IMG/VR virus record: IMGVR_UViG_3300046314_000711
From: a virus
Direction: 5' to 3' (one strand)
DNA: 64,000 nt
Shown: positions 1 to 64,000 of the stretch, one piece after another
How the letters are laid out: every line of letters begins with the position of its first letter
Numbering within the stretch: position 1 is the stretch's first letter
Notes under the pieces: model-generated
What the model was told of the DNA's origin: nothing
The model's database searches: none
What the model saw: the letters and a program-made list of their open reading frames with translations, nothing else
Made by a program: the position numbers and the translations under genes

Positions 1-3000
1 GTTGGTACCACTCAGCAACGTCCTATTGGTGTTGCTGGTATGCAACGCTTCAACACCTCGACAACTCAACTAGAGTACTTTGATGGTACCTCTTGGGTTC
101 AAGGTGCTGATGGTACGGTATCTTCTGTAACAGTTACAGCAGATGGCACTACATTGAAAGTTAATGGTGGCGCATCTGCTGCTATCACAACGGCTGGTAC
201 ATTTGCATTGACGTTGGACCAAACTCTCGTTAATTTGGCAGCTTCCACCCCTCCAATCTCTGGTGGTTCGGTTGTTCGTCTCGCAGATGATACGTTCATT
301 TCTCGCGAATTGGTTGGAACTGCTCCTGTCATCGTTACAAACGGTGATGGCGTTGACGGTAATCCAACTGTTAGCGTAAATGCAGAACTATCTGGCGTAT
401 CCACACTATCTACAATTGGTGGCGTGTTCCGCACGGGTACTGGTGCATATACAACAAAGACGTTCGCTAGATCTGGTGACATCACCATCACTGAAGATGC
501 TACTTCAGTGACCTTCGGCTACACCGCTTCCGGTGACTTAGCAGCTCTAACTGCATTGGGTAATGGCTTCGTTGTTAAAACAGGCACAAATACATATGCT
601 GCAGGTTCGATTACAACATCTGGTGCTGAATTGTCTGTTACCGGCACAGCTACAGATCCAGTTATCACCTACACACCATCTGCAAATGTTGCTGCTGTTA
701 ATGCACTAACGGGTACTGGCTATGTCGTTCGTTTGGCTAATGGATCACTAGCAAGCCATTCTATCACTGGTACTACGGATACATCTACTGGTTCTATCGT
801 AGTTACAGATGGTGGTAGCGTAACTGGCACTTCTATTAGTTTTACTCCTGGCACTGAACTAAGTGGTTTAGCTGGACTATCCACACTAGGTTTGGTTGCT
901 CGTACAGATGCTGGAACATATGTTCCAGTTACTCTAACACCTGCTACCTCCACAGCCGCTGGCGTTGTGACAATCACGAACGGTAACGGCAACGGCACTC
1001 CTACAATTGGCTTTACAGCTGGTACTGAACTAGCTGCTCTATCCACAAATACTGCTACTGGCTTAATCAGTCGCGATGGCGCTGGTGTATACACTGGCAA
1101 AACAATCGTCGGACAAGGTTCAATTGTTGTTACGTACGGTACCGGTCTAGATGCTGGTAACATCAATGTTTCTTACACAGCTGGTGCAAACTTGGCTGCA
1201 ATCGAAGGATTGGCTACATCCGGTTTGGTAACATTTAACAGCACCACAGGTGTGTTTGATGCGATTGAAGTAACTGGTACTGCTGGTAATATTGTAGTGT
1301 CTGCTGGAGCAGTTGCTCCTGTAATCAACCTAGCATCTGTAACCCAAGCATCATCTGGTACTTTCTCTAAAGTTACATTGGATGGTTTCGGTCGTGTTAC
1401 TGGTAATACTCCAGTTACTACTGCTGATATCACTGCTCTAGTTGACGCCACTTATGTAAATGCTGCTGGTGACTCTATGTCTGGTACGCTGGCAATGAAT
1501 AACAATGTTATTACTGGTCTAGCTTCTCCTGTAGGTGCAACCGATGCGGTAACAAAAGGTTATGTTGATAGTCTAGCTGGTGGTTTGTCTTGGCAAGCTC
1601 CCGTTGACAGCGTTGGTACAGCTCTACCAGGTTCTGCAGCTCCTGGTGACCGTTTCTTGAACACTACTGACGGTAAAATCTACACCGCAACTGCAACTGA
1701 CACTTGGAATGCTGGCGTTACACCTGCTGACGGTTATGCATTGTTTGATCGTGCAACAGAAACAGGTTACGTATTCTCTGGTACTGATTGGGTTCAATTT
1801 ACTGGCGCAGGTCAAATTGCAGCTGGTGTTGGCTTGTCACAATCTGGTAATGTACTATCTGTTAATATGGGTGCTGGTGTTGCTCAACTACCATCTGATG
1901 AGATCGGTATTGATCTAGCTAACCCAACAGCTGGCGGCTTGCGTTTGCAAGTGTCTGGTGTTGATTCCACAGCTACAGCCGCCAAACTCGCTTTGGTGCT
2001 AAAGTCTGCTGGTGGTCTAACACAAGACGTTGATGGTTTGTATGTTCCTGCAGCTGGTATTACAAATGCAATGTTGGCAAACAGCCAAGTTACTCTAACA
2101 GGTAACACTGGTACTGATGCAGTTGCACTAGGCGAGACGGTTACAATCACTGGCGCAGGTGCTCTAAGCACAACCGTTGGTGCAAACACATTGGAAGTTT
2201 CTGTTGCTACTGCTACTGAAGCAGCTCTAGGTGTTGCTAAGTTTGCTGCAGCTGACTTCACGGTTACAGCTGGTGAAGTTACAATTGATGGTAAGCCACT
2301 AGCTAACGCTACTGACGTTACGATCACTTCTGTTGCAGAAGGTGACTTGTTAGTTTACAACAGCACAACATCTCAGTGGGAAAACGTTGCTCAAAGCACA
2401 ATTGTTCCAGCAATCGGTATCGACGCTCTAACGGACGTTACTATCACTTCTGCTGCAACAGGTAATGTTCTACAGTATAACGGTACAAACTGGGTTAATG
2501 TAACGACTACTGATGCTGGTCTACAGGCTGTTGATTCTGGCTTGAATAGCTTAGCTGCAATGACTGGTGCAGGTTTCGTGACAGCTTCTGCTGACGGTAA
2601 CACATTCGTAACTCGCACACTAGTTGCTGGTTCTGGTGTTTCTATCTCTACATTAGACGGCTCTGCTAACCCAACAATTGCAAACACGGGTGTTCTATCT
2701 GTATCCACCTCTGGTACAGGTATCAGCGCTAACGTGAGTGCAACTGGTGATATTACAATCACAGGCAACGCAGTAACCTCTGTTACTCCTGGTACAGGCG
2801 TGTCTGCTTCTGTAACTGGTGGCGTTCTATCAGTTGCAAATACTGGTGTTGTTACCCTAGCTGGTACAACAGATCAAGTAATTGTTTCTAACACTGGTAC
2901 AGCATACACTGTTAGTCTACCAACTTCAGTAACAATCGACTCAGCTCTAACCGTAACTGGTCTGGGTGCTAACAAGACTCTAGTAACTGGCGCAGCTGGT

Positions 3001-4053
3001 CTAGTATCTGGTGTCACTCTAACAGATGGTCAATTCCTAATTGGTGCAACTGGTGCAGCTCCTACTGCTGGTACAATCACTGCTGGTGCAGGTGTTACTG
3101 TAACAAATAGTGCAAATGGTATTTCCATCGCTATTACTGGTGGTGCTGCAGTAAACAGTGTTGCTGTTACGACAGCTTCTGCTGGTGCACTAACAGTTAC
3201 TGCTGGTGGTACTGCAGCTGCTCCGACATTTGCAATTGCTGCTGATGCTGGTTTGGAATCTCTAGCTGCTCTAGCAACTACCGGTATCGTTGTGCAAACC
3301 GCAGCTGATACGTTCGCGACCCGCACTTTAGTTGCTGGCACGGGCGTTAGCTTGGTTAATGATGCTGGCGTTGCTGGTGATATCACCATCACCAACACTG
3401 GTGTGACTTCCGTTGCACTTGCGTTGCCAAGTATCTTCAACGTAACTGGTTCTCCAGTAACAACAACAGGTACGCTAACTGCTGCTCTAACATCACAAGC
3501 TGTTGGTACAGTATTTGCTGCTCCTGTGGTTGGTTCTGGTGCTCCAACGTTCCGTGCTCTGGCATACAGCGATCTACCAATTGCTTTGTATACAGAAAAT
3601 ACAACTCCTAAGACAGTTAACTTGACTGCAAATGTAGTGACACACACCTCTGGTGACTTCACAGCAGCTAATGATGCCGCTGCAATTGAAATGGTTCTAC
3701 GCAACACAACAGCTAACGCTGGTGTTACTGAGCTATTCATTGACGGTGCAGCAGTTCAAGCAGCTCTGCCAGCTAATGCAGCATGGAATTTCACTGTTCA
3801 AGTTATTGGTCGTGGAACAGGTGCATCTGCAGCATATCGTTTCGACGGTATCATCGCACGCGATGCTGTACCATCGTCAATCGCATTCATTGGTGTACCA
3901 TCTAAGTCTATCTTGGGTGAAACTAATATTGCTCTTGATGCTGCAGTTGTAGCTGACGCTTCAAGTGGTGCTCTAAAAGTTACCGTTACTGGCGACGATG
4001 CAGTAGCAATGAAGTGGGTTGCTACAATCCGCGCAGCGCAAGTTATTGGTTAA
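1..4053 (+). CDS. Large Gly/Thr/Ala/Val-rich virion fibre protein (5'-truncated by window)
   Basis: Frame is open from base 1 (VGTTQQRPIGVAG precedes the ATG at 40). Repetitive beta-strand-like T/G/V/A units, fibre motifs (VTLDGFGRVT, DAVTKGYVD), N- and C-terminal domains shared with the next gene. Confidence 0.75.
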   Translation, partial: VGTTQQRPIGVAGMQRFNTSTTQLEYFDGTSWVQGADGTVSSVTVTADGTTLKVNGGASAAITTAGTFALTLDQTLVNLAASTPPISGGSVVRLADDTFISRELVGTAPVIVTNGDGVDGNPTVSVNAELSGVSTLSTIGGVFRTGTGAYTTKTFARSGDITITEDATSVTFGYTASGDLAALTALGNGFVVKTGTNTYAAGSITTSGAELSVTGTATDPVITYTPSANVAAVNALTGTGYVVRLANGSLASHSITGTTDTSTGSIVVTDGGSVTGTSISFTPGTELSGLAGLSTLGLVARTDAGTYVPVTLTPATSTAAGVVTITNGNGNGTPTIGFTAGTELAALSTNTATGLISRDGAGVYTGKTIVGQGSIVVTYGTGLDAGNINVSYTAGANLAAIEGLATSGLVTFNSTTGVFDAIEVTGTAGNIVVSAGAVAPVINLASVTQASSGTFSKVTLDGFGRVTGNTPVTTADITALVDATYVNAAGDSMSGTLAMNNNVITGLASPVGATDAVTKGYVDSLAGGLSWQAPVDSVGTALPGSAAPGDRFLNTTDGKIYTATATDTWNAGVTPADGYALFDRATETGYVFSGTDWVQFTGAGQIAAGVGLSQSGNVLSVNMGAGVAQLPSDEIGIDLANPTAGGLRLQVSGVDSTATAAKLALVLKSAGGLTQDVDGLYVPAAGITNAMLANSQVTLTGNTGTDAVALGETVTITGAGALSTTVGANTLEVSVATATEAALGVAKFAAADFTVTAGEVTIDGKPLANATDVTITSVAEGDLLVYNSTTSQWENVAQSTIVPAIGIDALTDVTITSAATGNVLQYNGTNWVNVTTTDAGLQAVDSGLNSLAAMTGAGFVTASADGNTFVTRTLVAGSGVSISTLDGSANPTIANTGVLSVSTSGTGISANVSATGDITITGNAVTSVTPGTGVSASVTGGVLSVANTGVVTLAGTTDQVIVSNTGTAYTVSLPTSVTIDSALTVTGLGANKTLVTGAAGLVSGVTLTDGQFLIGATGAAPTAGTITAGAGVTVTNSANGISIAITGGAAVNSVAVTTASAGALTVTAGGTAAAPTFAIAADAGLESLAALATTGIVVQTAADTFATRTLVAGTGVSLVNDAGVAGDITITNTGVTSVALALPSIFNVTGSPVTTTGTLTAALTSQAVGTVFAAPVVGSGAPTFRALAYSDLPIALYTENTTPKTVNLTANVVTHTSGDFTAANDAAAIEMVLRNTTANAGVTELFIDGAAVQAALPANAAWNFTVQVIGRGTGASAAYRFDGIIARDAVPSSIAFIGVPSKSILGETNIALDAAVVADASSGALKVTVTGDDAVAMKWVATIRAAQVIG

Positions 4054-4074
4054 TCAGTATTAACTTGAAAATAT

Positions 4075-4103
4075 AAAAAGAGCCTCTTCGGAGGCTCTTT
4101 TTT
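4075..4103 (+). terminator. Rho-independent terminator (likely bidirectional)
   Basis: AAAAAGAGCCTC-TTCG-GAGGCTCTTTTTT. Confidence 0.9.
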
Positions 4104-4185
4104 CGTCCCTATTATTAAGTCCATTTAAGTCCATTTAAGTATTTCTACCCTAAAGATAAATAAAATACATACAGTTAGCTTAGAC

Positions 4186-5733
4186 ATGAATTTTGATCAC
4201 AGTTTAGAAAAAATCACACCCGATTTTACAAATATCCTTACAATCGGTGGTCAAGCGTTGGAGCTGCCATTTGGCAATACTAGTGCTCGCCCTGCGGGGG
4301 TCGTCTCTGGTGCGTTGCGCTATAACACAACATTGGGTCAATTGGAGTTTTTTGGTGCTACAACTTGGGAACCCATTGTATCGTCAGTGGCTGGCAATGT
4401 TAATGCAACAGCAACAAACGTAACTGGTACTATTGCGATTACCAATGGTGGTACTGGTCAAACTACTGTTGGTGCTGCGCTTACAGCATTGCTACCACCC
4501 CAATCATCTGCAAGTGGTCAGTATTTAACTTCCAACGGATCGACAGCTTCATGGGCTAGCTTACCAAGTTTTGCTGACTCCATTTCTATTGTTAGTGCAA
4601 ATGGTGTTTCAGGTTCGATTGCAACGATATCTTCAACCGCCGCCATTACACTGACACTTGGCAACATCACACCAACCTCAGTCGCTGCAACAGGGCAAAT
4701 AACAGGCGCTAACTTATCTGGTATTAACACTGGCGACGAGACTTCTACTACAATCAAATCCAAGTTGGGTGTTACCACATTAACCGGCAACAATACTGGA
4801 GACCAAACAATCACATTATCAGGTGACGTTGCGGGTTCTGGTACTGGGTTGCTTGATGTTGTGCTTGCGAATACGGGAGTAGTCCCAGGTACCTATACAA
4901 AAATAATCGTCGATGCAAAAGGTCGAGTAACAGCAGGTGCATCACTATCATCTAGTGACATCACGTCTGCATTGGGGTTCACTCCAAGCAATGCAGCAAC
5001 ATCTGATGCAAGAACATCATTCGATTATACACCTCAGCAAATAACACTGTCGGGAGACGTTACTGGTTCAGGTACAACAGCGATATTGGGTACTCTAGTC
5101 TCGATAGGTACAGCTGGCACCTATGTTAATGTGACGACTGATGAAAAAGGTCGTGTGATAGCCGGAGCATCGACTCAACATTGGAACACAATTACATCTA
5201 CACCAACCACTGTAGCTGGATATGGAATCACAAATGCAGTTACAAATTTAACTTCTACAACCGCTGCCGTCGCTACCGGCGTTGGCGCTGCAACGGCGGT
5301 ATATGGTGCGATCGTTCGTGCAAGTGGAAATTTTTCAGTAGTCGGGGACGCACAGACGGGTGTATACGTTCTTCGCAATTATACAACAACATCTGCACCG
5401 ACAGAACTGTTCACAGACGGCTCATCTGCCCAAATTATACTACCAACAAATAGCGCATATACTTATTTTATGCAAGTGGTTGGCCGTCGCGTCGACTCTA
5501 TCGGAAGCATTGGTAGTTGGGAAATTCGTGGCGCAATCAGTCGTGATGCTACAGCAGCATCTACTTCTTTTGCGGGTGGTGGTAGCAAAACTACACTCAG
5601 TCGTCCGACAAACTGGGATGTTGAGGTATTTGCTGACATTAACAGTGGTGCATTGACTGTCAAAGTAACAGGTGCTACTGGACAAACAATTCGTTGGGTA
5701 GCAACTGTTATCACAACCGAGGTGATTGGTTAA
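4186..5733 (+). CDS. Virion fibre protein, paralog of upstream gene
   Basis: Repeats ITLSGDVxGSGT and GTYxxVxxDxKGRVxAG; C-terminal ~120 aa similar to the 1..4053 product (VLRNxT..TELFxDG..SGALxVxVTG..WVAT..VIG). Confidence 0.75.
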   Translation: MNFDHSLEKITPDFTNILTIGGQALELPFGNTSARPAGVVSGALRYNTTLGQLEFFGATTWEPIVSSVAGNVNATATNVTGTIAITNGGTGQTTVGAALTALLPPQSSASGQYLTSNGSTASWASLPSFADSISIVSANGVSGSIATISSTAAITLTLGNITPTSVAATGQITGANLSGINTGDETSTTIKSKLGVTTLTGNNTGDQTITLSGDVAGSGTGLLDVVLANTGVVPGTYTKIIVDAKGRVTAGASLSSSDITSALGFTPSNAATSDARTSFDYTPQQITLSGDVTGSGTTAILGTLVSIGTAGTYVNVTTDEKGRVIAGASTQHWNTITSTPTTVAGYGITNAVTNLTSTTAAVATGVGAATAVYGAIVRASGNFSVVGDAQTGVYVLRNYTTTSAPTELFTDGSSAQIILPTNSAYTYFMQVVGRRVDSIGSIGSWEIRGAISRDATAASTSFAGGGSKTTLSRPTNWDVEVFADINSGALTVKVTGATGQTIRWVATVITTEVIG

Positions 5734-6080
5734 TACTTATTTTCTCGGTAACACTGATGTGATTCAAGGTAGTGTTGTTAATTTCCATGATATAAAGGTA
5801 CAAACCGGTTAATACTGATATTTGTACTTACTAACAATCGGTAGCAACACATCACCGGGGACACGTGATATACTAAGGCATATCTCAGTAAGTGGGTATG
5901 GTGTGGTTAGTGATATCTGAGTATAGTGGGTTACGGTGAATTTACAGGCGAGCAATCTCATTGTGATGACTGACGCTGAGTTGTTGACTTCTTACATAAA
6001 TCAAATTAGTGCGTATAAACAGCAACTAAAAATTAACCAATCGCATAAATAATTTCATCATTACTCCAGTACTCGTATCA

Positions 6081-6524
6081 ATGTATCAAATATCAACACT
6101 AATCCAACGCCTCGGCGATATTTTGTTACTATCTCTTCGACCAGTGCAACTAATACTTGCTGTATCTGCAATTGTTGTTACAATCTCTCTTGTAATCTCG
6201 TCTGTGATTCGCGACCCTGTAGTGGTGAATCTATATAGTTATGGTATTACTATACATGCGTGGGTAGCAGCAGTTGCTTTTTCTGCATACGCCGGATTGT
6301 CATTATATTGTAGTATGGTTGTTCGGCGTGCTGAATCAGATTCAGTCATTCGGTACACCACAACTATCACTGGCCTCGCGCTTTGGACAATCGTATTTGC
6401 ACTAGATGTGTTGCTTAATTTTACAACGTTGGTGGGGCTGCGCATCATTCCTATTTTTGCAGAAGGTTTGATCATTGCTCAATTGATGTCGGATGTTAGG
6501 TCCCAAGATCGGAGAGCGCTATGA
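6081..6524 (+). CDS. Membrane protein (about 4 TM), possible holin
   Basis: Four hydrophobic stretches; TAAATA late motif upstream; ATGA overlap with next gene. Confidence 0.45.
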   Translation: MYQISTLIQRLGDILLLSLRPVQLILAVSAIVVTISLVISSVIRDPVVVNLYSYGITIHAWVAAVAFSAYAGLSLYCSMVVRRAESDSVIRYTTTITGLALWTIVFALDVLLNFTTLVGLRIIPIFAEGLIIAQLMSDVRSQDRRAL

Positions 6525-6889
6525 GCTTCAATGAAAGTGATCTTGTAACGTATGCTTCGGGGTTAGTGGCAGCAATTGGTGGTGGTATATTTGGATTACA
6601 AAAGGCGATGAAAATGTGGTCGTCAGACAAACGAGATATCTATAAGAATAATGTGGAGACGGACTTGTTCCAGCGATTGAGTGACGAGACTAAACGTCTG
6701 CATGAACAAAATCAGACGCTATCCACCACAATTGAAAGCTTGCGTGTTGAACTTGGTAAGTTGCATGAAGAGATTACCAACTTACGCATTGAAAACGTAA
6801 CACTCCGTCAAGAAGTCTCAGCACTGCATGAGGAACTTGGGGAGTTCCGTCAAGATACTCGGTTCGGTAAAAATTACCCAAAATCTTAA
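6521..6889 (+). CDS. N-terminal TM plus coiled-coil protein (possible lysis accessory)
   Basis: Hydrophobic LVAAIGGGIFGL followed by heptad-like LHEQNQTLSTTIESLRVELGKLHEEITNLR. Confidence 0.45.
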   Translation: MSFNESDLVTYASGLVAAIGGGIFGLQKAMKMWSSDKRDIYKNNVETDLFQRLSDETKRLHEQNQTLSTTIESLRVELGKLHEEITNLRIENVTLRQEVSALHEELGEFRQDTRFGKNYPKS

Positions 6890-6951
6890 CCTATCCTTAG
6901 AGTTACATCGAGAAATAGGGCAGTAAATACTCTGCCCTATTTGCTTTTCCT

Positions 6952-7800
6952 ATGCAACAAACTAATCCACTATTACGCACACTGCGCCTCCCGGGTGAGA
7001 CAGTCGTACTGCCAAGCAAGGCACTGTTCTACAAAAATAGCGAAGTTGCTAATGAAGTGATTACCAGCGGCGGTGAAATCTATGTCCAGCCAATGACCAC
7101 GTATGAAGAAATATTGATGAAGACTCCAGATATGCTATTCACTGGACAGGCGATTGTACAAACATTTGCACGGTGCATTCCGCAAATTTACAACCCATTA
7201 GAGCTACTCGCCGCTGATGTTGATTTTCTGCTAATCGTTCTTCGTAAAGTATCACTTGGTGCATCGCTAGTAATTACTTACGACCACGGTTGTGATAATA
7301 GCAAGCAGCATGAGTACTTGGTTGATATTAATAAATTTATCAGAGAGACAAAAAACGCAGATCCATCAACAGTGATGCAATCGTTCGAGCACACGCTCCC
7401 TAACGGGCAACACGTCACTATGCGTCCATATCGCCTCAAGGATGTGCTTAATATATCACAAGTAGCTGTCAACGAACCGATTGGTGATGATGTCGACGAC
7501 TTAACTCGAGCTGCATTTATATCTAAGTTACTGATTACAGGAACTCTACCAGCAATTGAATGTGTTACTGCTGACGGAGAGCCGATACAGGAACCTGCTA
7601 TGATCGTGGAGTGGTTGCAATCGTTACCTGTATTGTGGATTAAGGAATTGTCTAGTGTGATAGATCGTGCTAATAAATGGGGCGTTGATCCAATGTCGTC
7701 AGTTGTGTGTAAAGACTGTGGTGAACAATTATCAGTGCAAGTTCCGCTGAACCCTCAAAGTTTTTTTACATCACCCTCCGATCTGGAAACACTGAACTAA
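6952..7800 (+). CDS. Baseplate hub / tail assembly chaperone, T4 gp26-like
   Basis: LPSK..FY, PMTxxEEI, DVDFLLIxLRxxSxG, C-terminal CxxC..PLNPQSFF; upstream of tape measure. Confidence 0.7.
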   Translation: MQQTNPLLRTLRLPGETVVLPSKALFYKNSEVANEVITSGGEIYVQPMTTYEEILMKTPDMLFTGQAIVQTFARCIPQIYNPLELLAADVDFLLIVLRKVSLGASLVITYDHGCDNSKQHEYLVDINKFIRETKNADPSTVMQSFEHTLPNGQHVTMRPYRLKDVLNISQVAVNEPIGDDVDDLTRAAFISKLLITGTLPAIECVTADGEPIQEPAMIVEWLQSLPVLWIKELSSVIDRANKWGVDPMSSVVCKDCGEQLSVQVPLNPQSFFTSPSDLETLN

Positions 7801-7808
7801 TCAAATCG

Positions 7809-7997
7809 ATGTTTGAGCGGTTGGAGGGGGAAGCTACACATTTACTCAATGAACTAATTGAACTTTCATATTTCATGCGAGGAGCGATTACATACGATGC
7901 ACTGATGGGCAAAACTTTCACCGAACGTCGAATGATTGGTGAATTTTTGTCCAGTCGACTGGAATCAGAGTCGCAAAAGGCAAGCCCAAACTATTGA
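7809..7997 (+). CDS. gp51-like small chaperone; probably expressed as a -1 frameshift fusion with the upstream gene
   Basis: YFMRGAITYDxLM..TFxERR pattern; frame open back to the T7 run at 7761-7767; no evident SD. Confidence 0.6.
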   Translation: MFERLEGEATHLLNELIELSYFMRGAITYDALMGKTFTERRMIGEFLSSRLESESQKASPNY

Positions 7998-8034
7998 CCC
8001 CATCGCTAAATACTTACCACACAACCAATAACAA

Positions 8035-10662
8035 ATGGCAACAACCTCGCAAACACAAGGTAATACCCAGAGTACTTCACAGACTGGAGTATCCACTAAC
8101 TCTCAAGGAGCTATCATCGACTCTGTAAACAATGGTTTGCGTGCAATGGTCATGGAGTTGGGTAAGCTTTCGGACACATTAATTGATGTCCGCAAAGAAC
8201 AGGTGCAAAACTACAAGGCTGAAAAGCGACGCAATGAAGTGCTTGCCAGCGAGATCACTGGAATTTGGAAAACGCCACTGCGTGAGTTGAATAAAAGTAT
8301 ACGAGAATCGTCTAAATCAACAATCAGCGACACCGAGGCAACTGTCAAGCACGCTAAAGCTGTCGGCGAGGATAGTAAGGCGTTGGGAACCTCAGCCACA
8401 CAATCTCTTAAAGTAATCGACGCACGAAAGCGCGAAGAGCAGGCAATTAAAGATGCTGAGCGTATAAAGACTCTGTCAAAACGCAAACTGCAAGCAGAGG
8501 TTGCTGTTCGTAGTACTTTACTAAAAACTCAAAACCGAGAGCTACTAGCTGCTACAAATCATTTGGAGGAATTATCCAAGCAAGTTGTCACAGCGTCTAA
8601 GGCAGGTAAAGTCGATGACGATCTTGCGAAAAGATATGCAGCATCTGCTGCAAAATTTCACACATTGAGTGATACAGCATCAGCAACCACTAAGGGACTT
8701 GATACCTACAAAACTGCACTAACAGGTCACGTTAGTTTGTTAAAAGGCGCTACTTCTGCACTTGCTAGCTTCGCAAAAGGGCTTGCATTTGGTCAGATGA
8801 CAAAGAGGTTGTATGAGGAAGCACAATCTGCAAAAGTTACTGGTAATTATGCTAACTCCACTGATTTTATGTCAGGACAGGGCACTGCTCTTAGTATGGG
8901 GCTTGGTTCCCAAGCGTTCAACGAAATTACCGCATCTGCTCGTGCAGCATCATTAACAACGACCTCTGTTGGTGAATTTAATGACATACTCAAACAGTCA
9001 ACTAATAGTTTGCAAACCATCACTACCTCTCGTGAGGAAAGTGCACGACTGTCTGCTCAAGTATTGCAAGGTGCAGCAACCGCAGGTATTAGTGCGAAAG
9101 TTGCTGCTACTCAAATGGATGAGTTGGCTACCAACGCGATGAAATTGTCGAAGATTACTGGGCAGTCGGCTACGGATATGATGAAACTATCCGTAGCGAT
9201 AACAGAAGATCGTGACCATCGTGAGACCATGTTGGGTTTGAATCAAGAAGAGCGAGCTAATTATGTAAAAAAACAGTCGCGAGATTTGTTGGAGTATAAG
9301 CTGCAAGGATACTCTCTCGAGCAAGCTCAAGAGTTGCAAAAGATCGCTATGCAAACTCGCACTCAGGGTATATCTGAACGCATAGGTAATCAAGCTAAAC
9401 AACAATCAGCTGGTAGTGTACTAGCTAATCTATACTCTGGTTCGGCAGGATCTGCCATCAGAGAAAATCTAAAAAAACAAGCTATCCTTGATGCAAGGGG
9501 TCGAACTGGATTGACCGGCGTGCAGAGTGATGAACTAGAAAAGCAGAAGAAAGAAAATGCAGCTGAACTCACTAGGTTGGAAGCACAAGCCTATCAAACA
9601 CAACAGCTAACAGAGGTACAACGTGGGATACGAGCAGATCGGGTAAAACAGCTGCAAGAAGCGTCGGGAGTTGGTGCTGCTCAGTCTAAAATGGAAACTG
9701 CAGTGAATCCAGATACACTTGAAGCGAAGGTAGGCGAAACATCTCAAGGCGCAAAAGGCTCCCCACTTGATATTGCCACTACTCTTGCTGGATACGGCAC
9801 GGCCCTTAAAGAAAATACAACGGCACTGTGGGCAGTGGCTGCAGCAGTAGCTGTGTATTCGGTTGTTAAAGGCGGACTTGGCATTTCTGATCTAATGTCA
9901 GCTGGTAAAGGTCGTTCCATTGCAGGAATAGGAAGGCGTGCTTCGAGGCGAGGCGCAGTAGCTGCAATCAGAGCAGGTCAGGTAGGTTCGGGGTTATTAA
10001 CTGCATTCTCGACTGCAGGTAGCGCAGGACCAACAGCTGTGTCTGCTGCTGAAACTATTGCTAGAAGTAAAGGATTTTTAGCTGGCGCCCCAGGAGCCGG
10101 TACAGCTCTTACGGCCGGAAAGGGGTTGATAACTGCTGGTTCTCTTATCAAAGGGGTTACAGGTGGTTTGGGTGGGCTTGCTGGATATGGTCTTGGCGTT
10201 GCGAGTGAAAAGGCTGGTGGATATGGCACTACTACAGGCACCTCGCTGAATCTCATGTCTAACATTGCTGAAGGAGCGGGGATGGGAATGTTAGCGGGTC
10301 CTTGGGGCGCTTTAGCAGGTGGTGTTGCAGGTGCGGGTGTTACAGCATATAACTACTATAATTCTCCAACAGCCAAGTTGGCTCGACAAGAGCAGGATGC
10401 GAAGGAAAAGGCAGCCAAAGAATCTGCAGAACAGCAGAAGAAGCAAACGGAGATGAATAAGGATCGTGGTATCCGGTCGTCGTCCACTGATGATCTACAA
10501 CGTGAGTTTTTTATGCTTGCTATCGAATTCTATCGTAATGCTGATCCACTGGCTGACAAAGAAACTCGAGCAAAACACGCCGAAGCTCTTCATCGTATTG
10601 CCTCTCACTCTAATCTCAATAATGCTGGATGGGCTGCAAGTGCAACCCAAACAGGTAGCTAA
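8035..10662 (+). CDS. Tail tape measure protein
   Basis: 875 aa, helical Ala/Gln/Lys-rich, Gly-rich hydrophobic C-terminal segments (GPWGALAGGVAG); follows chaperone pair. Confidence 0.7.
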   Translation: MATTSQTQGNTQSTSQTGVSTNSQGAIIDSVNNGLRAMVMELGKLSDTLIDVRKEQVQNYKAEKRRNEVLASEITGIWKTPLRELNKSIRESSKSTISDTEATVKHAKAVGEDSKALGTSATQSLKVIDARKREEQAIKDAERIKTLSKRKLQAEVAVRSTLLKTQNRELLAATNHLEELSKQVVTASKAGKVDDDLAKRYAASAAKFHTLSDTASATTKGLDTYKTALTGHVSLLKGATSALASFAKGLAFGQMTKRLYEEAQSAKVTGNYANSTDFMSGQGTALSMGLGSQAFNEITASARAASLTTTSVGEFNDILKQSTNSLQTITTSREESARLSAQVLQGAATAGISAKVAATQMDELATNAMKLSKITGQSATDMMKLSVAITEDRDHRETMLGLNQEERANYVKKQSRDLLEYKLQGYSLEQAQELQKIAMQTRTQGISERIGNQAKQQSAGSVLANLYSGSAGSAIRENLKKQAILDARGRTGLTGVQSDELEKQKKENAAELTRLEAQAYQTQQLTEVQRGIRADRVKQLQEASGVGAAQSKMETAVNPDTLEAKVGETSQGAKGSPLDIATTLAGYGTALKENTTALWAVAAAVAVYSVVKGGLGISDLMSAGKGRSIAGIGRRASRRGAVAAIRAGQVGSGLLTAFSTAGSAGPTAVSAAETIARSKGFLAGAPGAGTALTAGKGLITAGSLIKGVTGGLGGLAGYGLGVASEKAGGYGTTTGTSLNLMSNIAEGAGMGMLAGPWGALAGGVAGAGVTAYNYYNSPTAKLARQEQDAKEKAAKESAEQQKKQTEMNKDRGIRSSSTDDLQREFFMLAIEFYRNADPLADKETRAKHAEALHRIASHSNLNNAGWAASATQTGS

Positions 10663-10727
10663 AATAGTTAACCATTGCCCCCACGTACTAAATACTGGGA
10701 TATTAAAGTCAAAGAATACTGTTTCCA

Positions 10728-12356
10728 ATGGCAAAAACCGCTAAGTTCGCAGGGTACTTCAAACTCATCAATGCTGAACCAACTCCAGCAGAAATAACCG
10801 ACAACGTAGCGTTTGATAGTGTTGCAGTTGGTAATATCACTGGTTGGTACTCAAATATTGTTACAGGCTCTGGCAATCGGACAGCAAAATATTCCGAGTA
10901 TGATCTAATGGACGCTGATATTGAAGTATCGCGAGCACTTGATGTTATTGCAGAAGAGATGTCTAGTGGGCGTGGCGCTGATTTGATCTCGATTGATGCT
11001 GAGGAGGATTCGTTAACTGAATCTGAACACGTTACTTTAAAAACTGCCCTTGGTCGGTGGAAGAAGAGTCAAGGACTCGATTCTAAACTATTCGACATCG
11101 CTCGTCAACTTGTCAAGTACGGTGACGTATTCTTTAACAAACCTGAACCATTCAGCAAATGGGACTACATTCCACCGAAACAAGTAACTGGTGCTTACGT
11201 TAACGAAAACAATGCATCTCAAGTGCTTGGTTTTGTTGTTAATGAAGGTTACAAGAATGCTCAACACGCGGGATACAATGTTGGGATCAAACAGCAGGAG
11301 TTAGTAATCAAGCCGGTTACCAAAATTATTCGTTTTACGTTAAATAACGATATGAGTGATGCAGCTCCGTTTGGCAAGTCGATTCTAGCGTCTGTGTACC
11401 GCGCGTATCAACAGAAAAAATTAATCGAAGATTCGATCATCATCTACCGTGTCCAGCGCGCTCCCGAAAAACGTGTGTTCTATATTGACGTTGGTCGCAT
11501 GCCCCCTAACCGTGCAAAGGCTTACTTACAACAAGTGAAAACGGAGATGCGTCAGCGTAGTATTCCTGCTCTCAATAATGGCAATGAAGCTACTGTTGAC
11601 ACGGTGTACGACCCTCAGGATATGATGGAAGACTTTTTCCTCGCAACAGGTGCTGAAGGTAAAGGTAGTAAGATTGAAGTATTGCCTGGTGGTCAGAACC
11701 TGGGTTCACTTGAGGATTTAAACTACTTTGCTGACAAACTCAATCAAGGTCTTCGTATCCCGACTTCGTGGGTGCGTGATACAGGATCTGGTCCAGCAGT
11801 AGTCAATGACGGCAAGTCTGGTGTTGCATTTATTCAGGAATTGCGTTTTGCAAAGTTCATTGAACGCCTGCAAGATCGATTGATTGCAACTCTCGATACG
11901 GAGTTTAAACTTTTCTTAAAGAATGTTGGTATCCGTATTGATCAAGATGCATTCTTCTTGAAACTCCCCGAACCATCGAATTTTGAATCATATCGTCAGG
12001 CAGCTAAGGACGCTGACTTACTCAATGTATTTGCAAGTACGACTAGCATTCCTCAAATGTCCCCTCGCTTCGCAATGAAACGATTCTTACAGATGACGGA
12101 AGCTGAGTCTGCAGAAAACGAACGCTTGCTCCGTGAAGAGAAGGGTGTCGAACTCGATGACCCAATGTTGTTGATGAAGTTGTACCAACCTGATGCTGTT
12201 GCTGAAGGTGGCGCAGGCATGGGTGGTGGAATTGATGTTGGTGGTGGAGGCGGAATGGGTGACCTAAGCCTCGATACTGAGGAGCCACCTATTGATGACA
12301 ATGCAGGTGGTGAAGAACCTCCACCTGCGGCAGAAGAACCACCTCCTCAGGTCTAG
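10728..12356 (+). CDS. Portal protein, T4 gp20-like
   Basis: EDSIIIYRVQRAPEKRVFYIDVGRMP, MMEDFFL, IEVLPGGQNLG, ELRFAKFIERLQ. Confidence 0.95.
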   Translation: MAKTAKFAGYFKLINAEPTPAEITDNVAFDSVAVGNITGWYSNIVTGSGNRTAKYSEYDLMDADIEVSRALDVIAEEMSSGRGADLISIDAEEDSLTESEHVTLKTALGRWKKSQGLDSKLFDIARQLVKYGDVFFNKPEPFSKWDYIPPKQVTGAYVNENNASQVLGFVVNEGYKNAQHAGYNVGIKQQELVIKPVTKIIRFTLNNDMSDAAPFGKSILASVYRAYQQKKLIEDSIIIYRVQRAPEKRVFYIDVGRMPPNRAKAYLQQVKTEMRQRSIPALNNGNEATVDTVYDPQDMMEDFFLATGAEGKGSKIEVLPGGQNLGSLEDLNYFADKLNQGLRIPTSWVRDTGSGPAVVNDGKSGVAFIQELRFAKFIERLQDRLIATLDTEFKLFLKNVGIRIDQDAFFLKLPEPSNFESYRQAAKDADLLNVFASTTSIPQMSPRFAMKRFLQMTEAESAENERLLREEKGVELDDPMLLMKLYQPDAVAEGGAGMGGGIDVGGGGGMGDLSLDTEEPPIDDNAGGEEPPPAAEEPPPQV

Positions 12357-12363
12357 TCGGTAA

Positions 12364-12996
12364 TCACCACCAAGTACTTGCAAAGTGGTGAATTCCATAT
12401 ATCTGGTCAGGAGTTGAGTGTTGAATTCCAGTGAGAGATCTGGAAAAGAACGTGTTGCTTGGCAATAGTAGAACATCAGCATCTTTAACACAATACGTTA
12501 AAAACATTGGTCCAGTGGAGTGAAGCACCACCATCCGTTTATCGTGGTATTGTTTAGTTGGGGGCCACATCAATTCGGAAGTAATGTGATTGAATACTGT
12601 TGTATTTGGTGCAGCTGCCATAAATGCGTTGCTTACTAACGTTTTAACACCCATCCTACTAGCATCTACTGGATGCTCGGTAGCAAACACTTGGTCCGTA
12701 GTTAATAGATCGTCTATTGGTTTAATTGGTTCGATGTCTAAATCTGCATATACTCCACCAACTGTGTTCAATATCAAATACCTAGCTGCATCTACTCGTT
12801 GGATGTTGTAAGGATATTTGTTGTAAGTTGATATGAAGTTAGGATACTCTGTCTTAACAAACTCTAGAAGCATATCATCGGTCCACAATTTGTACTGCCA
12901 TGTAGGGTGGAGCCGCTTCCAATTATTCACAAACTCAGCAAATTCATCAGGTATTGAGTTAGTTTTCCAAAGTTGGTGAATTATTTTCGGTATCAT
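12364..12996 (-). CDS. Glycosyltransferase, GT32/Och1-like (DxD)
   Basis: MIPKIIHQLW, DAARYLIL..GGVYADLD, NAFMAA, TGPMFLT, HHFASTWW. Confidence 0.85.
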   Translation of the reverse strand: MIPKIIHQLWKTNSIPDEFAEFVNNWKRLHPTWQYKLWTDDMLLEFVKTEYPNFISTYNKYPYNIQRVDAARYLILNTVGGVYADLDIEPIKPIDDLLTTDQVFATEHPVDASRMGVKTLVSNAFMAAAPNTTVFNHITSELMWPPTKQYHDKRMVVLHSTGPMFLTYCVKDADVLLLPSNTFFSRSLTGIQHSTPDQIYGIHHFASTWW

Positions 12997-13062
12997 CTCC
13001 ACCTACCTATGTGCACAGTCAGTTATTTACATAAATACGATATACACTGTCTATTTTCCATT

Positions 13063-13704
13063 ATGAAAACCTCGTTCCTTCACGAAATCTATACTCCCGA
13101 CCAAGCTAACACAGTTGTCGAATCTTTTGTTGATGAAGCAACCGGTCGCCGCAACTGGTACCTCGAGGGGGTTTGCATGATGGGCGATGCTGAGAACCGC
13201 AATAAACGTCGTTACCCTACTCAAGAAATCTCTCGTGCTGTTGAATCACTCCAAGAATCAATCAAAAACAAACAGTGCTTTGGTGAACTCGACCACCCAC
13301 TTGACTCCCGTATTGCAATCGAGTTGAAAAATGTTTCCCATATGTTTGAATCCCTCCGTATGGACGGTACCAACGCAGTCGGTCGCATCAAGATTCTTGA
13401 CACACCAATGGGCTCAATCGCTTCCAAGATTCTTGAAGGTGGTGGACGTCTTGGTGTATCCTCTCGTGGTACCGGTGATGTGATGGAAGGTGGCGTTGTT
13501 AAAAACTTCCAGTGCTCATGCATCGACTTGGTTGCTACACCATCTGCCCCAAACGCAATGCCAGCATCGATCTACGAAGCACTTCAACAAGATGCACAGG
13601 GCCGCATGGTGCAAACTCTTGCAGAAGCATTGCAAGAAGACAAAGCAGCACAGAAGTACTTCGATACGGAAGTAACAAAGTTTTTGCGTAGCCTACTTGG
13701 TTAA
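13063..13704 (+). CDS. Prohead protease, T4 gp21-like
   Basis: NRNKRRYP, GELDHP, ILDTPMG, LGVSSRGTG, DLVATPSAPNA; start set at ATG 13063 after TAAATA. Confidence 0.95.
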   Translation: MKTSFLHEIYTPDQANTVVESFVDEATGRRNWYLEGVCMMGDAENRNKRRYPTQEISRAVESLQESIKNKQCFGELDHPLDSRIAIELKNVSHMFESLRMDGTNAVGRIKILDTPMGSIASKILEGGGRLGVSSRGTGDVMEGGVVKNFQCSCIDLVATPSAPNAMPASIYEALQQDAQGRMVQTLAEALQEDKAAQKYFDTEVTKFLRSLLG

Positions 13705-13712
13705 TCACTGTC

Positions 13713-14288
13713 ATGGGACGGTTCGTCAACTATCTAATCGAATCTGCCAATGTACTTAGCGAGTTGGCACTGCCACAAAACAAGTGGGAGACGTTGTTAT
13801 CGACATCTGATAAGCAAGAGGTTGGCAATGACCTAATCGATTTAGTCCGCAATGCATATTACAATACACCTGAGGGTAGTTTCGTGAATAGCCTAAAAGA
13901 CGTTATACCATCTGATTGGGAAGTGATTGATTGGGACGGCGATGCAAGCATCAATGCCACTGTATTCTTTCGTAAGCCTCGTAGTAATGAAAACTGGCAA
14001 GGATGTAAAATACAAGGTCTGGGTCACGACGGTCAGCGACATTCCAAAGATCGCGCTACTGAGAAGATGGTTACCATGCTTGGTACCGTTGGATACTGGC
14101 TCGAGGGTAGTGATGCAATGCGAGCAGTGTTGATGAAAATGCAAGTACCTGTCGTATCAAACGAGCAGTTTTTACGGCAGTTGTTCAACGACCCAGCACT
14201 AAAAATGATAGATCACAGCACGTACCAACGCAGCTTAGGTAATAAGATTATTACCGAATCTGTGTTTGGTAAGCCCGTACTGCGTTAA
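13713..14288 (+). CDS. Hypothetical protein (possible internal head protein)
   Basis: 191 aa ORF; N-terminus MGRFVNYLIE resembles capsid-targeting leaders. Confidence 0.6.
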   Translation: MGRFVNYLIESANVLSELALPQNKWETLLSTSDKQEVGNDLIDLVRNAYYNTPEGSFVNSLKDVIPSDWEVIDWDGDASINATVFFRKPRSNENWQGCKIQGLGHDGQRHSKDRATEKMVTMLGTVGYWLEGSDAMRAVLMKMQVPVVSNEQFLRQLFNDPALKMIDHSTYQRSLGNKIITESVFGKPVLR

Positions 14289-15466
14289 AATATCATCGGC
14301 ATTTCATCGTAGTCGTCGGTATCGTCAAACTCGTGTTTACTCTCTTCCGATTCTTCGACGGAGTACAACATATCAAACGCTGTTTCGTCATATGCAGCTA
14401 ACTGTTTGACGACACGGCACGTTAGTATAGTAGCCATCACACAGTCGTCTGTTGCACCTTCTTTTGCTTTGTATGTACCACCTGTTAATATAAAGTTCTT
14501 GATTTCGTGTACCAAATCACGGCTGTTGAGTTTTAGTACTCCACCTTCAACAAACTCTTTGAAAATCTTGCACCCAAGCGCTTTCGACTTATTGCTTGTA
14601 TTCAGTCCAATCTGACCGACCTCTGATACGAGCTCAACATTTTCTGGTAGAGCCTCATCGTTCGCAAATAGCGCTAACAAGCCTTCACCAACGCCGTTAT
14701 TCTCAACTGTAAAATATACCTGCCAACCAGCCTTATCAGCCTTCTCCCATATCCGTTTCAGGGCGATGTAAATATCACCAGTCTTCGACTTGTTTGACCG
14801 CAGCTCCATCATCTGCTCCAACCCTGGGTATGAAAACACTTGGACTACGGTAAAATCTCGTTCTACACCCTTGCTTGGATCAACAGTTACAATACACTGC
14901 CTATCGTACACTTTAGTCTCAACAGCCTCCTGCCGACTTGGGTTGTGCCACTGATTGTGTAAATTGTAGTTATTGACTTGTTGGGATGTTGATTGTTGAT
15001 ATTTTATCTGCTCCTGCTTTTCAAAATCCCGCCAGATCTTAACACCAAGCTCTTGTGATTTGTGTTCGTGTGTTTTTAGTTGAGCAGCCTTCATACTATC
15101 GATTAGCAGTGGATCGCTTGATAGCATTTCACAATTGTGGGATACGACCCCACTTGATACATACGCGTGAGATGTTGTGTGTATAATATCATATACACGC
15201 TCTGGAATGTTTTGTTTAATTGACACGACTTGCTTGTTGCGTGGAATGCCATCGAGAATCATATTTGGTTTTATGCGTTTCGCGACTATCTCCTTGCGTT
15301 TAACAAAACACCGATGGTCTGTTGTAACTGTTAAAGTGGTTGCATCTGTAAATGTTAGTACAACTGTTGGTTTTACTCCATTAAAAGAAATGCCTCCAAA
15401 GGGCTCAAACCCATTTGGTGTTAGTATTTTGTAGCTGAGCCTGTTATTGTGTAGAATTGGGGTCAT
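14285..15466 (-). CDS. Terminase large subunit part 3: split-intein C-fragment plus nuclease domain
   Basis: IntC ends GVVSHN|CEML; nuclease motifs TVDPSKG, VENNGVG, DDCVMA; SD AGGTGG before ATG 15466. Confidence 0.9.
   Translation of the reverse strand: MTPILHNNRLSYKILTPNGFEPFGGISFNGVKPTVVLTFTDATTLTVTTDHRCFVKRKEIVAKRIKPNMILDGIPRNKQVVSIKQNIPERVYDIIHTTSHAYVSSGVVSHNCEMLSSDPLLIDSMKAAQLKTHEHKSQELGVKIWRDFEKQEQIKYQQSTSQQVNNYNLHNQWHNPSRQEAVETKVYDRQCIVTVDPSKGVERDFTVVQVFSYPGLEQMMELRSNKSKTGDIYIALKRIWEKADKAGWQVYFTVENNGVGEGLLALFANDEALPENVELVSEVGQIGLNTSNKSKALGCKIFKEFVEGGVLKLNSRDLVHEIKNFILTGGTYKAKEGATDDCVMATILTCRVVKQLAAYDETAFDMLYSVEESEESKHEFDDTDDYDEMPMIF
15134..15466 (-). mobile_element. Split intein 3, C-fragment (111 aa)
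   Basis: KILTPNGF, block B TTDH, block F VYD, block G SHN followed by Cys+1. Confidence 0.9.
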
Positions 15467-16361
15467 ATTTTCCACCTTTTGATATATTATCTCTCCAAGG
15501 TAACATCTGCAGATTGTTTACAGCAGCGATTTCCTCAGGTGGAATATCATTACAAAAGCCATAAATCACAGGCATTATATGATCCAAATGATATCCGTCT
15601 CCAGATGTTGCCCTTGTGTAGTTATTTGGATTAATTGTGTGCTTGTTGGAGCGGTAGTTGCGCTCGGTGAGAGTTCGAGCTGTATAACTATATTGCTTCC
15701 ATTCCGACAATAACTCAAATGGTACCACTTTACCTAACGCTTCTAGTTTTTTTCGTCGCTTCTGCCAAGTCTCAGATGTGGTAAAATCATTCATCCATCT
15801 GCCACCAAACGCCTTCGTTAGATTATCTAAGAACTGCCGCCGCTGTTCATCAGTCCAGTTTTGTTTTGTATTGCTTATTTTTTCAGAGTTGTTGTATTTT
15901 TTATCACCGTACAACGCCTGACAAGTCAACTCTCGCTTTATTACTGACTTTTTGTATGAACCTCGTGCTGTACCAGTGGCTATTCTCTGTTGTTGGTGAA
16001 GATATTTTATTGCCTTTGGTGTATTCAGCTTTGCTTGTTTTATACTAGCAATGTGTTGGGTTTTTTGTTCGATGCTGCGTGACCTCAGCGCATCTCTTCG
16101 AGCGATTATTGTGCATTCGTCTGAACCACAGCAAGTCAAAAACTCCATTCTACTTCGACTAAACGAGTTTCTTGCACCACATGAGCAAAATGTAACTAAT
16201 TCTGGATGCATCTTGTGTATAAGATCCGCATATGATGCAACATCGTTCGTAACAAGATGTCTTAAAAAATCACCATTCTTTCTGCAATATATTTCACCAT
16301 CTATAGGGGATTTAATAAACACTCCAAGGTATGGATACCCTTCACTATATTCTATTGCCAT
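15444..16361 (-). CDS. Free-standing HNH homing endonuclease
   Basis: YHLDHIMP..NNLQMLPWRDNISKG; Cys clusters; lies between TerL parts 2 and 3; TATAAATA at 16385-16392 upstream. Confidence 0.85.
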   Translation of the reverse strand: MAIEYSEGYPYLGVFIKSPIDGEIYCRKNGDFLRHLVTNDVASYADLIHKMHPELVTFCSCGARNSFSRSRMEFLTCCGSDECTIIARRDALRSRSIEQKTQHIASIKQAKLNTPKAIKYLHQQQRIATGTARGSYKKSVIKRELTCQALYGDKKYNNSEKISNTKQNWTDEQRRQFLDNLTKAFGGRWMNDFTTSETWQKRRKKLEALGKVVPFELLSEWKQYSYTARTLTERNYRSNKHTINPNNYTRATSGDGYHLDHIMPVIYGFCNDIPPEEIAAVNNLQMLPWRDNISKGGKYDPNSTQ

Positions 16362-16387
16362 GAAAAATAACACTTGTTGCCACTTAT

Positions 16388-17944
16388 TTATACCGAACTC
16401 TCAGTAAGTATGTTAAACAGAGTTTCCAGTGATATAGTATGTATTTTACCACTCTCATCCTGTACTGTTACTGTTTCGTCACTTTCGCAGCAAGCGAATT
16501 CTTGCCGCCATTTTAATTCCCCATTCTTTGCGATTTCTTGCTTCTTGAACGCTTCGGTACGACCCGGTACTTTATTCCATTTAATTGTTAGTGGCTTCAT
16601 TCCATTAATACCTGCTACAGCACCTCGCCATAGTGTTGCAAATAAATCACTATCACCATTTGGTGTAGAGGTCATAAACAGTTTACCGCCAGTTGCTAGT
16701 GTAGGAGAAATTGATGCCCAGAATTCAGTCTGAATCATCGGCCGCACGAAAGCTGTTTCGTCGCAGTTTTTTGTAATAATGTTCCCATTAACTAAAAATG
16801 AGTGATCGCCATTTTTTACCTCCACTAAATCGTACACCGCTGCTGTATCAATCGGTTGTACATCAGTTACAATCAGTTGAGTTGTGGTAGTGTCGATGCA
16901 TTCCCATGCACGTAAATCTCTTGTTTGCTTGCGTTCACCACTTGTGAAAAAAGCGTGTTCAGCAGTAGCATCTACGTGGGTACCATCGGAAAGTGATATT
17001 CGAAATAATTGTTTATCGAGAGTTTTAAGTATACCACTAAAGCCGACCCAACCGTGGGGAGTCAAAACTTGATGTGTTGTATTTGCATTAAATCCCTCAC
17101 TAGCATTAATCCCAGTTGCGTGATACAAGTCGTGTAAAGAAATTGTCAATGCATCACCCACATCGCTTTCACGAACTGTTACCGTTGTATCTCCACCAAG
17201 GCAATACAAAATTGAGAATGATCCGCCTCGACCAGTTGTTTCGGATGTTGCATCAGAAATAATGCGACTACCTGTTTCAAACTTCAATGAAAGCTTATTC
17301 CAACCATCGTCTGTTACTCCAGGTTTTAAAAAGTCAGGAAGACTCTCGTACATGTATTTGATACGTGATATCATCTCACTTGAATTTTTGTGTTTATTAC
17401 TTGTTATTAGTACAGTTTTATCTTTGTTGAAGATACTGAACCAAAACAAATACGCACAACTCGTCTCGCTGTTGTGTGATAAAATATCATTAGTATAATA
17501 CACGTGGTTTTCATCAGCTAATTCCAAATCGTACATTGACTCAGGAGGGCAGTCTATTTTTGTAACACTGATTACAGTTGCAATTCCGTTAATTGTTACA
17601 AGTTCGTCACCTAGCGCCAAATCTTTGGTAAACACTTCAGCTCCAGTACAATCAATCAAAAGGTGCTCGTCGGCACAATATATTTCGGAACCATTATTTA
17701 ACTTAACACACCATACGTCGTACGGCACAGTTTTAAAGATGTGCTTAACGGGAGCAAATCCGGAAGGGGTGTTTACGAACAAATCGTCTGGTGCACCCCT
17801 CTCGACAAATTTGAGGACGTTGTTGTTATATATTGAACACAGAGCAGACTCGGTTTCGGAGAATAGTTCACCTATCGAAATATCAGATGCATTTAAGCAC
17901 CAATTGCGGAATGAAGATTTTAATTGTTTAAAAAGTGTAAACAT
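16388..17944 (-). CDS. Terminase large subunit part 2: IntC1 - ATPase - cis intein 2 - ATPase - IntN3
   Basis: Exteins SETSCAY..TGRGGSFSILY and CDETAFV..TSTPNG..WRQEFA; start taken at ATG 17944 (track start 17989). Confidence 0.9.
   Translation of the reverse strand: MFTLFKQLKSSFRNWCLNASDISIGELFSETESALCSIYNNNVLKFVERGAPDDLFVNTPSGFAPVKHIFKTVPYDVWCVKLNNGSEIYCADEHLLIDCTGAEVFTKDLALGDELVTINGIATVISVTKIDCPPESMYDLELADENHVYYTNDILSHNSETSCAYLFWFSIFNKDKTVLITSNKHKNSSEMISRIKYMYESLPDFLKPGVTDDGWNKLSLKFETGSRIISDATSETTGRGGSFSILYCLGGDTTVTVRESDVGDALTISLHDLYHATGINASEGFNANTTHQVLTPHGWVGFSGILKTLDKQLFRISLSDGTHVDATAEHAFFTSGERKQTRDLRAWECIDTTTTQLIVTDVQPIDTAAVYDLVEVKNGDHSFLVNGNIITKNCDETAFVRPMIQTEFWASISPTLATGGKLFMTSTPNGDSDLFATLWRGAVAGINGMKPLTIKWNKVPGRTEAFKKQEIAKNGELKWRQEFACCESDETVTVQDESGKIHTISLETLFNILTESSV
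16391..16492 (-). mobile_element. Split intein 3, N-fragment (34 aa)
   Basis: WRQEFA|CCESDETVTV..TISLETLF then stop; block A aligns with CLGGDTTVTV of intein 2. Confidence 0.85.
16766..17203 (-). mobile_element. Contiguous mini-intein 2 (146 aa) in Walker B
   Basis: ILY|CLGGDTTV ... TAEH ... VYDL ... NGNIITKN|CDE; no endonuclease domain. Confidence 0.9.
17471..17944 (-). mobile_element. Split intein 1, C-fragment (about 158 aa)
   Basis: VNTPSGF, CADEH (block B), MYDL (F), TNDILSHN|S (G). Confidence 0.9.
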
Positions 17945-18930
17945 TGTTCCAATACTTGTTGAGGGGATTTTCTGAAGTCGTTTTCCCAAACGATATGTAC
18001 TTTGTAACCTGCATCTGTGTAACCGTCTGCACGCTGTTTATCATTCTCCCATAGATGTGCTGCTGTTAATGGAGGGTTACTTTGTCTAATAACATCACCC
18101 GCATTGTATTTTTTCGGATTAGCGTGAAAGTAATCTCCAAAAAACTCAATGATTTTTTTGCTGGTTGTATCAACGTAATCAGGTCTGAAAACCTTATGTG
18201 CTACCTTACCTTGTCGAACTACTTTCACAGTAATTGCCATTTCGCTATTGTGATATGCTGATCGCACACTATCCGACTTAGGTAACTGTGCAATCAAATC
18301 ATTTGATATGTTAGACACACCTGTCTTCGCTCCGCTTTTTGTGAATGATTCGGACCACTTTTTTTGTCTAGCACACCACCGTGCATAGCCGTCTTCCTCA
18401 CCGTACTTTTCAATGCACTTTTTTAAAGAGAACGTTCGTTGACGATCTGATTGTAGTTCGGTAGCTTGTTCAACATCACCATTAGTTCGTTGTAACCAGT
18501 AAGCGAGAGTTGTACTGGAGGGAATTTCGATCCGCTTTGCTGTTGCGTATGCTTTAACTTTTGCAATTCGCTCAGCAACTTCTTGCTCAGATAATCCTCG
18601 ATATTTGATGAATTTAGGTGAGTGAGCAGAGTATTTGCCACCGTGTCCTTTAGATGGGTTTCGAGTAAGCGCACGAGTGGTTAACTGATCGAGATAGTTC
18701 TTACACATTAGAGCAGTTTTATCGCAATTAAACTTTTCGTAGTATTGATCAGTTGTTAACACGTGAGCTGATTTTACGTGCTTGGATAATTGAGAAGCCT
18801 TCAATCCACAGCATTTGCAAGTTACAAATTCAACTCCTTCAACTGCGTTCTGATATTTTTGATTGTTTGTCAACATTTTATGATGTTGGTTACTACGTGT
18901 TTGTCTTTCTTTACTATTCGAGGAATACAT
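17920..18930 (-). CDS. Free-standing homing endonuclease, Vsr/PD-(D/E)XK-like with Zn finger
   Basis: CKCC..H..H finger; RPDYVD..IIEFFGDYFHANP..WEND..GYKVHIVWEND. Confidence 0.85.
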   Translation of the reverse strand: MYSSNSKERQTRSNQHHKMLTNNQKYQNAVEGVEFVTCKCCGLKASQLSKHVKSAHVLTTDQYYEKFNCDKTALMCKNYLDQLTTRALTRNPSKGHGGKYSAHSPKFIKYRGLSEQEVAERIAKVKAYATAKRIEIPSSTTLAYWLQRTNGDVEQATELQSDRQRTFSLKKCIEKYGEEDGYARWCARQKKWSESFTKSGAKTGVSNISNDLIAQLPKSDSVRSAYHNSEMAITVKVVRQGKVAHKVFRPDYVDTTSKKIIEFFGDYFHANPKKYNAGDVIRQSNPPLTAAHLWENDKQRADGYTDAGYKVHIVWENDFRKSPQQVLEQCLHFLNN

Positions 18931-19276
18931 CTGTAAAATCCTTTGGAAAAAATAACCACAGCAATACTTGTTTAAATCTATTTATGGATTTTTTCTGAAC
19001 CCTCGTTAATCTGGTATTTGCTCTGGTGCATTTTCCAGATTGGCGTGGAAATAATGTAATTACGTCTTTATGGTTGTGATATGCGTCGATTAGCTCAACT
19101 TGATAATCGTATAGATTGAACAGCGTTCGTCCTTTAACAGGATGTCGAACGTAGACGTAATTTTGAATGAAGTGAATTGGATCCTTAGCACATTTTGTGA
19201 ACTCCCTCACCTGATCTGGTGTCATTTCAACACTAGTTGAGTTGCCCTTTTTTACATTGACGTTTTTCGTTGCCAT
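18914..19276 (-). CDS. Terminase large subunit part 1 plus split-intein N-fragment
   Basis: KCAKDPIHFIQNYV, LYDYQ, Walker A PRQSGK then Cys (CTRANTRL) and stop 38 aa later. Confidence 0.9.
   Translation of the reverse strand: MATKNVNVKKGNSTSVEMTPDQVREFTKCAKDPIHFIQNYVYVRHPVKGRTLFNLYDYQVELIDAYHNHKDVITLFPRQSGKCTRANTRLTRVQKKSINRFKQVLLWLFFPKDFTDVFLE
18917..19030 (-). mobile_element. Split intein 1, N-fragment (38 aa)
   Basis: Cys directly after GK; CTRANTRLT fits block A (CxxxxTxh). Confidence 0.8.
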
Positions 19277-19314
19277 TTGCTCGTACGCTGGAAGTAGCCA
19301 CTATTTACGCCAAT

Positions 19315-19341
19315 AAAAAGGGGGCTAAAAAGCCCCCTTTT
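19315..19341 (-). terminator. Terminator after tail tube gene
   Basis: AAAAAGGGGGCT-AAAA-AGCCCCCTTTT symmetric hairpin. Confidence 0.8.
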
Positions 19342-19368
19342 GTAATTCACCTAGATGTTGTGTGTCGA

Positions 19369-19959
19369 TTAACCGCCAACGCCCTGGCCACCAAGTGCCA
19401 TGTTATTCTTGACAGCGTTCGGGAAGCGTTGGAACATATGATCAACAGAAATTGTCAAATCGATTGTCAGTGCATCGGAGTTGGAGTAATCGAGTTCAGA
19501 CCCTTTGTAGTCCTTGATCATGCAACCTTCGTACGTCCACGTCTCCAGTACCAAGTCGTTGCCGTTTAGTAAGTCGAGAATGGTTGCAAACTTGTACATG
19601 CTACCTTCTTGGCTTGCTGCCAAGAATGGACCATCTGCTCCAACCACGTACTGTTGGCGTTGTAGCTGAGCTTGGATCACTTTACCAGCCGAGCTGCCAA
19701 TATCATCGTCAAATGTGATGCTAAGATCACCAATCTTGTGCTTACCTAATACTTTCGATACAGAGTTGTAACGGTGCATTTCGTGTGTTTGAAATTCTAA
19801 ATTTGGTCTAGTTAGCTTTTTTGCTTGCATAGATAATGGTGTTGTATTTTGCAATTCTCCGAACTGCAAAAATGTCACTCTCCATTTGTTTTGCTGTTTA
19901 GGTTGTAGAAAACCTGTTCCAACGTCTGGAAGTCCGCCAACTTGTGATAGTGTGCTCAT
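19369..19959 (-). CDS. Tail tube protein, gp19-like
   Basis: LQPKQQNKWRVTF, RPNL, ITFDDD, WTYEGC, LDYS. Confidence 0.85.
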   Translation of the reverse strand: MSTLSQVGGLPDVGTGFLQPKQQNKWRVTFLQFGELQNTTPLSMQAKKLTRPNLEFQTHEMHRYNSVSKVLGKHKIGDLSITFDDDIGSSAGKVIQAQLQRQQYVVGADGPFLAASQEGSMYKFATILDLLNGNDLVLETWTYEGCMIKDYKGSELDYSNSDALTIDLTISVDHMFQRFPNAVKNNMALGGQGVGG

Positions 19960-20073
19960 GTGTAAGCCTTTTATAAAAACGAGTATATCCCTATTTATGC
20001 ACGCATAGAGTTCCCGCGAATGATTCTTTCACACTAAATACTCAATCATTCAATATCAATTTGAGGTTCAACT

Positions 20074-21306
20074 ATGACAAATACAGCTATTCGCACGAAA
20101 AAAGAAGCCTTTCCCCACGACGTTGATCATATGCCAGGACGTAGTGGCGTTAATTTACCAGCGCATGATAGTCGAGATTTATTAAATAAATCTCGCACTA
20201 GCTACGGGAGCAAACGACAGTGGGATCAAGATGTCGCACGCGTCAATGCTGAACTCCTGGACGATCGGGCGGAATTTGTGACAGATGCCAACGGCTTTGT
20301 AGAAGTTTTGATTAATGGTGTGGCATTCGCGCGATGGTCCAGACGCAACGGGAATGGTGATATCGATATTAAAACTGCCCGTACACAAAGTGACGGATCG
20401 TTCACTGAAGCTACTAAGTCCCGGTCTCCTCGAATAGGAACCATTGCTTGGGAGCTAAAGCAACAGCGTGAAAGACTAGCTAGAGATCCTGAAGAAATAA
20501 AACGAATTGAAAAAATTGGCAACAATAATCACACAACAGCTAGCTATCATGGGGGCGTTGCAAAAATCATTCACAAAGAAAGTATGAAGGAATCTATCTT
20601 AACCGAAGCGCTCAATGAGTTGGGCAATGCACCCGATCGCTTGACCAACTACAATCCCTGGTTTGCCCCTAATCGAGCTATGGCTAGTAATAAAAGCGGC
20701 AAGTACTGTTTAACGCGCGACAATCCTCCCGTTCGCGGGAAAGGGTTTATGTGCTTCGGTGGTGAAAAGGATGCCATTGCTGCATGGAAGCGATTGACTA
20801 ATAACGTTGGCGTGAAAATCGTTCGCGAGTCTGCGTTCCGTGAAGATGGTACCCCATTAAAAGAAGGTGAAGTATTGTTAGTTGATACTTCCACACTATC
20901 CGAAGCAGTGGGTGACCAATACGCTGACCAACTTGCAGATCGTCTTCCACCTGGACTAGTTGATGAAGATGCGATTGCGGATCGTGCATTTGAAATTGCG
21001 GAACGGGAGTTTGGTAGCAAGCAAGCTCGTCAGATGTTCGTATACGACCCTGATTTCCTTAGTGATCTTGTCTCTTCATACTTTGCAAGAGAAAACGCGA
21101 GTGAAGTACATGAAGCGGCTGGTGAAAAGAAATCAACCACAGCCCCCCGTAACTTTGTTGCTAAGAATGCAAAGATGGGTGGAGCGGGTAAGCATTCTGA
21201 TCAAAAACGCGCTGCTAAACGGGGTGATACAAAGCACAAAGGTCGACTAGATGAACAAGCTATTGTGAAAGCTGATCTGTTAGCTCTCGTTAAACGCACC
21301 AAATAG
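20074..21306 (+). CDS. Hypothetical, probable internal head protein
   Basis: Late motif upstream; patchwork of modules separated by (I/L/V)xE sites. Confidence 0.55.
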   Translation: MTNTAIRTKKEAFPHDVDHMPGRSGVNLPAHDSRDLLNKSRTSYGSKRQWDQDVARVNAELLDDRAEFVTDANGFVEVLINGVAFARWSRRNGNGDIDIKTARTQSDGSFTEATKSRSPRIGTIAWELKQQRERLARDPEEIKRIEKIGNNNHTTASYHGGVAKIIHKESMKESILTEALNELGNAPDRLTNYNPWFAPNRAMASNKSGKYCLTRDNPPVRGKGFMCFGGEKDAIAAWKRLTNNVGVKIVRESAFREDGTPLKEGEVLLVDTSTLSEAVGDQYADQLADRLPPGLVDEDAIADRAFEIAEREFGSKQARQMFVYDPDFLSDLVSSYFARENASEVHEAAGEKKSTTAPRNFVAKNAKMGGAGKHSDQKRAAKRGDTKHKGRLDEQAIVKADLLALVKRTK

Positions 21307-21354
21307 TCATAAGTCACTCACTAACTAAATAGCCCCTACAATGGGGCTATTTTT

Positions 21355-21783
21355 ATGTCGAAATATCATCAAGGTCGATATCGTCCAGCTAACCCACAAA
21401 AGTTTGAAGGTGATCTCAATAACATCATCTTTCGCTCGTCATGGGAGCTTCGGTGTCTTCAGTTTTTTGATAATAATCCGTCTATTACCAAGGTGATGAG
21501 TGAAGAAATCAAAATCCCATACTTCAACCCAGTAAAGCGCAAGCCTGCAAACTACTACCCAGACTTCTACGTCGAGCTCACTGATAAAAACGGCAACAAA
21601 CGTCGGGAATTGATTGAAGTAAAACCGAAATCTCAAGTAGACGAGCAAGTAAAAGAAAATACATATGCCAAATTACAGCGTGCAATAAATTATGCTAAGT
21701 GGCAGGCTGCATGTGTATGGTGCAAGGAGCGTGATATAAATTTCCGAATCATAACAGAATCCCAAATTTTTGGAACAAAATAA
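21355..21783 (+). CDS. Head completion nuclease, T4 gp4-like (TnsA fold)
   Basis: QGRYRPANPQKF, RSSWE, YYPDFYV, IEVKP, NYAKWQAA. Confidence 0.93.
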   Translation: MSKYHQGRYRPANPQKFEGDLNNIIFRSSWELRCLQFFDNNPSITKVMSEEIKIPYFNPVKRKPANYYPDFYVELTDKNGNKRRELIEVKPKSQVDEQVKENTYAKLQRAINYAKWQAACVWCKERDINFRIITESQIFGTK

Positions 21784-22826
21784 TGAAACTACATCAAGTG
21801 TTTACTATCGTTGAACAATACCTTCAAGCAGGGGGTTGGGACAGCCCCGCCACACAATCCACAGTTGTTACTCCGTCTGTTGTAAAGAAAGCTCTCGTCG
21901 TTACACAGAAATTTGCCGCCGACTTTAATCAGTGGCTAATCCAACAAGGCCATACGGAGCAAATCAAAATAGGTCACCCATTGGGTAGCAGCGCTTACCA
22001 CGATGTTGATCCAGATGATAAGGTGTATGGCGACATCGATCTTCAAGTCATTGTTCCTGATATGGAAGGTATACATTCAGCAATGCAGAATCAGTGGAAC
22101 CAATGGCAACAGCAGTTTGTTGACTCTGTTCAACCAGATTATGTCTTACTAGGTGGTGAGTCGAAACCTGGTCACCCAATTGTTAAAATTGGGCCTGATC
22201 AATATGTGCAAGTTGATTTTATCTGGCACATTCAACGTAATGCAGAATGGGGTCGCTACCGTACGACACCAGAGCGTGGGTTGAAGGGGTTACTAAACGG
22301 TAATATGTTTTCTGTTCTCGGCGCCCTGCTTGATATGAGTATTCAACACGCTGGTGTTCAGTTGAAGGTCAATGACCAAGGTGAGCACGTTTCATTTAGC
22401 ACTCGCAAGAACACTTCTGTTCAAACAATATCAACATCACCAACATCATTCATTGTTGATATTCTATACTACGTTGCCTCCCAAGCTGGAATTAATCGAA
22501 CACGCGTCAAAGTCGATCCTCAACTAAAATCTCATCCTGGTGTGAATACAAAAGACGTTAAGATCGCATTCCTTGCCGTAGGCATTAAAGGGCTTGCCAA
22601 CAGCTTTGCACTAAATGATCTATACGGCAAGGGAATTCTCGACCAGTACCACTCATCTGATGAATTCTTACGAGCTTTCGTGCACGAATATAGATCTAAA
22701 GTTGAAATCGAGATCGCAAGCAAGAAGCGAGACAAAGCATCAACCCCTGAGGCGATAGCTCGCGCCGAACAGGAAAAGCAAGTTATCCAGCAGGGGTTAG
22801 GTACTGTTATATCTTATTTCCACTAA
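21783..22826 (+). CDS. Nucleotidyltransferase-fold protein (Pol-beta superfamily)
   Basis: LGSSAY..YGDIDLQV..VQVDF matches hG[GS]..DxD..D. Confidence 0.65.
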   Translation: MKLHQVFTIVEQYLQAGGWDSPATQSTVVTPSVVKKALVVTQKFAADFNQWLIQQGHTEQIKIGHPLGSSAYHDVDPDDKVYGDIDLQVIVPDMEGIHSAMQNQWNQWQQQFVDSVQPDYVLLGGESKPGHPIVKIGPDQYVQVDFIWHIQRNAEWGRYRTTPERGLKGLLNGNMFSVLGALLDMSIQHAGVQLKVNDQGEHVSFSTRKNTSVQTISTSPTSFIVDILYYVASQAGINRTRVKVDPQLKSHPGVNTKDVKIAFLAVGIKGLANSFALNDLYGKGILDQYHSSDEFLRAFVHEYRSKVEIEIASKKRDKASTPEAIARAEQEKQVIQQGLGTVISYFH

Positions 22827-22851
22827 ATACATCATCCAACACTGAACTATT

Positions 22852-24096
22852 ATGGCACTCCTATCTCAACAACAATTAGACACGCTTCGTGCTAACTATG
22901 CTCGCATCGAACGTATTGATCCTGCGTCAGCTTCGTACCAATCTTTGATCGGTAAGTTAAATAAGTATCCACAGGAAGTTCTGCAACAATTAGCAGGAGC
23001 GAATATCAAATTTCTATCCGGTCTAGCGCGCAATCGATTTAAGTCAACAACTGAAGATGCTTCCCCATCCAGCGTTCACTCTGACATTATTAATCAACTT
23101 AAATCCGAAATCCGCCAAGTATCAACCATCACTGATGAACAAGCGTATAAACGTGTTGTTCGTCAACTATTGGTCCGTAAGCCTGTTATTCCAGCAGCTC
23201 AAGTAGAACAGTTTACTCGCCGCTTCTTGCAAGCATATCCATACTCACAATATCGCATCGCTAAGAAAACTGGTGATATGCGCACATCCCAAGTCGCAGA
23301 ACGCGATAATCGCGAAGATGATGAACACGGTGGCGGTCCAACTCCTTGGCAGAATCCTGACAAAGGCTGGAAAGGTGTTGTAGAAGGTAAAGAAGACAAA
23401 ATTAAACAACTAAAGCAAGATTATGCCAATAAGCTCCGTTGGTCCAAAGAAACGAACGATCCTGCTCAACAGCGTCAGCATAGAATAGGCGCAGGTACGA
23501 TCGCCAGTCATTTAAAGAAGCAGTACGGTATAGATGTTAATCAAGGTGTTACAGAAGCAGATGATGTAGAAGACTTTGATCAAACTATTGATGCAACAGA
23601 TGGAGAAGAAAACCCTCGTGATATTGAGAAAGAAGTTCCGTCTGAATTAGATCTCGATTGGATTAGTAAGTTTGACCTTGGTGAAATCAAAGAAGCAATC
23701 CAAAAGATCATTGACCACTTATCCGACACAGATGACGAAGAGCAGATTGAGCTACTCCGCAATGATATTCGCATCTTAGATAACCTCCACGGCGCTCTTG
23801 GTAAGAAGGATAGTGCAGCAGTAGACAAATACTGGAAAATCGCTCAGGACTCAGGTTCACACGAGCACTTGCATCCAGAGTTTACAAAGCGTATGGGTGA
23901 TGCTACCGCTCTTGTTAGTGTCAAAGAGGGTTATGTTGCAGAAACGGTAACATTTAAAGATAAAGCTAAGTGGGACAAGGCTGCCAAACAGTATCGTGTC
24001 AAAGCAACCGGTAAATCCGAAACTGCGTTCTGCAAGGAAACTGGTGCTATGATGGGTCGTTGGGCTAGCGAAAAAGGTTGGCTAGAATCCTGCTAA
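22852..24096 (+). CDS. Hypothetical, probable internal head protein
   Basis: 414 aa; late motif; modules separated by VxE sites. Confidence 0.55.
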   Translation: MALLSQQQLDTLRANYARIERIDPASASYQSLIGKLNKYPQEVLQQLAGANIKFLSGLARNRFKSTTEDASPSSVHSDIINQLKSEIRQVSTITDEQAYKRVVRQLLVRKPVIPAAQVEQFTRRFLQAYPYSQYRIAKKTGDMRTSQVAERDNREDDEHGGGPTPWQNPDKGWKGVVEGKEDKIKQLKQDYANKLRWSKETNDPAQQRQHRIGAGTIASHLKKQYGIDVNQGVTEADDVEDFDQTIDATDGEENPRDIEKEVPSELDLDWISKFDLGEIKEAIQKIIDHLSDTDDEEQIELLRNDIRILDNLHGALGKKDSAAVDKYWKIAQDSGSHEHLHPEFTKRMGDATALVSVKEGYVAETVTFKDKAKWDKAAKQYRVKATGKSETAFCKETGAMMGRWASEKGWLESC

Positions 24097-24157
24097 TCTA
24101 ACCCCAAAGTTACCCTCCACAGCTTGCACAGTAAATACTCTACCAAAGTGTATTGAA

Positions 24158-24589
24158 ATGCAAGCTGTAAATATTTCTAATCCGTTGGAGCACGTGTTTG
24201 ATCTTGAACCAAACTCAACTCAGCGTTCAATCGTTGCTCCAACTCCTGTGGAAACCTTACCAACTGTTGCAACCGCAACGTATGACGCTAAGGACAACTC
24301 AATCGATACGGAGCTTGCTGCCGTTCAAGCTGAAGCAATGGCTGTCGCTAATGAAATGAAACAACAAATGGCGTTTGCTGATCCACGCGCTCTACCGAGA
24401 ATGGGTGAGGTTGCTATCCAAGCGCTTGGTACAGCACTAGATGCCATTAAGCAAAAAGCCGACTTCAAAAAACACAAAGATAAACTAGCAGCATCGGGGG
24501 GGATCGACGCAGTCAATAATGTGACAAACAATACATTAATCATAGATCGCAGCGCCCTGTTGGATAAGATTATGGCTGGGGAACTATAG
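24158..24589 (+). CDS. Terminase small subunit, gp16-like
   Basis: PRMGEVAxQ.L..AL and C-terminal NNVTNNTLII..LL pattern; upstream of scaffold. Confidence 0.6.
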   Translation: MQAVNISNPLEHVFDLEPNSTQRSIVAPTPVETLPTVATATYDAKDNSIDTELAAVQAEAMAVANEMKQQMAFADPRALPRMGEVAIQALGTALDAIKQKADFKKHKDKLAASGGIDAVNNVTNNTLIIDRSALLDKIMAGEL

Positions 24590-24698
24590 AGCCTGTATGC
24601 AAAAAGGTACCTTTTTTGCAGGAGTTTGTCAAACTTTAATAAATAAAGTAAATGAACTCGCACTGAGCGGGTAAATACACGCAAAGGACATTTAAAAA

Positions 24699-25658
24699 AT
24701 GGCAACCGAAATCTTACAAAAGCTACTCGAAAATGATGTTTTGACTGAAGACACTAAAGCTTCTATCAAGGCAGCTCTCGATACAGTTGTTCAAGAAGCC
24801 GCTGATAAAGCACGCGCAGAAGTTACTGAAGAGTTGACTGCTCGCTTTGCTGAAGACTTTGTTAAAGAGCGTGATACTCTAATCGAGTCTGTGGATGAAA
24901 TGGTTACAAAGGCTGTTGAGGAATATGCAACATCTGCTGGCAAATCTCTACACGAGCACATTGAATCACATAAAGCCGACATCGAAGCATTCCGTGACCT
25001 AGAAGCTGAACAAGCTGCTCGTCTGGTCGAAGCTCGTTCTGAACTTGTCGAATCAACCAAGACAGACATATTAACTCTAGTTGAAAAATTAGATACATTT
25101 CTCGATATGGTGGTTGCTGAGGAGTTTGCTGAGATGCGCGAAGACTTAGTTGAATCTCAGCGTCAAGCAATGGGTTCTAAAATCTTTGAAGGCTTCCGTG
25201 CTGAATTTGAGCAATATTATGTTCAGTCTACTGGTATCGCTGGTAAGATTGATCAGCTTGCTGAGCAAGTTAAATCAACTGCAGCTGAAAACGCTGGTCT
25301 AAAAGAAAGCCTAGCAGCTGTAACACGTACAACAACAATGGCTACCGTTCTAGCACCACTAGAAGGTAAATCACGTCAAGTGATGGAAACAATTCTAGCA
25401 ACTGTCGCTACCGACAAATTGCAAGAAACATACGAGCGATTTATCGACCGTGTGATCAAGGAAGGTGCAACAGCACCGGATGCAGGGCAACAATCAGAGA
25501 AGGAAACAAAAGTACTAGCTGAGTCGAAAGTTGATCCCAAAACTGTAACGCTGAAGACAGGCGATACTGCCGCTAAAAAGTCCGTTGTGACTGAAAGCGC
25601 AGCTGGTCTATCGGATGCTGATAAGAAGCGCCTGCTACAGAGCGCGGGATTGATGTAA
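24699..25658 (+). CDS. Prohead core scaffold, gp22-like
   Basis: Glu-rich helical, KLDTFLD.VV.E, KIFEGF..EF; directly upstream of capsid gene. Confidence 0.85.
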   Translation: MATEILQKLLENDVLTEDTKASIKAALDTVVQEAADKARAEVTEELTARFAEDFVKERDTLIESVDEMVTKAVEEYATSAGKSLHEHIESHKADIEAFRDLEAEQAARLVEARSELVESTKTDILTLVEKLDTFLDMVVAEEFAEMREDLVESQRQAMGSKIFEGFRAEFEQYYVQSTGIAGKIDQLAEQVKSTAAENAGLKESLAAVTRTTTMATVLAPLEGKSRQVMETILATVATDKLQETYERFIDRVIKEGATAPDAGQQSEKETKVLAESKVDPKTVTLKTGDTAAKKSVVTESAAGLSDADKKRLLQSAGLM

Positions 25659-25694
25659 TATTTTTACACAACTCACTCACAAAGGAAAATTGAA

Positions 25695-27017
25695 ATGAAC
25701 TTATTTGAAAACTGGGGCGAAACGAAAGAAGTCCTATTAACTGGCCTATCCGGCGAAAAGCGTAAAGTTGTTGATACACTTTTGGAAAACCAAAAGACTT
25801 ACAACCTAAACGAGTCTGCAGCTAGCGGTTCTATCGCTGCTCAAGATATCGCTGGTTTCCGTAACATCTTGATCCCTATGATCCGTCGTATCATTCCTGG
25901 TACAATCGCAACTGAACTAGTTGGCGTTCAGCCAATGAAAGCTCCAGTTGGTATCGTGTACTCGATGCGTTACAAGTACAATGAGACTCTAGCAGCTCCT
26001 GGTACCGTAACAGCTGGTGAAGAAATGTTTGGTAATGCAGAGCCAGTGCGTCGTTACTACTCTGGCGCTACTGATGCAGCTGTTGCAGCTGGCGCTTCTG
26101 GTATCGATTCTGGTTCTGGTCAGCCAAACATCTCTGGTGTTCCATCTGGTCAAGGTTGGGGCGCTAATGCTGGTCACTCTGCACTAGATGGCTGTACAAC
26201 TGGTGGTTCTGGTGGTACAATGGAAGGTTCTGGCGGCCGTAAGGTTTCCCTAGAACTAGTATCTCAGGCTGTTGAATCCAAGAGCCGTAAATTGCAAACA
26301 GGTTGGACAATCGAAGCTATGCAAGATTTGAACAGCCAACACGGCATGAACATCGAAACAGAAATGACAACAGGTATGTCTGCTGAAATCGTTCAAGAAA
26401 TTGACAACGAAATCATCAGCGACTTGCTAGCACTAGCTGGTACTGTTGCAAACTGGGACGGCGCTCTACCATCCGCAGCTGGTTACTATCGTCCAACATT
26501 CGGTGGCGATCGTTTTGCTCAATTGGGCATCTTGATCAACTACGTAGCGAATGAAATCGGTCGCAAGACACGTCGTGGCACTGCTAACTTCATCGTTGTT
26601 TCTCCAATGATCGTTTCCATCCTTCAATCTGCTGCTAAGTCCGTCTTCGCACCAGCTATCGATGGTTCTTTCAAAGGTCCAAATAACACAATGCTAGTTG
26701 GTACATTGAACGGCTCTATCAAGGTGTACTCTTACCTATGGAATCAAACTCAGGCAACTGATGTTGGTGGTACAGGTGATGATGAAATCTTGGTTGGTTA
26801 CAAAGGTGGAAATGGCGAGCAGGACGCAGGCTACTTCTACTGCCCATATGTTCCATTGATGTCTACTGGTGTGATCATGAATCCAGTGACGATGCAGCCG
26901 GTAATGAGTTTGATGACTCGTTACGCAAAAGCTCAATTTACAAGCACCACAACCTCTTTGGGTAACAGTGCTGACTACTACGGCAAGATCACTTGCTCTA
27001 ACGTGTCGTTTGCTTAA
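25695..27017 (+). CDS. Major capsid protein, gp23-like
   Basis: LLENQ, LIPMIRRIIP, LVGVQPM, SRKL..WTIEAMQDL, TRRG.ANFIV, AGYFYCPYVPL, MTRY. Confidence 0.97.
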   Translation: MNLFENWGETKEVLLTGLSGEKRKVVDTLLENQKTYNLNESAASGSIAAQDIAGFRNILIPMIRRIIPGTIATELVGVQPMKAPVGIVYSMRYKYNETLAAPGTVTAGEEMFGNAEPVRRYYSGATDAAVAAGASGIDSGSGQPNISGVPSGQGWGANAGHSALDGCTTGGSGGTMEGSGGRKVSLELVSQAVESKSRKLQTGWTIEAMQDLNSQHGMNIETEMTTGMSAEIVQEIDNEIISDLLALAGTVANWDGALPSAAGYYRPTFGGDRFAQLGILINYVANEIGRKTRRGTANFIVVSPMIVSILQSAAKSVFAPAIDGSFKGPNNTMLVGTLNGSIKVYSYLWNQTQATDVGGTGDDEILVGYKGGNGEQDAGYFYCPYVPLMSTGVIMNPVTMQPVMSLMTRYAKAQFTSTTTSLGNSADYYGKITCSNVSFA

Positions 27018-27036
27018 TCGCTGACACCGCGTAAAC

Positions 27037-27062
27037 AAAGGGAGATTTCGGTCTCCCTTTTC
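27037..27062 (+). terminator. Terminator after capsid gene
   Basis: AAAGGGAGA-TTTCGG-TCTCCCTTTT. Confidence 0.88.
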
Positions 27063-27267
27063 TTTATATGCTAGCTAATAGTGTTGCATCCAACAATAAA
27101 ATCCTATAAAATATGTAGACGATGTGAATTAAAAGTAATAGTTATTTAATCAACATTTACAAATGTCTACACACCACCCAATTGTATTCTTACCCTTGGT
27201 TTTTATATTATTACCTGACTAGTATTTATACTAAGTACTACTACAAGAATCAACACTAGTATTAGCC

Positions 27268-28392
27268 ATGACTCGAAAATATGACAGATATCCTAATTTA
27301 CTCTGGTTTATTGAACAACAGCTTGATTACACCATATTAACATCTCCTGTACCGATGCCACTACTAACAACTACTCACCTGACAATACGTTGCAATAAAT
27401 GTGATACCATAAAAGAAGATTGTAAAATTTTGCGCTTAATTCATGTTAATGAGCATCATGGGACTAGGGGATGTTCAAATTGCCGAGAAATAGAGAAAAA
27501 AACCCAATCATCCATACGCACTCAAGAGTTGTTGGATAATATCAACCAAACATATAATGTTGAGTTGGTTGGATCTATACCGAAGAATCGCGCGATACGA
27601 ACCACATTCAAATCACATAGTTGTGGTCACGAGTTTTCTTCTACAATAGAAAACATACTCTTGCATGGCACTACGTTGTGTAAGAAGTGCTCCAAGCAAG
27701 TTCATAGTGACAAGCTACGAGTTGCTGCAAGACAAAAGCTTATATTAGATGTACAACATGATGCTGCTACGTATGCGGCATACGAACATAGGGTGCGACT
27801 GATGACTGAATCTAACTGGAAGCAGTACAAACCCCTAATTAACCCACACAATTTATCGCGCACATCCTCGGCGTTAAAATCTGGTCACCACCTTGATCAC
27901 TTAATCTCTGTGCGATTAGGTTACCAGTTGCGATTGTCGCCAGATATTGTTAGTAGTGTTGAAAACCTAACAATGATTGATTGGAATGCAAATTTAAGTG
28001 CACGAGAGGATATCTCAATAAAGCTAAAACTTGTTCCACACTTGATTGACAATCTAACTGAATTAGTTACCAAATATAGTGATATATTGCAGCTGTCAGA
28101 GGTGGGGTGTGTATCTGCTACAGATCAGTATCAACAATCTGAGTACTTCCAACTATTTCCATATTTGGAACACAAAGCACCTGGCAGGACAAAATTAAAA
28201 ACTCACCAACAATTTGTAGATAATGTGCAATTGGTCCAACCTGATCTGACAGTAGTTGGGCGCTATGTCAATAGTTACACTAAACTAGCAATTCGTTGCA
28301 ATAACGGTCATGTGTGGGATGGTAGACCCAATGGTATCCTTCATAAAGGTCACGGGTGTCCTGTGTGTGCTCGAACCAAAAAGCAAAACTGA
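27268..28392 (+). CDS. Zn-ribbon HNH homing endonuclease-like protein
   Basis: Several CxxC/CGH; HHLDHLIS..ENLTMIDWNAN; GHGCPVC. Confidence 0.75.
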   Translation: MTRKYDRYPNLLWFIEQQLDYTILTSPVPMPLLTTTHLTIRCNKCDTIKEDCKILRLIHVNEHHGTRGCSNCREIEKKTQSSIRTQELLDNINQTYNVELVGSIPKNRAIRTTFKSHSCGHEFSSTIENILLHGTTLCKKCSKQVHSDKLRVAARQKLILDVQHDAATYAAYEHRVRLMTESNWKQYKPLINPHNLSRTSSALKSGHHLDHLISVRLGYQLRLSPDIVSSVENLTMIDWNANLSAREDISIKLKLVPHLIDNLTELVTKYSDILQLSEVGCVSATDQYQQSEYFQLFPYLEHKAPGRTKLKTHQQFVDNVQLVQPDLTVVGRYVNSYTKLAIRCNNGHVWDGRPNGILHKGHGCPVCARTKKQN

Positions 28393-28415
28393 ATAATAGT
28401 CAATATCGTTACCAC

Positions 28416-29549
28416 ATGCGAACAACAAATATAGCCAAATTGCAGCAAGTTGATGCGAATATTCGTGCATTCTTCACCTCTCTCAGGTACCAACCTATTG
28501 ATACTGATACACTCCTTCACACAGGAATGAGTATTGATATTCAATGTGAAGAATGTTCTGCAGTATTGCAACATCAGCGAATATCGAAGTTTCAATATAT
28601 CTACAAGCATTATGGCACTCGTGCATGCCCAGCTTGCAAACTGATTTCACAAGATGTTGCACGAGTTCAGAGAATCCAGTCATTCATTACTCAATTAGAG
28701 CAGGACACGTCGCTACGGTTAGTTGACCACAGTACACTCCCGCAATCAAATACAGACAAGCACTTGTATAAATCTACTATTTGTGGTCACACATTTCTAT
28801 CCACCATTGATAACATAAGAGCGAATAACCCAACCGTGTGCTCTGCTTGTTCTAGATTGCAGGCAAACAATAAGATTCGTGATACGTACAAAGCCAAATC
28901 GATTGCAACAAAACTAGTAACTCCAACACTATCAGGATACGCGAAGGCTGTTCGATCCGTTACTGAATCAACATATCGTCAGCACAGGTTAGTAATTAAC
29001 CCCAACAATCATCAGCGTAGCCACGCTAAACATAAAACCGGCTATCAACTTGACCACATCATTCCCGTTAGGTTAGGGTATGAACTTCGTTTATCGCCTG
29101 ACATTATTGGAGGCATTGATAATCTACAGATGTTGGACTGGGAAACAAATATTAAAGTGCAGGAGTTTTTAGACAGGAAGATTCATTTAGTGCCAAATAC
29201 CAAACAACAGCTGCACCAACTGTGTGTGCAATACCCTCACATTGCATTCGATGGAGCTAATATCACACTCGCTCGTGAGTATTTGGAGAGTGACTACTAT
29301 TTAAATTTTCCGTTTTTGGAATTTACAGCATCAAATAAGAACAAGCGACTAACTCAACAACAATTCGTTGATAGAGTTGCAGTTAAATCACCAACTATAG
29401 CAGTTATTGGTCATTATGTTAATAGTGTATCGAAAATAGAAGTGCAGTGTACTGTATGCAATCACTTCTGGGCAGGTTGGTCTGGAGATTTAATGCGAGG
29501 TCACGGTTGCCCAGTATGTGCTCGATCTAAGAAAGTAAAAAATGTATAA
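28416..29549 (+). CDS. Zn-ribbon HNH homing endonuclease-like protein, paralog of previous
   Basis: YQLDHIIP..DNLQMLDWETN; same architecture and C-terminal GHGCPVCAR. Confidence 0.75.
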   Translation: MRTTNIAKLQQVDANIRAFFTSLRYQPIDTDTLLHTGMSIDIQCEECSAVLQHQRISKFQYIYKHYGTRACPACKLISQDVARVQRIQSFITQLEQDTSLRLVDHSTLPQSNTDKHLYKSTICGHTFLSTIDNIRANNPTVCSACSRLQANNKIRDTYKAKSIATKLVTPTLSGYAKAVRSVTESTYRQHRLVINPNNHQRSHAKHKTGYQLDHIIPVRLGYELRLSPDIIGGIDNLQMLDWETNIKVQEFLDRKIHLVPNTKQQLHQLCVQYPHIAFDGANITLAREYLESDYYLNFPFLEFTASNKNKRLTQQQFVDRVAVKSPTIAVIGHYVNSVSKIEVQCTVCNHFWAGWSGDLMRGHGCPVCARSKKVKNV

Positions 29550-30852
29550 TCACACACTATCTCCTGATAATGCAGCATTGTTTGAAGCAATGCTGATATC
29601 CCTTACATCACCTCTTACACGGATGGTTGATAAACACTTAATCAAATGTGATGTTTGTGGTCACGAATTTACTGCAACACCAATATCTAAAGCAGCTAAC
29701 TATAAAAAACACGGTGCAGGGGGGTGTCCAAAATGCACTGCAGCAAATCGGTCCGCTGCTTTAACTGGTAAGAAGTCTACAAAACCGTTTCAAGTATTTT
29801 GGGATCAACTCAGTTCCCGTCTCCAGGGGACTCCAGTCGACATCACTGCTGTAAAGCAATCGTATGAAATAACTCGATCGCAGAAAGTCCGAGTTGAGTG
29901 GAAGTGTTTAACAGATGCTACCCACTCAACTTGGATTACGACGATTGCGTCAGCAGTTGAGGGGCACGGGTGCCCAGAGTGTGGGAAAGCAAAATCTGCG
30001 CTATCACGACAGTTAATGGGAAAATCTTATAGATTAACAGCGGAATTGGGCAAAGAGCTCAAATCACCAATATTACTTGGCCCGAATAAATTACCATACA
30101 TTGAACTACAAGATAGGCGCGTGTCTATTGTTAGTCTTGATGATGTTGCAGAAAGTAAGTTTGGGAAATACAAGCTACGAGACACCGCTGATATTGTATT
30201 TTTTGAGGACGAGTGGAAAACTAATAAACAACTATTAGTGAAAAAAATGGATCATATCCTCGGAGTATCAACAGTTCGGTCAATATATGCGAGACAGTGT
30301 GTAGTACGATCGATATCGAATCAGGATACTAGAGAATTATTAAACGCTGCTCATGTACAGGGATTTGTAACTGCTCAGTATTGCTATGGGTTATTTTTTA
30401 ACGATGAATTGTTGGCAGTACAAACATTCTCTGCCCCTCGAGTTCTTATGTCACAAGGTGCTGAACCAAATACATATGAACTGATCCGATACGCAACGCG
30501 GGAAGATGTTCGAGTAGTTGGTGGAGCATCCAAATTACTAAAGGCATTTGTTGTAGAGCACTCTCCAAAGCTAATCTTTAGTCTAAGCGACAACAGATGG
30601 AGCGAAGGTAACCTATATCAACGATTGGGGTTTGTTAAGAAGGCTATTAACCCCCCTGATTATTTCTATATTGTTGATGGAGTACGCAAACACAGGTGGG
30701 GATTTCGCAAAGATAAGCTTCGCGATAATCCAAGTGTTAACTGGGATGCGACTCGTACTGAATATGATATGGTTCTCAACGATTTGCATATCGATCGTGT
30801 GTGGGGCAAAGGGACAACTCGGTGGGATTTGGTGTTGCAACCTGTTGCATAA
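29542..30852 (+). CDS. Hef-like homing endonuclease (nuclease motif looks degenerate)
   Basis: IYARQC, HVQG, YELIRYA, VVGGASKLLK, SDNRWSEG.LY..LGF..PPDY. Confidence 0.75.
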   Translation: MYNHTLSPDNAALFEAMLISLTSPLTRMVDKHLIKCDVCGHEFTATPISKAANYKKHGAGGCPKCTAANRSAALTGKKSTKPFQVFWDQLSSRLQGTPVDITAVKQSYEITRSQKVRVEWKCLTDATHSTWITTIASAVEGHGCPECGKAKSALSRQLMGKSYRLTAELGKELKSPILLGPNKLPYIELQDRRVSIVSLDDVAESKFGKYKLRDTADIVFFEDEWKTNKQLLVKKMDHILGVSTVRSIYARQCVVRSISNQDTRELLNAAHVQGFVTAQYCYGLFFNDELLAVQTFSAPRVLMSQGAEPNTYELIRYATREDVRVVGGASKLLKAFVVEHSPKLIFSLSDNRWSEGNLYQRLGFVKKAINPPDYFYIVDGVRKHRWGFRKDKLRDNPSVNWDATRTEYDMVLNDLHIDRVWGKGTTRWDLVLQPVA

Positions 30853-30893
30853 ATCTGTGACTATATATTTCACAACAATCAGACTCTTATACT

Positions 30894-31181
30894 ATGCAAA
30901 TCAAACCTCTCCACGACTTCGTTACTATTAAACCTGATGTGCCTGAAACCGTCTCAAGTGGTGGCATTGTACTGGTACAGAAGAAGCCAGAACAAGTTAC
31001 AGAGACAGGTACGGTAGTAGAAGTGGGACCTGGTATTCACATTGATGGACGATTTGATGAGATGGTCATTAAGGCTGGTGACCGTGTTTTGTTTAACAAA
31101 GGGACTGGCCAAACCGTTACAGTTGATGGCCAGCAAGTATTATTTTTGAAACAGCGTGATGTGATGGGTATTTTGCGCTAA
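30894..31181 (+). CDS. groES: Co-chaperonin GroES
   Basis: IKPLHD.V, SGGIVL, GTVVEVGPG, GDRVLF. Confidence 0.93.
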   Translation: MQIKPLHDFVTIKPDVPETVSSGGIVLVQKKPEQVTETGTVVEVGPGIHIDGRFDEMVIKAGDRVLFNKGTGQTVTVDGQQVLFLKQRDVMGILR

Positions 31182-31420
31182 TCTTTTCCAAGCAGTTCCC
31201 ACTGCTGCTCATCGACGAAGTGCATCTGACCATCATCTTCGATTGATCTCCATTTAAGCTCTGGACACTCTGCGTGACGGAGCTTTACTTTCATTGGCAT
31301 AATGCAACCGCAGTTGGTACACATTTTCATAGTGCTGTTGAACTGTGGACACGCTTTGCACGTACTGTAGCGCTCTTGTGCTATTTGCACGGTTGTAAAC
31401 ATGCTGCTGATTAGTGACAT
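31178..31420 (-). CDS. Small Cys-rich (Zn-binding) protein
   Basis: RxxxCxxCP..CxxCGC..K..CP..KW. Confidence 0.7.
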   Translation of the reverse strand: MSLISSMFTTVQIAQERYSTCKACPQFNSTMKMCTNCGCIMPMKVKLRHAECPELKWRSIEDDGQMHFVDEQQWELLGKD

Positions 31421-31421
31421 A

Positions 31422-31703
31422 TTACACTATAGGTTGTACAACGCTTACAGGCATCTTATGGAGGTGCAATATTCCGTTAATTAGTGAAAATGCTGTTGAT
31501 GATAATCCGTGTTGCATAATACCTAATTCTTCATCAGATAGTACTACACCAGTCGGCGTAACACGATAGTTGACGTGAAAGCGATCTAGTGCTTGTATCA
31601 GTGAGTTACCTGGATTAGTTGCATCAACGGCGTACCCAGTTGATTGCAGCACTTGAGTGCCACCCCCACAGCAGCTTGATTTATTGATAAATGTGAATTT
31701 CAT
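31422..31703 (-). CDS. Hypothetical protein
   Basis: ORF in minus-strand run after phoH; SSCCGGG motif. Confidence 0.5.
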   Translation of the reverse strand: MKFTFINKSSCCGGGTQVLQSTGYAVDATNPGNSLIQALDRFHVNYRVTPTGVVLSDEELGIMQHGLSSTAFSLINGILHLHKMPVSVVQPIV

Positions 31704-31787
31704 ATTAAAATCTGGAAAAAATTGTATAACTAACAGCGATGGCATCTCGTTAGCAGACGCAGTTGTACCATCGCTGGCTGGCTTTGA

Positions 31788-32621
31788 TTAGAACCCAAAT
31801 TCCTCGCAAGTTACTATCCAGTCTTTGGTCAGCGAGCTGCGAACTATATCATCAGGAGTGTAATAAACTTCACTAAAGTGTTTCATAGCTCTAGCAACTT
31901 TGATAAAATCTTGAAAGGCACTTTTATCTGTCTTGGAGTGGATCAAATCCGTCTGTCTAAAATCTCCACAGAAGATAACTTTTGACCGATGTCCCACGCG
32001 AGTCATAAGGGTATATATTTCTGACCAATTAAAATTCTGAATTTCATCTGCGATGATAATAGAATCATCCAGTGAAATTCCTCGCAGTGCCATTGTTGAT
32101 AGAAACCGTGCGTGTCCAGCTTCTTTCAATCTATCCCAAGCATCTGCACGTTTGAATAGCATCTGGCAAATCTCTTTATACGGAAGCTCAAATACCTCCA
32201 TCTTTTCTTCCAAGCTACCAGGTAAAAATCCAACATCTCGTCCACTTTGTACTGAACTTCGAACCACTACTACCCGTTCAAAAGAGTTATCTTTGCGGAG
32301 TACCTCTTCAATTGCTTTATACATTGGCATAGTTGTTTTTCCGGTTCCTGCAGATCCAAAACACCCTATGAAGTAATCTCCCCTATTATACATTTCGACG
32401 AATTTTGCTTGGTTGTCAGTTAGAGGTGTCAGTGTAGTTAAATGATCTAATTTAAGTCTCAGAGCATTGCTAACTACAGGTTGATGCCGATTTCTCCGCT
32501 CTTCATTTTCTACCTGCTCTACTCGTCGTTCAAAACCAGATGGTCGAGTATCACTGTGCTCAACTGGGGCAATTTCATGTAAGAGAGCTGAGTGTTTTTG
32601 TCGTTTATTGCTTGATGCCAT
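31788..32621 (-). CDS. phoH: PhoH-family ATPase
   Basis: PLTDNQ, GSAGTGKT, GFLPG, LRGISLD, DEIQN, TRVG, GDFRQTD, DIVRS. Confidence 0.95.
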   Translation of the reverse strand: MASSNKRQKHSALLHEIAPVEHSDTRPSGFERRVEQVENEERRNRHQPVVSNALRLKLDHLTTLTPLTDNQAKFVEMYNRGDYFIGCFGSAGTGKTTMPMYKAIEEVLRKDNSFERVVVVRSSVQSGRDVGFLPGSLEEKMEVFELPYKEICQMLFKRADAWDRLKEAGHARFLSTMALRGISLDDSIIIADEIQNFNWSEIYTLMTRVGHRSKVIFCGDFRQTDLIHSKTDKSAFQDFIKVARAMKHFSEVYYTPDDIVRSSLTKDWIVTCEEFGF

Positions 32622-32676
32622 GTGCGCGTTTCCAAATTTTGATTAAACAGTCTCTTTTATTATTCGACTGTTGCGT

Positions 32677-33132
32677 TTATGCTGAGGGTTTACTGAGATT
32701 TGGTTGAGGTGGTGGTAGAGTTGGTGGAGCCTCCTGTTGCTGCTGCGCCTGTTGTGTAGGCTTCTGCTGTGTATTCTTATCAATATCTATGGCAAGTTGC
32801 TTGACGGTGATCGCCAACTCTCGCTTTGTGGTATCCGATCGAGTAGTCCAGTGGATGAGATTTTGCTCATTTTTTGCAAGCATAGATGGGGAACGTGTAC
32901 CAAACTTTGCCACACGGTCTGCAGTTTCTTTTGAGGTTAGGTTCGATTTAATTTTCTCGAAATCACCAGGTTGTAGTTTCAGAACGTCATGATATTTTGG
33001 ATTAGCGAGAATCTGCAACCCAGTGATAATCGCAGCAATGCGTTTGAGTTGTTTTTCTTTGAGTTCTTCAATCCCACCTGACGTCATTGCATTGAGTAGT
33101 CTCGATAGGTATTGAGATGCGTTACTTGCCAT
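32677..33132 (-). CDS. Hypothetical protein
   Basis: 151 aa; late motif upstream; Q/P-rich tail. Confidence 0.6.
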   Translation of the reverse strand: MASNASQYLSRLLNAMTSGGIEELKEKQLKRIAAIITGLQILANPKYHDVLKLQPGDFEKIKSNLTSKETADRVAKFGTRSPSMLAKNEQNLIHWTTRSDTTKRELAITVKQLAIDIDKNTQQKPTQQAQQQQEAPPTLPPPQPNLSKPSA

Positions 33133-33196
33133 AGTGCCACGGAGTATTTGCAGTATTTATAAACAAAGAAAGAGGAGCATTGTGCTCCTCTTGTGA

Positions 33197-33664
33197 TTAT
33201 GCTGTTAGCAGTTTATCGTGTAGCGATTTGGATGTGAGTTTTCCAATCGGTACTACCTTTGGTTTTTTAGCCTCCGGTACAATTCGACTCACACCAATCG
33301 TTAACATTCCGTTTTCGAATGCTGCACCTACGACCTCCATATCCGCTTCAAGTTGCCAACGCCGCTCGAAGGCGCGTTGGCTGATGCCGCGATGGATGTA
33401 CTGCAAATCCTTTGCATCTGTATCATCAGTCTGCTTTGCAGTTTTTACAATTAGTTGCAAGTCCTCGGTTGAAATTTCCACATCGTCTTGTGAATACCCA
33501 GCAAGAGCGAGTTGAATAACCCAGTTATCGTCCTTACGGATGATGTTTACAGGTGGGTAGTTACCGACAAAACGTCGCACTTCTGTTGAGCGTGCGTGTT
33601 CGATTTGATTTGCAATACGTTGGAAGTCGAGCAGAAATAGCCCAGCGATATCATTAGTAGTCAT
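33197..33664 (-). CDS. Small heat-shock protein (Hsp20/IbpA-like)
   Basis: NYPPVNI, LALAGY, YIHRGIS.RAFER, AAFENGML, PEAKKP. Confidence 0.95.
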   Translation of the reverse strand: MTTNDIAGLFLLDFQRIANQIEHARSTEVRRFVGNYPPVNIIRKDDNWVIQLALAGYSQDDVEISTEDLQLIVKTAKQTDDTDAKDLQYIHRGISQRAFERRWQLEADMEVVGAAFENGMLTIGVSRIVPEAKKPKVVPIGKLTSKSLHDKLLTA

Positions 33665-33720
33665 TATTTTCTCCTATAGTAGCAAGTTTTGACTTTGTAC
33701 GGACCCAAATAGGCATCCAT
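33665..33720 (-). promoter_or_regulatory. ROSE-like RNA thermometer in hsp20 5'UTR
   Basis: Minus strand GGATGCC..GGGTCC hairpin then CTTGCT-ACTAT-AGGAG; the UUGCU ROSE motif can pair with the SD. Confidence 0.6.
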
Positions 33721-33797
33721 ACCTGTATATATTAGTACTCATCGAAGGGTGGCGTAAACTTTTCACTAAATACTTAACAATTGCACTGTACACACTG

Positions 33798-36671
33798 ATG
33801 ACATCGCAAACATTTTTTGACGCTCCTGGTGGCATTCGCCGCGAGGGTAATGAACAAACACTCACCTTCACTCGCACTTCCCCAACGACTGGTACAGTAT
33901 GTTGGACACCAGTCCCTCCGACTGGTCCGAGTTGTGGTACCCCAACTGGGCACTACGCTGGTGGTGTACTTGTTGGAAGTACGTCTCCGATCAGTCAGGG
34001 TGAAAAGCCTGCCAACGGCACATGCTGTTACACTGGCGATCCAACGTTATCAGCACAGTTGTTCGCAGGTGATATGCTAGGCAACGCGAAAGTATTGTGG
34101 AGTAGCAACACAGACACGAAGACTGGTTGTATTGACGTCACAGGGCTGGACGGTAATTGTGCTGCATACTACTTTGCATTTTTTGCGATCGACAACACTT
34201 GCCAATATAATCAAGACGGCATTTACAGTTACTCTCAACCGTTGTCTACGTCTGTTATCCAATGTACGCAAGGCAGTCAATGTTTGTTTTCAAACGGTGC
34301 TCGTCCAACAGACCCGCTTGCACTGCAGACTCCAGGTGGTACTACTGATCCTGCTACTCAAACTTTCCCTATCCAAATCAACATTGATGGTGTAACAACA
34401 TCGTTGGTGCTACGTGGATCACAACTTACAACATATCAATCGCTTGTTGATGAACTCAATACAGCTTGGCAGCGTGCTGGGTCAACGCCGATCGAATCTG
34501 CTAATCCACCACACTATGGTGAGTTCGTTACCGTTGGTGGATCGTGGTATCAATTTGATGGCACCACATCTCGTCAAATCTTTCCGTTGGTGCGAGCAAT
34601 AGATCCGCATGCGCCTACTGTAAATGATATCTGGGTCAATCGCGCGACTGGTGAATTGGTTGTGTGGAATGGTTCAATGTGGGTTATACCTTCATCCCCT
34701 GTCATTCATTTTCCTCAAGATCCTACAATTGTAGGCTGCGATCAATTGTGGTATGATGGCAACACAGCACGTCGGTTCGATGGAGTTACTTGGATTGATC
34801 AACTTACACACACGTCCGTCAATGACCCAGCAGCAACCCCTGCACTAACCTGCAATACATTTTGGCATCACGGTAACGTATTCAGTCGCTGGAATGATAA
34901 AGCACTTGCTTGGACTCAAGTGTCAGTATTATCATTCCCAACTGACCCATTGTTGGTACCTAATGGTACGATGTTATTCAATCCGATGACATTAACATTG
35001 CAGCTGTGGAACGGGTTAATTTGGGTTAGTCAGCAGTTTGTGAATAGCACTACTACCCCCGTATCTCCTGTAGCAAATACGTTGTGGTTTAATCCGAGTG
35101 TGAATCTGTTATCTAAGTTTAATGGATTGACGTCTACTTGGGGTAACATTCAAGTCTCTATCGCTACTAAGCCAATCAATAATATATCTGTTGGTGAACT
35201 GTGGTTTAACACTACTACTTCGACCCTGCATGAGTACTCATCAAGTGGTTGGATTGATGTTACAGCAACGACACACACCTCTAGTATTGATCCCTCACTA
35301 CCTGTTGTCATACCTCAGGGAGCGCTATGGAAGACAACATCACAGTGGTTTGTTCGCAGTGGCTCTATTTGGAGTGGGGTCGATGTTATTGAAAGTTCAA
35401 CTGATCCTCGTACATTGTCGTCGGGGTTTTGGTTTAACCCAATTACTGCTACGTGGTATCAACGTAATGGAGCATCTTGGAGCGTTGTGACTCCAACGTT
35501 TACGACCGCATATGATCCGGTAACTCCGCAACTAGGTGCAACATGGTTTAATGGCACTAGTTTATTCCAACAAACTACTCCGACAGCTTGGACGATGGTT
35601 CCATTCAGTACCACGCTAGTAGTTACGGCAACCGGCCAGCGGTGGTTGAATACTACGTCTGGTTCGATGTTTGTGTGGTCTGGTACTACTTGGATGGAAC
35701 AGCATCCTCCGTACATAGCTGCGTTCAATGCGAATAATGATATTGTAGTTACATCTGCAGTGTGCGGTGAACCATCATATATTGAGTTTACTGATGCTCC
35801 GATATTATTCTCATTACTGCGATTTACAGCCGCTCGTCCAACACCTGGGTTGGATGGTAAATCAGGTACACCAATGTATGCGGAACTAGGCGTTGGTACA
35901 GACGGTAGTGTTGATGAGCGCAGAATGATCATTGATAATTTATACACTCGTTTGGGGCATCCTGTTATCAATGTTGAATTAACTCGTGCGCAGATGGATC
36001 TTGCAGTACAAAAGGGCCTCGATTACATTCGTCGCGACTCAGGTGCAGGATACAATCGTGGATACTTCTTCTTGGATCTCAATGCAGGTCAACAGCACTA
36101 CACACTAACTAGCAAGACGGTTGGGTACAACAAGATTGTTGATGTGTTGTTCGTATATCGCCCCCGTGGAGGATTCTTAAATTCAACATTCGGCGGAGAA
36201 ATATACGGCCAACAGATGCTGCAACAATTATATGTCTCGGGTACATTCGACATCTTGACATATCACTTGCTTGCAAGCTATCAAAGTGTTGTTTCGAAGT
36301 TATTCGCATCGGATTTCCAATATGACTGGTCCGAACGCACTCGTGTGTTAGCTATTAAACGCAAAATTGGACGCGGTGAGCGTGTGTTGATAGATGCAGT
36401 TATTGAGCGCACAGAACAGGACTTGCTGACTGATCGCATAACAAAAAACTGGGTCGAGAACTGGGCACTATCAGAAGCTAAAATGATGCTAGCTGAAATG
36501 CGTGGCAAATATCAAAGTCTGCCGGGTGCTGGGGGTGCAATTTCGATGAATGGTGCTGAACTAAAAGGTGATGCACAAACGATGCAAGATAAGTTGAGAC
36601 AAGAGATTTACGATTTTGTCGCATCTGATGTTGAAACTTGGGGCATTGGTGCAAGCATCACTAGGGGATAA
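33798..36671 (+). CDS. Neck protein gp13-like with large N-terminal extension
   Basis: C-terminal RLGHPVINVELT..Q, GKYQSLPG.GG.I.MNG..L; N-terminal Trp-rich repeats (LWFN). Confidence 0.8.
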   Translation: MTSQTFFDAPGGIRREGNEQTLTFTRTSPTTGTVCWTPVPPTGPSCGTPTGHYAGGVLVGSTSPISQGEKPANGTCCYTGDPTLSAQLFAGDMLGNAKVLWSSNTDTKTGCIDVTGLDGNCAAYYFAFFAIDNTCQYNQDGIYSYSQPLSTSVIQCTQGSQCLFSNGARPTDPLALQTPGGTTDPATQTFPIQINIDGVTTSLVLRGSQLTTYQSLVDELNTAWQRAGSTPIESANPPHYGEFVTVGGSWYQFDGTTSRQIFPLVRAIDPHAPTVNDIWVNRATGELVVWNGSMWVIPSSPVIHFPQDPTIVGCDQLWYDGNTARRFDGVTWIDQLTHTSVNDPAATPALTCNTFWHHGNVFSRWNDKALAWTQVSVLSFPTDPLLVPNGTMLFNPMTLTLQLWNGLIWVSQQFVNSTTTPVSPVANTLWFNPSVNLLSKFNGLTSTWGNIQVSIATKPINNISVGELWFNTTTSTLHEYSSSGWIDVTATTHTSSIDPSLPVVIPQGALWKTTSQWFVRSGSIWSGVDVIESSTDPRTLSSGFWFNPITATWYQRNGASWSVVTPTFTTAYDPVTPQLGATWFNGTSLFQQTTPTAWTMVPFSTTLVVTATGQRWLNTTSGSMFVWSGTTWMEQHPPYIAAFNANNDIVVTSAVCGEPSYIEFTDAPILFSLLRFTAARPTPGLDGKSGTPMYAELGVGTDGSVDERRMIIDNLYTRLGHPVINVELTRAQMDLAVQKGLDYIRRDSGAGYNRGYFFLDLNAGQQHYTLTSKTVGYNKIVDVLFVYRPRGGFLNSTFGGEIYGQQMLQQLYVSGTFDILTYHLLASYQSVVSKLFASDFQYDWSERTRVLAIKRKIGRGERVLIDAVIERTEQDLLTDRITKNWVENWALSEAKMMLAEMRGKYQSLPGAGGAISMNGAELKGDAQTMQDKLRQEIYDFVASDVETWGIGASITRG

Positions 36672-36673
36672 AA

Positions 36674-38443
36674 ATGAGTATCTTTCTTGATCCATCCATT
36701 GTTCCAACTGCTGCTCCTGCACCGGAACAGCGTCAATTATTCCCAAACACTCCAAAGTTCGTTGAACGCAATGCTTGCCCACCTAGCGATGGTTGTGAGA
36801 CAGGTGACTGTGCTCTGTTACCACACATAGGTGCGGATGTACTGCCTATCCAAGGTCCTGGTTGTATCATTATTCAACCTAATGGAGATGTTTGTTCAAT
36901 CCCTACCTCTCCGAAGACGTCTACAGCTAGTCAATTGACTAATCAGCACACTGATAATAATTACATGAATTCGGTTGCATTGCAACAACTGAACATGGGC
37001 GGAGCGAACGCTTGTGTGTATAAATTGCTCGGTGTTCACCAGCAAGGTACACTAATTGATGCCGCAGGCTTCGGAACAGCGATTGCAAGCGACTTTGTCC
37101 CAGATTTCCCTCCAAGCAACGCATTTGATCGATTTGCATCCCATTGGGTAAGTGACGCGTTGGGTACCAAACTCAAAGATTCGTGGATTGGTTACGATTT
37201 TGGAATGGTTAAACGTGTAAACGGTCTTCAACAGTATTCAAATGAAGCCAATGCTGAGGCTCGTAAACACATCACAAGCATTGCTATCAAGCAAAGTGGT
37301 ACTGTACAAAATATGGTCAATCGTGCGCGCGTGGAGCGCAGCGATGATGGCATTCGTTGGTTCGGTGTTGATGTTGTTAATATTCCTCAAAATACCGAAC
37401 GCAACATTATTGCTGTCAAGCAGAGCGTTGCATCTAGGATGTGGAGATTGAGGCCAGTGGAGGTTAATACCGATCGATGGATTGTGGAAACACTTGAACT
37501 GTTTGAATTCGTCCAAACGGATATTGTCAACATACAGGATAGTCCACTATTCCAAGAAGATCGAGACCGTTCATACTGTATTAATCCAGTAAAAATGAAG
37601 ATATATTATGACTTGATTGATATCAATACTGAACTCGCAAGATTTGGTATCGACTTGCCGTCAGCAACGCTTACGATGACTACACATTTTGGTGAAACTG
37701 TGCGATTACTCGGACGTGGGTTTATCATAGGGGATGTGATTGAGATCCCAAGTGAATTGCAATTTACTCCTGATATGAAAATAGTCCGTAAGTATGTTGA
37801 GATTACGGATGTTAGTTGGTCCACACGTGGTTATACACCTGGTTGGATGCCGTTATTCCAGCGGATTACCACCCGTCCAATGCTCGCAGCTCAGGAAACG
37901 ATGGATATTGTTGGATCACTCGAACCAAATATCGGTGCTATGGGCGACGGCTTTAACTCGCTTGATACAGTATTTTCAACAGGTCCGTTCCAAGCTAATG
38001 AGCAAATCCAAATTGCAGCTGATATGATGACCCCTCAGCTCGGCATTGATGAGCAAGTCGTTGCTAATATAGACGAAGTTCCAGCTCAACACCAACAAGT
38101 AGCAGCTGACCACGGCATTAACATTGCAAAACTAACCTCTAATTATGGTACTCCCAAGAATACGCGCACTGCAATGCCCCCTGCTGGTACTAAACCTGAG
38201 ATGTTCTCGACGAGTGATGATTCCGTTGGCTTCCCACTCAATCCAAAAAATAACCAATATCACCGCGTCACATACGAAAGTCACACTCTGGAACAAATAC
38301 CACCCCGCCTATACCGATACAGTAAAGCGAAGAATCGCTGGGTATATTTGGAAACTGATGAACGCTGGGCACAGCAAGCTAATAAAACACGATTAAAATC
38401 GTACATCGTCGATACTGACAGTACCCCAATAGAGGACTTATAA
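36674..38443 (+). CDS. Neck protein gp14-like with discoidin-like insert
   Basis: LFQEDRDRSY, ELARFGI, GDVIEIP; insert NAFD..W..WIGYDFG..SDDG.RW..RMWRL. Confidence 0.7.
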   Translation: MSIFLDPSIVPTAAPAPEQRQLFPNTPKFVERNACPPSDGCETGDCALLPHIGADVLPIQGPGCIIIQPNGDVCSIPTSPKTSTASQLTNQHTDNNYMNSVALQQLNMGGANACVYKLLGVHQQGTLIDAAGFGTAIASDFVPDFPPSNAFDRFASHWVSDALGTKLKDSWIGYDFGMVKRVNGLQQYSNEANAEARKHITSIAIKQSGTVQNMVNRARVERSDDGIRWFGVDVVNIPQNTERNIIAVKQSVASRMWRLRPVEVNTDRWIVETLELFEFVQTDIVNIQDSPLFQEDRDRSYCINPVKMKIYYDLIDINTELARFGIDLPSATLTMTTHFGETVRLLGRGFIIGDVIEIPSELQFTPDMKIVRKYVEITDVSWSTRGYTPGWMPLFQRITTRPMLAAQETMDIVGSLEPNIGAMGDGFNSLDTVFSTGPFQANEQIQIAADMMTPQLGIDEQVVANIDEVPAQHQQVAADHGINIAKLTSNYGTPKNTRTAMPPAGTKPEMFSTSDDSVGFPLNPKNNQYHRVTYESHTLEQIPPRLYRYSKAKNRWVYLETDERWAQQANKTRLKSYIVDTDSTPIEDL

Positions 38444-39207
38444 TGAGATCGCAACCATATTTTTATACACACCAAATAGAACGCTATTTAATTCAATTCA
38501 CAAACATCTTTACGGGATTTACTGTGAGAGTTGGGCAAGGCGATCGTGAGCAATCAATTTCTGTTCCAGCAATGTATGGTAGCATTGATAAAGTAGTTGC
38601 ATCTGTGCAAGCTGGTAACACACAGAATAAACCTGTTCGGTTGCCGGTAATATCGACGTTTATGACGGGGATTGAGCTAGCACCAGATTTATACAAAGGT
38701 GTTGGTGGAGAAGAACGATCCACATACCTACCAAGCGGTGGGTTATTGCCGGATGATATTAGAGTTGTTCATCGGTACATGCCGATTCCGTACCGCGTAT
38801 CAACAGACGTGTATGTATTTGTTAGTAATCAACAGCAACAACTAGAATTACTCGAGCAATTGTTAATCTTATTTGACCCAACATTGCTAATCCAGACGAG
38901 TGATAGTAAGTGGGATTGGACAAAACTATCGTACGTCGAACTCAAAGGCGTTGCACTTGAAGAAACAATTCCAGCGGGTGGAGAACCTCGTAATATTTTT
39001 GCTCGTCTATCATTCTCGTTTCCGATTTGGTTAACACCACCAGCAAAACAAAAAACAGACTTTGTTGAGAAAATCTTCATACGAGTGGGTGCATCAGATG
39101 ATATGAATCCTGATGCTATTGTTGATTTCTTTGACGGAATGCCGCTTGGTTATATCAAAGCAGTTGATGCAACTGAACTATTCACCCCACCTCCACCGGT
39201 ATTGTGA
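38443..39207 (+). CDS. Tail terminator / sheath stabiliser gp15-like
   Basis: YFY..QIERY..QF..IF, VP.MYG, LPVIS, PIPY, LEQL..LFDP. Confidence 0.85.
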   Translation: MRSQPYFYTHQIERYLIQFTNIFTGFTVRVGQGDREQSISVPAMYGSIDKVVASVQAGNTQNKPVRLPVISTFMTGIELAPDLYKGVGGEERSTYLPSGGLLPDDIRVVHRYMPIPYRVSTDVYVFVSNQQQQLELLEQLLILFDPTLLIQTSDSKWDWTKLSYVELKGVALEETIPAGGEPRNIFARLSFSFPIWLTPPAKQKTDFVEKIFIRVGASDDMNPDAIVDFFDGMPLGYIKAVDATELFTPPPPVL

Positions 39208-39878
39208 ATACATCGTCGTGAGCAGTAGTTGTTGTATTTGTGTCTGTAGTGGTTAAACGTGACAAATCCAGTACAATGCTTGCATCCAACTGGCTCGTCT
39301 ATGTTGTTAAGTAAGCAGTAGATTTGCTCGCGTACCCCACCATCGCACCAATCATATTGATCTCGAAACTGTGCCCACACGTCTCTACGAATCTGCGCAA
39401 ATAACTCCCAGTGTGCATTAAGCACGATGCGCCCATTTTTATTAATTAAAATTTGCGCTTGTACTAACAATTCTAGTATGGACTTGTCACGAAACGATGG
39501 ATCGGCGAGATTTCGGATTAGTACACGATCAGCCGCTGCAATTAATCGTTCGATCTTTTGTCGATTGTGTAACTTTCGTCTGTGTTTATTTAACTCATAC
39601 CCTTCTCGCCCAGTCCCTGATTCTGGCATTAGATTAGCCCACTCATCTGACAAATCCACTTGCCATATTTCACTGTAATGTAGTCCCCATGTACGAATGC
39701 TAGCATAGTCATCACACTCTTTGAGTACTTCGGTAGTAAAATCATAACCGTGTTTTTTTAAGTGTCGTATCCAATATTTCCCACTACCTGGATGCCGATG
39801 TGGATTGGGATTTTTGGTGCTTCCGAGATATTTCAATCCAGTTTTATTGTGGGTTTTTACGTATAGATATATTTTCAT
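39150..39878 (-). CDS. Seg-like GIY-YIG homing endonuclease
   Basis: IYLYVKTHNKTGLKYLG..GSGKYW..HLKKHG..WANL.PE. Confidence 0.85.
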   Translation of the reverse strand: MKIYLYVKTHNKTGLKYLGSTKNPNPHRHPGSGKYWIRHLKKHGYDFTTEVLKECDDYASIRTWGLHYSEIWQVDLSDEWANLMPESGTGREGYELNKHRRKLHNRQKIERLIAAADRVLIRNLADPSFRDKSILELLVQAQILINKNGRIVLNAHWELFAQIRRDVWAQFRDQYDWCDGGVREQIYCLLNNIDEPVGCKHCTGFVTFNHYRHKYNNYCSRRCIHNTGGGGVNSSVASTALI

Positions 39879-39977
39879 TGCAATTGATATGATTGATCTT
39901 GTATTTAGTCAGTGAAAGCGGCTGTCACTACCCCGTATTAATCATAAGTACGGTAGTACACACATGAGGTTCCTCTT

Positions 39978-42092
39978 ATGGCATCATTAGTCTCTCCTGG
40001 CGTAACTACGCAATTAATTGACGACTCACTATTCATTCCAAGCATTGCAGACACTGTGCCGTTATTCTTCATTGCTTCTCAACAAAGCAAGAAACAAACA
40101 AACGGCATTACAACTGCACTTGGCACAATCGAGAGTAATGTTGTCCGTACGATCACTTCGTTAAAACAGAGTCTTGCTACATATGGCGTTCCATCATTCT
40201 TAACATCATCTAATGGTGGTGCAATGCACGGCGATGCTCGCAATGAAGTTGGTTTGTTTACACTAAACCGCTTTCTCGGCTTGGGCAGCTTGGCATATGT
40301 TGTTCGTGCAGATGTTAATTTACGAGATGAGTATACTGATGTAGCAGCTTCGTGGACGACAAAGACTACTGCCGCAGCTGCTGAATTGCGTGCGCTCGTA
40401 GCTGCGTATATTGGTGCATACAACATGCAAAATGGTTACACGTCGACCAACCCGCTGTTTAAAACTACAGTTACGGATGTTGAGTTGAGTACATTTATCC
40501 ATCAAGTGATGGCTCCAATCTTTTCTGAGACCACATTTAGAAAAACTGAATACAATTTCTACGATAATAACTTATCGCCTATACTAACTGCTTCTGGTAG
40601 TCAAACTGTATCGTCTGACGTTGGCATTAGTGCAGCTGATGCAACAGGATTGGCTAACGATGCGACAGTGTATTCCGTTGTCATTGTAGTAGATGGTGTT
40701 TCCAAGAATGTTAGTATTATTGGTTCCAATGCACAGACTGTGTCTGATCTAGTTAGTCAAATTAATGCTGCATTGGCACCTGTAGCATCTATTGCGATTG
40801 TTGGTGGTGACTTGGTTGTTACATCAGCATCTGTTGGTAATAGTTCATCTATCCTAATTATCGACAACAATTTATTTTCATCTATTACTGGTTATACATC
40901 ATTGTATCTACCAGTTCCGGGTACAGCCGTAGATTCTCCTCTCAGTGTATTTGCAAATGGGTTTAACCAACCACCAACAGGTCAATTCTTAGGTGTCGAA
41001 GGTGTTTTGTATAACTGGAAATTAAACAATCTTGGCACTAACCCAACTCCATCTCAATGGACCCCAACGGAAGCATCTGACACTCTGTTGATTGCATCAG
41101 AGGATTTTAAATCTACTGTTGAGTTTGCAAATGATACTAGCCTTGGTGCTACTGATGCTGAAAAACGCCAAACAATCGTTACAGCACTACAAGCTGTCAT
41201 TAACAGTAACACGGAAATCCGTTCAGAGTTGTATGAATATAACCTAATTGTCTGCCCAGGCTTTGCAGAGGTTGTTGATGATATGTTAACGCTGTGTGAA
41301 GATGTTGGTGAAGAAGCGTTTGTTATTGGTGACGTACCTTACCAATTGGATCCTGAAGCAGCAGCCAATTGGGCCGTTGCACCAGCATCTGCATCTTCCA
41401 GCCGCCGTGTAAATCGCAACGTTGCTTACTACTACCCACACGCTATCGCATCTAATGTTGATGGTAATGACGTGTTCGTACCTGCATCTGCGATCGCTTT
41501 GCGTACGTACACATACAGTGATCAGAATAGTGAAGTTTGGTTCGCTCCAGCGGGCGCCCGCCGTGGCACTGTTACAGGTATTAGTCGAATCGGCTACATT
41601 ACTGGCACATTAGGTCAACCAACTACTTTTGTAGACGTTGCACTGAATAAAGGACAGCGTGATGCGTTGTATCAATATTTTAGCAACATTAATCCGATCG
41701 CTAACTTACCAGGGCGCGGCATTGTTGTACTTGGTCAAAAAACTTCCCAAAGCTACGCATCTGCACTTGATCGTGTTAATGTGGCTCGGTTGGTTGCGTA
41801 TATCCGCCGCCAGTCGCGTAAGCTTGGTTTTGGATTCTTGTTCGAACCGAATGATACGATCACTCGTGCAAGTATCAAATCAGCGATCGATGGTATGTTG
41901 CAGAATGTTATGGCGTCTCGCGGTCTCGTTGACTATGTGACGGTTTGTGATACATCTAACAACACCCCAGCTCGTGTTGGTGCGAACGAACTATACGTAG
42001 ACATCGCTATCCGCCCAGTTGTGGCAGCTGAATTTATCATTATTCCAATCACTGTTAAGTCGCAAGGTGCAAGCTTGACAACAGGATCGTAA
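39978..42092 (+). CDS. Tail sheath protein gp18-like
   Basis: LVSPGV, WFAPAGARRG, INPI, GQKT, SALDRVNVARL, FEPND, VCD.SNNTP, AEFI.IP. Confidence 0.95.
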   Translation: MASLVSPGVTTQLIDDSLFIPSIADTVPLFFIASQQSKKQTNGITTALGTIESNVVRTITSLKQSLATYGVPSFLTSSNGGAMHGDARNEVGLFTLNRFLGLGSLAYVVRADVNLRDEYTDVAASWTTKTTAAAAELRALVAAYIGAYNMQNGYTSTNPLFKTTVTDVELSTFIHQVMAPIFSETTFRKTEYNFYDNNLSPILTASGSQTVSSDVGISAADATGLANDATVYSVVIVVDGVSKNVSIIGSNAQTVSDLVSQINAALAPVASIAIVGGDLVVTSASVGNSSSILIIDNNLFSSITGYTSLYLPVPGTAVDSPLSVFANGFNQPPTGQFLGVEGVLYNWKLNNLGTNPTPSQWTPTEASDTLLIASEDFKSTVEFANDTSLGATDAEKRQTIVTALQAVINSNTEIRSELYEYNLIVCPGFAEVVDDMLTLCEDVGEEAFVIGDVPYQLDPEAAANWAVAPASASSSRRVNRNVAYYYPHAIASNVDGNDVFVPASAIALRTYTYSDQNSEVWFAPAGARRGTVTGISRIGYITGTLGQPTTFVDVALNKGQRDALYQYFSNINPIANLPGRGIVVLGQKTSQSYASALDRVNVARLVAYIRRQSRKLGFGFLFEPNDTITRASIKSAIDGMLQNVMASRGLVDYVTVCDTSNNTPARVGANELYVDIAIRPVVAAEFIIIPITVKSQGASLTTGS

Positions 42093-42113
42093 TCAAATAA
42101 GTCTGGACCCAAT

Positions 42114-42136
42114 AGAGGGCTTCGGCCCTCTTTTTT
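42114..42136 (+). terminator. Terminator after sheath
   Basis: AGAGGGC-TTCG-GCCCTCTTTTTT. Confidence 0.9.
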
Positions 42137-42261
42137 CGTTCTATATACTTGCACGTGCTTACTGACATCCAAGTGAGTATTAGATACAAACTACATGTTG
42201 CACACAAATGTGTTTTATTGCAGTATTAATTAGCTCTCATTACTTTTAAAGGAAAAACAAA

Positions 42262-42519
42262 ATGGCAAAGAAAGACACCAAAGCAGTTGAAGTTGCAGCA
42301 GCTGAACCTACCATCACTGTAGATGGAGAACAGTTCACAATTAGTGCATTGACTCCACAGATTCAAAATGCAATTGGATTGCTGAACAAGTGGAATGCTG
42401 ACAAAGCAGAAGCTGAGCAAAAAGTTGTACAATTGCAGTACGCAGTAAATGCACTGTCAGTTGAACTTGCAAAAGCAATCAAACCCCCTGCTGAAGAAGC
42501 TGCACCTGCTGCTCAATAA
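42262..42519 (+). CDS. Hypothetical small protein
   Basis: Strong SD AAGGA; ITVDGEQF plus coiled coil; terminator follows at about 42541-42565. Confidence 0.7.
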   Translation: MAKKDTKAVEVAAAEPTITVDGEQFTISALTPQIQNAIGLLNKWNADKAEAEQKVVQLQYAVNALSVELAKAIKPPAEEAAPAAQ

Positions 42520-42566
42520 TTAGCATTTAAACTATTCTGAAAAGTCTCCTACGGGGGACTTTTTTG

Positions 42567-42595
42567 TTGACCTTTTGCGTAACAATTGGTATAAT
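42567..42595 (+). promoter_or_regulatory. Sigma70-type early promoter
   Basis: TTGACC-17 nt-TATAAT with extended TG. Confidence 0.8.
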
Positions 42596-42623
42596 ACCTT
42601 ATTGTTAATCAAGTGGGTTTGAT

Positions 42624-42878
42624 ATGTCTGCTGGATACCTTGGTGGAGATGCTGGGACTGAACATTCGATGGTGGTTGCGGAGAATGCACTACACGCAGT
42701 TCGACGAGTTATGTATAGTTCCACAATATCTGCTACTGAATGTGTTGATTGTGGTGATACCATCCCGGAAGCTCGTCGTAAAGCTATGCCAGGTGTATAT
42801 CAATGCATTCAATGCCGTTCTCTGTTCGAAAAATTTACTCCCAAGCAAAAAATCAAGATGCTTGATAGAATACTATAA
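42624..42878 (+). CDS. DksA/TraR C4 zinc-finger protein
   Basis: CVDCGDTIPEARRKAMPGV..CIQC. Confidence 0.9.
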   Translation: MSAGYLGGDAGTEHSMVVAENALHAVRRVMYSSTISATECVDCGDTIPEARRKAMPGVYQCIQCRSLFEKFTPKQKIKMLDRIL

Positions 42879-42907
42879 ATACTTCTGCAACAGAAATACT
42901 TTTAAAA

Positions 42908-43450
42908 ATGACCACATCTACTGAAATCGCCGCTGCATATAAAAAATACGTAGCTAAACAAAAGCAAGGTCGCCAACGTGGTTGGGCTTCGGAAAAACAG
43001 TTCACTACTGATTATGACAAATATTACAAAGCTGACTACGGTCCAACTGGCAAACGAGTTACGAACGAGTCTACACTGAGTGTTGCCGATCGCACTCGCA
43101 TGCTTGAACTCGCTGGCATGTCCCATTTAGTATTGACTGAAGCGAAACGGACCACCGTAAAAGAGGATGCAGCTCAATCACTGGAGCAGCAATATGGCGC
43201 TCTCGGCCAAGCGGTGGCAGATGTGCTTGAAATACACAAATCAACGGCTACTGATCCAGATGTTGCTGGCGAGATGAGTGAGATTGGTGGGTTTGATCCG
43301 CGAGCTATGGAAGGTATGATTAAAGACCATATCAACGATGCGCTACTGGATATTTTCGGCAGTCCAGAATATCGTCAACTATGTGCAGAACTATCTGGTC
43401 AAAATGCACAGGTTGCAGCAGAACCTGATCAACAAACTCTCGACGTTTAA
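42908..43450 (+). CDS. Hypothetical protein
   Basis: 180 aa; TATAAATA at 42874-42881; RMLELAG motif. Confidence 0.6.
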   Translation: MTTSTEIAAAYKKYVAKQKQGRQRGWASEKQFTTDYDKYYKADYGPTGKRVTNESTLSVADRTRMLELAGMSHLVLTEAKRTTVKEDAAQSLEQQYGALGQAVADVLEIHKSTATDPDVAGEMSEIGGFDPRAMEGMIKDHINDALLDIFGSPEYRQLCAELSGQNAQVAAEPDQQTLDV

Positions 43451-43509
43451 CACATTTTTACTTTCATACATAATAAGAGGACCTCAGTGTCCTCTTTTTC
43501 ATTTTCCAA

Positions 43510-45417
43510 ATGTACATATCTGCAAGCAAACAGTTCGATAAAGTTATTGTGTGGGAGCAACGTACCAATCGCGGTGATCTCAACATCAAAACCTACAATG
43601 CACCTAATGAGTGCTACGTCCGTGTGCTCGATTGGAAATTATGCCGCACCAAATTAAAAGAAGCTGTAGATAGTGGTGATATGGATGAGATAACTGTTCT
43701 CAAGCAGTTTCTCGGCGCAGGTGCTCCTGCAATTGACACGACAGAAACATACCTGTCAATGTACAATGAGCCGCTATACAAGCTCAAATTCTCAAAATCA
43801 AAAGAGTTCCGTAACTTTACTGGCAGTGTCCCACTATTCGTCCGTCTGTATGAGAGTGATATTCCTGCAGAATTGAAAGTCCTATCCAATAATTACTACC
43901 AAGCAGAACTTCCGGTCCTAAATGTTACATTCTACGATATTGAGGTTGAGGCTATCACTCGCTCTCGCAATCCAGACCAGTTAATATCTGTCCGCAGTTT
44001 GTACGATGGTGCAATTACCGATATGCCACTGCGTCTCCTGCGAAAAATCGATTCCCAAGACCACCATGAGTACGAGTACAAGGAGAAACCAACTCAACCA
44101 TTTCGTCCACTGACTAATTCGCCACTGTTGTACGATGAGTTTGACCATTATAGTTCGACGAATGAAGCAGAAGCTCCAATCAACTCTATTGCATTTTATC
44201 ACGCGTGGGAAGATCGTTATGTCTGTTACTGCGTCCCGCCAAAGACCTGGCAGTTTGAAGATTGTGAAAAGAACTTCAACTGGTCTCTATTTGAAGACGT
44301 TCATAGTGAGTACAAAATCGTATTCTGCCGTAATGAAGCTGAACTACTCGCGTACTCCGTCGAGGAGATTCAAAATACTGACGTACTATCAGGTTATAAC
44401 TCGTCTATGTTTGATGACCCATACTTTGCACAACGTGTTCAAATCGTGCTGGGTGAAGAGTGGTTCCAGATGCTGTCGTTTCCAAAAGGTAAGAAGCCGT
44501 ATTACACTGAGCGTGAAATATTCTTCCGTATGCAAAAGCAGGTTCAGTTCGATGGTCGTATCACAATTGACTACTTGGAACTGTTTAAAAAGTTCACCGT
44601 TGAAGATCGTGATAGTTGGAACCTAGAGTCTGTTGCGCAAGACCACCTCGGGGACAAGTTCAAAAAGCTGGACTACGAAGGTACTCTGCATAGTTTGTAT
44701 CACGAGAACTTTTGTAAGTTCATTCGTTACAATTGCAGAGATACGGAGATTTTGTGCGAGCTCGATAAAAAGTACAAGTTTATTGAACTTGGTAATTGGA
44801 TGATGCACTACAGTACTTGCCAAATGAAGCATGTCATGGGTACCGTACGAAAAGCGGAGATGGCTGTAGCTAACTTTTGTTGGCACGAATTGAATGTACG
44901 AGTTCCGGATACTGTGGTACTAGACGAGCAAGGACAAGCTCAGGGAGCGTACGTATTAGTTCCACAAAAAGGTATACATAAAGACCTATTTCTGATTGAC
45001 GTAACAGGATTGTATCCATCTTGCATGAAGGCGATAAACATTTCGCCGGAAAAATACATTGGGCAGTTTATTAATGATAATCGAGATCGGGTAGAGATCA
45101 TTGCTAATACAGATAGTTATTTAACAATCACACTCGCCTCAGGTGAAAAAATTACTAAAATGGCAAAAGATTGGAACACTTGGCTAAGGATGCATAAATA
45201 TGCTATATCCGGATACGGTACGGTCTACAACCAAGATGCACCTGGAATTGTTCCAACTATTTTGGAAACGTGGTTTACACAGCGCAAATCTGCACAAGCT
45301 CGTTCAAAAATTGCGAAGAAGGAACTTGAGGAATTACTAAATGCAGCAAAATTACGAAAAAATAAAACAACAAAGACAACTGTCGGCACACAACAGAGCT
45401 ACAAGAACGCTAGCTGA
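43510..45417 (+). CDS. Family B DNA polymerase, N-terminal part (gp43A-like)
   Basis: ExoI FYDIE, ExoII GYNS..FD, ExoIII YN..D, motif A DVTGLYPS, NISPE; ends after first fingers helix (WFTQRK). Confidence 0.93.
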   Translation: MYISASKQFDKVIVWEQRTNRGDLNIKTYNAPNECYVRVLDWKLCRTKLKEAVDSGDMDEITVLKQFLGAGAPAIDTTETYLSMYNEPLYKLKFSKSKEFRNFTGSVPLFVRLYESDIPAELKVLSNNYYQAELPVLNVTFYDIEVEAITRSRNPDQLISVRSLYDGAITDMPLRLLRKIDSQDHHEYEYKEKPTQPFRPLTNSPLLYDEFDHYSSTNEAEAPINSIAFYHAWEDRYVCYCVPPKTWQFEDCEKNFNWSLFEDVHSEYKIVFCRNEAELLAYSVEEIQNTDVLSGYNSSMFDDPYFAQRVQIVLGEEWFQMLSFPKGKKPYYTEREIFFRMQKQVQFDGRITIDYLELFKKFTVEDRDSWNLESVAQDHLGDKFKKLDYEGTLHSLYHENFCKFIRYNCRDTEILCELDKKYKFIELGNWMMHYSTCQMKHVMGTVRKAEMAVANFCWHELNVRVPDTVVLDEQGQAQGAYVLVPQKGIHKDLFLIDVTGLYPSCMKAINISPEKYIGQFINDNRDRVEIIANTDSYLTITLASGEKITKMAKDWNTWLRMHKYAISGYGTVYNQDAPGIVPTILETWFTQRKSAQARSKIAKKELEELLNAAKLRKNKTTKTTVGTQQSYKNAS

Positions 45418-46669
45418 CTATATTGAATTAATAAGAACTAATCAGCGAGTTAACACTACAACGTTGCGAGAAGATATAAGAAATCAAATCGATGTGTTAG
45501 TATCGCCTGTATTTGCTACATATCCGTATCGTGAAAAATTACTTGCGATTGTTGAAAACCGTACTACGCTACCAACTTGTAAAACTTGTGGGAAAATAAC
45601 TACATTTACCAAAGCAGGTTCAGCCAGTGGGCAGATCAATAGGTTTAATGAGTTTTGCAACACTGCTTGTCGCAATAAATATTGTCCCACTGAAGTAGTG
45701 CTATCGGTAAATGAAATTAGGGAAGAAATAAAAGATTGGTCTCCACAACAACTCCGCACTTTACCACTTCGCAATCCACAGTTGTATGGGGCGCTTGTAG
45801 CTGCGACTAATTGTTGTGTGCCAACTAACAAAAGCAATGATAAACTTGGGGTGACGATACTGCAGCGCGTATGGCACGTTATGCACCCTGATGTAGAGCT
45901 GCCATCGTGCGTGGAGTGTGGTAAACCAACAAAGTGGGATCCAAGAACTACACAATACTGTACATACTGTGGTCCAAGTTGCTCCAGTTCGTCGTGGATA
46001 CAAAGTGAGAAAAAATCAAAAACTATGACAAAAGCAATGCGAGATTGTCTGTCTAATAAAGATTGGTTTTACGATCAGCACATCACACAACAAAAATCGT
46101 TCCAACAAATGCGCGCAGAGAATAATATTGCAGTTGCGTATACAATGTCATATTGGGCAAAAAAACACGGTATACAGAACCAACGATATGCGTTGAGTTC
46201 ACAGCAGCGAATATTGGTAGAGTGGTTAGAGCAGCAAGGAGTAGAAGTGCTTGTTAATAATAGGCAAGTAATTAAACCGCGGGAGTTGGACATAGTTCTA
46301 CCCACATATAACATTGCAATTGAGTATGGTAGTTACTACTTTCACAGTGTAGGAGATTTACCACATTTAAGACGAATGACACCTACCTACCATTTAAATA
46401 AGTGGAAAAGTTGTGCAAATAACGGATTCACATTGTTGACACTATTTGACGCAACAGATACACTTGATCAGTGTAAAAAGCAAATTATGATTGCTATTAA
46501 TAAAGAAAATGTTGATACGAACAAGGGGAATTTGCGATACTACCATAGTTCACACTCAACTGTTGCGAAAATACTTCCGCCTAAAATAATACAAACGCGA
46601 GATATTGCTGTAGTGGGTAGAGATGATAGGGTTGTGTTAGAATTATACGATTGTGGGACAGCAATATGA
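45341..46669 (+). CDS. Free-standing homing endonuclease (Vsr/Hef-like) between polymerase halves
   Basis: Two Zn-finger repeats; RELDIVLP.YNIAIEY..YFHS..YHLNK; own SD GAGGA. Confidence 0.85.
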   Translation: MQQNYEKIKQQRQLSAHNRATRTLADYIELIRTNQRVNTTTLREDIRNQIDVLVSPVFATYPYREKLLAIVENRTTLPTCKTCGKITTFTKAGSASGQINRFNEFCNTACRNKYCPTEVVLSVNEIREEIKDWSPQQLRTLPLRNPQLYGALVAATNCCVPTNKSNDKLGVTILQRVWHVMHPDVELPSCVECGKPTKWDPRTTQYCTYCGPSCSSSSWIQSEKKSKTMTKAMRDCLSNKDWFYDQHITQQKSFQQMRAENNIAVAYTMSYWAKKHGIQNQRYALSSQQRILVEWLEQQGVEVLVNNRQVIKPRELDIVLPTYNIAIEYGSYYFHSVGDLPHLRRMTPTYHLNKWKSCANNGFTLLTLFDATDTLDQCKKQIMIAINKENVDTNKGNLRYYHSSHSTVAKILPPKIIQTRDIAVVGRDDRVVLELYDCGTAI

Positions 46670-47838
46670 CGCATATAGTGAAGGGAGTGGAGTTGACAGA
46701 TGTTGAATATGACAGATATACTGCACTTACAGCAGAGATTGATTATTGTGAATCACAATCATATGCATTTAAAATTTTGCAAAACTCGTTTTACGGAGCT
46801 CAATTAAACCAAAATTTTAAATTCTATGCAAAGGTTGCTGGAGAGAGTACAACTGGTACGGGGAGACACGTATTGCAACATCAAATTCGCAAGTGTTGTG
46901 AAGTATTGGATGGTGACTATAACATTGACCCAATTGTCGATGATGAAGATCCGCGAGCTATCCGCGGGGAAGCGGCAAGCCCATCAATTATTTATGGAGA
47001 TACGGATAGTTCCATACTTACGTTAAAGCATGTTTTAACTGGACGTGAGACGTTGCAAGAAAAAATAAAAATTGCAGACAACATAGCACTGCTTGTTAAT
47101 AAAAGTTTTCCGAAATTTATGATGGAGCAATTTCTGCTACAGCCTGAGTTCTCGGATAAGATCAAAACTGGTAGAGAGTTGTTTGCGTCTGCTGCATTCT
47201 TCGTATCGAAAAAACGATACGCAATGCACGTAGTTGATAAGGAGGGAATTCCCAAAGATGATTTGAAGTTAATGGGTCTTGATGCAAAGAAGACTACTAC
47301 CCCTCGTCCAATCAAAGCTTTTTTAAAGAAGTGTGTAATGGATGTACTCAAAGGTGTACCAGCCAAAGAGCTTGATGAATACATTGTAGCATACCGCGAT
47401 AAGATCATTGATGATGTGCCACTAATGGAGATCGGTCTTCCAAAGGGGATTAAGAAGATTGAATTATACACTGAAGAATTTCGCAATAACCCACGCACCC
47501 GCATTCCTGGACATACTTCAGCAGCATTGCTGTACAATGAGTTTAGAGAACGCTACAAGGATAATCAATCGTTGCAAATCAGCAGTGGTATGAAGATTAA
47601 AGTGTTCAATTTTAAGTATGAGTTTGAGCACGACGGACGAATGTTCAAGTCAATTGCACTCCCAACTGATACGGAAGAGATTCCACAATGGTTTGCTGAT
47701 GACTTTGTACCACTAATTGATCGTATCACCCACTCGAAGAAACTTGTAGATAATATGCTGCACAATATGTTTGATTCGATCCCACGGCACGTACCAACTA
47801 GGCACATGCAAGCGATTGAAGAAGAATTTGAATTTTAA
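46666..47838 (+). CDS. Family B DNA polymerase, C-terminal part (gp43B-like)
   Basis: Motif B KILQNSFYG, motif C IYGDTDS, KKRY; ATG overlaps the endonuclease TGA (ATGA). Confidence 0.93.
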   Translation: MTHIVKGVELTDVEYDRYTALTAEIDYCESQSYAFKILQNSFYGAQLNQNFKFYAKVAGESTTGTGRHVLQHQIRKCCEVLDGDYNIDPIVDDEDPRAIRGEAASPSIIYGDTDSSILTLKHVLTGRETLQEKIKIADNIALLVNKSFPKFMMEQFLLQPEFSDKIKTGRELFASAAFFVSKKRYAMHVVDKEGIPKDDLKLMGLDAKKTTTPRPIKAFLKKCVMDVLKGVPAKELDEYIVAYRDKIIDDVPLMEIGLPKGIKKIELYTEEFRNNPRTRIPGHTSAALLYNEFRERYKDNQSLQISSGMKIKVFNFKYEFEHDGRMFKSIALPTDTEEIPQWFADDFVPLIDRITHSKKLVDNMLHNMFDSIPRHVPTRHMQAIEEEFEF

Positions 47839-47854
47839 CCAAAAGGACTGTACT

Positions 47855-48085
47855 ATGAATATTAACCCCAGCCAGATTAACCTAAATGACGTGACCACGC
47901 CCATTCCAACCGTACACAGCGCTGACGTATCGCAGACTGATGTCGATGTGACCAAGATCGACCGAGCTACACTCAAGCAACTTCGTAAGAATGTTGAAAA
48001 ATTGAAGATGATGAAAAACATCGATGCCATGAAGACAGTTTCCCACTTTGATATTCGCTCGTTTTTCCCAGTTAGTAAAAAATAA
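47855..48085 (+). CDS. Hypothetical protein
   Basis: SD AAGGA, 76 aa. Confidence 0.6.
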   Translation: MNINPSQINLNDVTTPIPTVHSADVSQTDVDVTKIDRATLKQLRKNVEKLKMMKNIDAMKTVSHFDIRSFFPVSKK

Positions 48086-48118
48086 CATAAATATGCGAAA
48101 CTACTGGCTTTGCATCCC

Positions 48119-48541
48119 ATGGACCCTTGGTCACTCTTACTAAAACCTACTAACCTGATAATCGCAATCCTCGTGATGGTGTCAGCGATTTCAGGCGGTG
48201 CTGCGTACTATTTGTATAACAAAAATATTGGACTCCACGAGCTGTTGGCAATTCAGAAGCGAGACAATGAGTTGTTTGTCTCTATTCACAATCAACAAAT
48301 CACTCACCTGGCTACTGTTATCGAGAAGCAAAATACTGCTGTCGATAGCATTCGTCGTGCTGGTGATCAACAAGTTGTTGTGATGAGTAAGGTGCAGAAC
48401 AATGTCAATGACATGCGAGTAGCTGCTGATCAACATCTTGCAGAGCTTCGCAAGCAGCCTGTTGCTAACTTAACTTGTGAGCAGTCTATTCAGTCGTTGA
48501 TAGATTATGCTACACTACTAAACAAAGGAGTTGCGAAATGA
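48119..48541 (+). CDS. Inner-membrane spanin (Rz-like)
   Basis: N-terminal TM, coiled coil, C-terminal Cys; ATGA-coupled to a lipoprotein gene. Confidence 0.7.
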   Translation: MDPWSLLLKPTNLIIAILVMVSAISGGAAYYLYNKNIGLHELLAIQKRDNELFVSIHNQQITHLATVIEKQNTAVDSIRRAGDQQVVVMSKVQNNVNDMRVAADQHLAELRKQPVANLTCEQSIQSLIDYATLLNKGVAK

Positions 48542-48834
48542 AGTATGTGCTATTAGTGTCCGTGTTTGTATTAGCAGCTTGTTCTTCACCAGCCCCGTTG
48601 GTTAAAATCGAAACAGTTGAGGTGAAAGTTCCAGTGGTACAGCCGTACCCACCAATCGCTTCAATCTCTCGCCCTACTCTTGAACTATCGAAACTTACTG
48701 ATGCTACATCACCTGGTGTTGTTGCACAATCGTATAAAATCGCTGTTCAGCAACTGCTCGAGTATGCTCAGCAGCTTGAAACACTAATCAAAGGAGTTAA
48801 TGATGCGCGTCAAGCAAGTCTTGCAACACCTTGA
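48538..48834 (+). CDS. Outer-membrane spanin (Rz1-like lipoprotein)
   Basis: Signal peptide with lipobox LAAC; Pro-rich VKVPV..P..P..P. Confidence 0.75.
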   Translation: MKYVLLVSVFVLAACSSPAPLVKIETVEVKVPVVQPYPPIASISRPTLELSKLTDATSPGVVAQSYKIAVQQLLEYAQQLETLIKGVNDARQASLATP

Positions 48835-49120
48835 TGAAGGTTTCTTCGAACTCGCTGCTGGCTTTGTAACCGGATTGATGATGCCAACCACCTCTTTTGG
48901 TAGCGCTCTTGCATTAATCGTCACAGCAGCCAACTATGCAAACCTGGTGAAACTTGCTCCAGCTCATCGTAATAAAGTTGTACTCACAGCTACTACGCAA
49001 GCCGAACTCACCGCTCAACAGAAAAACGTCAAGCACTTGATCGATAAAATGTCGTACAAGCTCGATAAAATGGAGACTGTGGGTACCTATGGTCGCAAGT
49101 GGACACTCTCCGCTAAATAG
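48800..49120 (+). CDS. Hypothetical protein
   Basis: 106 aa; leader MRVKQVL..LDE. Confidence 0.55.
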   Translation: MMRVKQVLQHLDEGFFELAAGFVTGLMMPTTSFGSALALIVTAANYANLVKLAPAHRNKVVLTATTQAELTAQQKNVKHLIDKMSYKLDKMETVGTYGRKWTLSAK

Positions 49121-49143
49121 ATATTACTGAAATAGGATTGAAT

Positions 49144-50958
49144 ATGGAAAAACTCAACGCATACATTGTTATGACCAACGGCGCGATTAACATTGTTACT
49201 ACTGACCCTAACGTAGCTGATCAAGCTAAAATGAAGAGCCCTGGTTCTATCGTTAAACGCTTTCCACTAACATCAAAAATGGCTGGCAGCACAGGTCTGG
49301 TTGGTGAGGCGCTTGATGGTGATTTCGAAATGGGTGCAGATGACACCGGTTCGATTGATCGCGATGATGTTGAGTTTGCAACTGATGACCAGCCACAGGA
49401 CGGTGCGTCTATGGATGATGTCGAAGGCGATGATGACACTACTGATGTCATCTGTATGAATACTGAACTTGCTGTTCGTGTGTTTGAATATATTGCTCAA
49501 AATCAAATTGACAGTGACGAGTTGCAGACACTTGCTGATAAAATGGCAGACCTTGGCAACCAATCAGATGACGTATTGACTAGTGAGCACTTTGATGAGA
49601 TCACAGGTGGTGAACAAGACCGAGGTGATGAATTTGATGATAGTGAATTTGGTGATGATGCAGATTCAATGGAAGATGGAATGTCTGACCTATCGGATGA
49701 ACAGGGTAATGATGATATCGCTGCTGATTTAGAGCTCGGTGAAGCGGATGAGTTGATTTCTCGCACCGGCCGCTCGATGGTTAATAGACACCCACGTGCG
49801 GGACAAACAGACTTACGTAATATCCCAGCGGGCAATCGTCCAGACAGTAACCGCCGCTTCTCTGATGAAGACCGTGCCCGCTATCCAGGTGATGTGAAAG
49901 CCTCGATCCGTCGTTCCCTAGGTACTCACACTCGCCCCAATTTGCCAGAAGATGCGTATGACACCATGGATCCACATGGTCGTGGTAGCATAGTTGATGA
50001 TTCTGATGAATTGGAACAAGATTTTGATACTGTGGAATCTCACGTTAGTGATGCGGATGAGCAGCTCATTGCTCAGTTTATTGCTGGACAAATTGGTCGT
50101 GAAGAACTAATTGATGGGCTATCACAAGGTTCGCAAGATGACTATGCGCCTCACTCTGACATTGACCCATACGGTGATGACGTGTCTGGCGCATTTGACG
50201 ATGAGGTTAGCTTTGATGACGATGAGGATCTGGAAGAGGATATGCAACAACCACAAGGTACACAACCGACTCAAGGCACTCAACAACAGCAAGCTCCTAC
50301 GCAGAACCCAGCTCAGTTTGATAGTGCTTATATAAATGGTTACAATACTGCAAAGCGAGGTGGTCAGGCTCAGCAGCAAAACATCAACACCCCACAAGGT
50401 TCTGCATACAATCGTGGATTTATGGATGCGAAGGCAAATAAACCTTCTGTCCCACCAAGCAAACAACAGAACGAATCAGCGGTTGACTCTGATGAATGGT
50501 ACGATAATCGTGGTAATGTAAATCCAACTGGTAATTACGATGCAGGTGGTCACTATCATGTCAGAGAAGGTTACAACGATGGCCGTGAGTACGGTGGCGC
50601 AGGTAAAGGTAGATCAGCTGATGCTACTGAAACAGCAAGGATCACCGCAAAAGCAAAAGCAGCAGCTAAAAAGGCTGGCAAAACTTTCGATACAAGCGCT
50701 CAATATAGATCGTGGTACTCTAAGCAGAAAAAAAGCGCTACAAGCGGATCAGTGTGTGAAGGTGTAGAAACATTTGGTGCATTCTTGGCTGCAATGGAAA
50801 AGAAAGTTGACCGCACTGTTGCTCCGACTATTGCAACTTTATTCAAAGCAAAAAAGCAAAAAGCAGCAGATGCTGAAAAACATTTCAGTATCGAGCAAGA
50901 TGCAAAAACATCTGCTGTGAAAGTTACCAACACTTCAACAGTGGTACCAAAGCGTTAA
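49144..50958 (+). CDS. Acidic low-complexity protein, probable internal head protein
   Basis: Very Asp/Glu-rich, modular; late motif at 49114. Confidence 0.6.
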   Translation: MEKLNAYIVMTNGAINIVTTDPNVADQAKMKSPGSIVKRFPLTSKMAGSTGLVGEALDGDFEMGADDTGSIDRDDVEFATDDQPQDGASMDDVEGDDDTTDVICMNTELAVRVFEYIAQNQIDSDELQTLADKMADLGNQSDDVLTSEHFDEITGGEQDRGDEFDDSEFGDDADSMEDGMSDLSDEQGNDDIAADLELGEADELISRTGRSMVNRHPRAGQTDLRNIPAGNRPDSNRRFSDEDRARYPGDVKASIRRSLGTHTRPNLPEDAYDTMDPHGRGSIVDDSDELEQDFDTVESHVSDADEQLIAQFIAGQIGREELIDGLSQGSQDDYAPHSDIDPYGDDVSGAFDDEVSFDDDEDLEEDMQQPQGTQPTQGTQQQQAPTQNPAQFDSAYINGYNTAKRGGQAQQQNINTPQGSAYNRGFMDAKANKPSVPPSKQQNESAVDSDEWYDNRGNVNPTGNYDAGGHYHVREGYNDGREYGGAGKGRSADATETARITAKAKAAAKKAGKTFDTSAQYRSWYSKQKKSATSGSVCEGVETFGAFLAAMEKKVDRTVAPTIATLFKAKKQKAADAEKHFSIEQDAKTSAVKVTNTSTVVPKR

Positions 50959-50961
50959 TAT

Positions 50962-51273
50962 ATGATGCTATCGAATGAGCAACAAGTGCTGGTTGCTCAG
51001 CTTGTAAAAAAGCAGCAGCAACCAGCAGAGTGTTTTGGGCTAATTAGCTCGAATGCAAAAACTCGATCGTTTGGACAATTGTTTGAGAAGCACAATTTGG
51101 TGAAATTACGTGATGATACTGTCGACTTGTTGCCAGCATTCTTCGTTGAGGCTTATCGCAATGGTGTGACTGATGATAGTGGAAACCTCACTGACTATGG
51201 TGAGGAGCTATCTAACAGTGTTGTTGAAGAAACTTATCGATTCTTTAGAGCGATGTTACTCGCCTCTTCTTGA
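50962..51273 (+). CDS. Hypothetical protein
   Basis: 103 aa ORF directly after previous stop. Confidence 0.55.
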   Translation: MMLSNEQQVLVAQLVKKQQQPAECFGLISSNAKTRSFGQLFEKHNLVKLRDDTVDLLPAFFVEAYRNGVTDDSGNLTDYGEELSNSVVEETYRFFRAMLLASS

Positions 51274-51583
51274 TAATAACCGATTGTTTTGGAACTGTCA
51301 TTCCAATCACTTCAACTTGTGAGGATGGGAGTGACTTGTACATGGAATACACCATCTGGTGAGATTTCATATCTTCAATTTGGATGTTTACATATACACT
51401 GAAATATGAAGTCCTAGCTGTCTTACAGTATGCGTCCCACATCATCTGCATCTCTACTACAATCGGTGATCCAATATCAACCAAGAACCCTTTTGTTAGA
51501 TCATCAACAGTGACGTCTGGAAAAAACCAAAACGTCTTACCGTTGCGGACAATCATTTGACATTTTGCTATATTAACCGTCAT
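51245..51583 (-). CDS. Hypothetical protein
   Basis: ORF fills the gap; ATG 51583 with GGGA upstream. Confidence 0.4.
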   Translation of the reverse strand: MTVNIAKCQMIVRNGKTFWFFPDVTVDDLTKGFLVDIGSPIVVEMQMMWDAYCKTARTSYFSVYVNIQIEDMKSHQMVYSMYKSLPSSQVEVIGMTVPKQSVIIKKRRVTSL

Positions 51584-51660
51584 ATTTCCCAGCACCAAGG
51601 TTTGTGTACCCTCATACTTATGACACAAGCGATAAATATAAAAAAGTTAACATATTTCCA

Positions 51661-52095
51661 ATGAAACTCAGCGCCATTTTTGAAGCAGGATTCGTCAACT
51701 ACACTCGCGACACCGACGATCAAACCGTAGCTGCTGACCAACAACTTGGTGACGAGTTTGCTGACCATCGGCCGTCAGATAGAGACCCTGAGTTTGGCGA
51801 CGAAGAGCAGGAACAGGGTGACCCAGACCGTCAAGGGGACATTCGCACTGTGCCAGAAGCACATCTCGTGTACAAGCGTAAAAATGAAAACAATCTGTAT
51901 GATGAGTTGTGGATCTTCAAACTCAACCAGCACGATACTTGGACAATGAAAACATATGATGCAATCTTAGCTGGTACAGACATTCCTAAAGGATCGACTT
52001 CATCAGGTGACGGTTCTCAAACAGTGGAGCGTTGGGAAGTTGGCGACCCCAAGAATACATTAGTGTTTGTCAACATTAAAGGTTTGACGAGCTAA
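51661..52095 (+). CDS. Hypothetical protein
   Basis: Start MKLSAIFE after TAAATA 51633; DPDRQG.IRTV..AHLVYKR. Confidence 0.65.
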   Translation: MKLSAIFEAGFVNYTRDTDDQTVAADQQLGDEFADHRPSDRDPEFGDEEQEQGDPDRQGDIRTVPEAHLVYKRKNENNLYDELWIFKLNQHDTWTMKTYDAILAGTDIPKGSTSSGDGSQTVERWEVGDPKNTLVFVNIKGLTS

Positions 52096-52097
52096 TT

Positions 52098-52319
52098 ATG
52101 TTTTGCTCTGGTGACCAATTTCAGTTAAACTTTCACCTACTTCGTGGTTTAGCAGCTCTTGGTGATAAATTATCTATAGTGAAGCAAGCCCAAAAACAAC
52201 AACTCGCTCGACTCATATTGGCTGATCTGATCGATCCTCGCAATACAGCAATTGACAACATTTCAAAAATTAGATATGTTGCAGAAATCAAGATGTACTG
52301 TCCTGATCTGTTTAATTAA
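52098..52319 (+). CDS. Hypothetical protein
   Basis: 73 aa, tight packing. Confidence 0.45.
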   Translation: MFCSGDQFQLNFHLLRGLAALGDKLSIVKQAQKQQLARLILADLIDPRNTAIDNISKIRYVAEIKMYCPDLFN

Positions 52320-52336
52320 TCTTACAACTGGGAAAT

Positions 52337-52570
52337 ATGCAAACTCGTCGTATCGCGCTCGTAGCGCCTAGTCTCGTCATCACTACATTTGAACTTGCTG
52401 ATATTGATGTTGATATTTACATCCAACACACCAAATCAATGAAGCCGGTAAACTGTGTATTTGTTGACAACATAATAGTGTATCCTGGAATGTTTGATTC
52501 AGAGGCTATTGCCAAAGCTAAAAAGAAGCTGAAAAAACTATACGAAAAGGAACTCACTACCAATGTCTAA
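52337..52570 (+). CDS. Hypothetical protein
   Basis: 77 aa, SD GGGA. Confidence 0.55.
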   Translation: MQTRRIALVAPSLVITTFELADIDVDIYIQHTKSMKPVNCVFVDNIIVYPGMFDSEAIAKAKKKLKKLYEKELTTNV

Positions 52571-53381
52571 ATTCACATCAACCCCCAGTTTTTGTTATAT
52601 CGCTCCTACAAAATACTTGGATTTCACAAAAGCATCGAACACACATCTTGTACTTGCTCATCTAATCATAGGTCAACATCGAGACCAAGCCTACGTCGAC
52701 TTTTATAAGGCACGATCTGCTGCAGGGGACCTCGTGTTATGTGACAATTCAGCGTTCGAGTTTTCTGGAAGTGTAGACCCATCCACATTAATTGACGCAG
52801 CACTATCGGTTGGAGCAAAATCACTCGTACTACCTGATTATCCTAACCAACCCGCGCAAAAAACAATCAATGCTGCAGTTGAGTGGATTCCTAAATTTAA
52901 GGAGGCTGGATTAGCACCGTTTTTTGTTCCGCAGAGTAAAATTGGTGATTTGGATGACTGGCTCGCAGCCTACGAGTGGGCTGCAAATAATCCTGATATT
53001 GAAATCATCGGACAAAGTATCTTAGGAATGCCAAACGCGATTCCACACATTCCGAAATCGTATGCTCGTGTTGTACTGACGCAAATGCTGATAGATCGAG
53101 GGTTGTTTAATTTCAATAAGCATCATCACTACCTTGGGTTGCAAAACGTGTCTTTGGAAGTTCCTCCGTTGATTGCAATGAAGGCGTTGGATACTTGCGA
53201 CTCAAGTAATCCAATTTGGGCAGGGATCAATGGATTTAGATATGATATTGTGTCTGACAGTTATCTACCAATTGCGAAGCAGTATCTGAGAGATGTTGAA
53301 TTCGATGAACCTATTCACCCTCGTGTAACAAATATCATCAATTATAATGTTGAAGTGGTGTCCAACATGTTTAAACTGTAA
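52563..53381 (+). CDS. TIM-barrel protein, tRNA-guanine-transglycosylase/DpdA-like fold
   Basis: DNSAFE, LPD, HYLG, DSS ordered as in TGT-like DSGxF..D..HxLG..DS. Confidence 0.5.
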   Translation: MSKFTSTPSFCYIAPTKYLDFTKASNTHLVLAHLIIGQHRDQAYVDFYKARSAAGDLVLCDNSAFEFSGSVDPSTLIDAALSVGAKSLVLPDYPNQPAQKTINAAVEWIPKFKEAGLAPFFVPQSKIGDLDDWLAAYEWAANNPDIEIIGQSILGMPNAIPHIPKSYARVVLTQMLIDRGLFNFNKHHHYLGLQNVSLEVPPLIAMKALDTCDSSNPIWAGINGFRYDIVSDSYLPIAKQYLRDVEFDEPIHPRVTNIINYNVEVVSNMFKL

Positions 53382-53422
53382 ACAGTATATTAAACGCATC
53401 TAATCAAAATAGGAATATAACT

Positions 53423-53959
53423 ATGTTAGCTTCACCAAAACAAGCAGTTGATGATAATTGGGTGACTCATCCTGATTGCAAGCAGTATTCAGAATGGGTT
53501 GATCGCAACTTCATCAGTCCGAATGCAATTGACTTTACAATTGACAAATTATTTGCAGTCGATAACACTACAGTAGCGGTACTATCCGAAACTGAGAAAA
53601 AAATGCGCAAGGTTACTGAAGTTGCTGTCGATTCAGATGGATATTGGACGCTGGAACCCAATGTTGTATACGATGGGATGTCTGCATTCTTCGTAAGCGT
53701 TCCGAAGCAACACGCCGCCCAACTCATTATTCGTTCAACATTTAATCGAGTGGGGTGTCGCATGTCTAGTGGATTGTATGATGATTCGTTTAGTGGTAAT
53801 ATTGGATTTACTCTAATTAACCACTCGGGTCAACTTAAAGTTAAACCTGGCACTCGAATCGGGCAAATTATGTTCATCGAATCCAATTCTGTTGGTGCGT
53901 ACAAGGGTGGCTATAACAGCACAGCTGACACTCACTGGACAGAAACTTCGAAATCCTGA
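53423..53959 (+). CDS. Trimeric dUTPase / dCTP deaminase
   Basis: NAIDFT, RSTFNRVG, GLYD..FSG, GTRIGQ, YKGGY. Confidence 0.85.
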   Translation: MLASPKQAVDDNWVTHPDCKQYSEWVDRNFISPNAIDFTIDKLFAVDNTTVAVLSETEKKMRKVTEVAVDSDGYWTLEPNVVYDGMSAFFVSVPKQHAAQLIIRSTFNRVGCRMSSGLYDDSFSGNIGFTLINHSGQLKVKPGTRIGQIMFIESNSVGAYKGGYNSTADTHWTETSKS

Positions 53960-53961
53960 TT

Positions 53962-54558
53962 ATGACAAATAAAACTAAAATCCTTTTTGTCGATGTAGAG
54001 ACATCTGGTTACGACCAAAATAACATGATGGATCGCTCGGGAAATGGGAAATTTCAAATGACATCGCTTGGTGCGATTGTCGTTAATGCGACTACACTCA
54101 AAGAGCTTGATTCTTTCTATACTGAGTTCAAATATATTGATGGTTGTGCTTGGAGTGACAGTGCCGAGCGCATTCACGGTCTATCAAAAGCTCACTTGGA
54201 TGAACATGGTGTTGAGTATTCCGAGGGTTTCGTCCAATTTACAGAGTTTCTAGTGAAGCACTTTGATCCATCTCGTGCAATTACACTTGGTGGACATAAT
54301 GTATCCACGTTTGATCGCCACTTCTTAATCAAGTTCTTCGAACACAACGAAGCAGCTATTCAATTGTCTGGTCATTGTGTTGATAGCTATACGCTAGGTA
54401 AGGTGCTACTAGATGCAAATAATTCAAATGAGTTGTTTGAACAAGTTGGCATTGATCGCGATACTCACAATGCTTTGGAAGATGCTCGAGCTTCATTGAA
54501 GGCAGTTCGATTGGTCAGAAATCTGTATAAAACTGCGCTAAATACCCAACTAGCATAA
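53962..54558 (+). CDS. DEDDh 3'-5' exonuclease (DnaQ/RNase T-like)
   Basis: DVETSG, IHGLS, GHNV.TFD, HNALEDA. Confidence 0.9.
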   Translation: MTNKTKILFVDVETSGYDQNNMMDRSGNGKFQMTSLGAIVVNATTLKELDSFYTEFKYIDGCAWSDSAERIHGLSKAHLDEHGVEYSEGFVQFTEFLVKHFDPSRAITLGGHNVSTFDRHFLIKFFEHNEAAIQLSGHCVDSYTLGKVLLDANNSNELFEQVGIDRDTHNALEDARASLKAVRLVRNLYKTALNTQLA

Positions 54559-54566
54559 TGTTTGCA

Positions 54567-55223
54567 ATGTTCAATTTCTTTCGCACACTTCTTGAAAAAA
54601 TCAAAGTAGAAGAAACTAAACTATCACCTTCACACGAGTCGTTATCAATTTTTTTACCTATGGTAGACGCAGCTTTACCAAAAGCAGAACACTGTGGAGA
54701 TATTGAACGGATTGCTGTATATAAATTTGATGCACTTGGCACCACTTTCTTTGTATTGACGCCCGATCGTCAAAAAATATTTGCATATTATCAATTGCGT
54801 GATACAGAAGTAGTTAGTGCGTATGTTAATCCGGTACTTCGTGGACAAAACCTTACTGTAATGTTCTTTATGTTTCTCCTACGCAATCAGGGGATGCAGC
54901 AAGTTATAATCGGAGATGACCATAGTGAAAAAATGAAAGAATTGTTAAAAAAAGTGTATCGGCAATTTAGACGTGTGTATTGGCAGAAAGGTGATCAACA
55001 AGTACTGTACGATCCGTTGAAGGTGATGGATTTCTACGGAGAACACAGCACAGGATGGAAAGTTGTACTAGAAAGTACATCTGATGAGGTCAAGTATTGG
55101 CAAGCACAGCCTAAATATTTCGAATCTCATAATATGAAAACCTGGTACCATAAAGATATTTGGTGTGACCCAACTCCAATTGTATTTGAAGGTAAGATTA
55201 TGTTTTGGTCAGATCCACTCTAA
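54567..55223 (+). CDS. GNAT-fold-like hypothetical protein
   Basis: SAYVNPxLRGQNL resembles the acetyl-CoA-binding motif; leader identical to next gene. Confidence 0.5.
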   Translation: MFNFFRTLLEKIKVEETKLSPSHESLSIFLPMVDAALPKAEHCGDIERIAVYKFDALGTTFFVLTPDRQKIFAYYQLRDTEVVSAYVNPVLRGQNLTVMFFMFLLRNQGMQQVIIGDDHSEKMKELLKKVYRQFRRVYWQKGDQQVLYDPLKVMDFYGEHSTGWKVVLESTSDEVKYWQAQPKYFESHNMKTWYHKDIWCDPTPIVFEGKIMFWSDPL

Positions 55224-55263
55224 CAATATGTTCAATTTCTTTCGCACACTTCTTGAAAAAATC
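54567..55263 (+). repeat. 36-nt exact direct repeat at the starts of two adjacent genes
   Basis: ATGTTCAATTTCTTTCGCACACTTCTTGAAAAAATC at 54567-54602 and 55228-55263. Confidence 0.95.
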
Positions 55264-55716
55264 GAAGACACCCGCCACAAGTCGGGTCACTACGTAGCTG
55301 CAAAAGTTTCTAAGGAGACGACTGCTGAGCTCAGGACGTGGTGCAAAGCAAATAAGGTGGCTGTATCAAAAGACTTTTTCGATAACTTGCACATCACCTT
55401 GTGCTACTCATCAAAACTGTTTCCAATCAAACAAGATGATGTGATTGATGATATTTCCGATTGGGTTGTCAAGCCGATAGGGTTTGCGGTATTTGGTCAG
55501 CATAAAGATAAGCGATTCCTTGTACTAAAAGTCAAGAGTACTCAATGCAATAATCGTTGGCAGCATTACATGGACCAAGGTGCGAGTTATGATTTTGACG
55601 ATTACTTGCCACACATCACACTTGCTCAGGACCACGAAGGTGATCTCGATCAACTAGACCTCGATACCTTACCAAAACTGACACTAAGTAGTGAATACTA
55701 CGAACCCCTTCACTAA
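55228..55716 (+). CDS. acb1: 2H phosphoesterase, anti-CBASS Acb1 (T4 gp57B)-like
   Basis: GHYVAAK, LHITLCYS and YDFDDYLPHITL; two HxT motifs, matching my recollection of T4 57B. Confidence 0.8.
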   Translation: MFNFFRTLLEKIEDTRHKSGHYVAAKVSKETTAELRTWCKANKVAVSKDFFDNLHITLCYSSKLFPIKQDDVIDDISDWVVKPIGFAVFGQHKDKRFLVLKVKSTQCNNRWQHYMDQGASYDFDDYLPHITLAQDHEGDLDQLDLDTLPKLTLSSEYYEPLH

Positions 55717-55717
55717 T

Positions 55718-56014
55718 ATGGCAACTAAAAAAACCGTAAAGCAACAAGTACCTGTCGTTGAGGTTGACGACGATGCTGTGGACCGACTCCCGTTTTCTCG
55801 CCTTCGATACAATGTTGAAAAAAAGCGTTCTCAAATCGCCACTCACCAAGTTGAATTAGTTGAGATGGAACGAGAGCTGCAGTTGCGGTGCGATCATTTT
55901 GATACAACACGATTCACTGAATCTCGCTCAGGTGTAGATTTCTATAATAAAGAAGTTATTGTTCAGATGATTTGTTGTAACACGTGTGGACTAACTCGTC
56001 CGATTGTAGGATAA
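55718..56014 (+). CDS. Hypothetical protein
   Basis: 98 aa; CxH..CxxC. Confidence 0.55.
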   Translation: MATKKTVKQQVPVVEVDDDAVDRLPFSRLRYNVEKKRSQIATHQVELVEMERELQLRCDHFDTTRFTESRSGVDFYNKEVIVQMICCNTCGLTRPIVG

Positions 56015-56096
56015 CTAGACCCTTACCCTGCAGACTGCCTGGATTCTACAGGCGTAAATAGTGCGTTAGTTACGCATTTTATAAAGGGACGATCCA

Positions 56097-56777
56097 ATGC
56101 AAAAATTCACAACTGCTACCACGAAAAGTGATTCTGGCGATGACATGCTTGACGATGATTTTAGTGGTCCAAAACGTCCTAAATTCGGGTTTACTCGTGT
56201 TATCCCGGTAAAACAACACAACTTCTACATTTACTCGGATATTGGTCCCCCAGAGAACTACATTGATTTGATTCAAACCATTCGCACCGCTGATGTTCAT
56301 GATCAGATCTATCTACATCTCAATACTGGTGGTGGCCACCTAGATACTGGCATTGCGATTGTATCTGCAATCGCTGAGTGTCAAGGTACTGTTACTACAG
56401 TACTCGATAGTTTAGCCTGTTCCATGGGTGCAATTCTTTTCCTAGCTGGGCATCAGTACATTGTCCATGACTGTGCAATGATGATGTTCCATACATTCAA
56501 TGGTGGATTTATCGGCAAGAGTTCTGACGTAGATAAACAAGTACAAGCATACAAACGCCAGTACGCGATGCTTGTTAAAAAAACATGCTCGAAGTTTTTA
56601 ACTGCTGATGAAATCAAACGGATTGATAATGGTGAAGAATTGTGGTTCGCATCTGATCTAATTGGTAAACGTCTCAGAGTTCTCCACAAAGAGCAAATCG
56701 AGGAGGCTGGTAGCAAGTCTCCTCGTAAACTAAAAAAAGGTGTGACACCGATACCGGACACGCTAATTGCTGAATAA
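56097..56777 (+). CDS. ClpP-like (S14) protease
   Basis: LHLNTGGG, ACSMGAILFLAG (catalytic Ser), MMFH. Confidence 0.85.
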   Translation: MQKFTTATTKSDSGDDMLDDDFSGPKRPKFGFTRVIPVKQHNFYIYSDIGPPENYIDLIQTIRTADVHDQIYLHLNTGGGHLDTGIAIVSAIAECQGTVTTVLDSLACSMGAILFLAGHQYIVHDCAMMMFHTFNGGFIGKSSDVDKQVQAYKRQYAMLVKKTCSKFLTADEIKRIDNGEELWFASDLIGKRLRVLHKEQIEEAGSKSPRKLKKGVTPIPDTLIAE

Positions 56778-57782
56778 ATGTTCGAAACTGAAACACTTGA
56801 AAATGTGATTAAACAGAGTGGGATCTTGGGAACAAGGTCTCCCTCTGCTTCTGGATGGTACACAATTAAGTGTAGAATCTGTAACGACTATAAAAATCGT
56901 GGTGGTTTTCTATTTGAAAATAATACTGTTGCATTCCATTGCTTCAATTGTTCTCATGTAGCTGGGCACTCCCAATCTTCACAAAAGTTCTCAAAGGGGA
57001 TGTATCAAGTACTCACTGCGTTTGGTATTGATATCACAGCAGCTCGTAAAACACTGTTCGCTAGTTTTCAGTCGCAGGGATCTGAGGCTTCGGAAACAGA
57101 TGATGAACGCGAGTACCGCTTATCGGTTCAACAACCTGTAGCGCTCGAGTTACCAGATGAGTTTGAGTTTCTGAATACCGCCAACCCAAACCACGCTAAC
57201 GCTATTAAATATGTTAGCGATCGATTTGTGGATTTTGCAAAGTATGGTTTGATGATTTCCACTACAACAAAACCACGTGACATCTGGCACGGCCGTGTGA
57301 TTATTCCGATCTACAACCGTTCTAACCAAGTAATATTTTACCAAGGTCGATCTTTCACTGGTGCGGAGCGTAGGTGGGAGTCTCCATCCGCTCCTAAAAC
57401 AAATGTCCTATTCGGCTATCACAACATAGACGACCACTCTAAGGACTATGTGATTGTGTGCGAAGGAACATTTGATGCGATGTGTATAGACGGTGTGGCA
57501 ATCCTTGGCAGTGAGTTTACATCATTTCACGTTAGAGCACTGAATGGTACACACAAACAAAAGATAGTTGTTCCACAGCGTGATAAGCGCGGCTATGCTA
57601 TGGCAATGCAAGCACTAGAGCACGGGTATTCTCTCAGCTTCCCAGATATAGGTGGAGCACAGGATATAAATGACGCTGTCATTCAGTATGGGCGGTTGTA
57701 CACTGAGCGACAAATTGTATCCAAAGCAACGACATCTAAATACGAAGCACAACTTAAACTCGGATTGTGGTGTTCGAATTAA
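56778..57782 (+). CDS. DNA primase, gp61-like
   Basis: Zn finger CRIC..HCFNC, RVIIPI, YQGR, TOPRIM VCEGTFDAM, DIND. Confidence 0.9.
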   Translation: MFETETLENVIKQSGILGTRSPSASGWYTIKCRICNDYKNRGGFLFENNTVAFHCFNCSHVAGHSQSSQKFSKGMYQVLTAFGIDITAARKTLFASFQSQGSEASETDDEREYRLSVQQPVALELPDEFEFLNTANPNHANAIKYVSDRFVDFAKYGLMISTTTKPRDIWHGRVIIPIYNRSNQVIFYQGRSFTGAERRWESPSAPKTNVLFGYHNIDDHSKDYVIVCEGTFDAMCIDGVAILGSEFTSFHVRALNGTHKQKIVVPQRDKRGYAMAMQALEHGYSLSFPDIGGAQDINDAVIQYGRLYTERQIVSKATTSKYEAQLKLGLWCSN

Positions 57783-57807
57783 TTTTAACCTTATAGAAAT
57801 AACCCAT

Positions 57808-58404
57808 ATGATTTCCTTTCCAAAATACAAATCTTTAAAGCACGTACTTAAAGCAGTCAAAGCTAGCACAGAAAAAGAAGCAGATAAATTACCAACCATT
57901 CCTTATATTGGGTTTACAGAACCGGCTGGATCAAAAGTTGTTATTGAGCTTGATAACGCAGGTACTGCGATTGGTGTTAGTTCAAAGATTGTGCAAAAGT
58001 GGGTCGATGCAAACGCTGGTGCACTTTCATTGGTTGTGTCAAATCTAATTGCTGCGCACGGTAATGTACCTTCTAGTATTACACTAACACTTGTTGGGTA
58101 TATTAGTGGAGGTGTATTATCGCTGATTGATGCTCAATTGGCTGCTGATGGTAAACATAGTGCTTACTGGTTATCTACATCGGTAGTCAGTCAACTCGTC
58201 GAACGAGTCAGTAATGTTCAGGTTGCATTTAAAGCGGGTGCTGTGTACACTGAGATTGATTTCAACGACGTGGATTTATTTGTCAATGAGGTTGCACGAA
58301 CTGCTGCTGACAGTGGTCAGACTATGCTGTGGCAAGTCAGTCCACATTCTGATGCTTCTGCTGCACTCGTATTGCGTGACCCTTACCGAATCACTACAGA
58401 TTAA
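57808..58404 (+). CDS. Hypothetical protein, weak resemblance to RNA ligase 2 lacking the catalytic motif
   Basis: FP...HV...V..LPTI.Y.G and IDFN present, but no KxxG. Confidence 0.45.
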   Translation: MISFPKYKSLKHVLKAVKASTEKEADKLPTIPYIGFTEPAGSKVVIELDNAGTAIGVSSKIVQKWVDANAGALSLVVSNLIAAHGNVPSSITLTLVGYISGGVLSLIDAQLAADGKHSAYWLSTSVVSQLVERVSNVQVAFKAGAVYTEIDFNDVDLFVNEVARTAADSGQTMLWQVSPHSDASAALVLRDPYRITTD

Positions 58405-58898
58405 ACCGGACTAGCGTGAGCTAGTGCTACCAATTGGTCACGCCCAGCTGAGAAGTTGGGCGTTGCTGTTACCGAATACTGTTGGTGGATAGTCGTAGTA
58501 GTACCAGTTTCTATATCAGGTATACCTGCATATACATCGATTGTTAAACTAGGTGGGGTTAAGTGTTTTGTGTAATTAAATACAGCCCCATTTGGCGGTG
58601 CAACCCAATTATCGTTCTCGGTAATTATTGTGTTATCATCAATCTTTTTAAATGACAATGTCCACGGGTACACCGAGCTCGTACCAATTATTACCGTCCC
58701 AGTCCCGTTGGTGTTGATAGACGACGTAGCTACTGCTTGAAGCGTTGGAGATAACTCAATATGAGTGATTGGTGGTGCAACTGTACCAATTCCTGTTACA
58801 GAAACACTGAATGTATAAACTGATTCAGAACCTTCTGAATGCCCCAACTCTGTTGTAGTTGGGTTTAGTGTATATGTTGGTGCTGTACTAGTAGCCAT
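58401..58898 (-). CDS. Hypothetical Thr-rich structural protein
   Basis: 165 aa directly downstream of PAAR gene. Confidence 0.6.
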   Translation of the reverse strand: MATSTAPTYTLNPTTTELGHSEGSESVYTFSVSVTGIGTVAPPITHIELSPTLQAVATSSINTNGTGTVIIGTSSVYPWTLSFKKIDDNTIITENDNWVAPPNGAVFNYTKHLTPPSLTIDVYAGIPDIETGTTTTIHQQYSVTATPNFSAGRDQLVALAHASPV

Positions 58899-58900
58899 AA

Positions 58901-59188
58901 TTATCCTGCAAACACATTAGAACTACCCTGAGCATCAGCAGCCCCGCAACTAATACTGTCACCGATCCTTGCCACCCCAAGATCGTTAGCAAATACTGTT
59001 CCACTACCAGATGCTTGTACTGCACCTGAGTGGACTGTGTTCCCACAAGAGTGGGTTGCCCAACCATCGGACACTCTGTGGACACCAATACCATTGATGA
59101 ATACATTGGAACTTCCTCCAATATTCGGACGGGGTGGTAAACAACCATCACCTGTGCATTGATCACCGACCCTAACTATTGCTGGCAT
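58901..59188 (-). CDS. PAAR spike-tip protein (gp5.4-like)
   Basis: RVGD, GSSNVFING, ARIGD, CG, GSSNVFAG. Confidence 0.93.
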   Translation of the reverse strand: MPAIVRVGDQCTGDGCLPPRPNIGGSSNVFINGIGVHRVSDGWATHSCGNTVHSGAVQASGSGTVFANDLGVARIGDSISCGAADAQGSSNVFAG

Positions 59189-59277
59189 CTTACCTCCATC
59201 GCTTAATTGATATTATTTATCGATTGCACGGCACTGCCCACGCCATGTAAATAAACAAAACCTTTGTGGGTTGTAGT

Positions 59278-59886
59278 ATGGTTGCACCTATTGTTGACGA
59301 TTTCACCGCTTTTGATCAATGCGCTCCACAAGATCGCAAGTGGTATGGCAAGCTCTACGTTGCTCGTTATTTTGGATACAACTGCGGGTCTGGTACAATT
59401 CGTGAGGATGGTGAGTGGATTGTTAGACCAATCACGAATCTGGCTGGACAAGGATTGGATGCTACGATTGGTTGGCACAGATCGGGTGATCCAATCCCAC
59501 CAAACTTTTTCTGGTGCGAGGTCTTCACAGGGCGGCACATCACGATTGACTACATTAGGTCTGGTGAAGGTTGGGTACAATCCCATACGTTCCAAGGGTT
59601 CAACACACAGGATGACCTAATCCGATTTAGTCATTGGAAGCGCGTGGATTATCCGTTCCCCTTGCCATCTGCGCTTCGGGGTGTCGAGAGCGATCACATC
59701 AATCTCGAACTAATAGGTGGGAACATAATCGAAGTGCATCTCCGTCCAAATAGCGATCCAGTCCAGTATGACGAGTTTTGGCCAATTTGGCGAGATGATC
59801 AACCGCCACCGTCATCAGGTAAGTGGGTACGCATCCAAGATCAAGTGACTCACATTGGTAGACTTGGTTTCTATGTTCCAGGTTGA
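59278..59886 (+). CDS. Hypothetical protein, ATP-grasp-like
   Basis: VRPI.NL.G.G, FWCE.F.G.HITIDY, INLE.IG..IIEVHLRPN. Confidence 0.55.
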   Translation: MVAPIVDDFTAFDQCAPQDRKWYGKLYVARYFGYNCGSGTIREDGEWIVRPITNLAGQGLDATIGWHRSGDPIPPNFFWCEVFTGRHITIDYIRSGEGWVQSHTFQGFNTQDDLIRFSHWKRVDYPFPLPSALRGVESDHINLELIGGNIIEVHLRPNSDPVQYDEFWPIWRDDQPPPSSGKWVRIQDQVTHIGRLGFYVPG

Positions 59887-60043
59887 GCACAAACTTGAAA
59901 TCAACTACATTAGACAAATCGGTTCAATAAAAAGTTTTTAAAAAGCCTGTTGACCAGATTTGAAAAGTGTGTTACATTAGACAAATCGGTTCACAAAAAG
60001 TTAAAAACTGACTGTTGAGCACAAATAGTTTACCAAATATAGT
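59883..60043 (+). promoter_or_regulatory. Three tandem sigma70 promoters upstream of the tRNA leader
   Basis: TTGAGC-17-TACATT (59883-59911), TTGACC-17-TACATT (59950-59978), TTGAGC-17-TATAGT (60015-60043); first two followed by identical AGACAAATCGGTTCA. Confidence 0.75.
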
Positions 60044-60094
60044 TAGCCTTTTGGCATTGAGCCATATATACATTAACAAAGAAAGTTTTTCCAA

Positions 60095-60199
60095 ATGTTT
60101 TCCTCTTCCGTGATTATTAGCAAACATACAATGAGCGAACGCTTTAGCGATCGTTCAGATGATATGTGCGCCCTTGTTCACGTCGGAGTAGAATTCTAA
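60095..60199 (+). CDS. Putative attenuator leader peptide MFSSSVIISKHTMSERFSDRSDDMCALVHVGVEF
   Basis: ATG after AAAGAAAG; 34 codons; its 3' part overlaps the antiterminator arm. Confidence 0.65.
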   Translation: MFSSSVIISKHTMSERFSDRSDDMCALVHVGVEF

Positions 60200-60253
60200 A
60201 CAAAGAACTTCTCCAGAATGTAGAAACAAGGGCTCCAAATAGGAGCCTTTTTT
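60170..60253 (+). terminator. Attenuator: antiterminator (60170-60233) overlapping intrinsic terminator (60228-60253)
   Basis: GCCCTTGTT pairs with AACAAGGGC; terminator AAGGGCTCC-AAATA-GGAGCCTTTTTT. Confidence 0.75.
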
Positions 60254-60311
60254 ATTGCCTAATCGATCGAGGTTGGTGCAAAAGATCATTAAAAATTTGC
60301 GTGTGTTTTAT

Positions 60312-60386
60312 GGGGCCGTAATTTAGCGGCTAGAATATCCGGTTTTTACCCGGTCCACGAGGGTTCGAGTCCCTCCGGCCCCTCCA
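60312..60386 (+). tRNA. tRNA-Lys(TTT), atypical (Glu-like body)
   Basis: GGGGCCG/CGGCCCC acceptor, loop TT-TTT-AC, T-arm GAGGG-TTCGAGT-CCCTC, encoded CCA. Confidence 0.8.
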
Positions 60387-60430
60387 TTTCAAAGCGCATT
60401 CAGTGTGAGTGTGTTTCGACATGGATTTAT

Positions 60431-60504
60431 GGGATCGTAATTTAATAGAAAAATACCGTGCTGATAACGCGGCTTCGACGGAGCGTAACCGTCCGATCCT
60501 ACCA
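60431..60504 (+). tRNA. tRNA-Ile(GAT)
   Basis: GGGATCG/CGATCCT, CCGTG-CTGATAA-CGCGG, T-loop AGCGTAA, CCA. Confidence 0.8.
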
Positions 60505-60513
60505 CCATAATAT

Positions 60514-60595
60514 TTGAGTAGTCGACTGTCGGTATCGGTCATTTCCCTTTCACGGAAACGCGTAAGCAGGGGTTCAACTCCCCCTACTCAAACCA
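60514..60595 (+). tRNA. tRNA-Glu(TTC), possible 8/4 fold
   Basis: TTGAGTAG/CTACTCAA, TTTCC-CTTTCAC-GGAAA, GGGG-TTCAACT-CCCC, ACCA. Confidence 0.8.
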
Positions 60596-60725
60596 CTTTT
60601 CTCGCTCATCCTGTGAAGGATCGGCTTCCCTCTGCCCTACCCTACTGCAAAGTGGATGGGTAGCACACCTCGCTTACTGACCGAGGTTTACCAAATAGTC
60701 AGTAAGAATTTGTAGGGTTGCCTGC

Positions 60726-60797
60726 AGTCTGTAAGTGTTCATAGACGCACATAGCACTGTCACTGCTAAAGAACGGGAGCATTACCCGTACAGACTG
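60726..60797 (+). tRNA. tRNA-Asp(GTC)-like, no encoded CCA, extended acceptor stem
   Basis: AGTCTGT/ACAGACT, TAGCA-CTGTCAC-TGCTA, ACGGG-AGCATTA-CCCGT. Confidence 0.65.
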
Positions 60798-61698
60798 CAG
60801 GCAACCTTAGTTGATGAGAAAATATGCATTCGTGGTTTGGTACTACTGCCCACCGAATTGGGTCATCACTCCGGTAGTACTTTTTACCTTTAATTTCAAT
60901 CCATGCGTTATATTTCGGAAGATAGAAGTCTGGATAATACTTTCCTGGCTTTCCAGTTGGATAAGTGAAAGTAAAGTATGTTGTAGAATTTTTCAGCCAT
61001 TCAATATTGTGTGAATCCAGTAATTTTGCAAATGCAAGTTCAGCGCCTGAGTCCATTTGTTGGTCTTTATATGTTGAGCGATGCACAATCGTAGAATTTG
61101 GTTGAAATCCTCCACCTCTTCGAGTTAATAGATAACATTCATTCGAGCAAGTATTTCGTGTCGTAGTAGCAAACGTTTTATTGCACACTTGACATTGTCT
61201 TACTTTTGAATATGGTCCTAGTATTGTACGTACCGCTGCTTTACCATTTTTCGGGTTACGAGAGTGACAGACCCAGATACCTTCTAGATGTAGTTTATAT
61301 ATTCCACCTGGATTTTTCATTACTCCTGCGCGAATTTTTTGCTTAGTTTCAACTGAATGAACATAATCCCTTGTAGCATTAGTGGCGATTCCTGCACAGG
61401 TGTGACTGCAAAATGTATTATGCCTATTATTATATGATAGTGGAGTAGAACATTGCTTGCATATTGTAGGATCATTAGTGTACTCACTACGTCGAATGCT
61501 AACATTACGCTTGTGAGTAGCTGTAGACTTATCTCGTCCTCTTGCGCCATTTGTGATATTTTTGAGTTTAACTTCTTCGGACACTAGTGAAACATCCGGA
61601 AAAGCAATTTTGAAAGTATCTGTAGTATGGGAGTGAGTTTTCAAGTGAGAATTTGTAAGCTGGTTAAATTGTCTAGTGCAAATTGGGCAGGTAATCAT
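60766..61698 (-). CDS. Free-standing PD-(D/E)XK homing endonuclease with Zn fingers, inside tRNA array
   Basis: CPIC..H..H, CxxC..CS repeats, DSGAE..YYPDFYLP..IEIKG; TAAATA at 61723-61728 (minus). Confidence 0.85.
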   Translation of the reverse strand: MITCPICTRQFNQLTNSHLKTHSHTTDTFKIAFPDVSLVSEEVKLKNITNGARGRDKSTATHKRNVSIRRSEYTNDPTICKQCSTPLSYNNRHNTFCSHTCAGIATNATRDYVHSVETKQKIRAGVMKNPGGIYKLHLEGIWVCHSRNPKNGKAAVRTILGPYSKVRQCQVCNKTFATTTRNTCSNECYLLTRRGGGFQPNSTIVHRSTYKDQQMDSGAELAFAKLLDSHNIEWLKNSTTYFTFTYPTGKPGKYYPDFYLPKYNAWIEIKGKKYYRSDDPIRWAVVPNHECIFSHQLRLPAVCTGNAPVL

Positions 61699-61760
61699 AC
61701 GTAATATCAAGAAGTTATAATGTATTTATGGGTTCGTCAACGAACGACCCCGCCAAATTA

Positions 61761-61836
61761 GGATCATTAGCTCAATTAGTAGAGCGCTTGTCTGTCGAAC
61801 AAGAGGTAGCCGGGGCAGAGCCGGTATGGTCCGCCA
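61761..61836 (+). tRNA. tRNA-Asp(GTC)
   Basis: GGATCAT/ATGGTCC, CTTGT-CTGTCGA-ACAAG, T-loop GGCAGAG, GCCA. Confidence 0.85.
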
Positions 61837-61841
61837 AATTA

Positions 61842-61899
61842 AGGATACTAACAGCAAATCCAAACAATTTGACTTTTCTTCAAACCTAAAGTGTATCCT
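61842..61899 (+). ncRNA. Armless tRNA-like element with a Lys-type anticodon loop
   Basis: AGGATAC/GTATCCT outer stem; TTTGA-CTTTTCT-TCAAA inner stem-loop. Confidence 0.45.
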
Positions 61900-61910
61900 G
61901 TTTAATTTGT

Positions 61911-61986
61911 GGAGCCAAGGCCAATCAAGTGATGGCGGCTGTTTGAAAAACAGTGCAGGTTGGAGCGTTACCAACTGGCTCTACCA
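61911..61986 (+). tRNA. tRNA-Phe(GAA)
   Basis: GGAGCCA/TGGCTCT, GCTGT-TTGAAAA-ACAGT, GTTGG-AGCGTTA-CCAAC, ACCA. Confidence 0.8.
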
Positions 61987-62001
61987 CGTTTTTTAATTTA
62001 A

Positions 62002-62089
62002 GGAAGAATATCTACACAAGGTGTAGCACTGTTTCGAAATCAGTTGGAGTCTGTAAGGGCTTGGGGAGCATTACCTCATTCTTCCGCCA
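62002..62089 (+). tRNA. tRNA-Ser(CGA)
   Basis: GGAAGAA/TTCTTCC, loop TTCGAAA, long variable arm GAGTCT-GTAA-GGGCTT, G73, CCA. Confidence 0.8.
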
Positions 62090-62097
62090 ATAGTCAT

Positions 62098-62171
62098 GTT
62101 GTTCCTAGTGTAGTGTCCGCACACCTGTCTGTGAAACAGGTAGAGAGGGTTAGATTCCCCGGTTCAACCCA
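62098..62171 (+). tRNA. tRNA-His(GTG)
   Basis: G-1:C73, CCTGT-CTGTGAA-ACAGG, CCA; two T-T mismatches in acceptor. Confidence 0.75.
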
Positions 62172-62221
62172 AATTATTACATTTGTACACAAATGTAAAT
62201 ATCGCTATAATTGATTTCACT

Positions 62222-62857
62222 ATGAAATTTTCTGAAATGTTTCCAGAAGTACAAGAGCTGTTTGAAATGCCGCAAAATGTATATCCAACGGAATTTGATC
62301 TAACAACTCCTACAAAAAATAAACATTTTGTTGATCAGTTTTTTGCGACGAAAAAAGCTGTAGCTATTAAGCAGTATGGCGATTACACACTGTACGAAGC
62401 TCCTCGCGCCTACGCATTGATTGATAATGACACAAAGCAAGTTGTGTACGCTGTACGATTTACACTCCAGAACAATACGTTTATTGGCCACCAGTGTGCT
62501 CAACAAGTGATGGTGTGGCGCAACACCAAAGTGTTTGAAACAGAGGGACTAGCGAAAGAAATCTTTTTCAATAGTTTGTTGCAACACTATAAAGTGATGA
62601 TCACTGATTCGATGCAGACGGAAGATGGTCAGCGATTTTGGGACAAGCGAATTCTCGAAGCACTTCGAATGGGGTTGAATGTGTATTACATTAGTCTCAT
62701 TCCTCCTCGTGAAATTACCAAAATCAATAACGACCGGGAGTATCAAGCGCTTGCATCAAGTAAAGAAATTTGGGGCAATGATAACAAACACCAGGCTCGC
62801 CGTCTCGTGATATCCTCGGTGCCACTATCGATTCGGTACAAACACATGGTCAGTTAG
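62222..62857 (+). CDS. GNAT-like hypothetical protein inside tRNA array
   Basis: GLAKEIF, ITDSMQTEDGQRFW; leader MKFSEMF.E; TAAATA at 62196. Confidence 0.65.
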   Translation: MKFSEMFPEVQELFEMPQNVYPTEFDLTTPTKNKHFVDQFFATKKAVAIKQYGDYTLYEAPRAYALIDNDTKQVVYAVRFTLQNNTFIGHQCAQQVMVWRNTKVFETEGLAKEIFFNSLLQHYKVMITDSMQTEDGQRFWDKRILEALRMGLNVYYISLIPPREITKINNDREYQALASSKEIWGNDNKHQARRLVISSVPLSIRYKHMVS

Positions 62858-62921
62858 TTAAATGGTATAACTGCGGTTTCATACGCCACTGTCGCAAGTT
62901 CGATTCTTGCACTGACCACCA
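62848..62921 (+). tRNA. tRNA-Met(CAT) (or Ile2)
   Basis: GGTCAGT/ACTGACC, loop TT-CAT-AC, GCAAG-TTCGATT-CTTGC, ACCA; overlaps last codons of upstream CDS. Confidence 0.85.
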
Positions 62922-62929
62922 AGTATTTG

Positions 62930-62957
62930 TTGACTTTTGTGAAAAATAGGGTAAAAT
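62930..62957 (+). promoter_or_regulatory. Sigma70-type promoter (near copy at 63222-63250)
   Basis: TTGACT-16-TAAAAT and TTGACT-17-GATAAT, both containing AAAATAGGGTA. Confidence 0.6.
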
Positions 62958-62985
62958 AACCATATTGACGAACAAAGGACACGAA

Positions 62986-63213
62986 ATGAAAACAACCTTC
63001 ACATCAGTTAATTACATTAAGACTTGTGGTGATCAGTATGCTAAGTGGTCACAAGGTAGTAATGCCGCAATTGATGCTGTGTTGATGGTAGTTACCGATG
63101 ACGCTGGTAATAAAGTGTACAGCGATTGCGTACGAAAAGGTGGAATGTTTATTCGTACGCTTGCTGACTGCAAACGAGCATTGCAAAGTAATTTCCGCAA
63201 TCGCTCTGTATAA
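62986..63213 (+). CDS. Hypothetical early protein
   Basis: SD AAGGA, 75 aa. Confidence 0.65.
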   Translation: MKTTFTSVNYIKTCGDQYAKWSQGSNAAIDAVLMVVTDDAGNKVYSDCVRKGGMFIRTLADCKRALQSNFRNRSV

Positions 63214-63437
63214 TATAGTTGTTGACTTTTTGTAAAATAGGGTAGATAATAGACGCATATGACAAAAATCACTATTCACACTTGTGCTTACAAAGGTTTC
63301 CGCCACATCACCGTGGGCATATACCGCTAAACTGTTTGGGAAGTGCTGGAGCATTTTCTACAAAGGTCAATTGATCGGTGCTACACCAAAAGTTCGTCGC
63401 ATTGAGTTCATCATCGGGGAAACTCTGATTGCTTAAT

Positions 63438-63614
63438 ATGAACAAATACAAAGCTCTTGTCGCAAAATACGACTTCACACTGTGGTATGACCGCAGCCTA
63501 CGGTTGTGGGCGCTAACTGATAATAACGGTCAAAAAGATGCGTATTACTTCACCAAGCACTTGATTGCTTCAGTAACACTTGAAGAATTTGAAAACTTTC
63601 ACTTTAAAGATTAA
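63438..63614 (+). CDS. Hypothetical protein
   Basis: 58 aa, packed. Confidence 0.5.
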   Translation: MNKYKALVAKYDFTLWYDRSLRLWALTDNNGQKDAYYFTKHLIASVTLEEFENFHFKD

Positions 63615-63615
63615 C

Positions 63616-63873
63616 ATGAAATACAAACAAACGATAATTGCAATCTCAGTCCACGCAGAGGGGGTTAATCCTATCTTTGGTGAAGGTGTTACACACGTTC
63701 GTTTGAATGACGAAGCTGGTGGGTACTTCATTGAATTGCAACAAAGTGATGATACTTCAGAAAATGGTGTTGTCAAGTTTGATCCAGCTGAATGGGATGA
63801 GCTCAACGCCGCAGTCAAGTCGCTGTTAGATAGTGTATCGATTGAAACTAATTCTACTGGTATAGTAATGTAA
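63616..63873 (+). CDS. Hypothetical protein
   Basis: NPIFGE.VTHV.L.DEAGG.FI.L.Q. Confidence 0.6.
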   Translation: MKYKQTIIAISVHAEGVNPIFGEGVTHVRLNDEAGGYFIELQQSDDTSENGVVKFDPAEWDELNAAVKSLLDSVSIETNSTGIVM

Positions 63874-63930
63874 GAATATTGGAAGTGTGCACCGTAGGTC
63901 TTACATAGATCATTGTAGTTGAGAGTTTGA

Positions 63931-64000
63931 ATGAAACAATGCCCAAAATGTGGAATTGCTGAATGGATGTACCAACCTGTCCCGTTAGTCTGTGACCATA
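63931..64000 (+). CDS. Hypothetical protein (3'-truncated)
   Basis: MKQCPKCG... Confidence 0.4.
   Translation, partial: MKQCPKCGIAEWMYQPVPLVCDH

Follow-up and report, generated by a model that had tools for sequence, protein, structure and literature searches.

A phage large-terminase gene in three pieces, with two split inteins, one contiguous intein and two free-standing endonuclease genes

Organisation of the terminase locus

The window analysed here is a 64,000-nucleotide stretch of the IMG/VR virus record IMGVR_UViG_3300046314_000711. At positions 14285-19276, on the minus strand (as are all features below), it carries five packed open reading frames (ORFs): large terminase (TerL) piece 1, endonuclease gene 1, TerL piece 2, endonuclease gene 2 and TerL piece 3. 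On sequence grounds, the host is an uncultured T4-like myovirus whose large-terminase gene is doubly "fractured". Piece 1 (18914-19276) reaches PRQSGK and ends with Cys, 37 further residues and a stop codon. Piece 2 (16388-17989) reads, with junctions marked by slashes, ..ILSHN/SETS.. (89 amino acids, aa) ..SILY/C.. (146 aa) ..ITKN/CDET.. (91 aa) ..WRQEFA/CCESDETVTV.. and a stop. Piece 3 (14285-15475) runs through ..VVSHN/CEML.. into 282 aa. The likely start of piece 2, chosen by independent gene calls, is ATG 17944 (518 aa), and that of piece 3 is ATG 15466, with AAGGTGG upstream; these starts set the C-terminal intein parts IntC1 and IntC3 at 158 aa and 111 aa. The three TerL pieces share a common reading frame and the ORFs at 17920-18930 and 15444-16373 occupy the remaining two frames of the same strand. 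The tight packing of the five ORFs on a single strand, with stops overlapping starts, makes co-transcription probable.

No frameshift or internal stop was found in any TerL piece. The identical DNA arrangement is present in contigs of several independent samples, which excludes an assembly artefact. A preliminary description of this DNA had proposed the boundaries of the three pieces, their junction motifs and a free-standing, out-of-frame endonuclease gene at each break; all of these elements were found in the places proposed.

The terminase exteins and the in silico spliced product

Extein 1 (19031..19276) covers TerL residues 1-82, up to the Walker A motif ..PRQSGK; it shows 82% identity to the corresponding stretch (residues 1-82) of the intact TerL from the relative L005 and matches the terminase large subunit family phrog_5989 (E 2.6e-17). 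Extein 2a (17204..17470, 89 aa, SETS.. to Walker B ..SILY) is 100% identical to that of the sister phage L009 at a dS of 1.2, and shows 90% identity to the intact TerL of L005. Extein 2b (16493..16765, 91 aa, CDETAF.. to ..WRQEFA) is 98% identical to L009, with a dN/dS of 0.013. Extein 3 (14285..15133, 282 aa and a stop, CEML..) is the RNaseH-like nuclease domain of TerL (Pfam Terminase_6C, E 2.1e-7), with 33% identity to XacN1 TerL, 74% to L005 and a dN/dS of 0.027 versus L009.

In silico removal of the three inteins yields a protein of 82+89+91+282 = 544 aa, as had been calculated. Over residues 1-544 this product is 81-82% identical to four uninterrupted TerLs encoded in syntenic IMG/VR contigs, and it is also colinear with the intact TerLs of XacN1 and Xoo-sp13. 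Alignment of the spliced product to intact terminases, which the preliminary description had named as a check, shows no gap at any junction. A tblastn search with the TerL of an intact relative as query matched exactly the four extein blocks (E 1e-42 to 1e-142), and together with the gapless end-to-end alignment this places the anatomy of the locus far beyond chance. The search for a second terminase covered 64 kb of the roughly 156-kb contig. L009 shares this layout, and its exteins show 95-100% identity to those of the window at dS 0.7-1.2 and dN/dS 0.00-0.03; such values at a dS of about 1 indicate a terminase gene that is functional and not decayed.

The three inteins

The inteins interrupt TerL at site a (Walker A, intein 1), site b (Walker B, intein 2) and site c (QEFA/CEML, intein 3). 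All three keep Cys1, the block B His, block F, the terminal Asn and a Ser or Cys at +1, all fit intein models and intein structures, and they carry the class 1 intein motif set, the block B Thr being missing in intein 1.

Intein 2 (16766..17203) is a contiguous mini-intein of 146 aa (CLGGDTTV .. TAEH .. IITKN) followed by the Cys+1 of CDE. It matches NCBIfam intein_Nterm (E 9e-6) and is 59% identical to the L009 allele, with a dN/dS of 0.17. Its catalytic motifs are C1, TAEH, ..GDHSF.. and TKN/C; the terminus is KN, with a penultimate Lys, and not HN, a non-canonical feature conserved in the family.

Intein 1 is split. Its N-terminal core, IntN1 (18983..19030), consists of about 16 residues (CTRANTRLTRVQKKSI) forming intein block A and the first two strands. 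The core can be aligned to block A in two contiguous site a mini-inteins (P0005, P0006) and in the split alleles of L009 and L008, and alignment with the contiguous homologues places the beginning of the insert after residue ~16. Thus, of the 38 residues attributed to IntN1 in the preliminary description, the block A core of ~16 proved homologous to inteins, but the other 22 form an insert-derived tail (18914..18982, with the stop codon) that is absent from contiguous mini-inteins and shares nucleotides with the start of endonuclease gene 1 and its ribosome-binding site. IntC1 (17471..17944, 158 aa from ATG 17944) carries ~20 insert-derived head residues, blocks N2, B (CADEH), F and G (ILSHN), then Ser+1. 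It matches Pfam Intein_splicing and, in the PDB, gp41-1 (4.6e-7), CatC (6.5e-4) and VidaL (2.4e-3). The catalytic motifs of intein 1 are C1, CADEH, ..DENHVYY.. and SHN/S; block B is CADEH instead of TxxH, which is non-canonical and again conserved in the family. Versus L009, dN/dS is 0.19 for IntC1 and about 0.5 for IntN1.

Intein 1 is broken just after block A, at the position called S1 and known from VidaL and PolB16 (OarG; PDB 6VGV, 8CPN). Block A with the first strands immediately precedes the break, the N part holds about 16 intein residues against 15-16 in these known S1 cases, IntC measures 158 aa against 168 in PolB16, and VidaL is the best structural match to the model of the site a intein. 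Sequence kinship is however distant (E 2e-3 to 0.5), and, unlike VidaL and PolB16, intein 1 has an insert-derived 22-residue tail on its N fragment and an insert-derived ~20-residue head on its C fragment, and resides in a terminase Walker A motif.

Because IntN1 is short, evolves at a dN/dS of about 0.5 and bears a 22-residue non-intein tail, its competence is the weakest link of the locus. Complex prediction of piece 1 (residues 62-120) with piece 2 (16-200) lends weak support to the proposed assembly: the median ipSAE was 0.36 and that of the best control 0.00, on a scale where the pass mark is reached by 51/78 solved complexes and 2/108 mismatched pairs, and where passes at 0.60 or below comprise only 5 of the 78 solved complexes versus all 4 passing mismatches. 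The runs agreed in at least 73% of contacts, with a partner pLDDT of at least 54. Since split-intein complexes have already been solved, this pass may reflect likeness only.

Intein 3 is likewise split. IntN3 (16388..16492) has 34 aa (CCESDETVTVQDESGKIHTISLETLFNILTESSV) and a stop, and IntC3 (15134..15466, 111 aa from ATG 15466) carries blocks B (TTDH), F and G (VVSHN), then Cys+1. Its catalytic motifs are C1, TTDH, ..SHAYV.. and SHN/C, and IntC3 is 50% identical to its L009 counterpart. The break after about 34 residues, following the first helix, is at the S2 site, as in AceL-TerL and GOS-TerL. The suggested link to these inteins is supported indirectly by the best PDB match of IntC3, chain 6dsl_B of CatC (E 1.5e-3), which is their consensus and whose chain continues ..SHA-CES, that is with Cys-Glu at +1/+2 as at site c. 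Intein 3 shares with AceL, GOS and the consensus Cat (PDB 6DSL) a short IntN (34 aa versus 25-37), a long IntC (111 aa versus 104-115), Cys1, Cys+1 and a terminase host, but the sequence relationship, at the E value just given, is distant.

The endonuclease genes

Endonuclease gene 1 (17920..18930) is free-standing, is preceded by AAAGGA upstream of its ATG and encodes 336 aa with a Ros/MucR-type zinc finger (Pfam ROS_MUCR, E 3.1e-7) followed by a putative Vsr-like nuclease domain. It matches phrog_22677 (E 5e-18) and, weakly, the Pfam families DUF559 (E 0.03) and MTES_1575 (E 0.023). The match of its family profile to Vsr endonuclease is also weak (E 0.45), with the D..GxxxH..IVWE motifs aligned; D251, E262, H269 and E316 are invariant in the family.

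Endonuclease gene 2 (15444..16373), free-standing in the third frame, encodes a putative HNH / endonuclease VII-like protein of 309 aa (305 from ATG 16361). It matches phrog_5104 (E 9e-16) and phrog_1035, annotated as "endonuclease VII" (E 1.8e-5), and searches of Pfam, NCBIfam and PDB returned no match. A C-terminal HLDH..N..N motif was read by eye.

Alleles in related phages

Each intein site occurs in several states among relatives. Site a is empty in L003-L007, holds a contiguous mini-intein in P0005 and P0006, and is split in the window, L009 and L008; in L017 it is contiguous following an internal deletion of about 1 kb in the endonuclease gene, and the insert is translated in frame within the intein. 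At site b, empty and contiguous states occur, as does a split by an endonuclease gene (L003 and L017, in the intein 2 allele family). Site c can be empty; where it is split, the halves either have an endonuclease gene between them (window) or show a mere stop/start overlap of 4-11 nt (L009, L015 and L016, the last two representing two samples).

The preliminary description had called the two-pair, three-piece arrangement unusual, which needs qualification: it is not a one-off, as among the 149 representative clusters closest to piece 2 there are 25 that are likewise "middle pieces", and these 25 divergent clusters keep their junction motifs clean. The three-piece layout is evidently not unique to this phage.

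Proposed assembly of the terminase

Colinear junctions, intact motifs, purifying selection and the allele series uphold the earlier proposal of two split inteins and one contiguous intein in a gp17-type terminase. We estimate at roughly 80% the probability that three separate proteins are stitched into one 544-residue TerL by two split inteins and one ordinary intein, the splits having arisen by insertion of endonuclease genes. From this anatomy we infer the splicing chemistry and the order of events. A Vsr-like free-standing homing-endonuclease gene would have entered the S1 site of mini-intein 1, and an HNH-like one the S2 site of mini-intein 3. Three terminase polypeptides would now be made, extein 1-IntN1-tail, IntC1-extein 2a-intein 2-extein 2b-IntN3 and IntC3-extein 3. 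Docking of IntN1 to IntC1 and trans-splicing of GK to SETS would rebuild Walker A, cis-splicing of intein 2 would join ILY to CDE and rebuild Walker B, and docking of IntN3 to IntC3 with trans-splicing of QEFA to CEML would join the ATPase domain to the nuclease domain.

Alternatively, either split intein, or both, might have lost splicing and act only as association domains of a non-covalent assembly, as has been proposed for the endonuclease-split NrdA of Aeromonas phage Aeh1. Phage enzymes made in fragments and joined via sequences derived from mobile elements are documented (PMC3045599), the family B DNA polymerase of the window is split by a 442-aa ORF without any intein, and IntN1, with only ~16 residues, is weakly constrained. 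We nevertheless consider this unlikely: all catalytic positions are kept in both split inteins and in the L009, L015 and L008 alleles, the intein parts are under purifying selection, and contiguous alleles of the same sites must splice for the host terminase to function. Moreover, the site a break falls inside the P-loop (GK/S), where an unspliced HINT domain of ~150 residues would occupy the ATP site.

An essential gene burdened with three inteins and two endonuclease genes, and known from metagenomic contigs only, could also be a decaying pseudogene, its phage genome being defective or a dead end and overrun by selfish elements. The strong constraint on the exteins, the intact reading frames, the recurrence of the identical sequence in several samples and the clean junctions of the 25 divergent clusters make such decay very improbable.

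Endonuclease-bearing group I introns are common in T4-like phages, and the L020 terminase gene has a real one in its Walker A region, which the same intron search used here detects with 64.1 bits. The possibility that the endonuclease stretches are removed as RNA, or skipped by translational recoding, to give a single polypeptide is nonetheless close to negligible, as an Rfam search of 14000-19600, which covered group I introns (RF00028), gave no match even at an E of 1, intein block A precedes each break and blocks B, F and G follow it, the overlap of the site c halves in L009, L015 and L016 leaves no room for an intron, and the L017 insert at site a is translated within its intein.

Relation to known systems

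Fractured genes were described by Dassa, London, Stoddard, Schueler-Furman and Pietrokovski in 2009 (PMC2677866), each locus being broken in two, with a Vsr-like or other endonuclease gene at the break; one of their loci is a gp17-like terminase whose atypical break retains nothing beyond motif N1 on the N side. As in these loci, a conserved phage enzyme here carries a split intein with a same-strand, free-standing endonuclease gene between the halves. At both breaks an in-frame IntN follows the N part, an in-frame IntC precedes the C part, the endonuclease ORF is unfused and on the same strand, and the joined exteins restore a conserved enzyme. In contrast to the described loci, a single gene is broken twice, at two intein positions and with two unrelated endonuclease genes, and contains an additional third, contiguous intein. 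The three-piece terminase extends a known type of selfish element.

Engineered tandem trans-splicing with orthogonal split inteins (for example PMC12707363, PMC7090010) also uses three polypeptides, two split inteins and an IntC-extein-IntN middle piece. These systems are man-made with inteins of different sources, whereas the pair found here is apparently natural and co-resident in one gene. Our literature search found no description of a natural three-segment trans-splicing case or of a three-piece form of terminase.

Charge and possible orthogonality of the split-intein pairs

An IntC-extein-IntN middle piece needs orthogonality against mis-joining and self-cyclisation. The net charges are +5 for IntN1 and -13 for IntC1, and -6 for IntN3 and +7 for IntC3, so that cognate halves have opposite and crossed halves like charge. 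The same polarity is seen in L009 and L015; among the wider family it is only a trend, with like-signed ends in 14 of the 25 middle pieces. This polarity, the sole sign of it found at the sequence level, suggests orthogonality of the two pairs. We lean slightly towards the view that a natural, co-evolved and mutually orthogonal S1 (about 16 intein residues) and S2 (34) split-intein pair joins three polypeptides in vivo into an essential enzyme, that charge polarity (+/-, -/+) prevents crossing and cyclisation of the middle piece, and that this is a widespread, previously undescribed phage-terminase strategy, present in at least 25 divergent clusters.

The two insert-derived extensions, on piece 1 (tail) and piece 2 (head), may form a helical clamp that offsets the very short IntN1. 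The tail has a hydrophobic pattern common to L009, and in the fused form of L017 it is modelled by AF2 as a helix, at low confidence.

Organization of the terminase locus and reconstruction of its product

Five tightly packed ORFs occupy the minus strand of 14285-19276. The three pieces of the large terminase (TerL) share one reading frame, and the two intervening ORFs (17920-18930 and 15444-16373) lie in the other two, as expected from the earlier claim that each break is occupied by an out-of-frame endonuclease gene. Piece 1 (120 aa, 18914-19276, minus strand) ends with ..LFPRQSGK, then Cys and 37 further residues before the stop, and its end is overlapped by 17 nt by the first endonuclease ORF (336 aa, 17920-18930, minus strand). 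Piece 2, of 518 aa from a likely ATG at 17944 (open from 17989, minus strand), reads ..ILSHN/SETS.., 89 extein residues to ..SILY/C.., an intein of the form C..146 aa..ITKN/CDET.., and 91 residues to ..WRQEFA/CCESDETVTV.., with a stop after 34 residues (slashes mark splice junctions). Downstream lie the second endonuclease ORF (309 aa, 15444-16373, minus strand) and piece 3, whose likely start is the ATG at 15466 (minus strand) with AAGGTGG upstream, and which continues as ..VVSHN/CEML.. with 282 extein residues.

The extein sum put forward in the preliminary description (82+89+91+282 = 544 aa) is arithmetically correct. Piece 3 matched Terminase_6C and pieces 1 and 2 matched terminase PHROGs, the nearest cultured relatives being jumbo phages at about 33% identity. 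The product spliced in silico aligned without gaps at all three junctions with two intact TerLs, those of XacN1 and Xoo-sp13. Four IMG/VR contigs with the same neighbour genes (L004-L007) encode uninterrupted TerLs of 545-548 aa, to which the spliced product is 81-82% identical across residues 1-544. A tblastn search of the 64-kb window, which is part of a contig of about 156 kb, with one of these intact TerLs returned exactly four blocks corresponding to the four exteins and no other match, hence no second terminase gene within the window. Layout, junction colinearity and tblastn blocks together confirm the initial observation of a terminase encoded in three pieces with split inteins. This essential phage gene carries a selfish load of three inteins and two endonuclease genes, occupying 5 kb as against 1.6 kb bare.

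The source of the window is a T4-like myovirus, whose gp20-type portal, S77 prohead protease and gp23 capsid protein are all encoded here. At the nucleotide level the whole locus had zero matches in the phage collection, and a promoter and terminator scan of 14000-19700 was uninformative, with counts at or below shuffled expectation.

Inteins and position of the breaks

Piece 2 was matched by intein models from both Pfam and NCBIfam. The three elements can be aligned with one another, and each keeps Cys1, the block B His, block F and the terminal Asn; the +1 nucleophile is Ser in intein 1 and Cys in inteins 2 and 3. The C fragment of intein 1 (IntC1) matched gp41-1, CatC and VidaL, and the best PDB sequence match of IntC3 was CatC (E 1.5e-3), a consensus of the AceL and GOS TerL inteins. 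An AF2 model of a contiguous allele at the site of intein 1 has a confident HINT core, with VidaL as top structural match. A search for homologues of the IntC3 region by word matching recovered the window's own protein and nothing else, and a scan of viral contigs with IntC3 gave zero matches.

The break in intein 1 was located by aligning the inteins at this site from the window, its sister phage L009, the relatives L017 and L008, and the related proteins P0005 and P0006. Contiguous mini-inteins of 156-159 aa pass directly from block A to motif N2, and in the window and L009 the piece 1 stop, the endonuclease gene and the piece 2 start all fall after intein residue ~16. The intein part of the piece 1 tail is CTRANTRLTRVQKKSI only; the next 22 residues stem from the insert, as do ~20 residues at the start of piece 2. 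The N fragment (IntN1) had thus been correctly placed after PRQSGK, but its full post-extein length is not intein, the effective fragment being ~16 residues according to the contiguous alleles. A still shorter IntN1, ending before the close of block A, had been considered from DISIGELFSE in piece 2 and was rejected, as the same alignment identifies this stretch as motif N2.

The intein 1 break is at the S1 position, just after block A, as in VidaL (16 aa) and PolB16 OarG (15 + 168 aa). That of intein 3, after 34 residues, is at S2, after the first helix, as in AceL-TerL (25 aa) and GOS-TerL (37 aa). Both natural kinds of atypical split, each already characterised, thus occur in one protein.

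A similar short stretch (cagaaaa..tcc..caagtattg) is present in the piece 1 tail (18957-18997) and at the 3' end of the first endonuclease gene (17950-17975), both on the minus strand. It is probably due to chance, although endonuclease-gene turnover could have left it as a scar; as a direct repeat flanking the gene it was discarded as evidence, a 9-mer repeat being expected by chance in 5 kb.

Protein splicing, RNA splicing or decay

Against both an assembly artefact and a pseudogene stand the recurrence of the window's own arrangement in contigs of several independent samples and the selection on the gene. Samples carrying the contig are JGI 3300046318, 3300046323, 3300048016 and 3300046319. 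L009, a Logan contig, shares the three-piece layout; its exteins share 95-100% protein identity with those of the window (dS 0.7-1.2, dN/dS 0.00-0.03). Divergence is much greater in the inteins (34-59% identity), of which IntC1 and intein 2 still show constraint (dN/dS 0.19 and 0.17). Removal of the interruptions from the RNA was addressed by a group I intron search, which detected none in 14000-19600; this absence is meaningful since the same search recovered one (64 bits) from the terminase gene of L020, a distant relative.

Intein motifs and models, alleles, selection and the lack of a group I intron all support the reading of two split inteins plus one contiguous intein. On these grounds, we estimate a probability of about 0.8 that both trans-splicing reactions occur, the S1-type intein 1 being the weaker link of the two.

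Alleles at the three insertion sites

At site a (Walker A, GK/S), the relatives L003-L007 are empty, P0005 (contigs L015 and L016) and P0006 have a contiguous mini-intein, and the window, L009 and the distant L008 have an intein split with a Vsr-like endonuclease gene, the L008 break being at S2 instead. L017 represents a further state. Compared with L009 (2567-4199), L017 (2050-3303) has a deletion of ~1 kb inside the endonuclease gene that leaves an 11-codon remnant ORF and fuses the two frames to a single intein containing a 58-residue linker; the deletion flanks are 96-97% identical to L009. Judged from the sequence, this allele is a natural re-fusion of a split intein. The linker forms two helices in a low-confidence AF2 model (pLDDT about 51-57).

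At site b (Walker B, ILY/CDE), L004-L007 are empty, the window, L009 and P0005 have a contiguous intein, and in L003 and L017 a Vsr-like endonuclease gene splits it. This gene is one continuous ORF in L017 and two adjacent ORFs (147 and 156 aa) in L003 (6424-7340), where it may be decaying.

Site c (QEFx/C) is empty in L003-L007, and in the window an HNH-like gene lies within the split. It is split without any endonuclease gene in L009:5255-5258, by an ATGA overlap (4 nt), and in L015 and L016:6820-6830, by an 11-nt overlap. In two lineages and three samples, the IntN stop thereby overlaps the IntC start, the two lying in different frames; L015 and L016 come from two samples and differ in DNA. 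A split kept without its endonuclease gene would be hard to explain unless trans-splicing works.

Each site offers a natural series of empty, contiguous, contiguous after loss of the endonuclease gene, and split alleles with or without that gene. The cycle long under discussion, in which an endonuclease invades, the intein breaks and its halves fuse again, can thereby be tested directly within a single gene family.

Endonuclease genes

The ORF at 17920-18930 contains a Ros/MucR zinc finger (E 3e-7) and a C-terminal domain with weak matches to DUF559, MTES_1575 and Vsr, in which the catalytic motifs are aligned. [quoted passage not shown] 2009 (PMC2677866). The ORF at 15444-16373 matched an 'endonuclease VII' PHROG (E 1.8e-5) and has an HNH-like motif, with zero matches among curated families. 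Searched alone against PDB sequences, the first endonuclease gave at most a marginal Ros match and the second none; NCBIfam gave no useful match for either.

Pairing of the split inteins

The IntC-extein-IntN layout is the one engineers use for cyclisation. Piece 2 has this layout, so the two split-intein pairs must not cross. In the window, net charges are +5 for IntN1 and -13 for IntC1, -6 for IntN3 and +7 for IntC3, a polarity identical in L009 and L015. Cognate halves would therefore attract each other and crossed halves, both ends of piece 2 included, would repel. Both polarities occur among different split inteins (Dassa et al. 2009; PMC2677866). Charge polarity may set orthogonality, a hypothesis that is only a trend in the wider family, where the two ends carry like signs in 14 of the 25 middle pieces and the charge of several IntN fragments is close to neutral.

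When piece 1 (62-120) was paired with piece 2 (16-200), complex prediction returned a median score of 0.36 against 0.00 for the best control, with contact agreement of at least 73% and partner pLDDT of at least 54. Of 78 solved complexes, 51 attain the mark used, as do 2 of 108 mismatched pairs; scores of 0.60 or less include just 5 of the 78 solved complexes, but all 4 mismatches that passed. The prediction lends weak support to pairing, and may reflect likeness only because split-intein complexes are solved.

Occurrence of the layout and relation to known systems

Searched exhaustively with HMMER against 1.84 billion cluster representatives, piece 2 gave 149 matches besides the window's own fragment, and the extein blocks of these matches were mapped onto an intact TerL. 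Of them, 25 representatives of 50%-identity clusters are middle pieces with 33-57% identity to piece 2; they start with an IntC ending ..SHN/S or ..SHN/T and end with QE(F/Y)x/C plus 28-52 residues. A contiguous intein lies near Walker B in 12 of the 25; as the query favours IntC-first proteins and biases the sample towards them, these counts are not frequencies. The three-piece layout is thus recurrent rather than a one-off.

One of the 25, P0062, was examined in its genomic context in L020 (59.9-kb Logan contig, 4191-8618). The terminase gene there has five interruptions or pieces: the Walker A codons are interrupted by a group I intron (RF00028, 64 bits, 4417-4756); site a is split without an endonuclease gene, a 38-aa ORF with GK and IntN being followed 40 nt later by the middle piece; that middle piece contains a contiguous intein; and a GIY-YIG gene occupies the site-c split, ahead of piece 3.

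In contrast to the window terminase with its two split inteins, each locus of Dassa et al. 2009 (PMC2677866) is fractured in two, one terminase with an atypical break being included in that set. Proteins can be built or labelled from three segments by an engineered method, tandem trans-splicing with two orthogonal split inteins (e.g. PMC12707363, PMC7090010); the literature searched (full text, with most subscription papers outside its scope) yielded no account of a natural gene bearing two of them. If this natural gene does depend on tandem trans-splicing, evolution would already have solved the problems of orthogonality and self-cyclisation, and would offer ready-made pairs whose N fragments (~16 and 34 residues) are short enough for peptide synthesis.

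Outside the terminase locus, the family B DNA polymerase of the window (43510-47838, plus strand) is encoded in two ORFs, 43510-45417 (DNA_pol_B_exo1/DNA_pol_B in Pfam) and 46651-47838 (DNA_pol_B). Between them, a 442-aa ORF (45341-46669) has no Pfam match and no intein motifs; the polymerase is a second fractured gene of the same phage, apparently without intein. P0007 (664 aa, 2796-nt ENA contig) joins an IntC of the intein family seen in the terminase (..NDILSHN/TT) to an ATPase of SMC_N type instead of a terminase, a sequence arrangement suggesting that P-loops in other ATPases are also targets of this family, with split inteins there as well.

Follow-up and report, generated by a model that had tools for sequence, protein, structure and literature searches.

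Enterobacterial leader-peptide attenuators include ilvGMEDA and ilvBN (32-codon leaders), thr, trpL, hisL, leuL and pheL, and the phenylalanyl-tRNA synthetase operon, pheST, likewise carries one. The pyrBI leader is a sensor of a more general kind, which reports on general translation capacity or on the coupling of transcription and translation. To our knowledge, attenuation control has so far been described in amino-acid and synthetase genes. The usual view of phage tRNA genes is that they are constitutive codon-usage helpers, or replacements for tRNAs destroyed by defence systems, and we know of little that has been established about the control of their expression; full-text literature searches turned up no case, phage or otherwise, in which a leader peptide controls tRNA genes.

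Here we describe an element in a 64,000-nucleotide stretch of DNA from a large, uncultured phage (IMG/VR record IMGVR_UViG_3300046314_000711; the whole stretch is referred to as the window), which resembles the ilv and thr leaders in its length, in its short ORF and in the intrinsic terminator that precedes the first gene. We are fairly confident that it is a ribosome-operated leader-peptide attenuator of tRNA genes. As far as can be judged from sequence, the tRNAs of the array behind it are probably made only when ribosomes decode the leader codons slowly.

Organization of the Leader Region

The locus is flanked by a gene of unknown function at 59266-59886 (phrog_3577) and by a tRNA-Lys(UUU) gene at 60312. 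Its promoter-like sites and ORF are as follows:

59883-59911, + strand: P1, weak promoter-like site (TTGAGC, 17-nt spacer, TACATT; 8/12 consensus matches)
59950-59978, + strand: P2, promoter-like site (TTGACC, 17-nt spacer, TACATT, TG extension; consensus scan)
60015-60043, + strand: P3, promoter-like site (TTGAGC, 17-nt spacer, TATAGT; consensus scan)
60095-60199, + strand: leader ORF of 34 codons (ATG at 60095, TAA at 60197-99), peptide MFSSSVIISKHTMSERFSDRSDDMCALVHVGVEF

The coordinates given in the original prediction all match the sequence, and the 34-codon ORF that it proposed was found with exactly the peptide quoted. Three tandem sigma70 promoters had also been claimed; P2 and P3 pass the consensus scan, whereas P1, with 8 of 12 matches, scores below the threshold and is missing from the relative L003 (see below). 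P2 is kept in L003 and has a paralogous copy further along the same phage (L020:15459-15487), while P3 shows 88% identity with L003 and aligns with a promoter of the second leader at L020:15538-15567. Transcription of the first leader (leader 1) would start at about 60050.

In L003 the leader ORF has the same length, start and stop as in the window, and is called there as a gene. No Shine-Dalgarno sequence was found upstream of the leader-1 ORF in the window or in L003, the duplex energies with the anti-Shine-Dalgarno sequence (-0.9 kcal/mol in the window, -0.4 in L003) being weaker than the background median; about half of the long ORFs of this phage likewise have none, and the leader ORF is preceded by an A/U-rich 5' UTR. 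Compared with 1.84 billion representative proteins, the leader-1 peptide matched solely its counterpart in L003, and a word-index search with a 40-residue extension of the peptide gave no match. A second copy of the leader was sought within the window and none was found.

Alternative RNA Structures

The elements of the predicted switch, and a conserved motif between it and the first tRNA, are located as follows:

60105-60113, + strand: region 1, CTTCCGTGA, pairing with 60178-60188 in ribosome-free minimum-free-energy folds
60132-60157, + strand: inner hairpin in minimum-free-energy folds, TGAGCGA (60132-38) with TCGTTCA (60151-57)
60170-60188, + strand: region 2, 5' arm of the antiterminator (GCCCTTGTT core with ACGT and GGAG), within ORF codons 26-32
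60211-60233, + strand: region 3, 3' arm of the antiterminator (CTCC, ATGT, AACAAGGGC), overlapping the left arm of the terminator at 60228-60233
60228-60256, + strand: intrinsic terminator, AAGGGCTCC-AAATA-GGAGCCTTT and a T run, with a 9-bp stem and a 5-nt loop
60286-60296, + strand: boxA-like 11-mer, TCATTAAAAAT, between the terminator and the first tRNA

Leader 1 is far more structured than its shuffles (z = -4.8), and in its minimum-free-energy fold the two halves of the ORF are paired with each other and the terminator is intact. The antiterminator core comprises 9 bp between GCCCTTGTT at 60170-78 and AACAAGGGC at 60225-33, and is extended by the pairing of ACGT (60180-83) with ATGT (60218-21) and of GGAG (60185-88) with CTCC (60211-14); the core, both extensions and the inner hairpin had all been proposed before and could be located in the sequence. 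The extension beyond the 9-bp core is better than in shuffles (p = 0.035 in the window, 0.005-0.012 in L003). Core and terminator share 60228-33, so the two helices cannot coexist. The window and L003 share the 9-bp core, while the stretch between its two arms is only ~54% identical, and in both variants of leader 1 the stop codon of the ORF sits in the apical loop of the antiterminator.

On the + strand of 58500-64000 (5.5 kb), no other terminator-like site is as strong as the terminator at 60228-60256. This terminator shows 97% identity with L003, and a near-identical copy follows the second leader (L020:15741-15770). The first tRNA starts 55-58 nt past the terminator in both leaders, and no promoter-like site was found between terminator and first tRNA in either of them. 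Within the array, the consensus scan gave internal promoters at 62184, 62930 and 63222, which could supply the distal tRNAs independently of the attenuator.

The region-1 helix is retained in L003 with a different sequence, and chimeric folds score equal to cognate ones. The inner hairpin is 100% identical in L003, and the second leader carries an unrelated hairpin at the equivalent place (L020:15645-15664); the inner hairpin may act as a pause hairpin for RNA polymerase. The 11-mer TCATTAAAAAT is kept in L003 and is found just twice in 93.5 kb, once after each leader terminator; the copy behind the second leader is extended as TGTTCATTAAAAA, and both forms resemble what we take to be the boxA consensus of rrn operons.

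Conservation in Related Phages

Three leader variants were available for comparison, two of leader 1 (window and L003) and one of leader 2. The two variants of leader 1 come from this phage and from one diverged relative (L003, L004 and L013), whose flanking protein is 72% identical. L003 retains the promoter, the ORF, the terminator and the spacer up to the tRNA, and its array consists, as far as seen, of array-1-type tRNAs only. The original prediction had called for a comparison with related phages, in which the short ORF, the terminator, the antiterminator and the composition of the leader indeed proved to be kept in L003.

At the level of codons, 24 of the leader ORF are nucleotide-identical between the window and L003, with no synonymous change among them, whereas the remaining 10 have accumulated 22 substitutions and nine of these 10 codons are changed non-synonymously. 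Because the unchanged codons show no synonymous change, the conservation of the ORF is one of nucleotides. Other short frames in the leader, including an antisense one, are also open in L003, and conservation of the ORF by itself was therefore rejected as evidence, since these frames are conserved too. The window and L003 taken alone are thus ambiguous, because there is no Shine-Dalgarno sequence and the conservation seen in L003 is explicable at the level of RNA.

Beyond this pair, L018 is identical across the leader; L015, a third lineage reached via an HNH gene, ends before the leader; and the distant homologues of the flanking gene (L005-L012) have no adjoining tRNA array. A metagenome scan returned only a contig identical to L003, and a search for related loci with the flanking protein gave no match. 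Neither the leader nor 20 kb of the window showed DNA similarity to any of 50,697 phage records, and IMG/VR scans with the terminator, the hairpin core, a degenerate hairpin and the tRNA-Lys returned zero matches or one unrelated match. The neck protein is ~30% identical to those of Xanthomonas phage XacN1 and of Stenotrophomonas jumbo phages. XacN1, a distant cultured relative, differs in its arrangement: its tRNAs are packed between protein genes, with many promoters and no terminator ahead of them.

A Second Leader Unit in the Same Phage

Stepwise extension along the JGI contig led to a second unit of the same kind (leader 2) at L020:15389-15830, ~28.8 kb downstream of leader 1:

L020:15389, 15459 and 15538: three promoter-like sites of leader 2
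L020:15605-15712: leader-2 ORF of 35 codons, peptide MNAVLLNQQPLCAQPNYWLQQAFVHSFSASSVETL
L020:15741-15770: leader-2 terminator, AAGGGCTCC-CTACAA-GGAGCCCTT and a T run

A tRNA-Trp gene and then a second tRNA array follow this unit. Region 2 of leader 2, AGCCTTTGTG, can form 10 bp with CACAAGGGCT, a sequence that overlaps the terminator, as in leader 1. The proximal promoters, the terminators and the post-terminator spacers of the two leaders align, and the motifs ATTG, CGATCG and TCATTAAAAAT past the terminator are common to both; on the evidence of this alignment, the two units are paralogues. Region 2 lies in the same reading frame in each (GCC CTT GTT CAC in leader 1, GCC TTT GTG CAT in leader 2), and there is one compensatory pair between the paralogues, U-A to G-C (GTT:AAC in leader 1, GTG:CAC in leader 2). 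The switch region of leader 2 could not be aligned with that of leader 1 by MAFFT, and the structured domains and peptides of the two leaders are unrelated in sequence, yet the length of the ORF and the frame of region 2 are kept.

tRNA Arrays and Codon Rosters

The array behind leader 1 and the part of the leader that corresponds to it are:

60312-64000 and on to ~65186 (~1.2 kb past the end of the window), + strand: tRNA array 1 (ARAGORN, Rfam)
60098-60166, + strand: sensing segment of leader 1, codons 2-24, every codon's amino acid being served by array 1

Array 1 reads, in order, Lys, Ile, Glu, Asp, Phe, Ser, His, Met, Ser, Ser, Thr, Val, Thr, Arg, Ser. Within the window, ARAGORN with default settings calls four tRNAs only (Lys, Glu, His and Met), Rfam adds Ile(GAU) and Asp(GUC), and Phe(GAA) and Ser(CGA) are called only at a relaxed ARAGORN threshold; beyond the window follow Ser(UGA), Ser(GGA), Ser(GCU), Thr, Val(UAC) and Arg(GCG). 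Array 1 therefore serves Lys, Ile, Glu, Asp, Phe, Ser (with four anticodons), His, Met, Thr, Val and Arg, and array 2 serves Trp, Pro, Tyr, Asn, Ala, Leu (with two anticodons) and Cys. For array 2 no clear tRNA-Gln was found, though leader 2 has five Gln codons, and the anticodon loop is ambiguous in two of the three Pro(UGG) predictions. Five identities across the two arrays (Phe, Ser(CGA), Tyr, Asn and Ala) rest on the relaxed threshold, which is needed because many of these tRNAs have unusual T-loops.

The original prediction had noted that 20 of the first 24 residues of the leader belong to eight amino acids served by the downstream tRNAs. This enrichment is real: it is reached by ~1e-4 of stop-free 24-codon windows, and by one of 883 ATG-started windows, which is the leader itself. 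The array, on the other hand, is larger than those eight amino acids and runs past the end of the window. A match at the level of codons to the tRNAs within the window only (13/24, p ~0.02) is weaker than the match of amino acids. The Ser codons, which had been described as unread because CGA does not decode them, are in fact served by Ser(GGA), Ser(UGA) and Ser(GCU) further along array 1; with the Ser, Thr, Val and Arg codons of leader 1 thus provided for, all codons from 1 to 24 are readable by array-1 tRNAs.

For a comparison across both leaders, the amino acids were divided into an array-1 set (K, I, E, D, F, S, H, M, T, V, R) and an array-2 set (W, P, Y, N, Q, A, L, C). Codons 2-24 of leader 1 fall into the array-1 set in 23 of 23 cases and into the array-2 set in none. 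The same counts hold for leader 1 of L003, where the sensing segment differs by five amino-acid changes, all of them within the array-1 set. Codons 2-22 of leader 2 show the reverse, with 20/21 in the array-2 set (15/21 without Gln) and a single one, a Val, in the array-1 set (Fisher p = 1.2e-11 for the 2x2 table of leader by set). Of the 1,321 ORF heads in 93.5 kb that begin with ATG and contain no stop, none scores as high for the array-1 set as leader 1, or for the array-2 set as leader 2, the next-best heads reaching 20/23 and 16/21, respectively. The pattern is confined to the frame of the ORF, the other two frames being mixed and mostly stop-containing, and in both leaders the roster segment ends at the start of region 2, after which the residues are mixed. 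The third base also tracks the array in split codon boxes (AAN, CAN and TTN), with counts of 4:0 for leader 1 and 0:10 for leader 2 (p = 0.001); as judged from these counts, nucleotide composition cannot produce such a match between third base and array.

The ambiguity left by the window and L003 is settled by this comparison, because a second leader with the complementary roster precedes a second array in the same phage. It also bears on the view that the region is a terminator/antiterminator RNA switch which works without a ribosome, a protein, small molecule or RNA binding 60105-60188 and the ORF being incidental. Such a switch would be in keeping with the missing Shine-Dalgarno sequence, with a core that is 100% conserved at the nucleotide level including its loops and has no synonymous changes, with the very stable structure (z = -4.8) and with the other frames that are open in L003. 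It cannot, however, explain why mutually exclusive, frame-specific rosters match the two arrays, nor why leaders with unrelated structured domains have kept the length of the ORF and the frame of region 2, and no Rfam riboswitch or T-box matches the element; we consider it improbable.

Folding With a Ribosome Mask

The alternative folds were compared by masking a ribosome footprint at successive codons and folding transcripts that end before region 4. In the truncated leader-1 transcript of the window, the antiterminator forms with the ribosomal A site at codons 3-15, and in that of leader 2 with the A site at codons 3-18; a ribosome on region 2 gives no antiterminator. A footprint within the first 12-15 codons is sufficient to flip the predicted fold of leader 1 from terminator to antiterminator. 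The alternative terminator and antiterminator folds thus behave under the mask, in these model calculations, as had been predicted, and they are thermodynamically feasible.

The ribosome-free state is less uniform. For leader 1 of the window alone, the ribosome-free fold consists of the pairing of regions 1 and 2 together with the terminator, whereas the truncated transcripts of L003 and of leader 2 prefer the antiterminator even without a ribosome. A clean state in which no translation leads to termination is therefore predicted only for leader 1 of the window. Exchange of the partners of the 1:2 pairing in chimeras did not clearly favour cognate over chimeric pairs. At equilibrium the folds keep the terminators over the antiterminators, the 7-bp terminator stem persisting in full-length folds of leader 2; equilibrium folds of the trp leader likewise favour the terminator.

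Retention of the terminator at equilibrium could be taken to mean that the leader is a self-contained gene, for a small RNA of ~205 nt or for the 34-residue peptide, which senses nothing, the tRNAs being expressed constitutively by leaky read-through or from other promoters. Strong promoters and a strong terminator would make it a complete unit, there are internal promoters deeper in the array, and the ORF is called as a gene in L003. The complement that competes with the terminator, conserved in both paralogues, would then have no role, and the codon rosters would be left unexplained; moreover, the peptide has no homologue among the 1.84 billion representative proteins other than its counterpart in L003, the peptides of the two leaders are unrelated in sequence, and the stretch from the terminator to the first tRNA is free of promoter-like sites. 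There is little chance, in our estimation, that this describes the locus. Least probable of all is a ribosome-operated switch that reports, like the pyrBI leader, on general translation capacity or transcription-translation coupling and has its rosters as a side effect, since a sensor of that kind, which the heterogeneous sensing segment (without a run of a single codon) and the lack of a strong 1:2 alternative in leader 2 and L003 (so that loss of coupling alone could decide the outcome) might suggest, has no need for exclusive rosters that track the arrays down to the third base of split boxes.

Proposed Mechanism

We return to the leader-peptide attenuator, for which the trp/his logic put forward in the original prediction now finds support in the second leader, the frame-specific rosters, the antiterminator of both paralogues and the folds under the ribosome mask. 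In this scheme, strong promoters of an early type would drive leader 1, and the 34-codon ORF would be translated while RNA polymerase proceeds. A ribosome moving smoothly would cover region 2 (60170-88) and leave region 3 free, so that the terminator hairpin (60228-50) forms and transcription stops at about 60255; a ribosome resting at the stop codon would also block the pairing of regions 2 and 3, with the same result. A ribosome stalled anywhere from codon 2 to about codons 20-22 would instead leave region 2 free to pair with region 3 (60211-33), a pairing that would occupy the left arm of the terminator and let the polymerase continue into the tRNA genes. We infer from sequence and folding that the ORF is translated, that termination and read-through take place in vivo and that the switch operates in this direction. 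Since the products of the array would relieve the stall, the arrangement would amount to negative feedback on the supply of tRNAs.

The paralogous unit, with its complementary roster, would gate array 2 in the same manner, giving two tRNA regulons that are each induced by their own slow codons. On balance, and with less confidence than we have in the attenuator itself, we favour the wider interpretation that the genetic code is split between two separately inducible tRNA regulons, each headed by a roster leader in which all amino acids served by the array behind it appear once or a few times. If any one tRNA then ran short, be it through a mismatch in codon usage, through starvation or through an anticodon nuclease of the host, the array that holds the remedy would be switched on, and recovery of decoding would switch it off. 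Starvation and anticodon-nuclease defences such as PrrC or PARIS, the triggers named in the original prediction, enter here as conceivable ones.

Were this correct, phages would be monitoring the translation apparatus of their host codon by codon, attenuation control would extend to tRNA genes, and one short ORF would be enough for a multi-input sensor. When defined tRNAs are depleted, leader 1 and leader 2 of this phage would be expected to respond in opposite ways. Such an element could also serve synthetic biology as a compact and portable sensor of charged tRNA.

Comparison With Known Systems

Searches with the Rfam leader families (Trp, His, Thr, Leu and Phe) gave no match for leader 1, and leader 2 scored 32.9 bits against Phe_leader, under the threshold of 55; by these scores the element belongs, in sequence, to none of the Rfam leader families. 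The covariance model of the T-box (RF00230) gave no match at an E-value of <=1 for leader 1 and of <=0.1 for leader 2. A T-box is alike in that the status of tRNA is read out through the choice between terminator and antiterminator; it differs in binding uncharged tRNA directly and in having no ORF, whereas the frame-specific roster seen here points to ribosomes.

The attenuator of E. coli pheST is alike in another respect, as its leader peptide responds to charged tRNA by regulating a part of the translation machinery that relieves the shortage. In pheST, however, one amino acid is sensed and the operon controlled codes for protein, while here many amino acids would be sensed and the genes controlled would be those for the tRNAs themselves.

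With the ilv and thr leaders the element further has in common the overlap between antiterminator and left terminator arm, a region 2 that would be freed by a stalled ribosome, and the sensing of several amino acids by one leader. Unlike them, it is a phage element whose ORF lacks a Shine-Dalgarno sequence, and it stands before tRNA genes, not biosynthetic enzymes. Its codons form a roster of 11 (or 8) amino acids, each represented by single or few codons and not by runs, and two such leaders share the code between two arrays.

A Second Predicted Control Unit

The main support for the attenuator finding is a paralogue of the leader 1 unit. It lies ahead of the second tRNA array, on the contig that carries leader 1 and approximately 28.8 kb further downstream (L020, the part of this phage downstream of the window). 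The sequence predicts three promoters there, followed by an ORF of 35 codons, together with an antiterminator, a terminator and a motif resembling boxA.

L020:15389-15830, leader 2 control unit
Window 60286-60296 and L020:15799-15809, 11-mer TCATTAAAAAT
Window 60146-60151 (leader 1 inner hairpin), window 60264-60269 and L020:15775-15780, palindrome CGATCG

The 11-mer, which we take to be similar to boxA of rrn antitermination sites, occurs twice in the 93.5 kb of phage sequence and only at the two leader sites, each copy sitting about 30 nt past the leader terminator and about 20 nt ahead of the first tRNA. CGATCG is found a short way 3' of both leader terminators as well as within leader 1's inner hairpin, and is kept in the diverged relative L003; given that this palindrome is frequent in the rest of the phage, with 29 sites across the 93.5 kb, its placement at the leaders may be due to chance.

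Another of the phage's genes (L019:12378-12800) specifies a protein that contains an SmpB domain (PF01668). SmpB is the partner of tmRNA and rescues stalled ribosomes, making its presence noteworthy alongside a proposed stall-sensing leader.

tRNA Content of the Arrays and Leaders

tRNA-Gly was found in neither array 1 nor array 2, and Gly is absent from the sensing segments of both leaders. Leader 2 carries five Gln codons, although the search turned up no clear tRNA-Gln gene. Of the three tRNA-Pro(UGG) genes predicted at L020:15936-16413, two have unusual anticodon loops: one of 9 nt (UUUUGGGGG), the other UCUGGAC, with C at position 33. Many array tRNAs are missed by ARAGORN at default settings (window 60431-62095; L020:16036-16500) and some also by Rfam; those missed by the detection tools (Ile, Asp, Phe, Ser(CGA), Tyr, Asn and Ala) are well formed in the acceptor and anticodon stems, but their T-loops or D arms are unusual.

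Strain Variation and Other Genes Around Array 1

Window 60766-61710, minus strand, HNH-type endonuclease gene within array 1, opposite in orientation

Homologues of this gene occupy the equivalent position in L003 (71% identical) and in the third lineage, L015 (85% identical). Just past array 1, a weak Rfam match to rsmX (L017:12772-12902; 29.8 bits against a gathering threshold of 56) is probably a chance hit. In the strain variant L018, 100 of the 101 differences from the window fall within 750 bases (59000-59750) covering the upstream gene and the PAAR gene, with the two otherwise identical over 5 kb; judged by sequence, this cluster resembles a patch of recombination that stops a little short of the promoters.

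Comparison with Phage XacN1

In the distant cultured relative, Xanthomonas phage XacN1 (record positions 28500-49800), no terminator was found ahead of the tRNA clusters. Its tRNA genes lie in the terminal repeat, crowded among small ORFs with many consensus promoters ahead, and a short way upstream of them is a GTP pyrophosphokinase gene.
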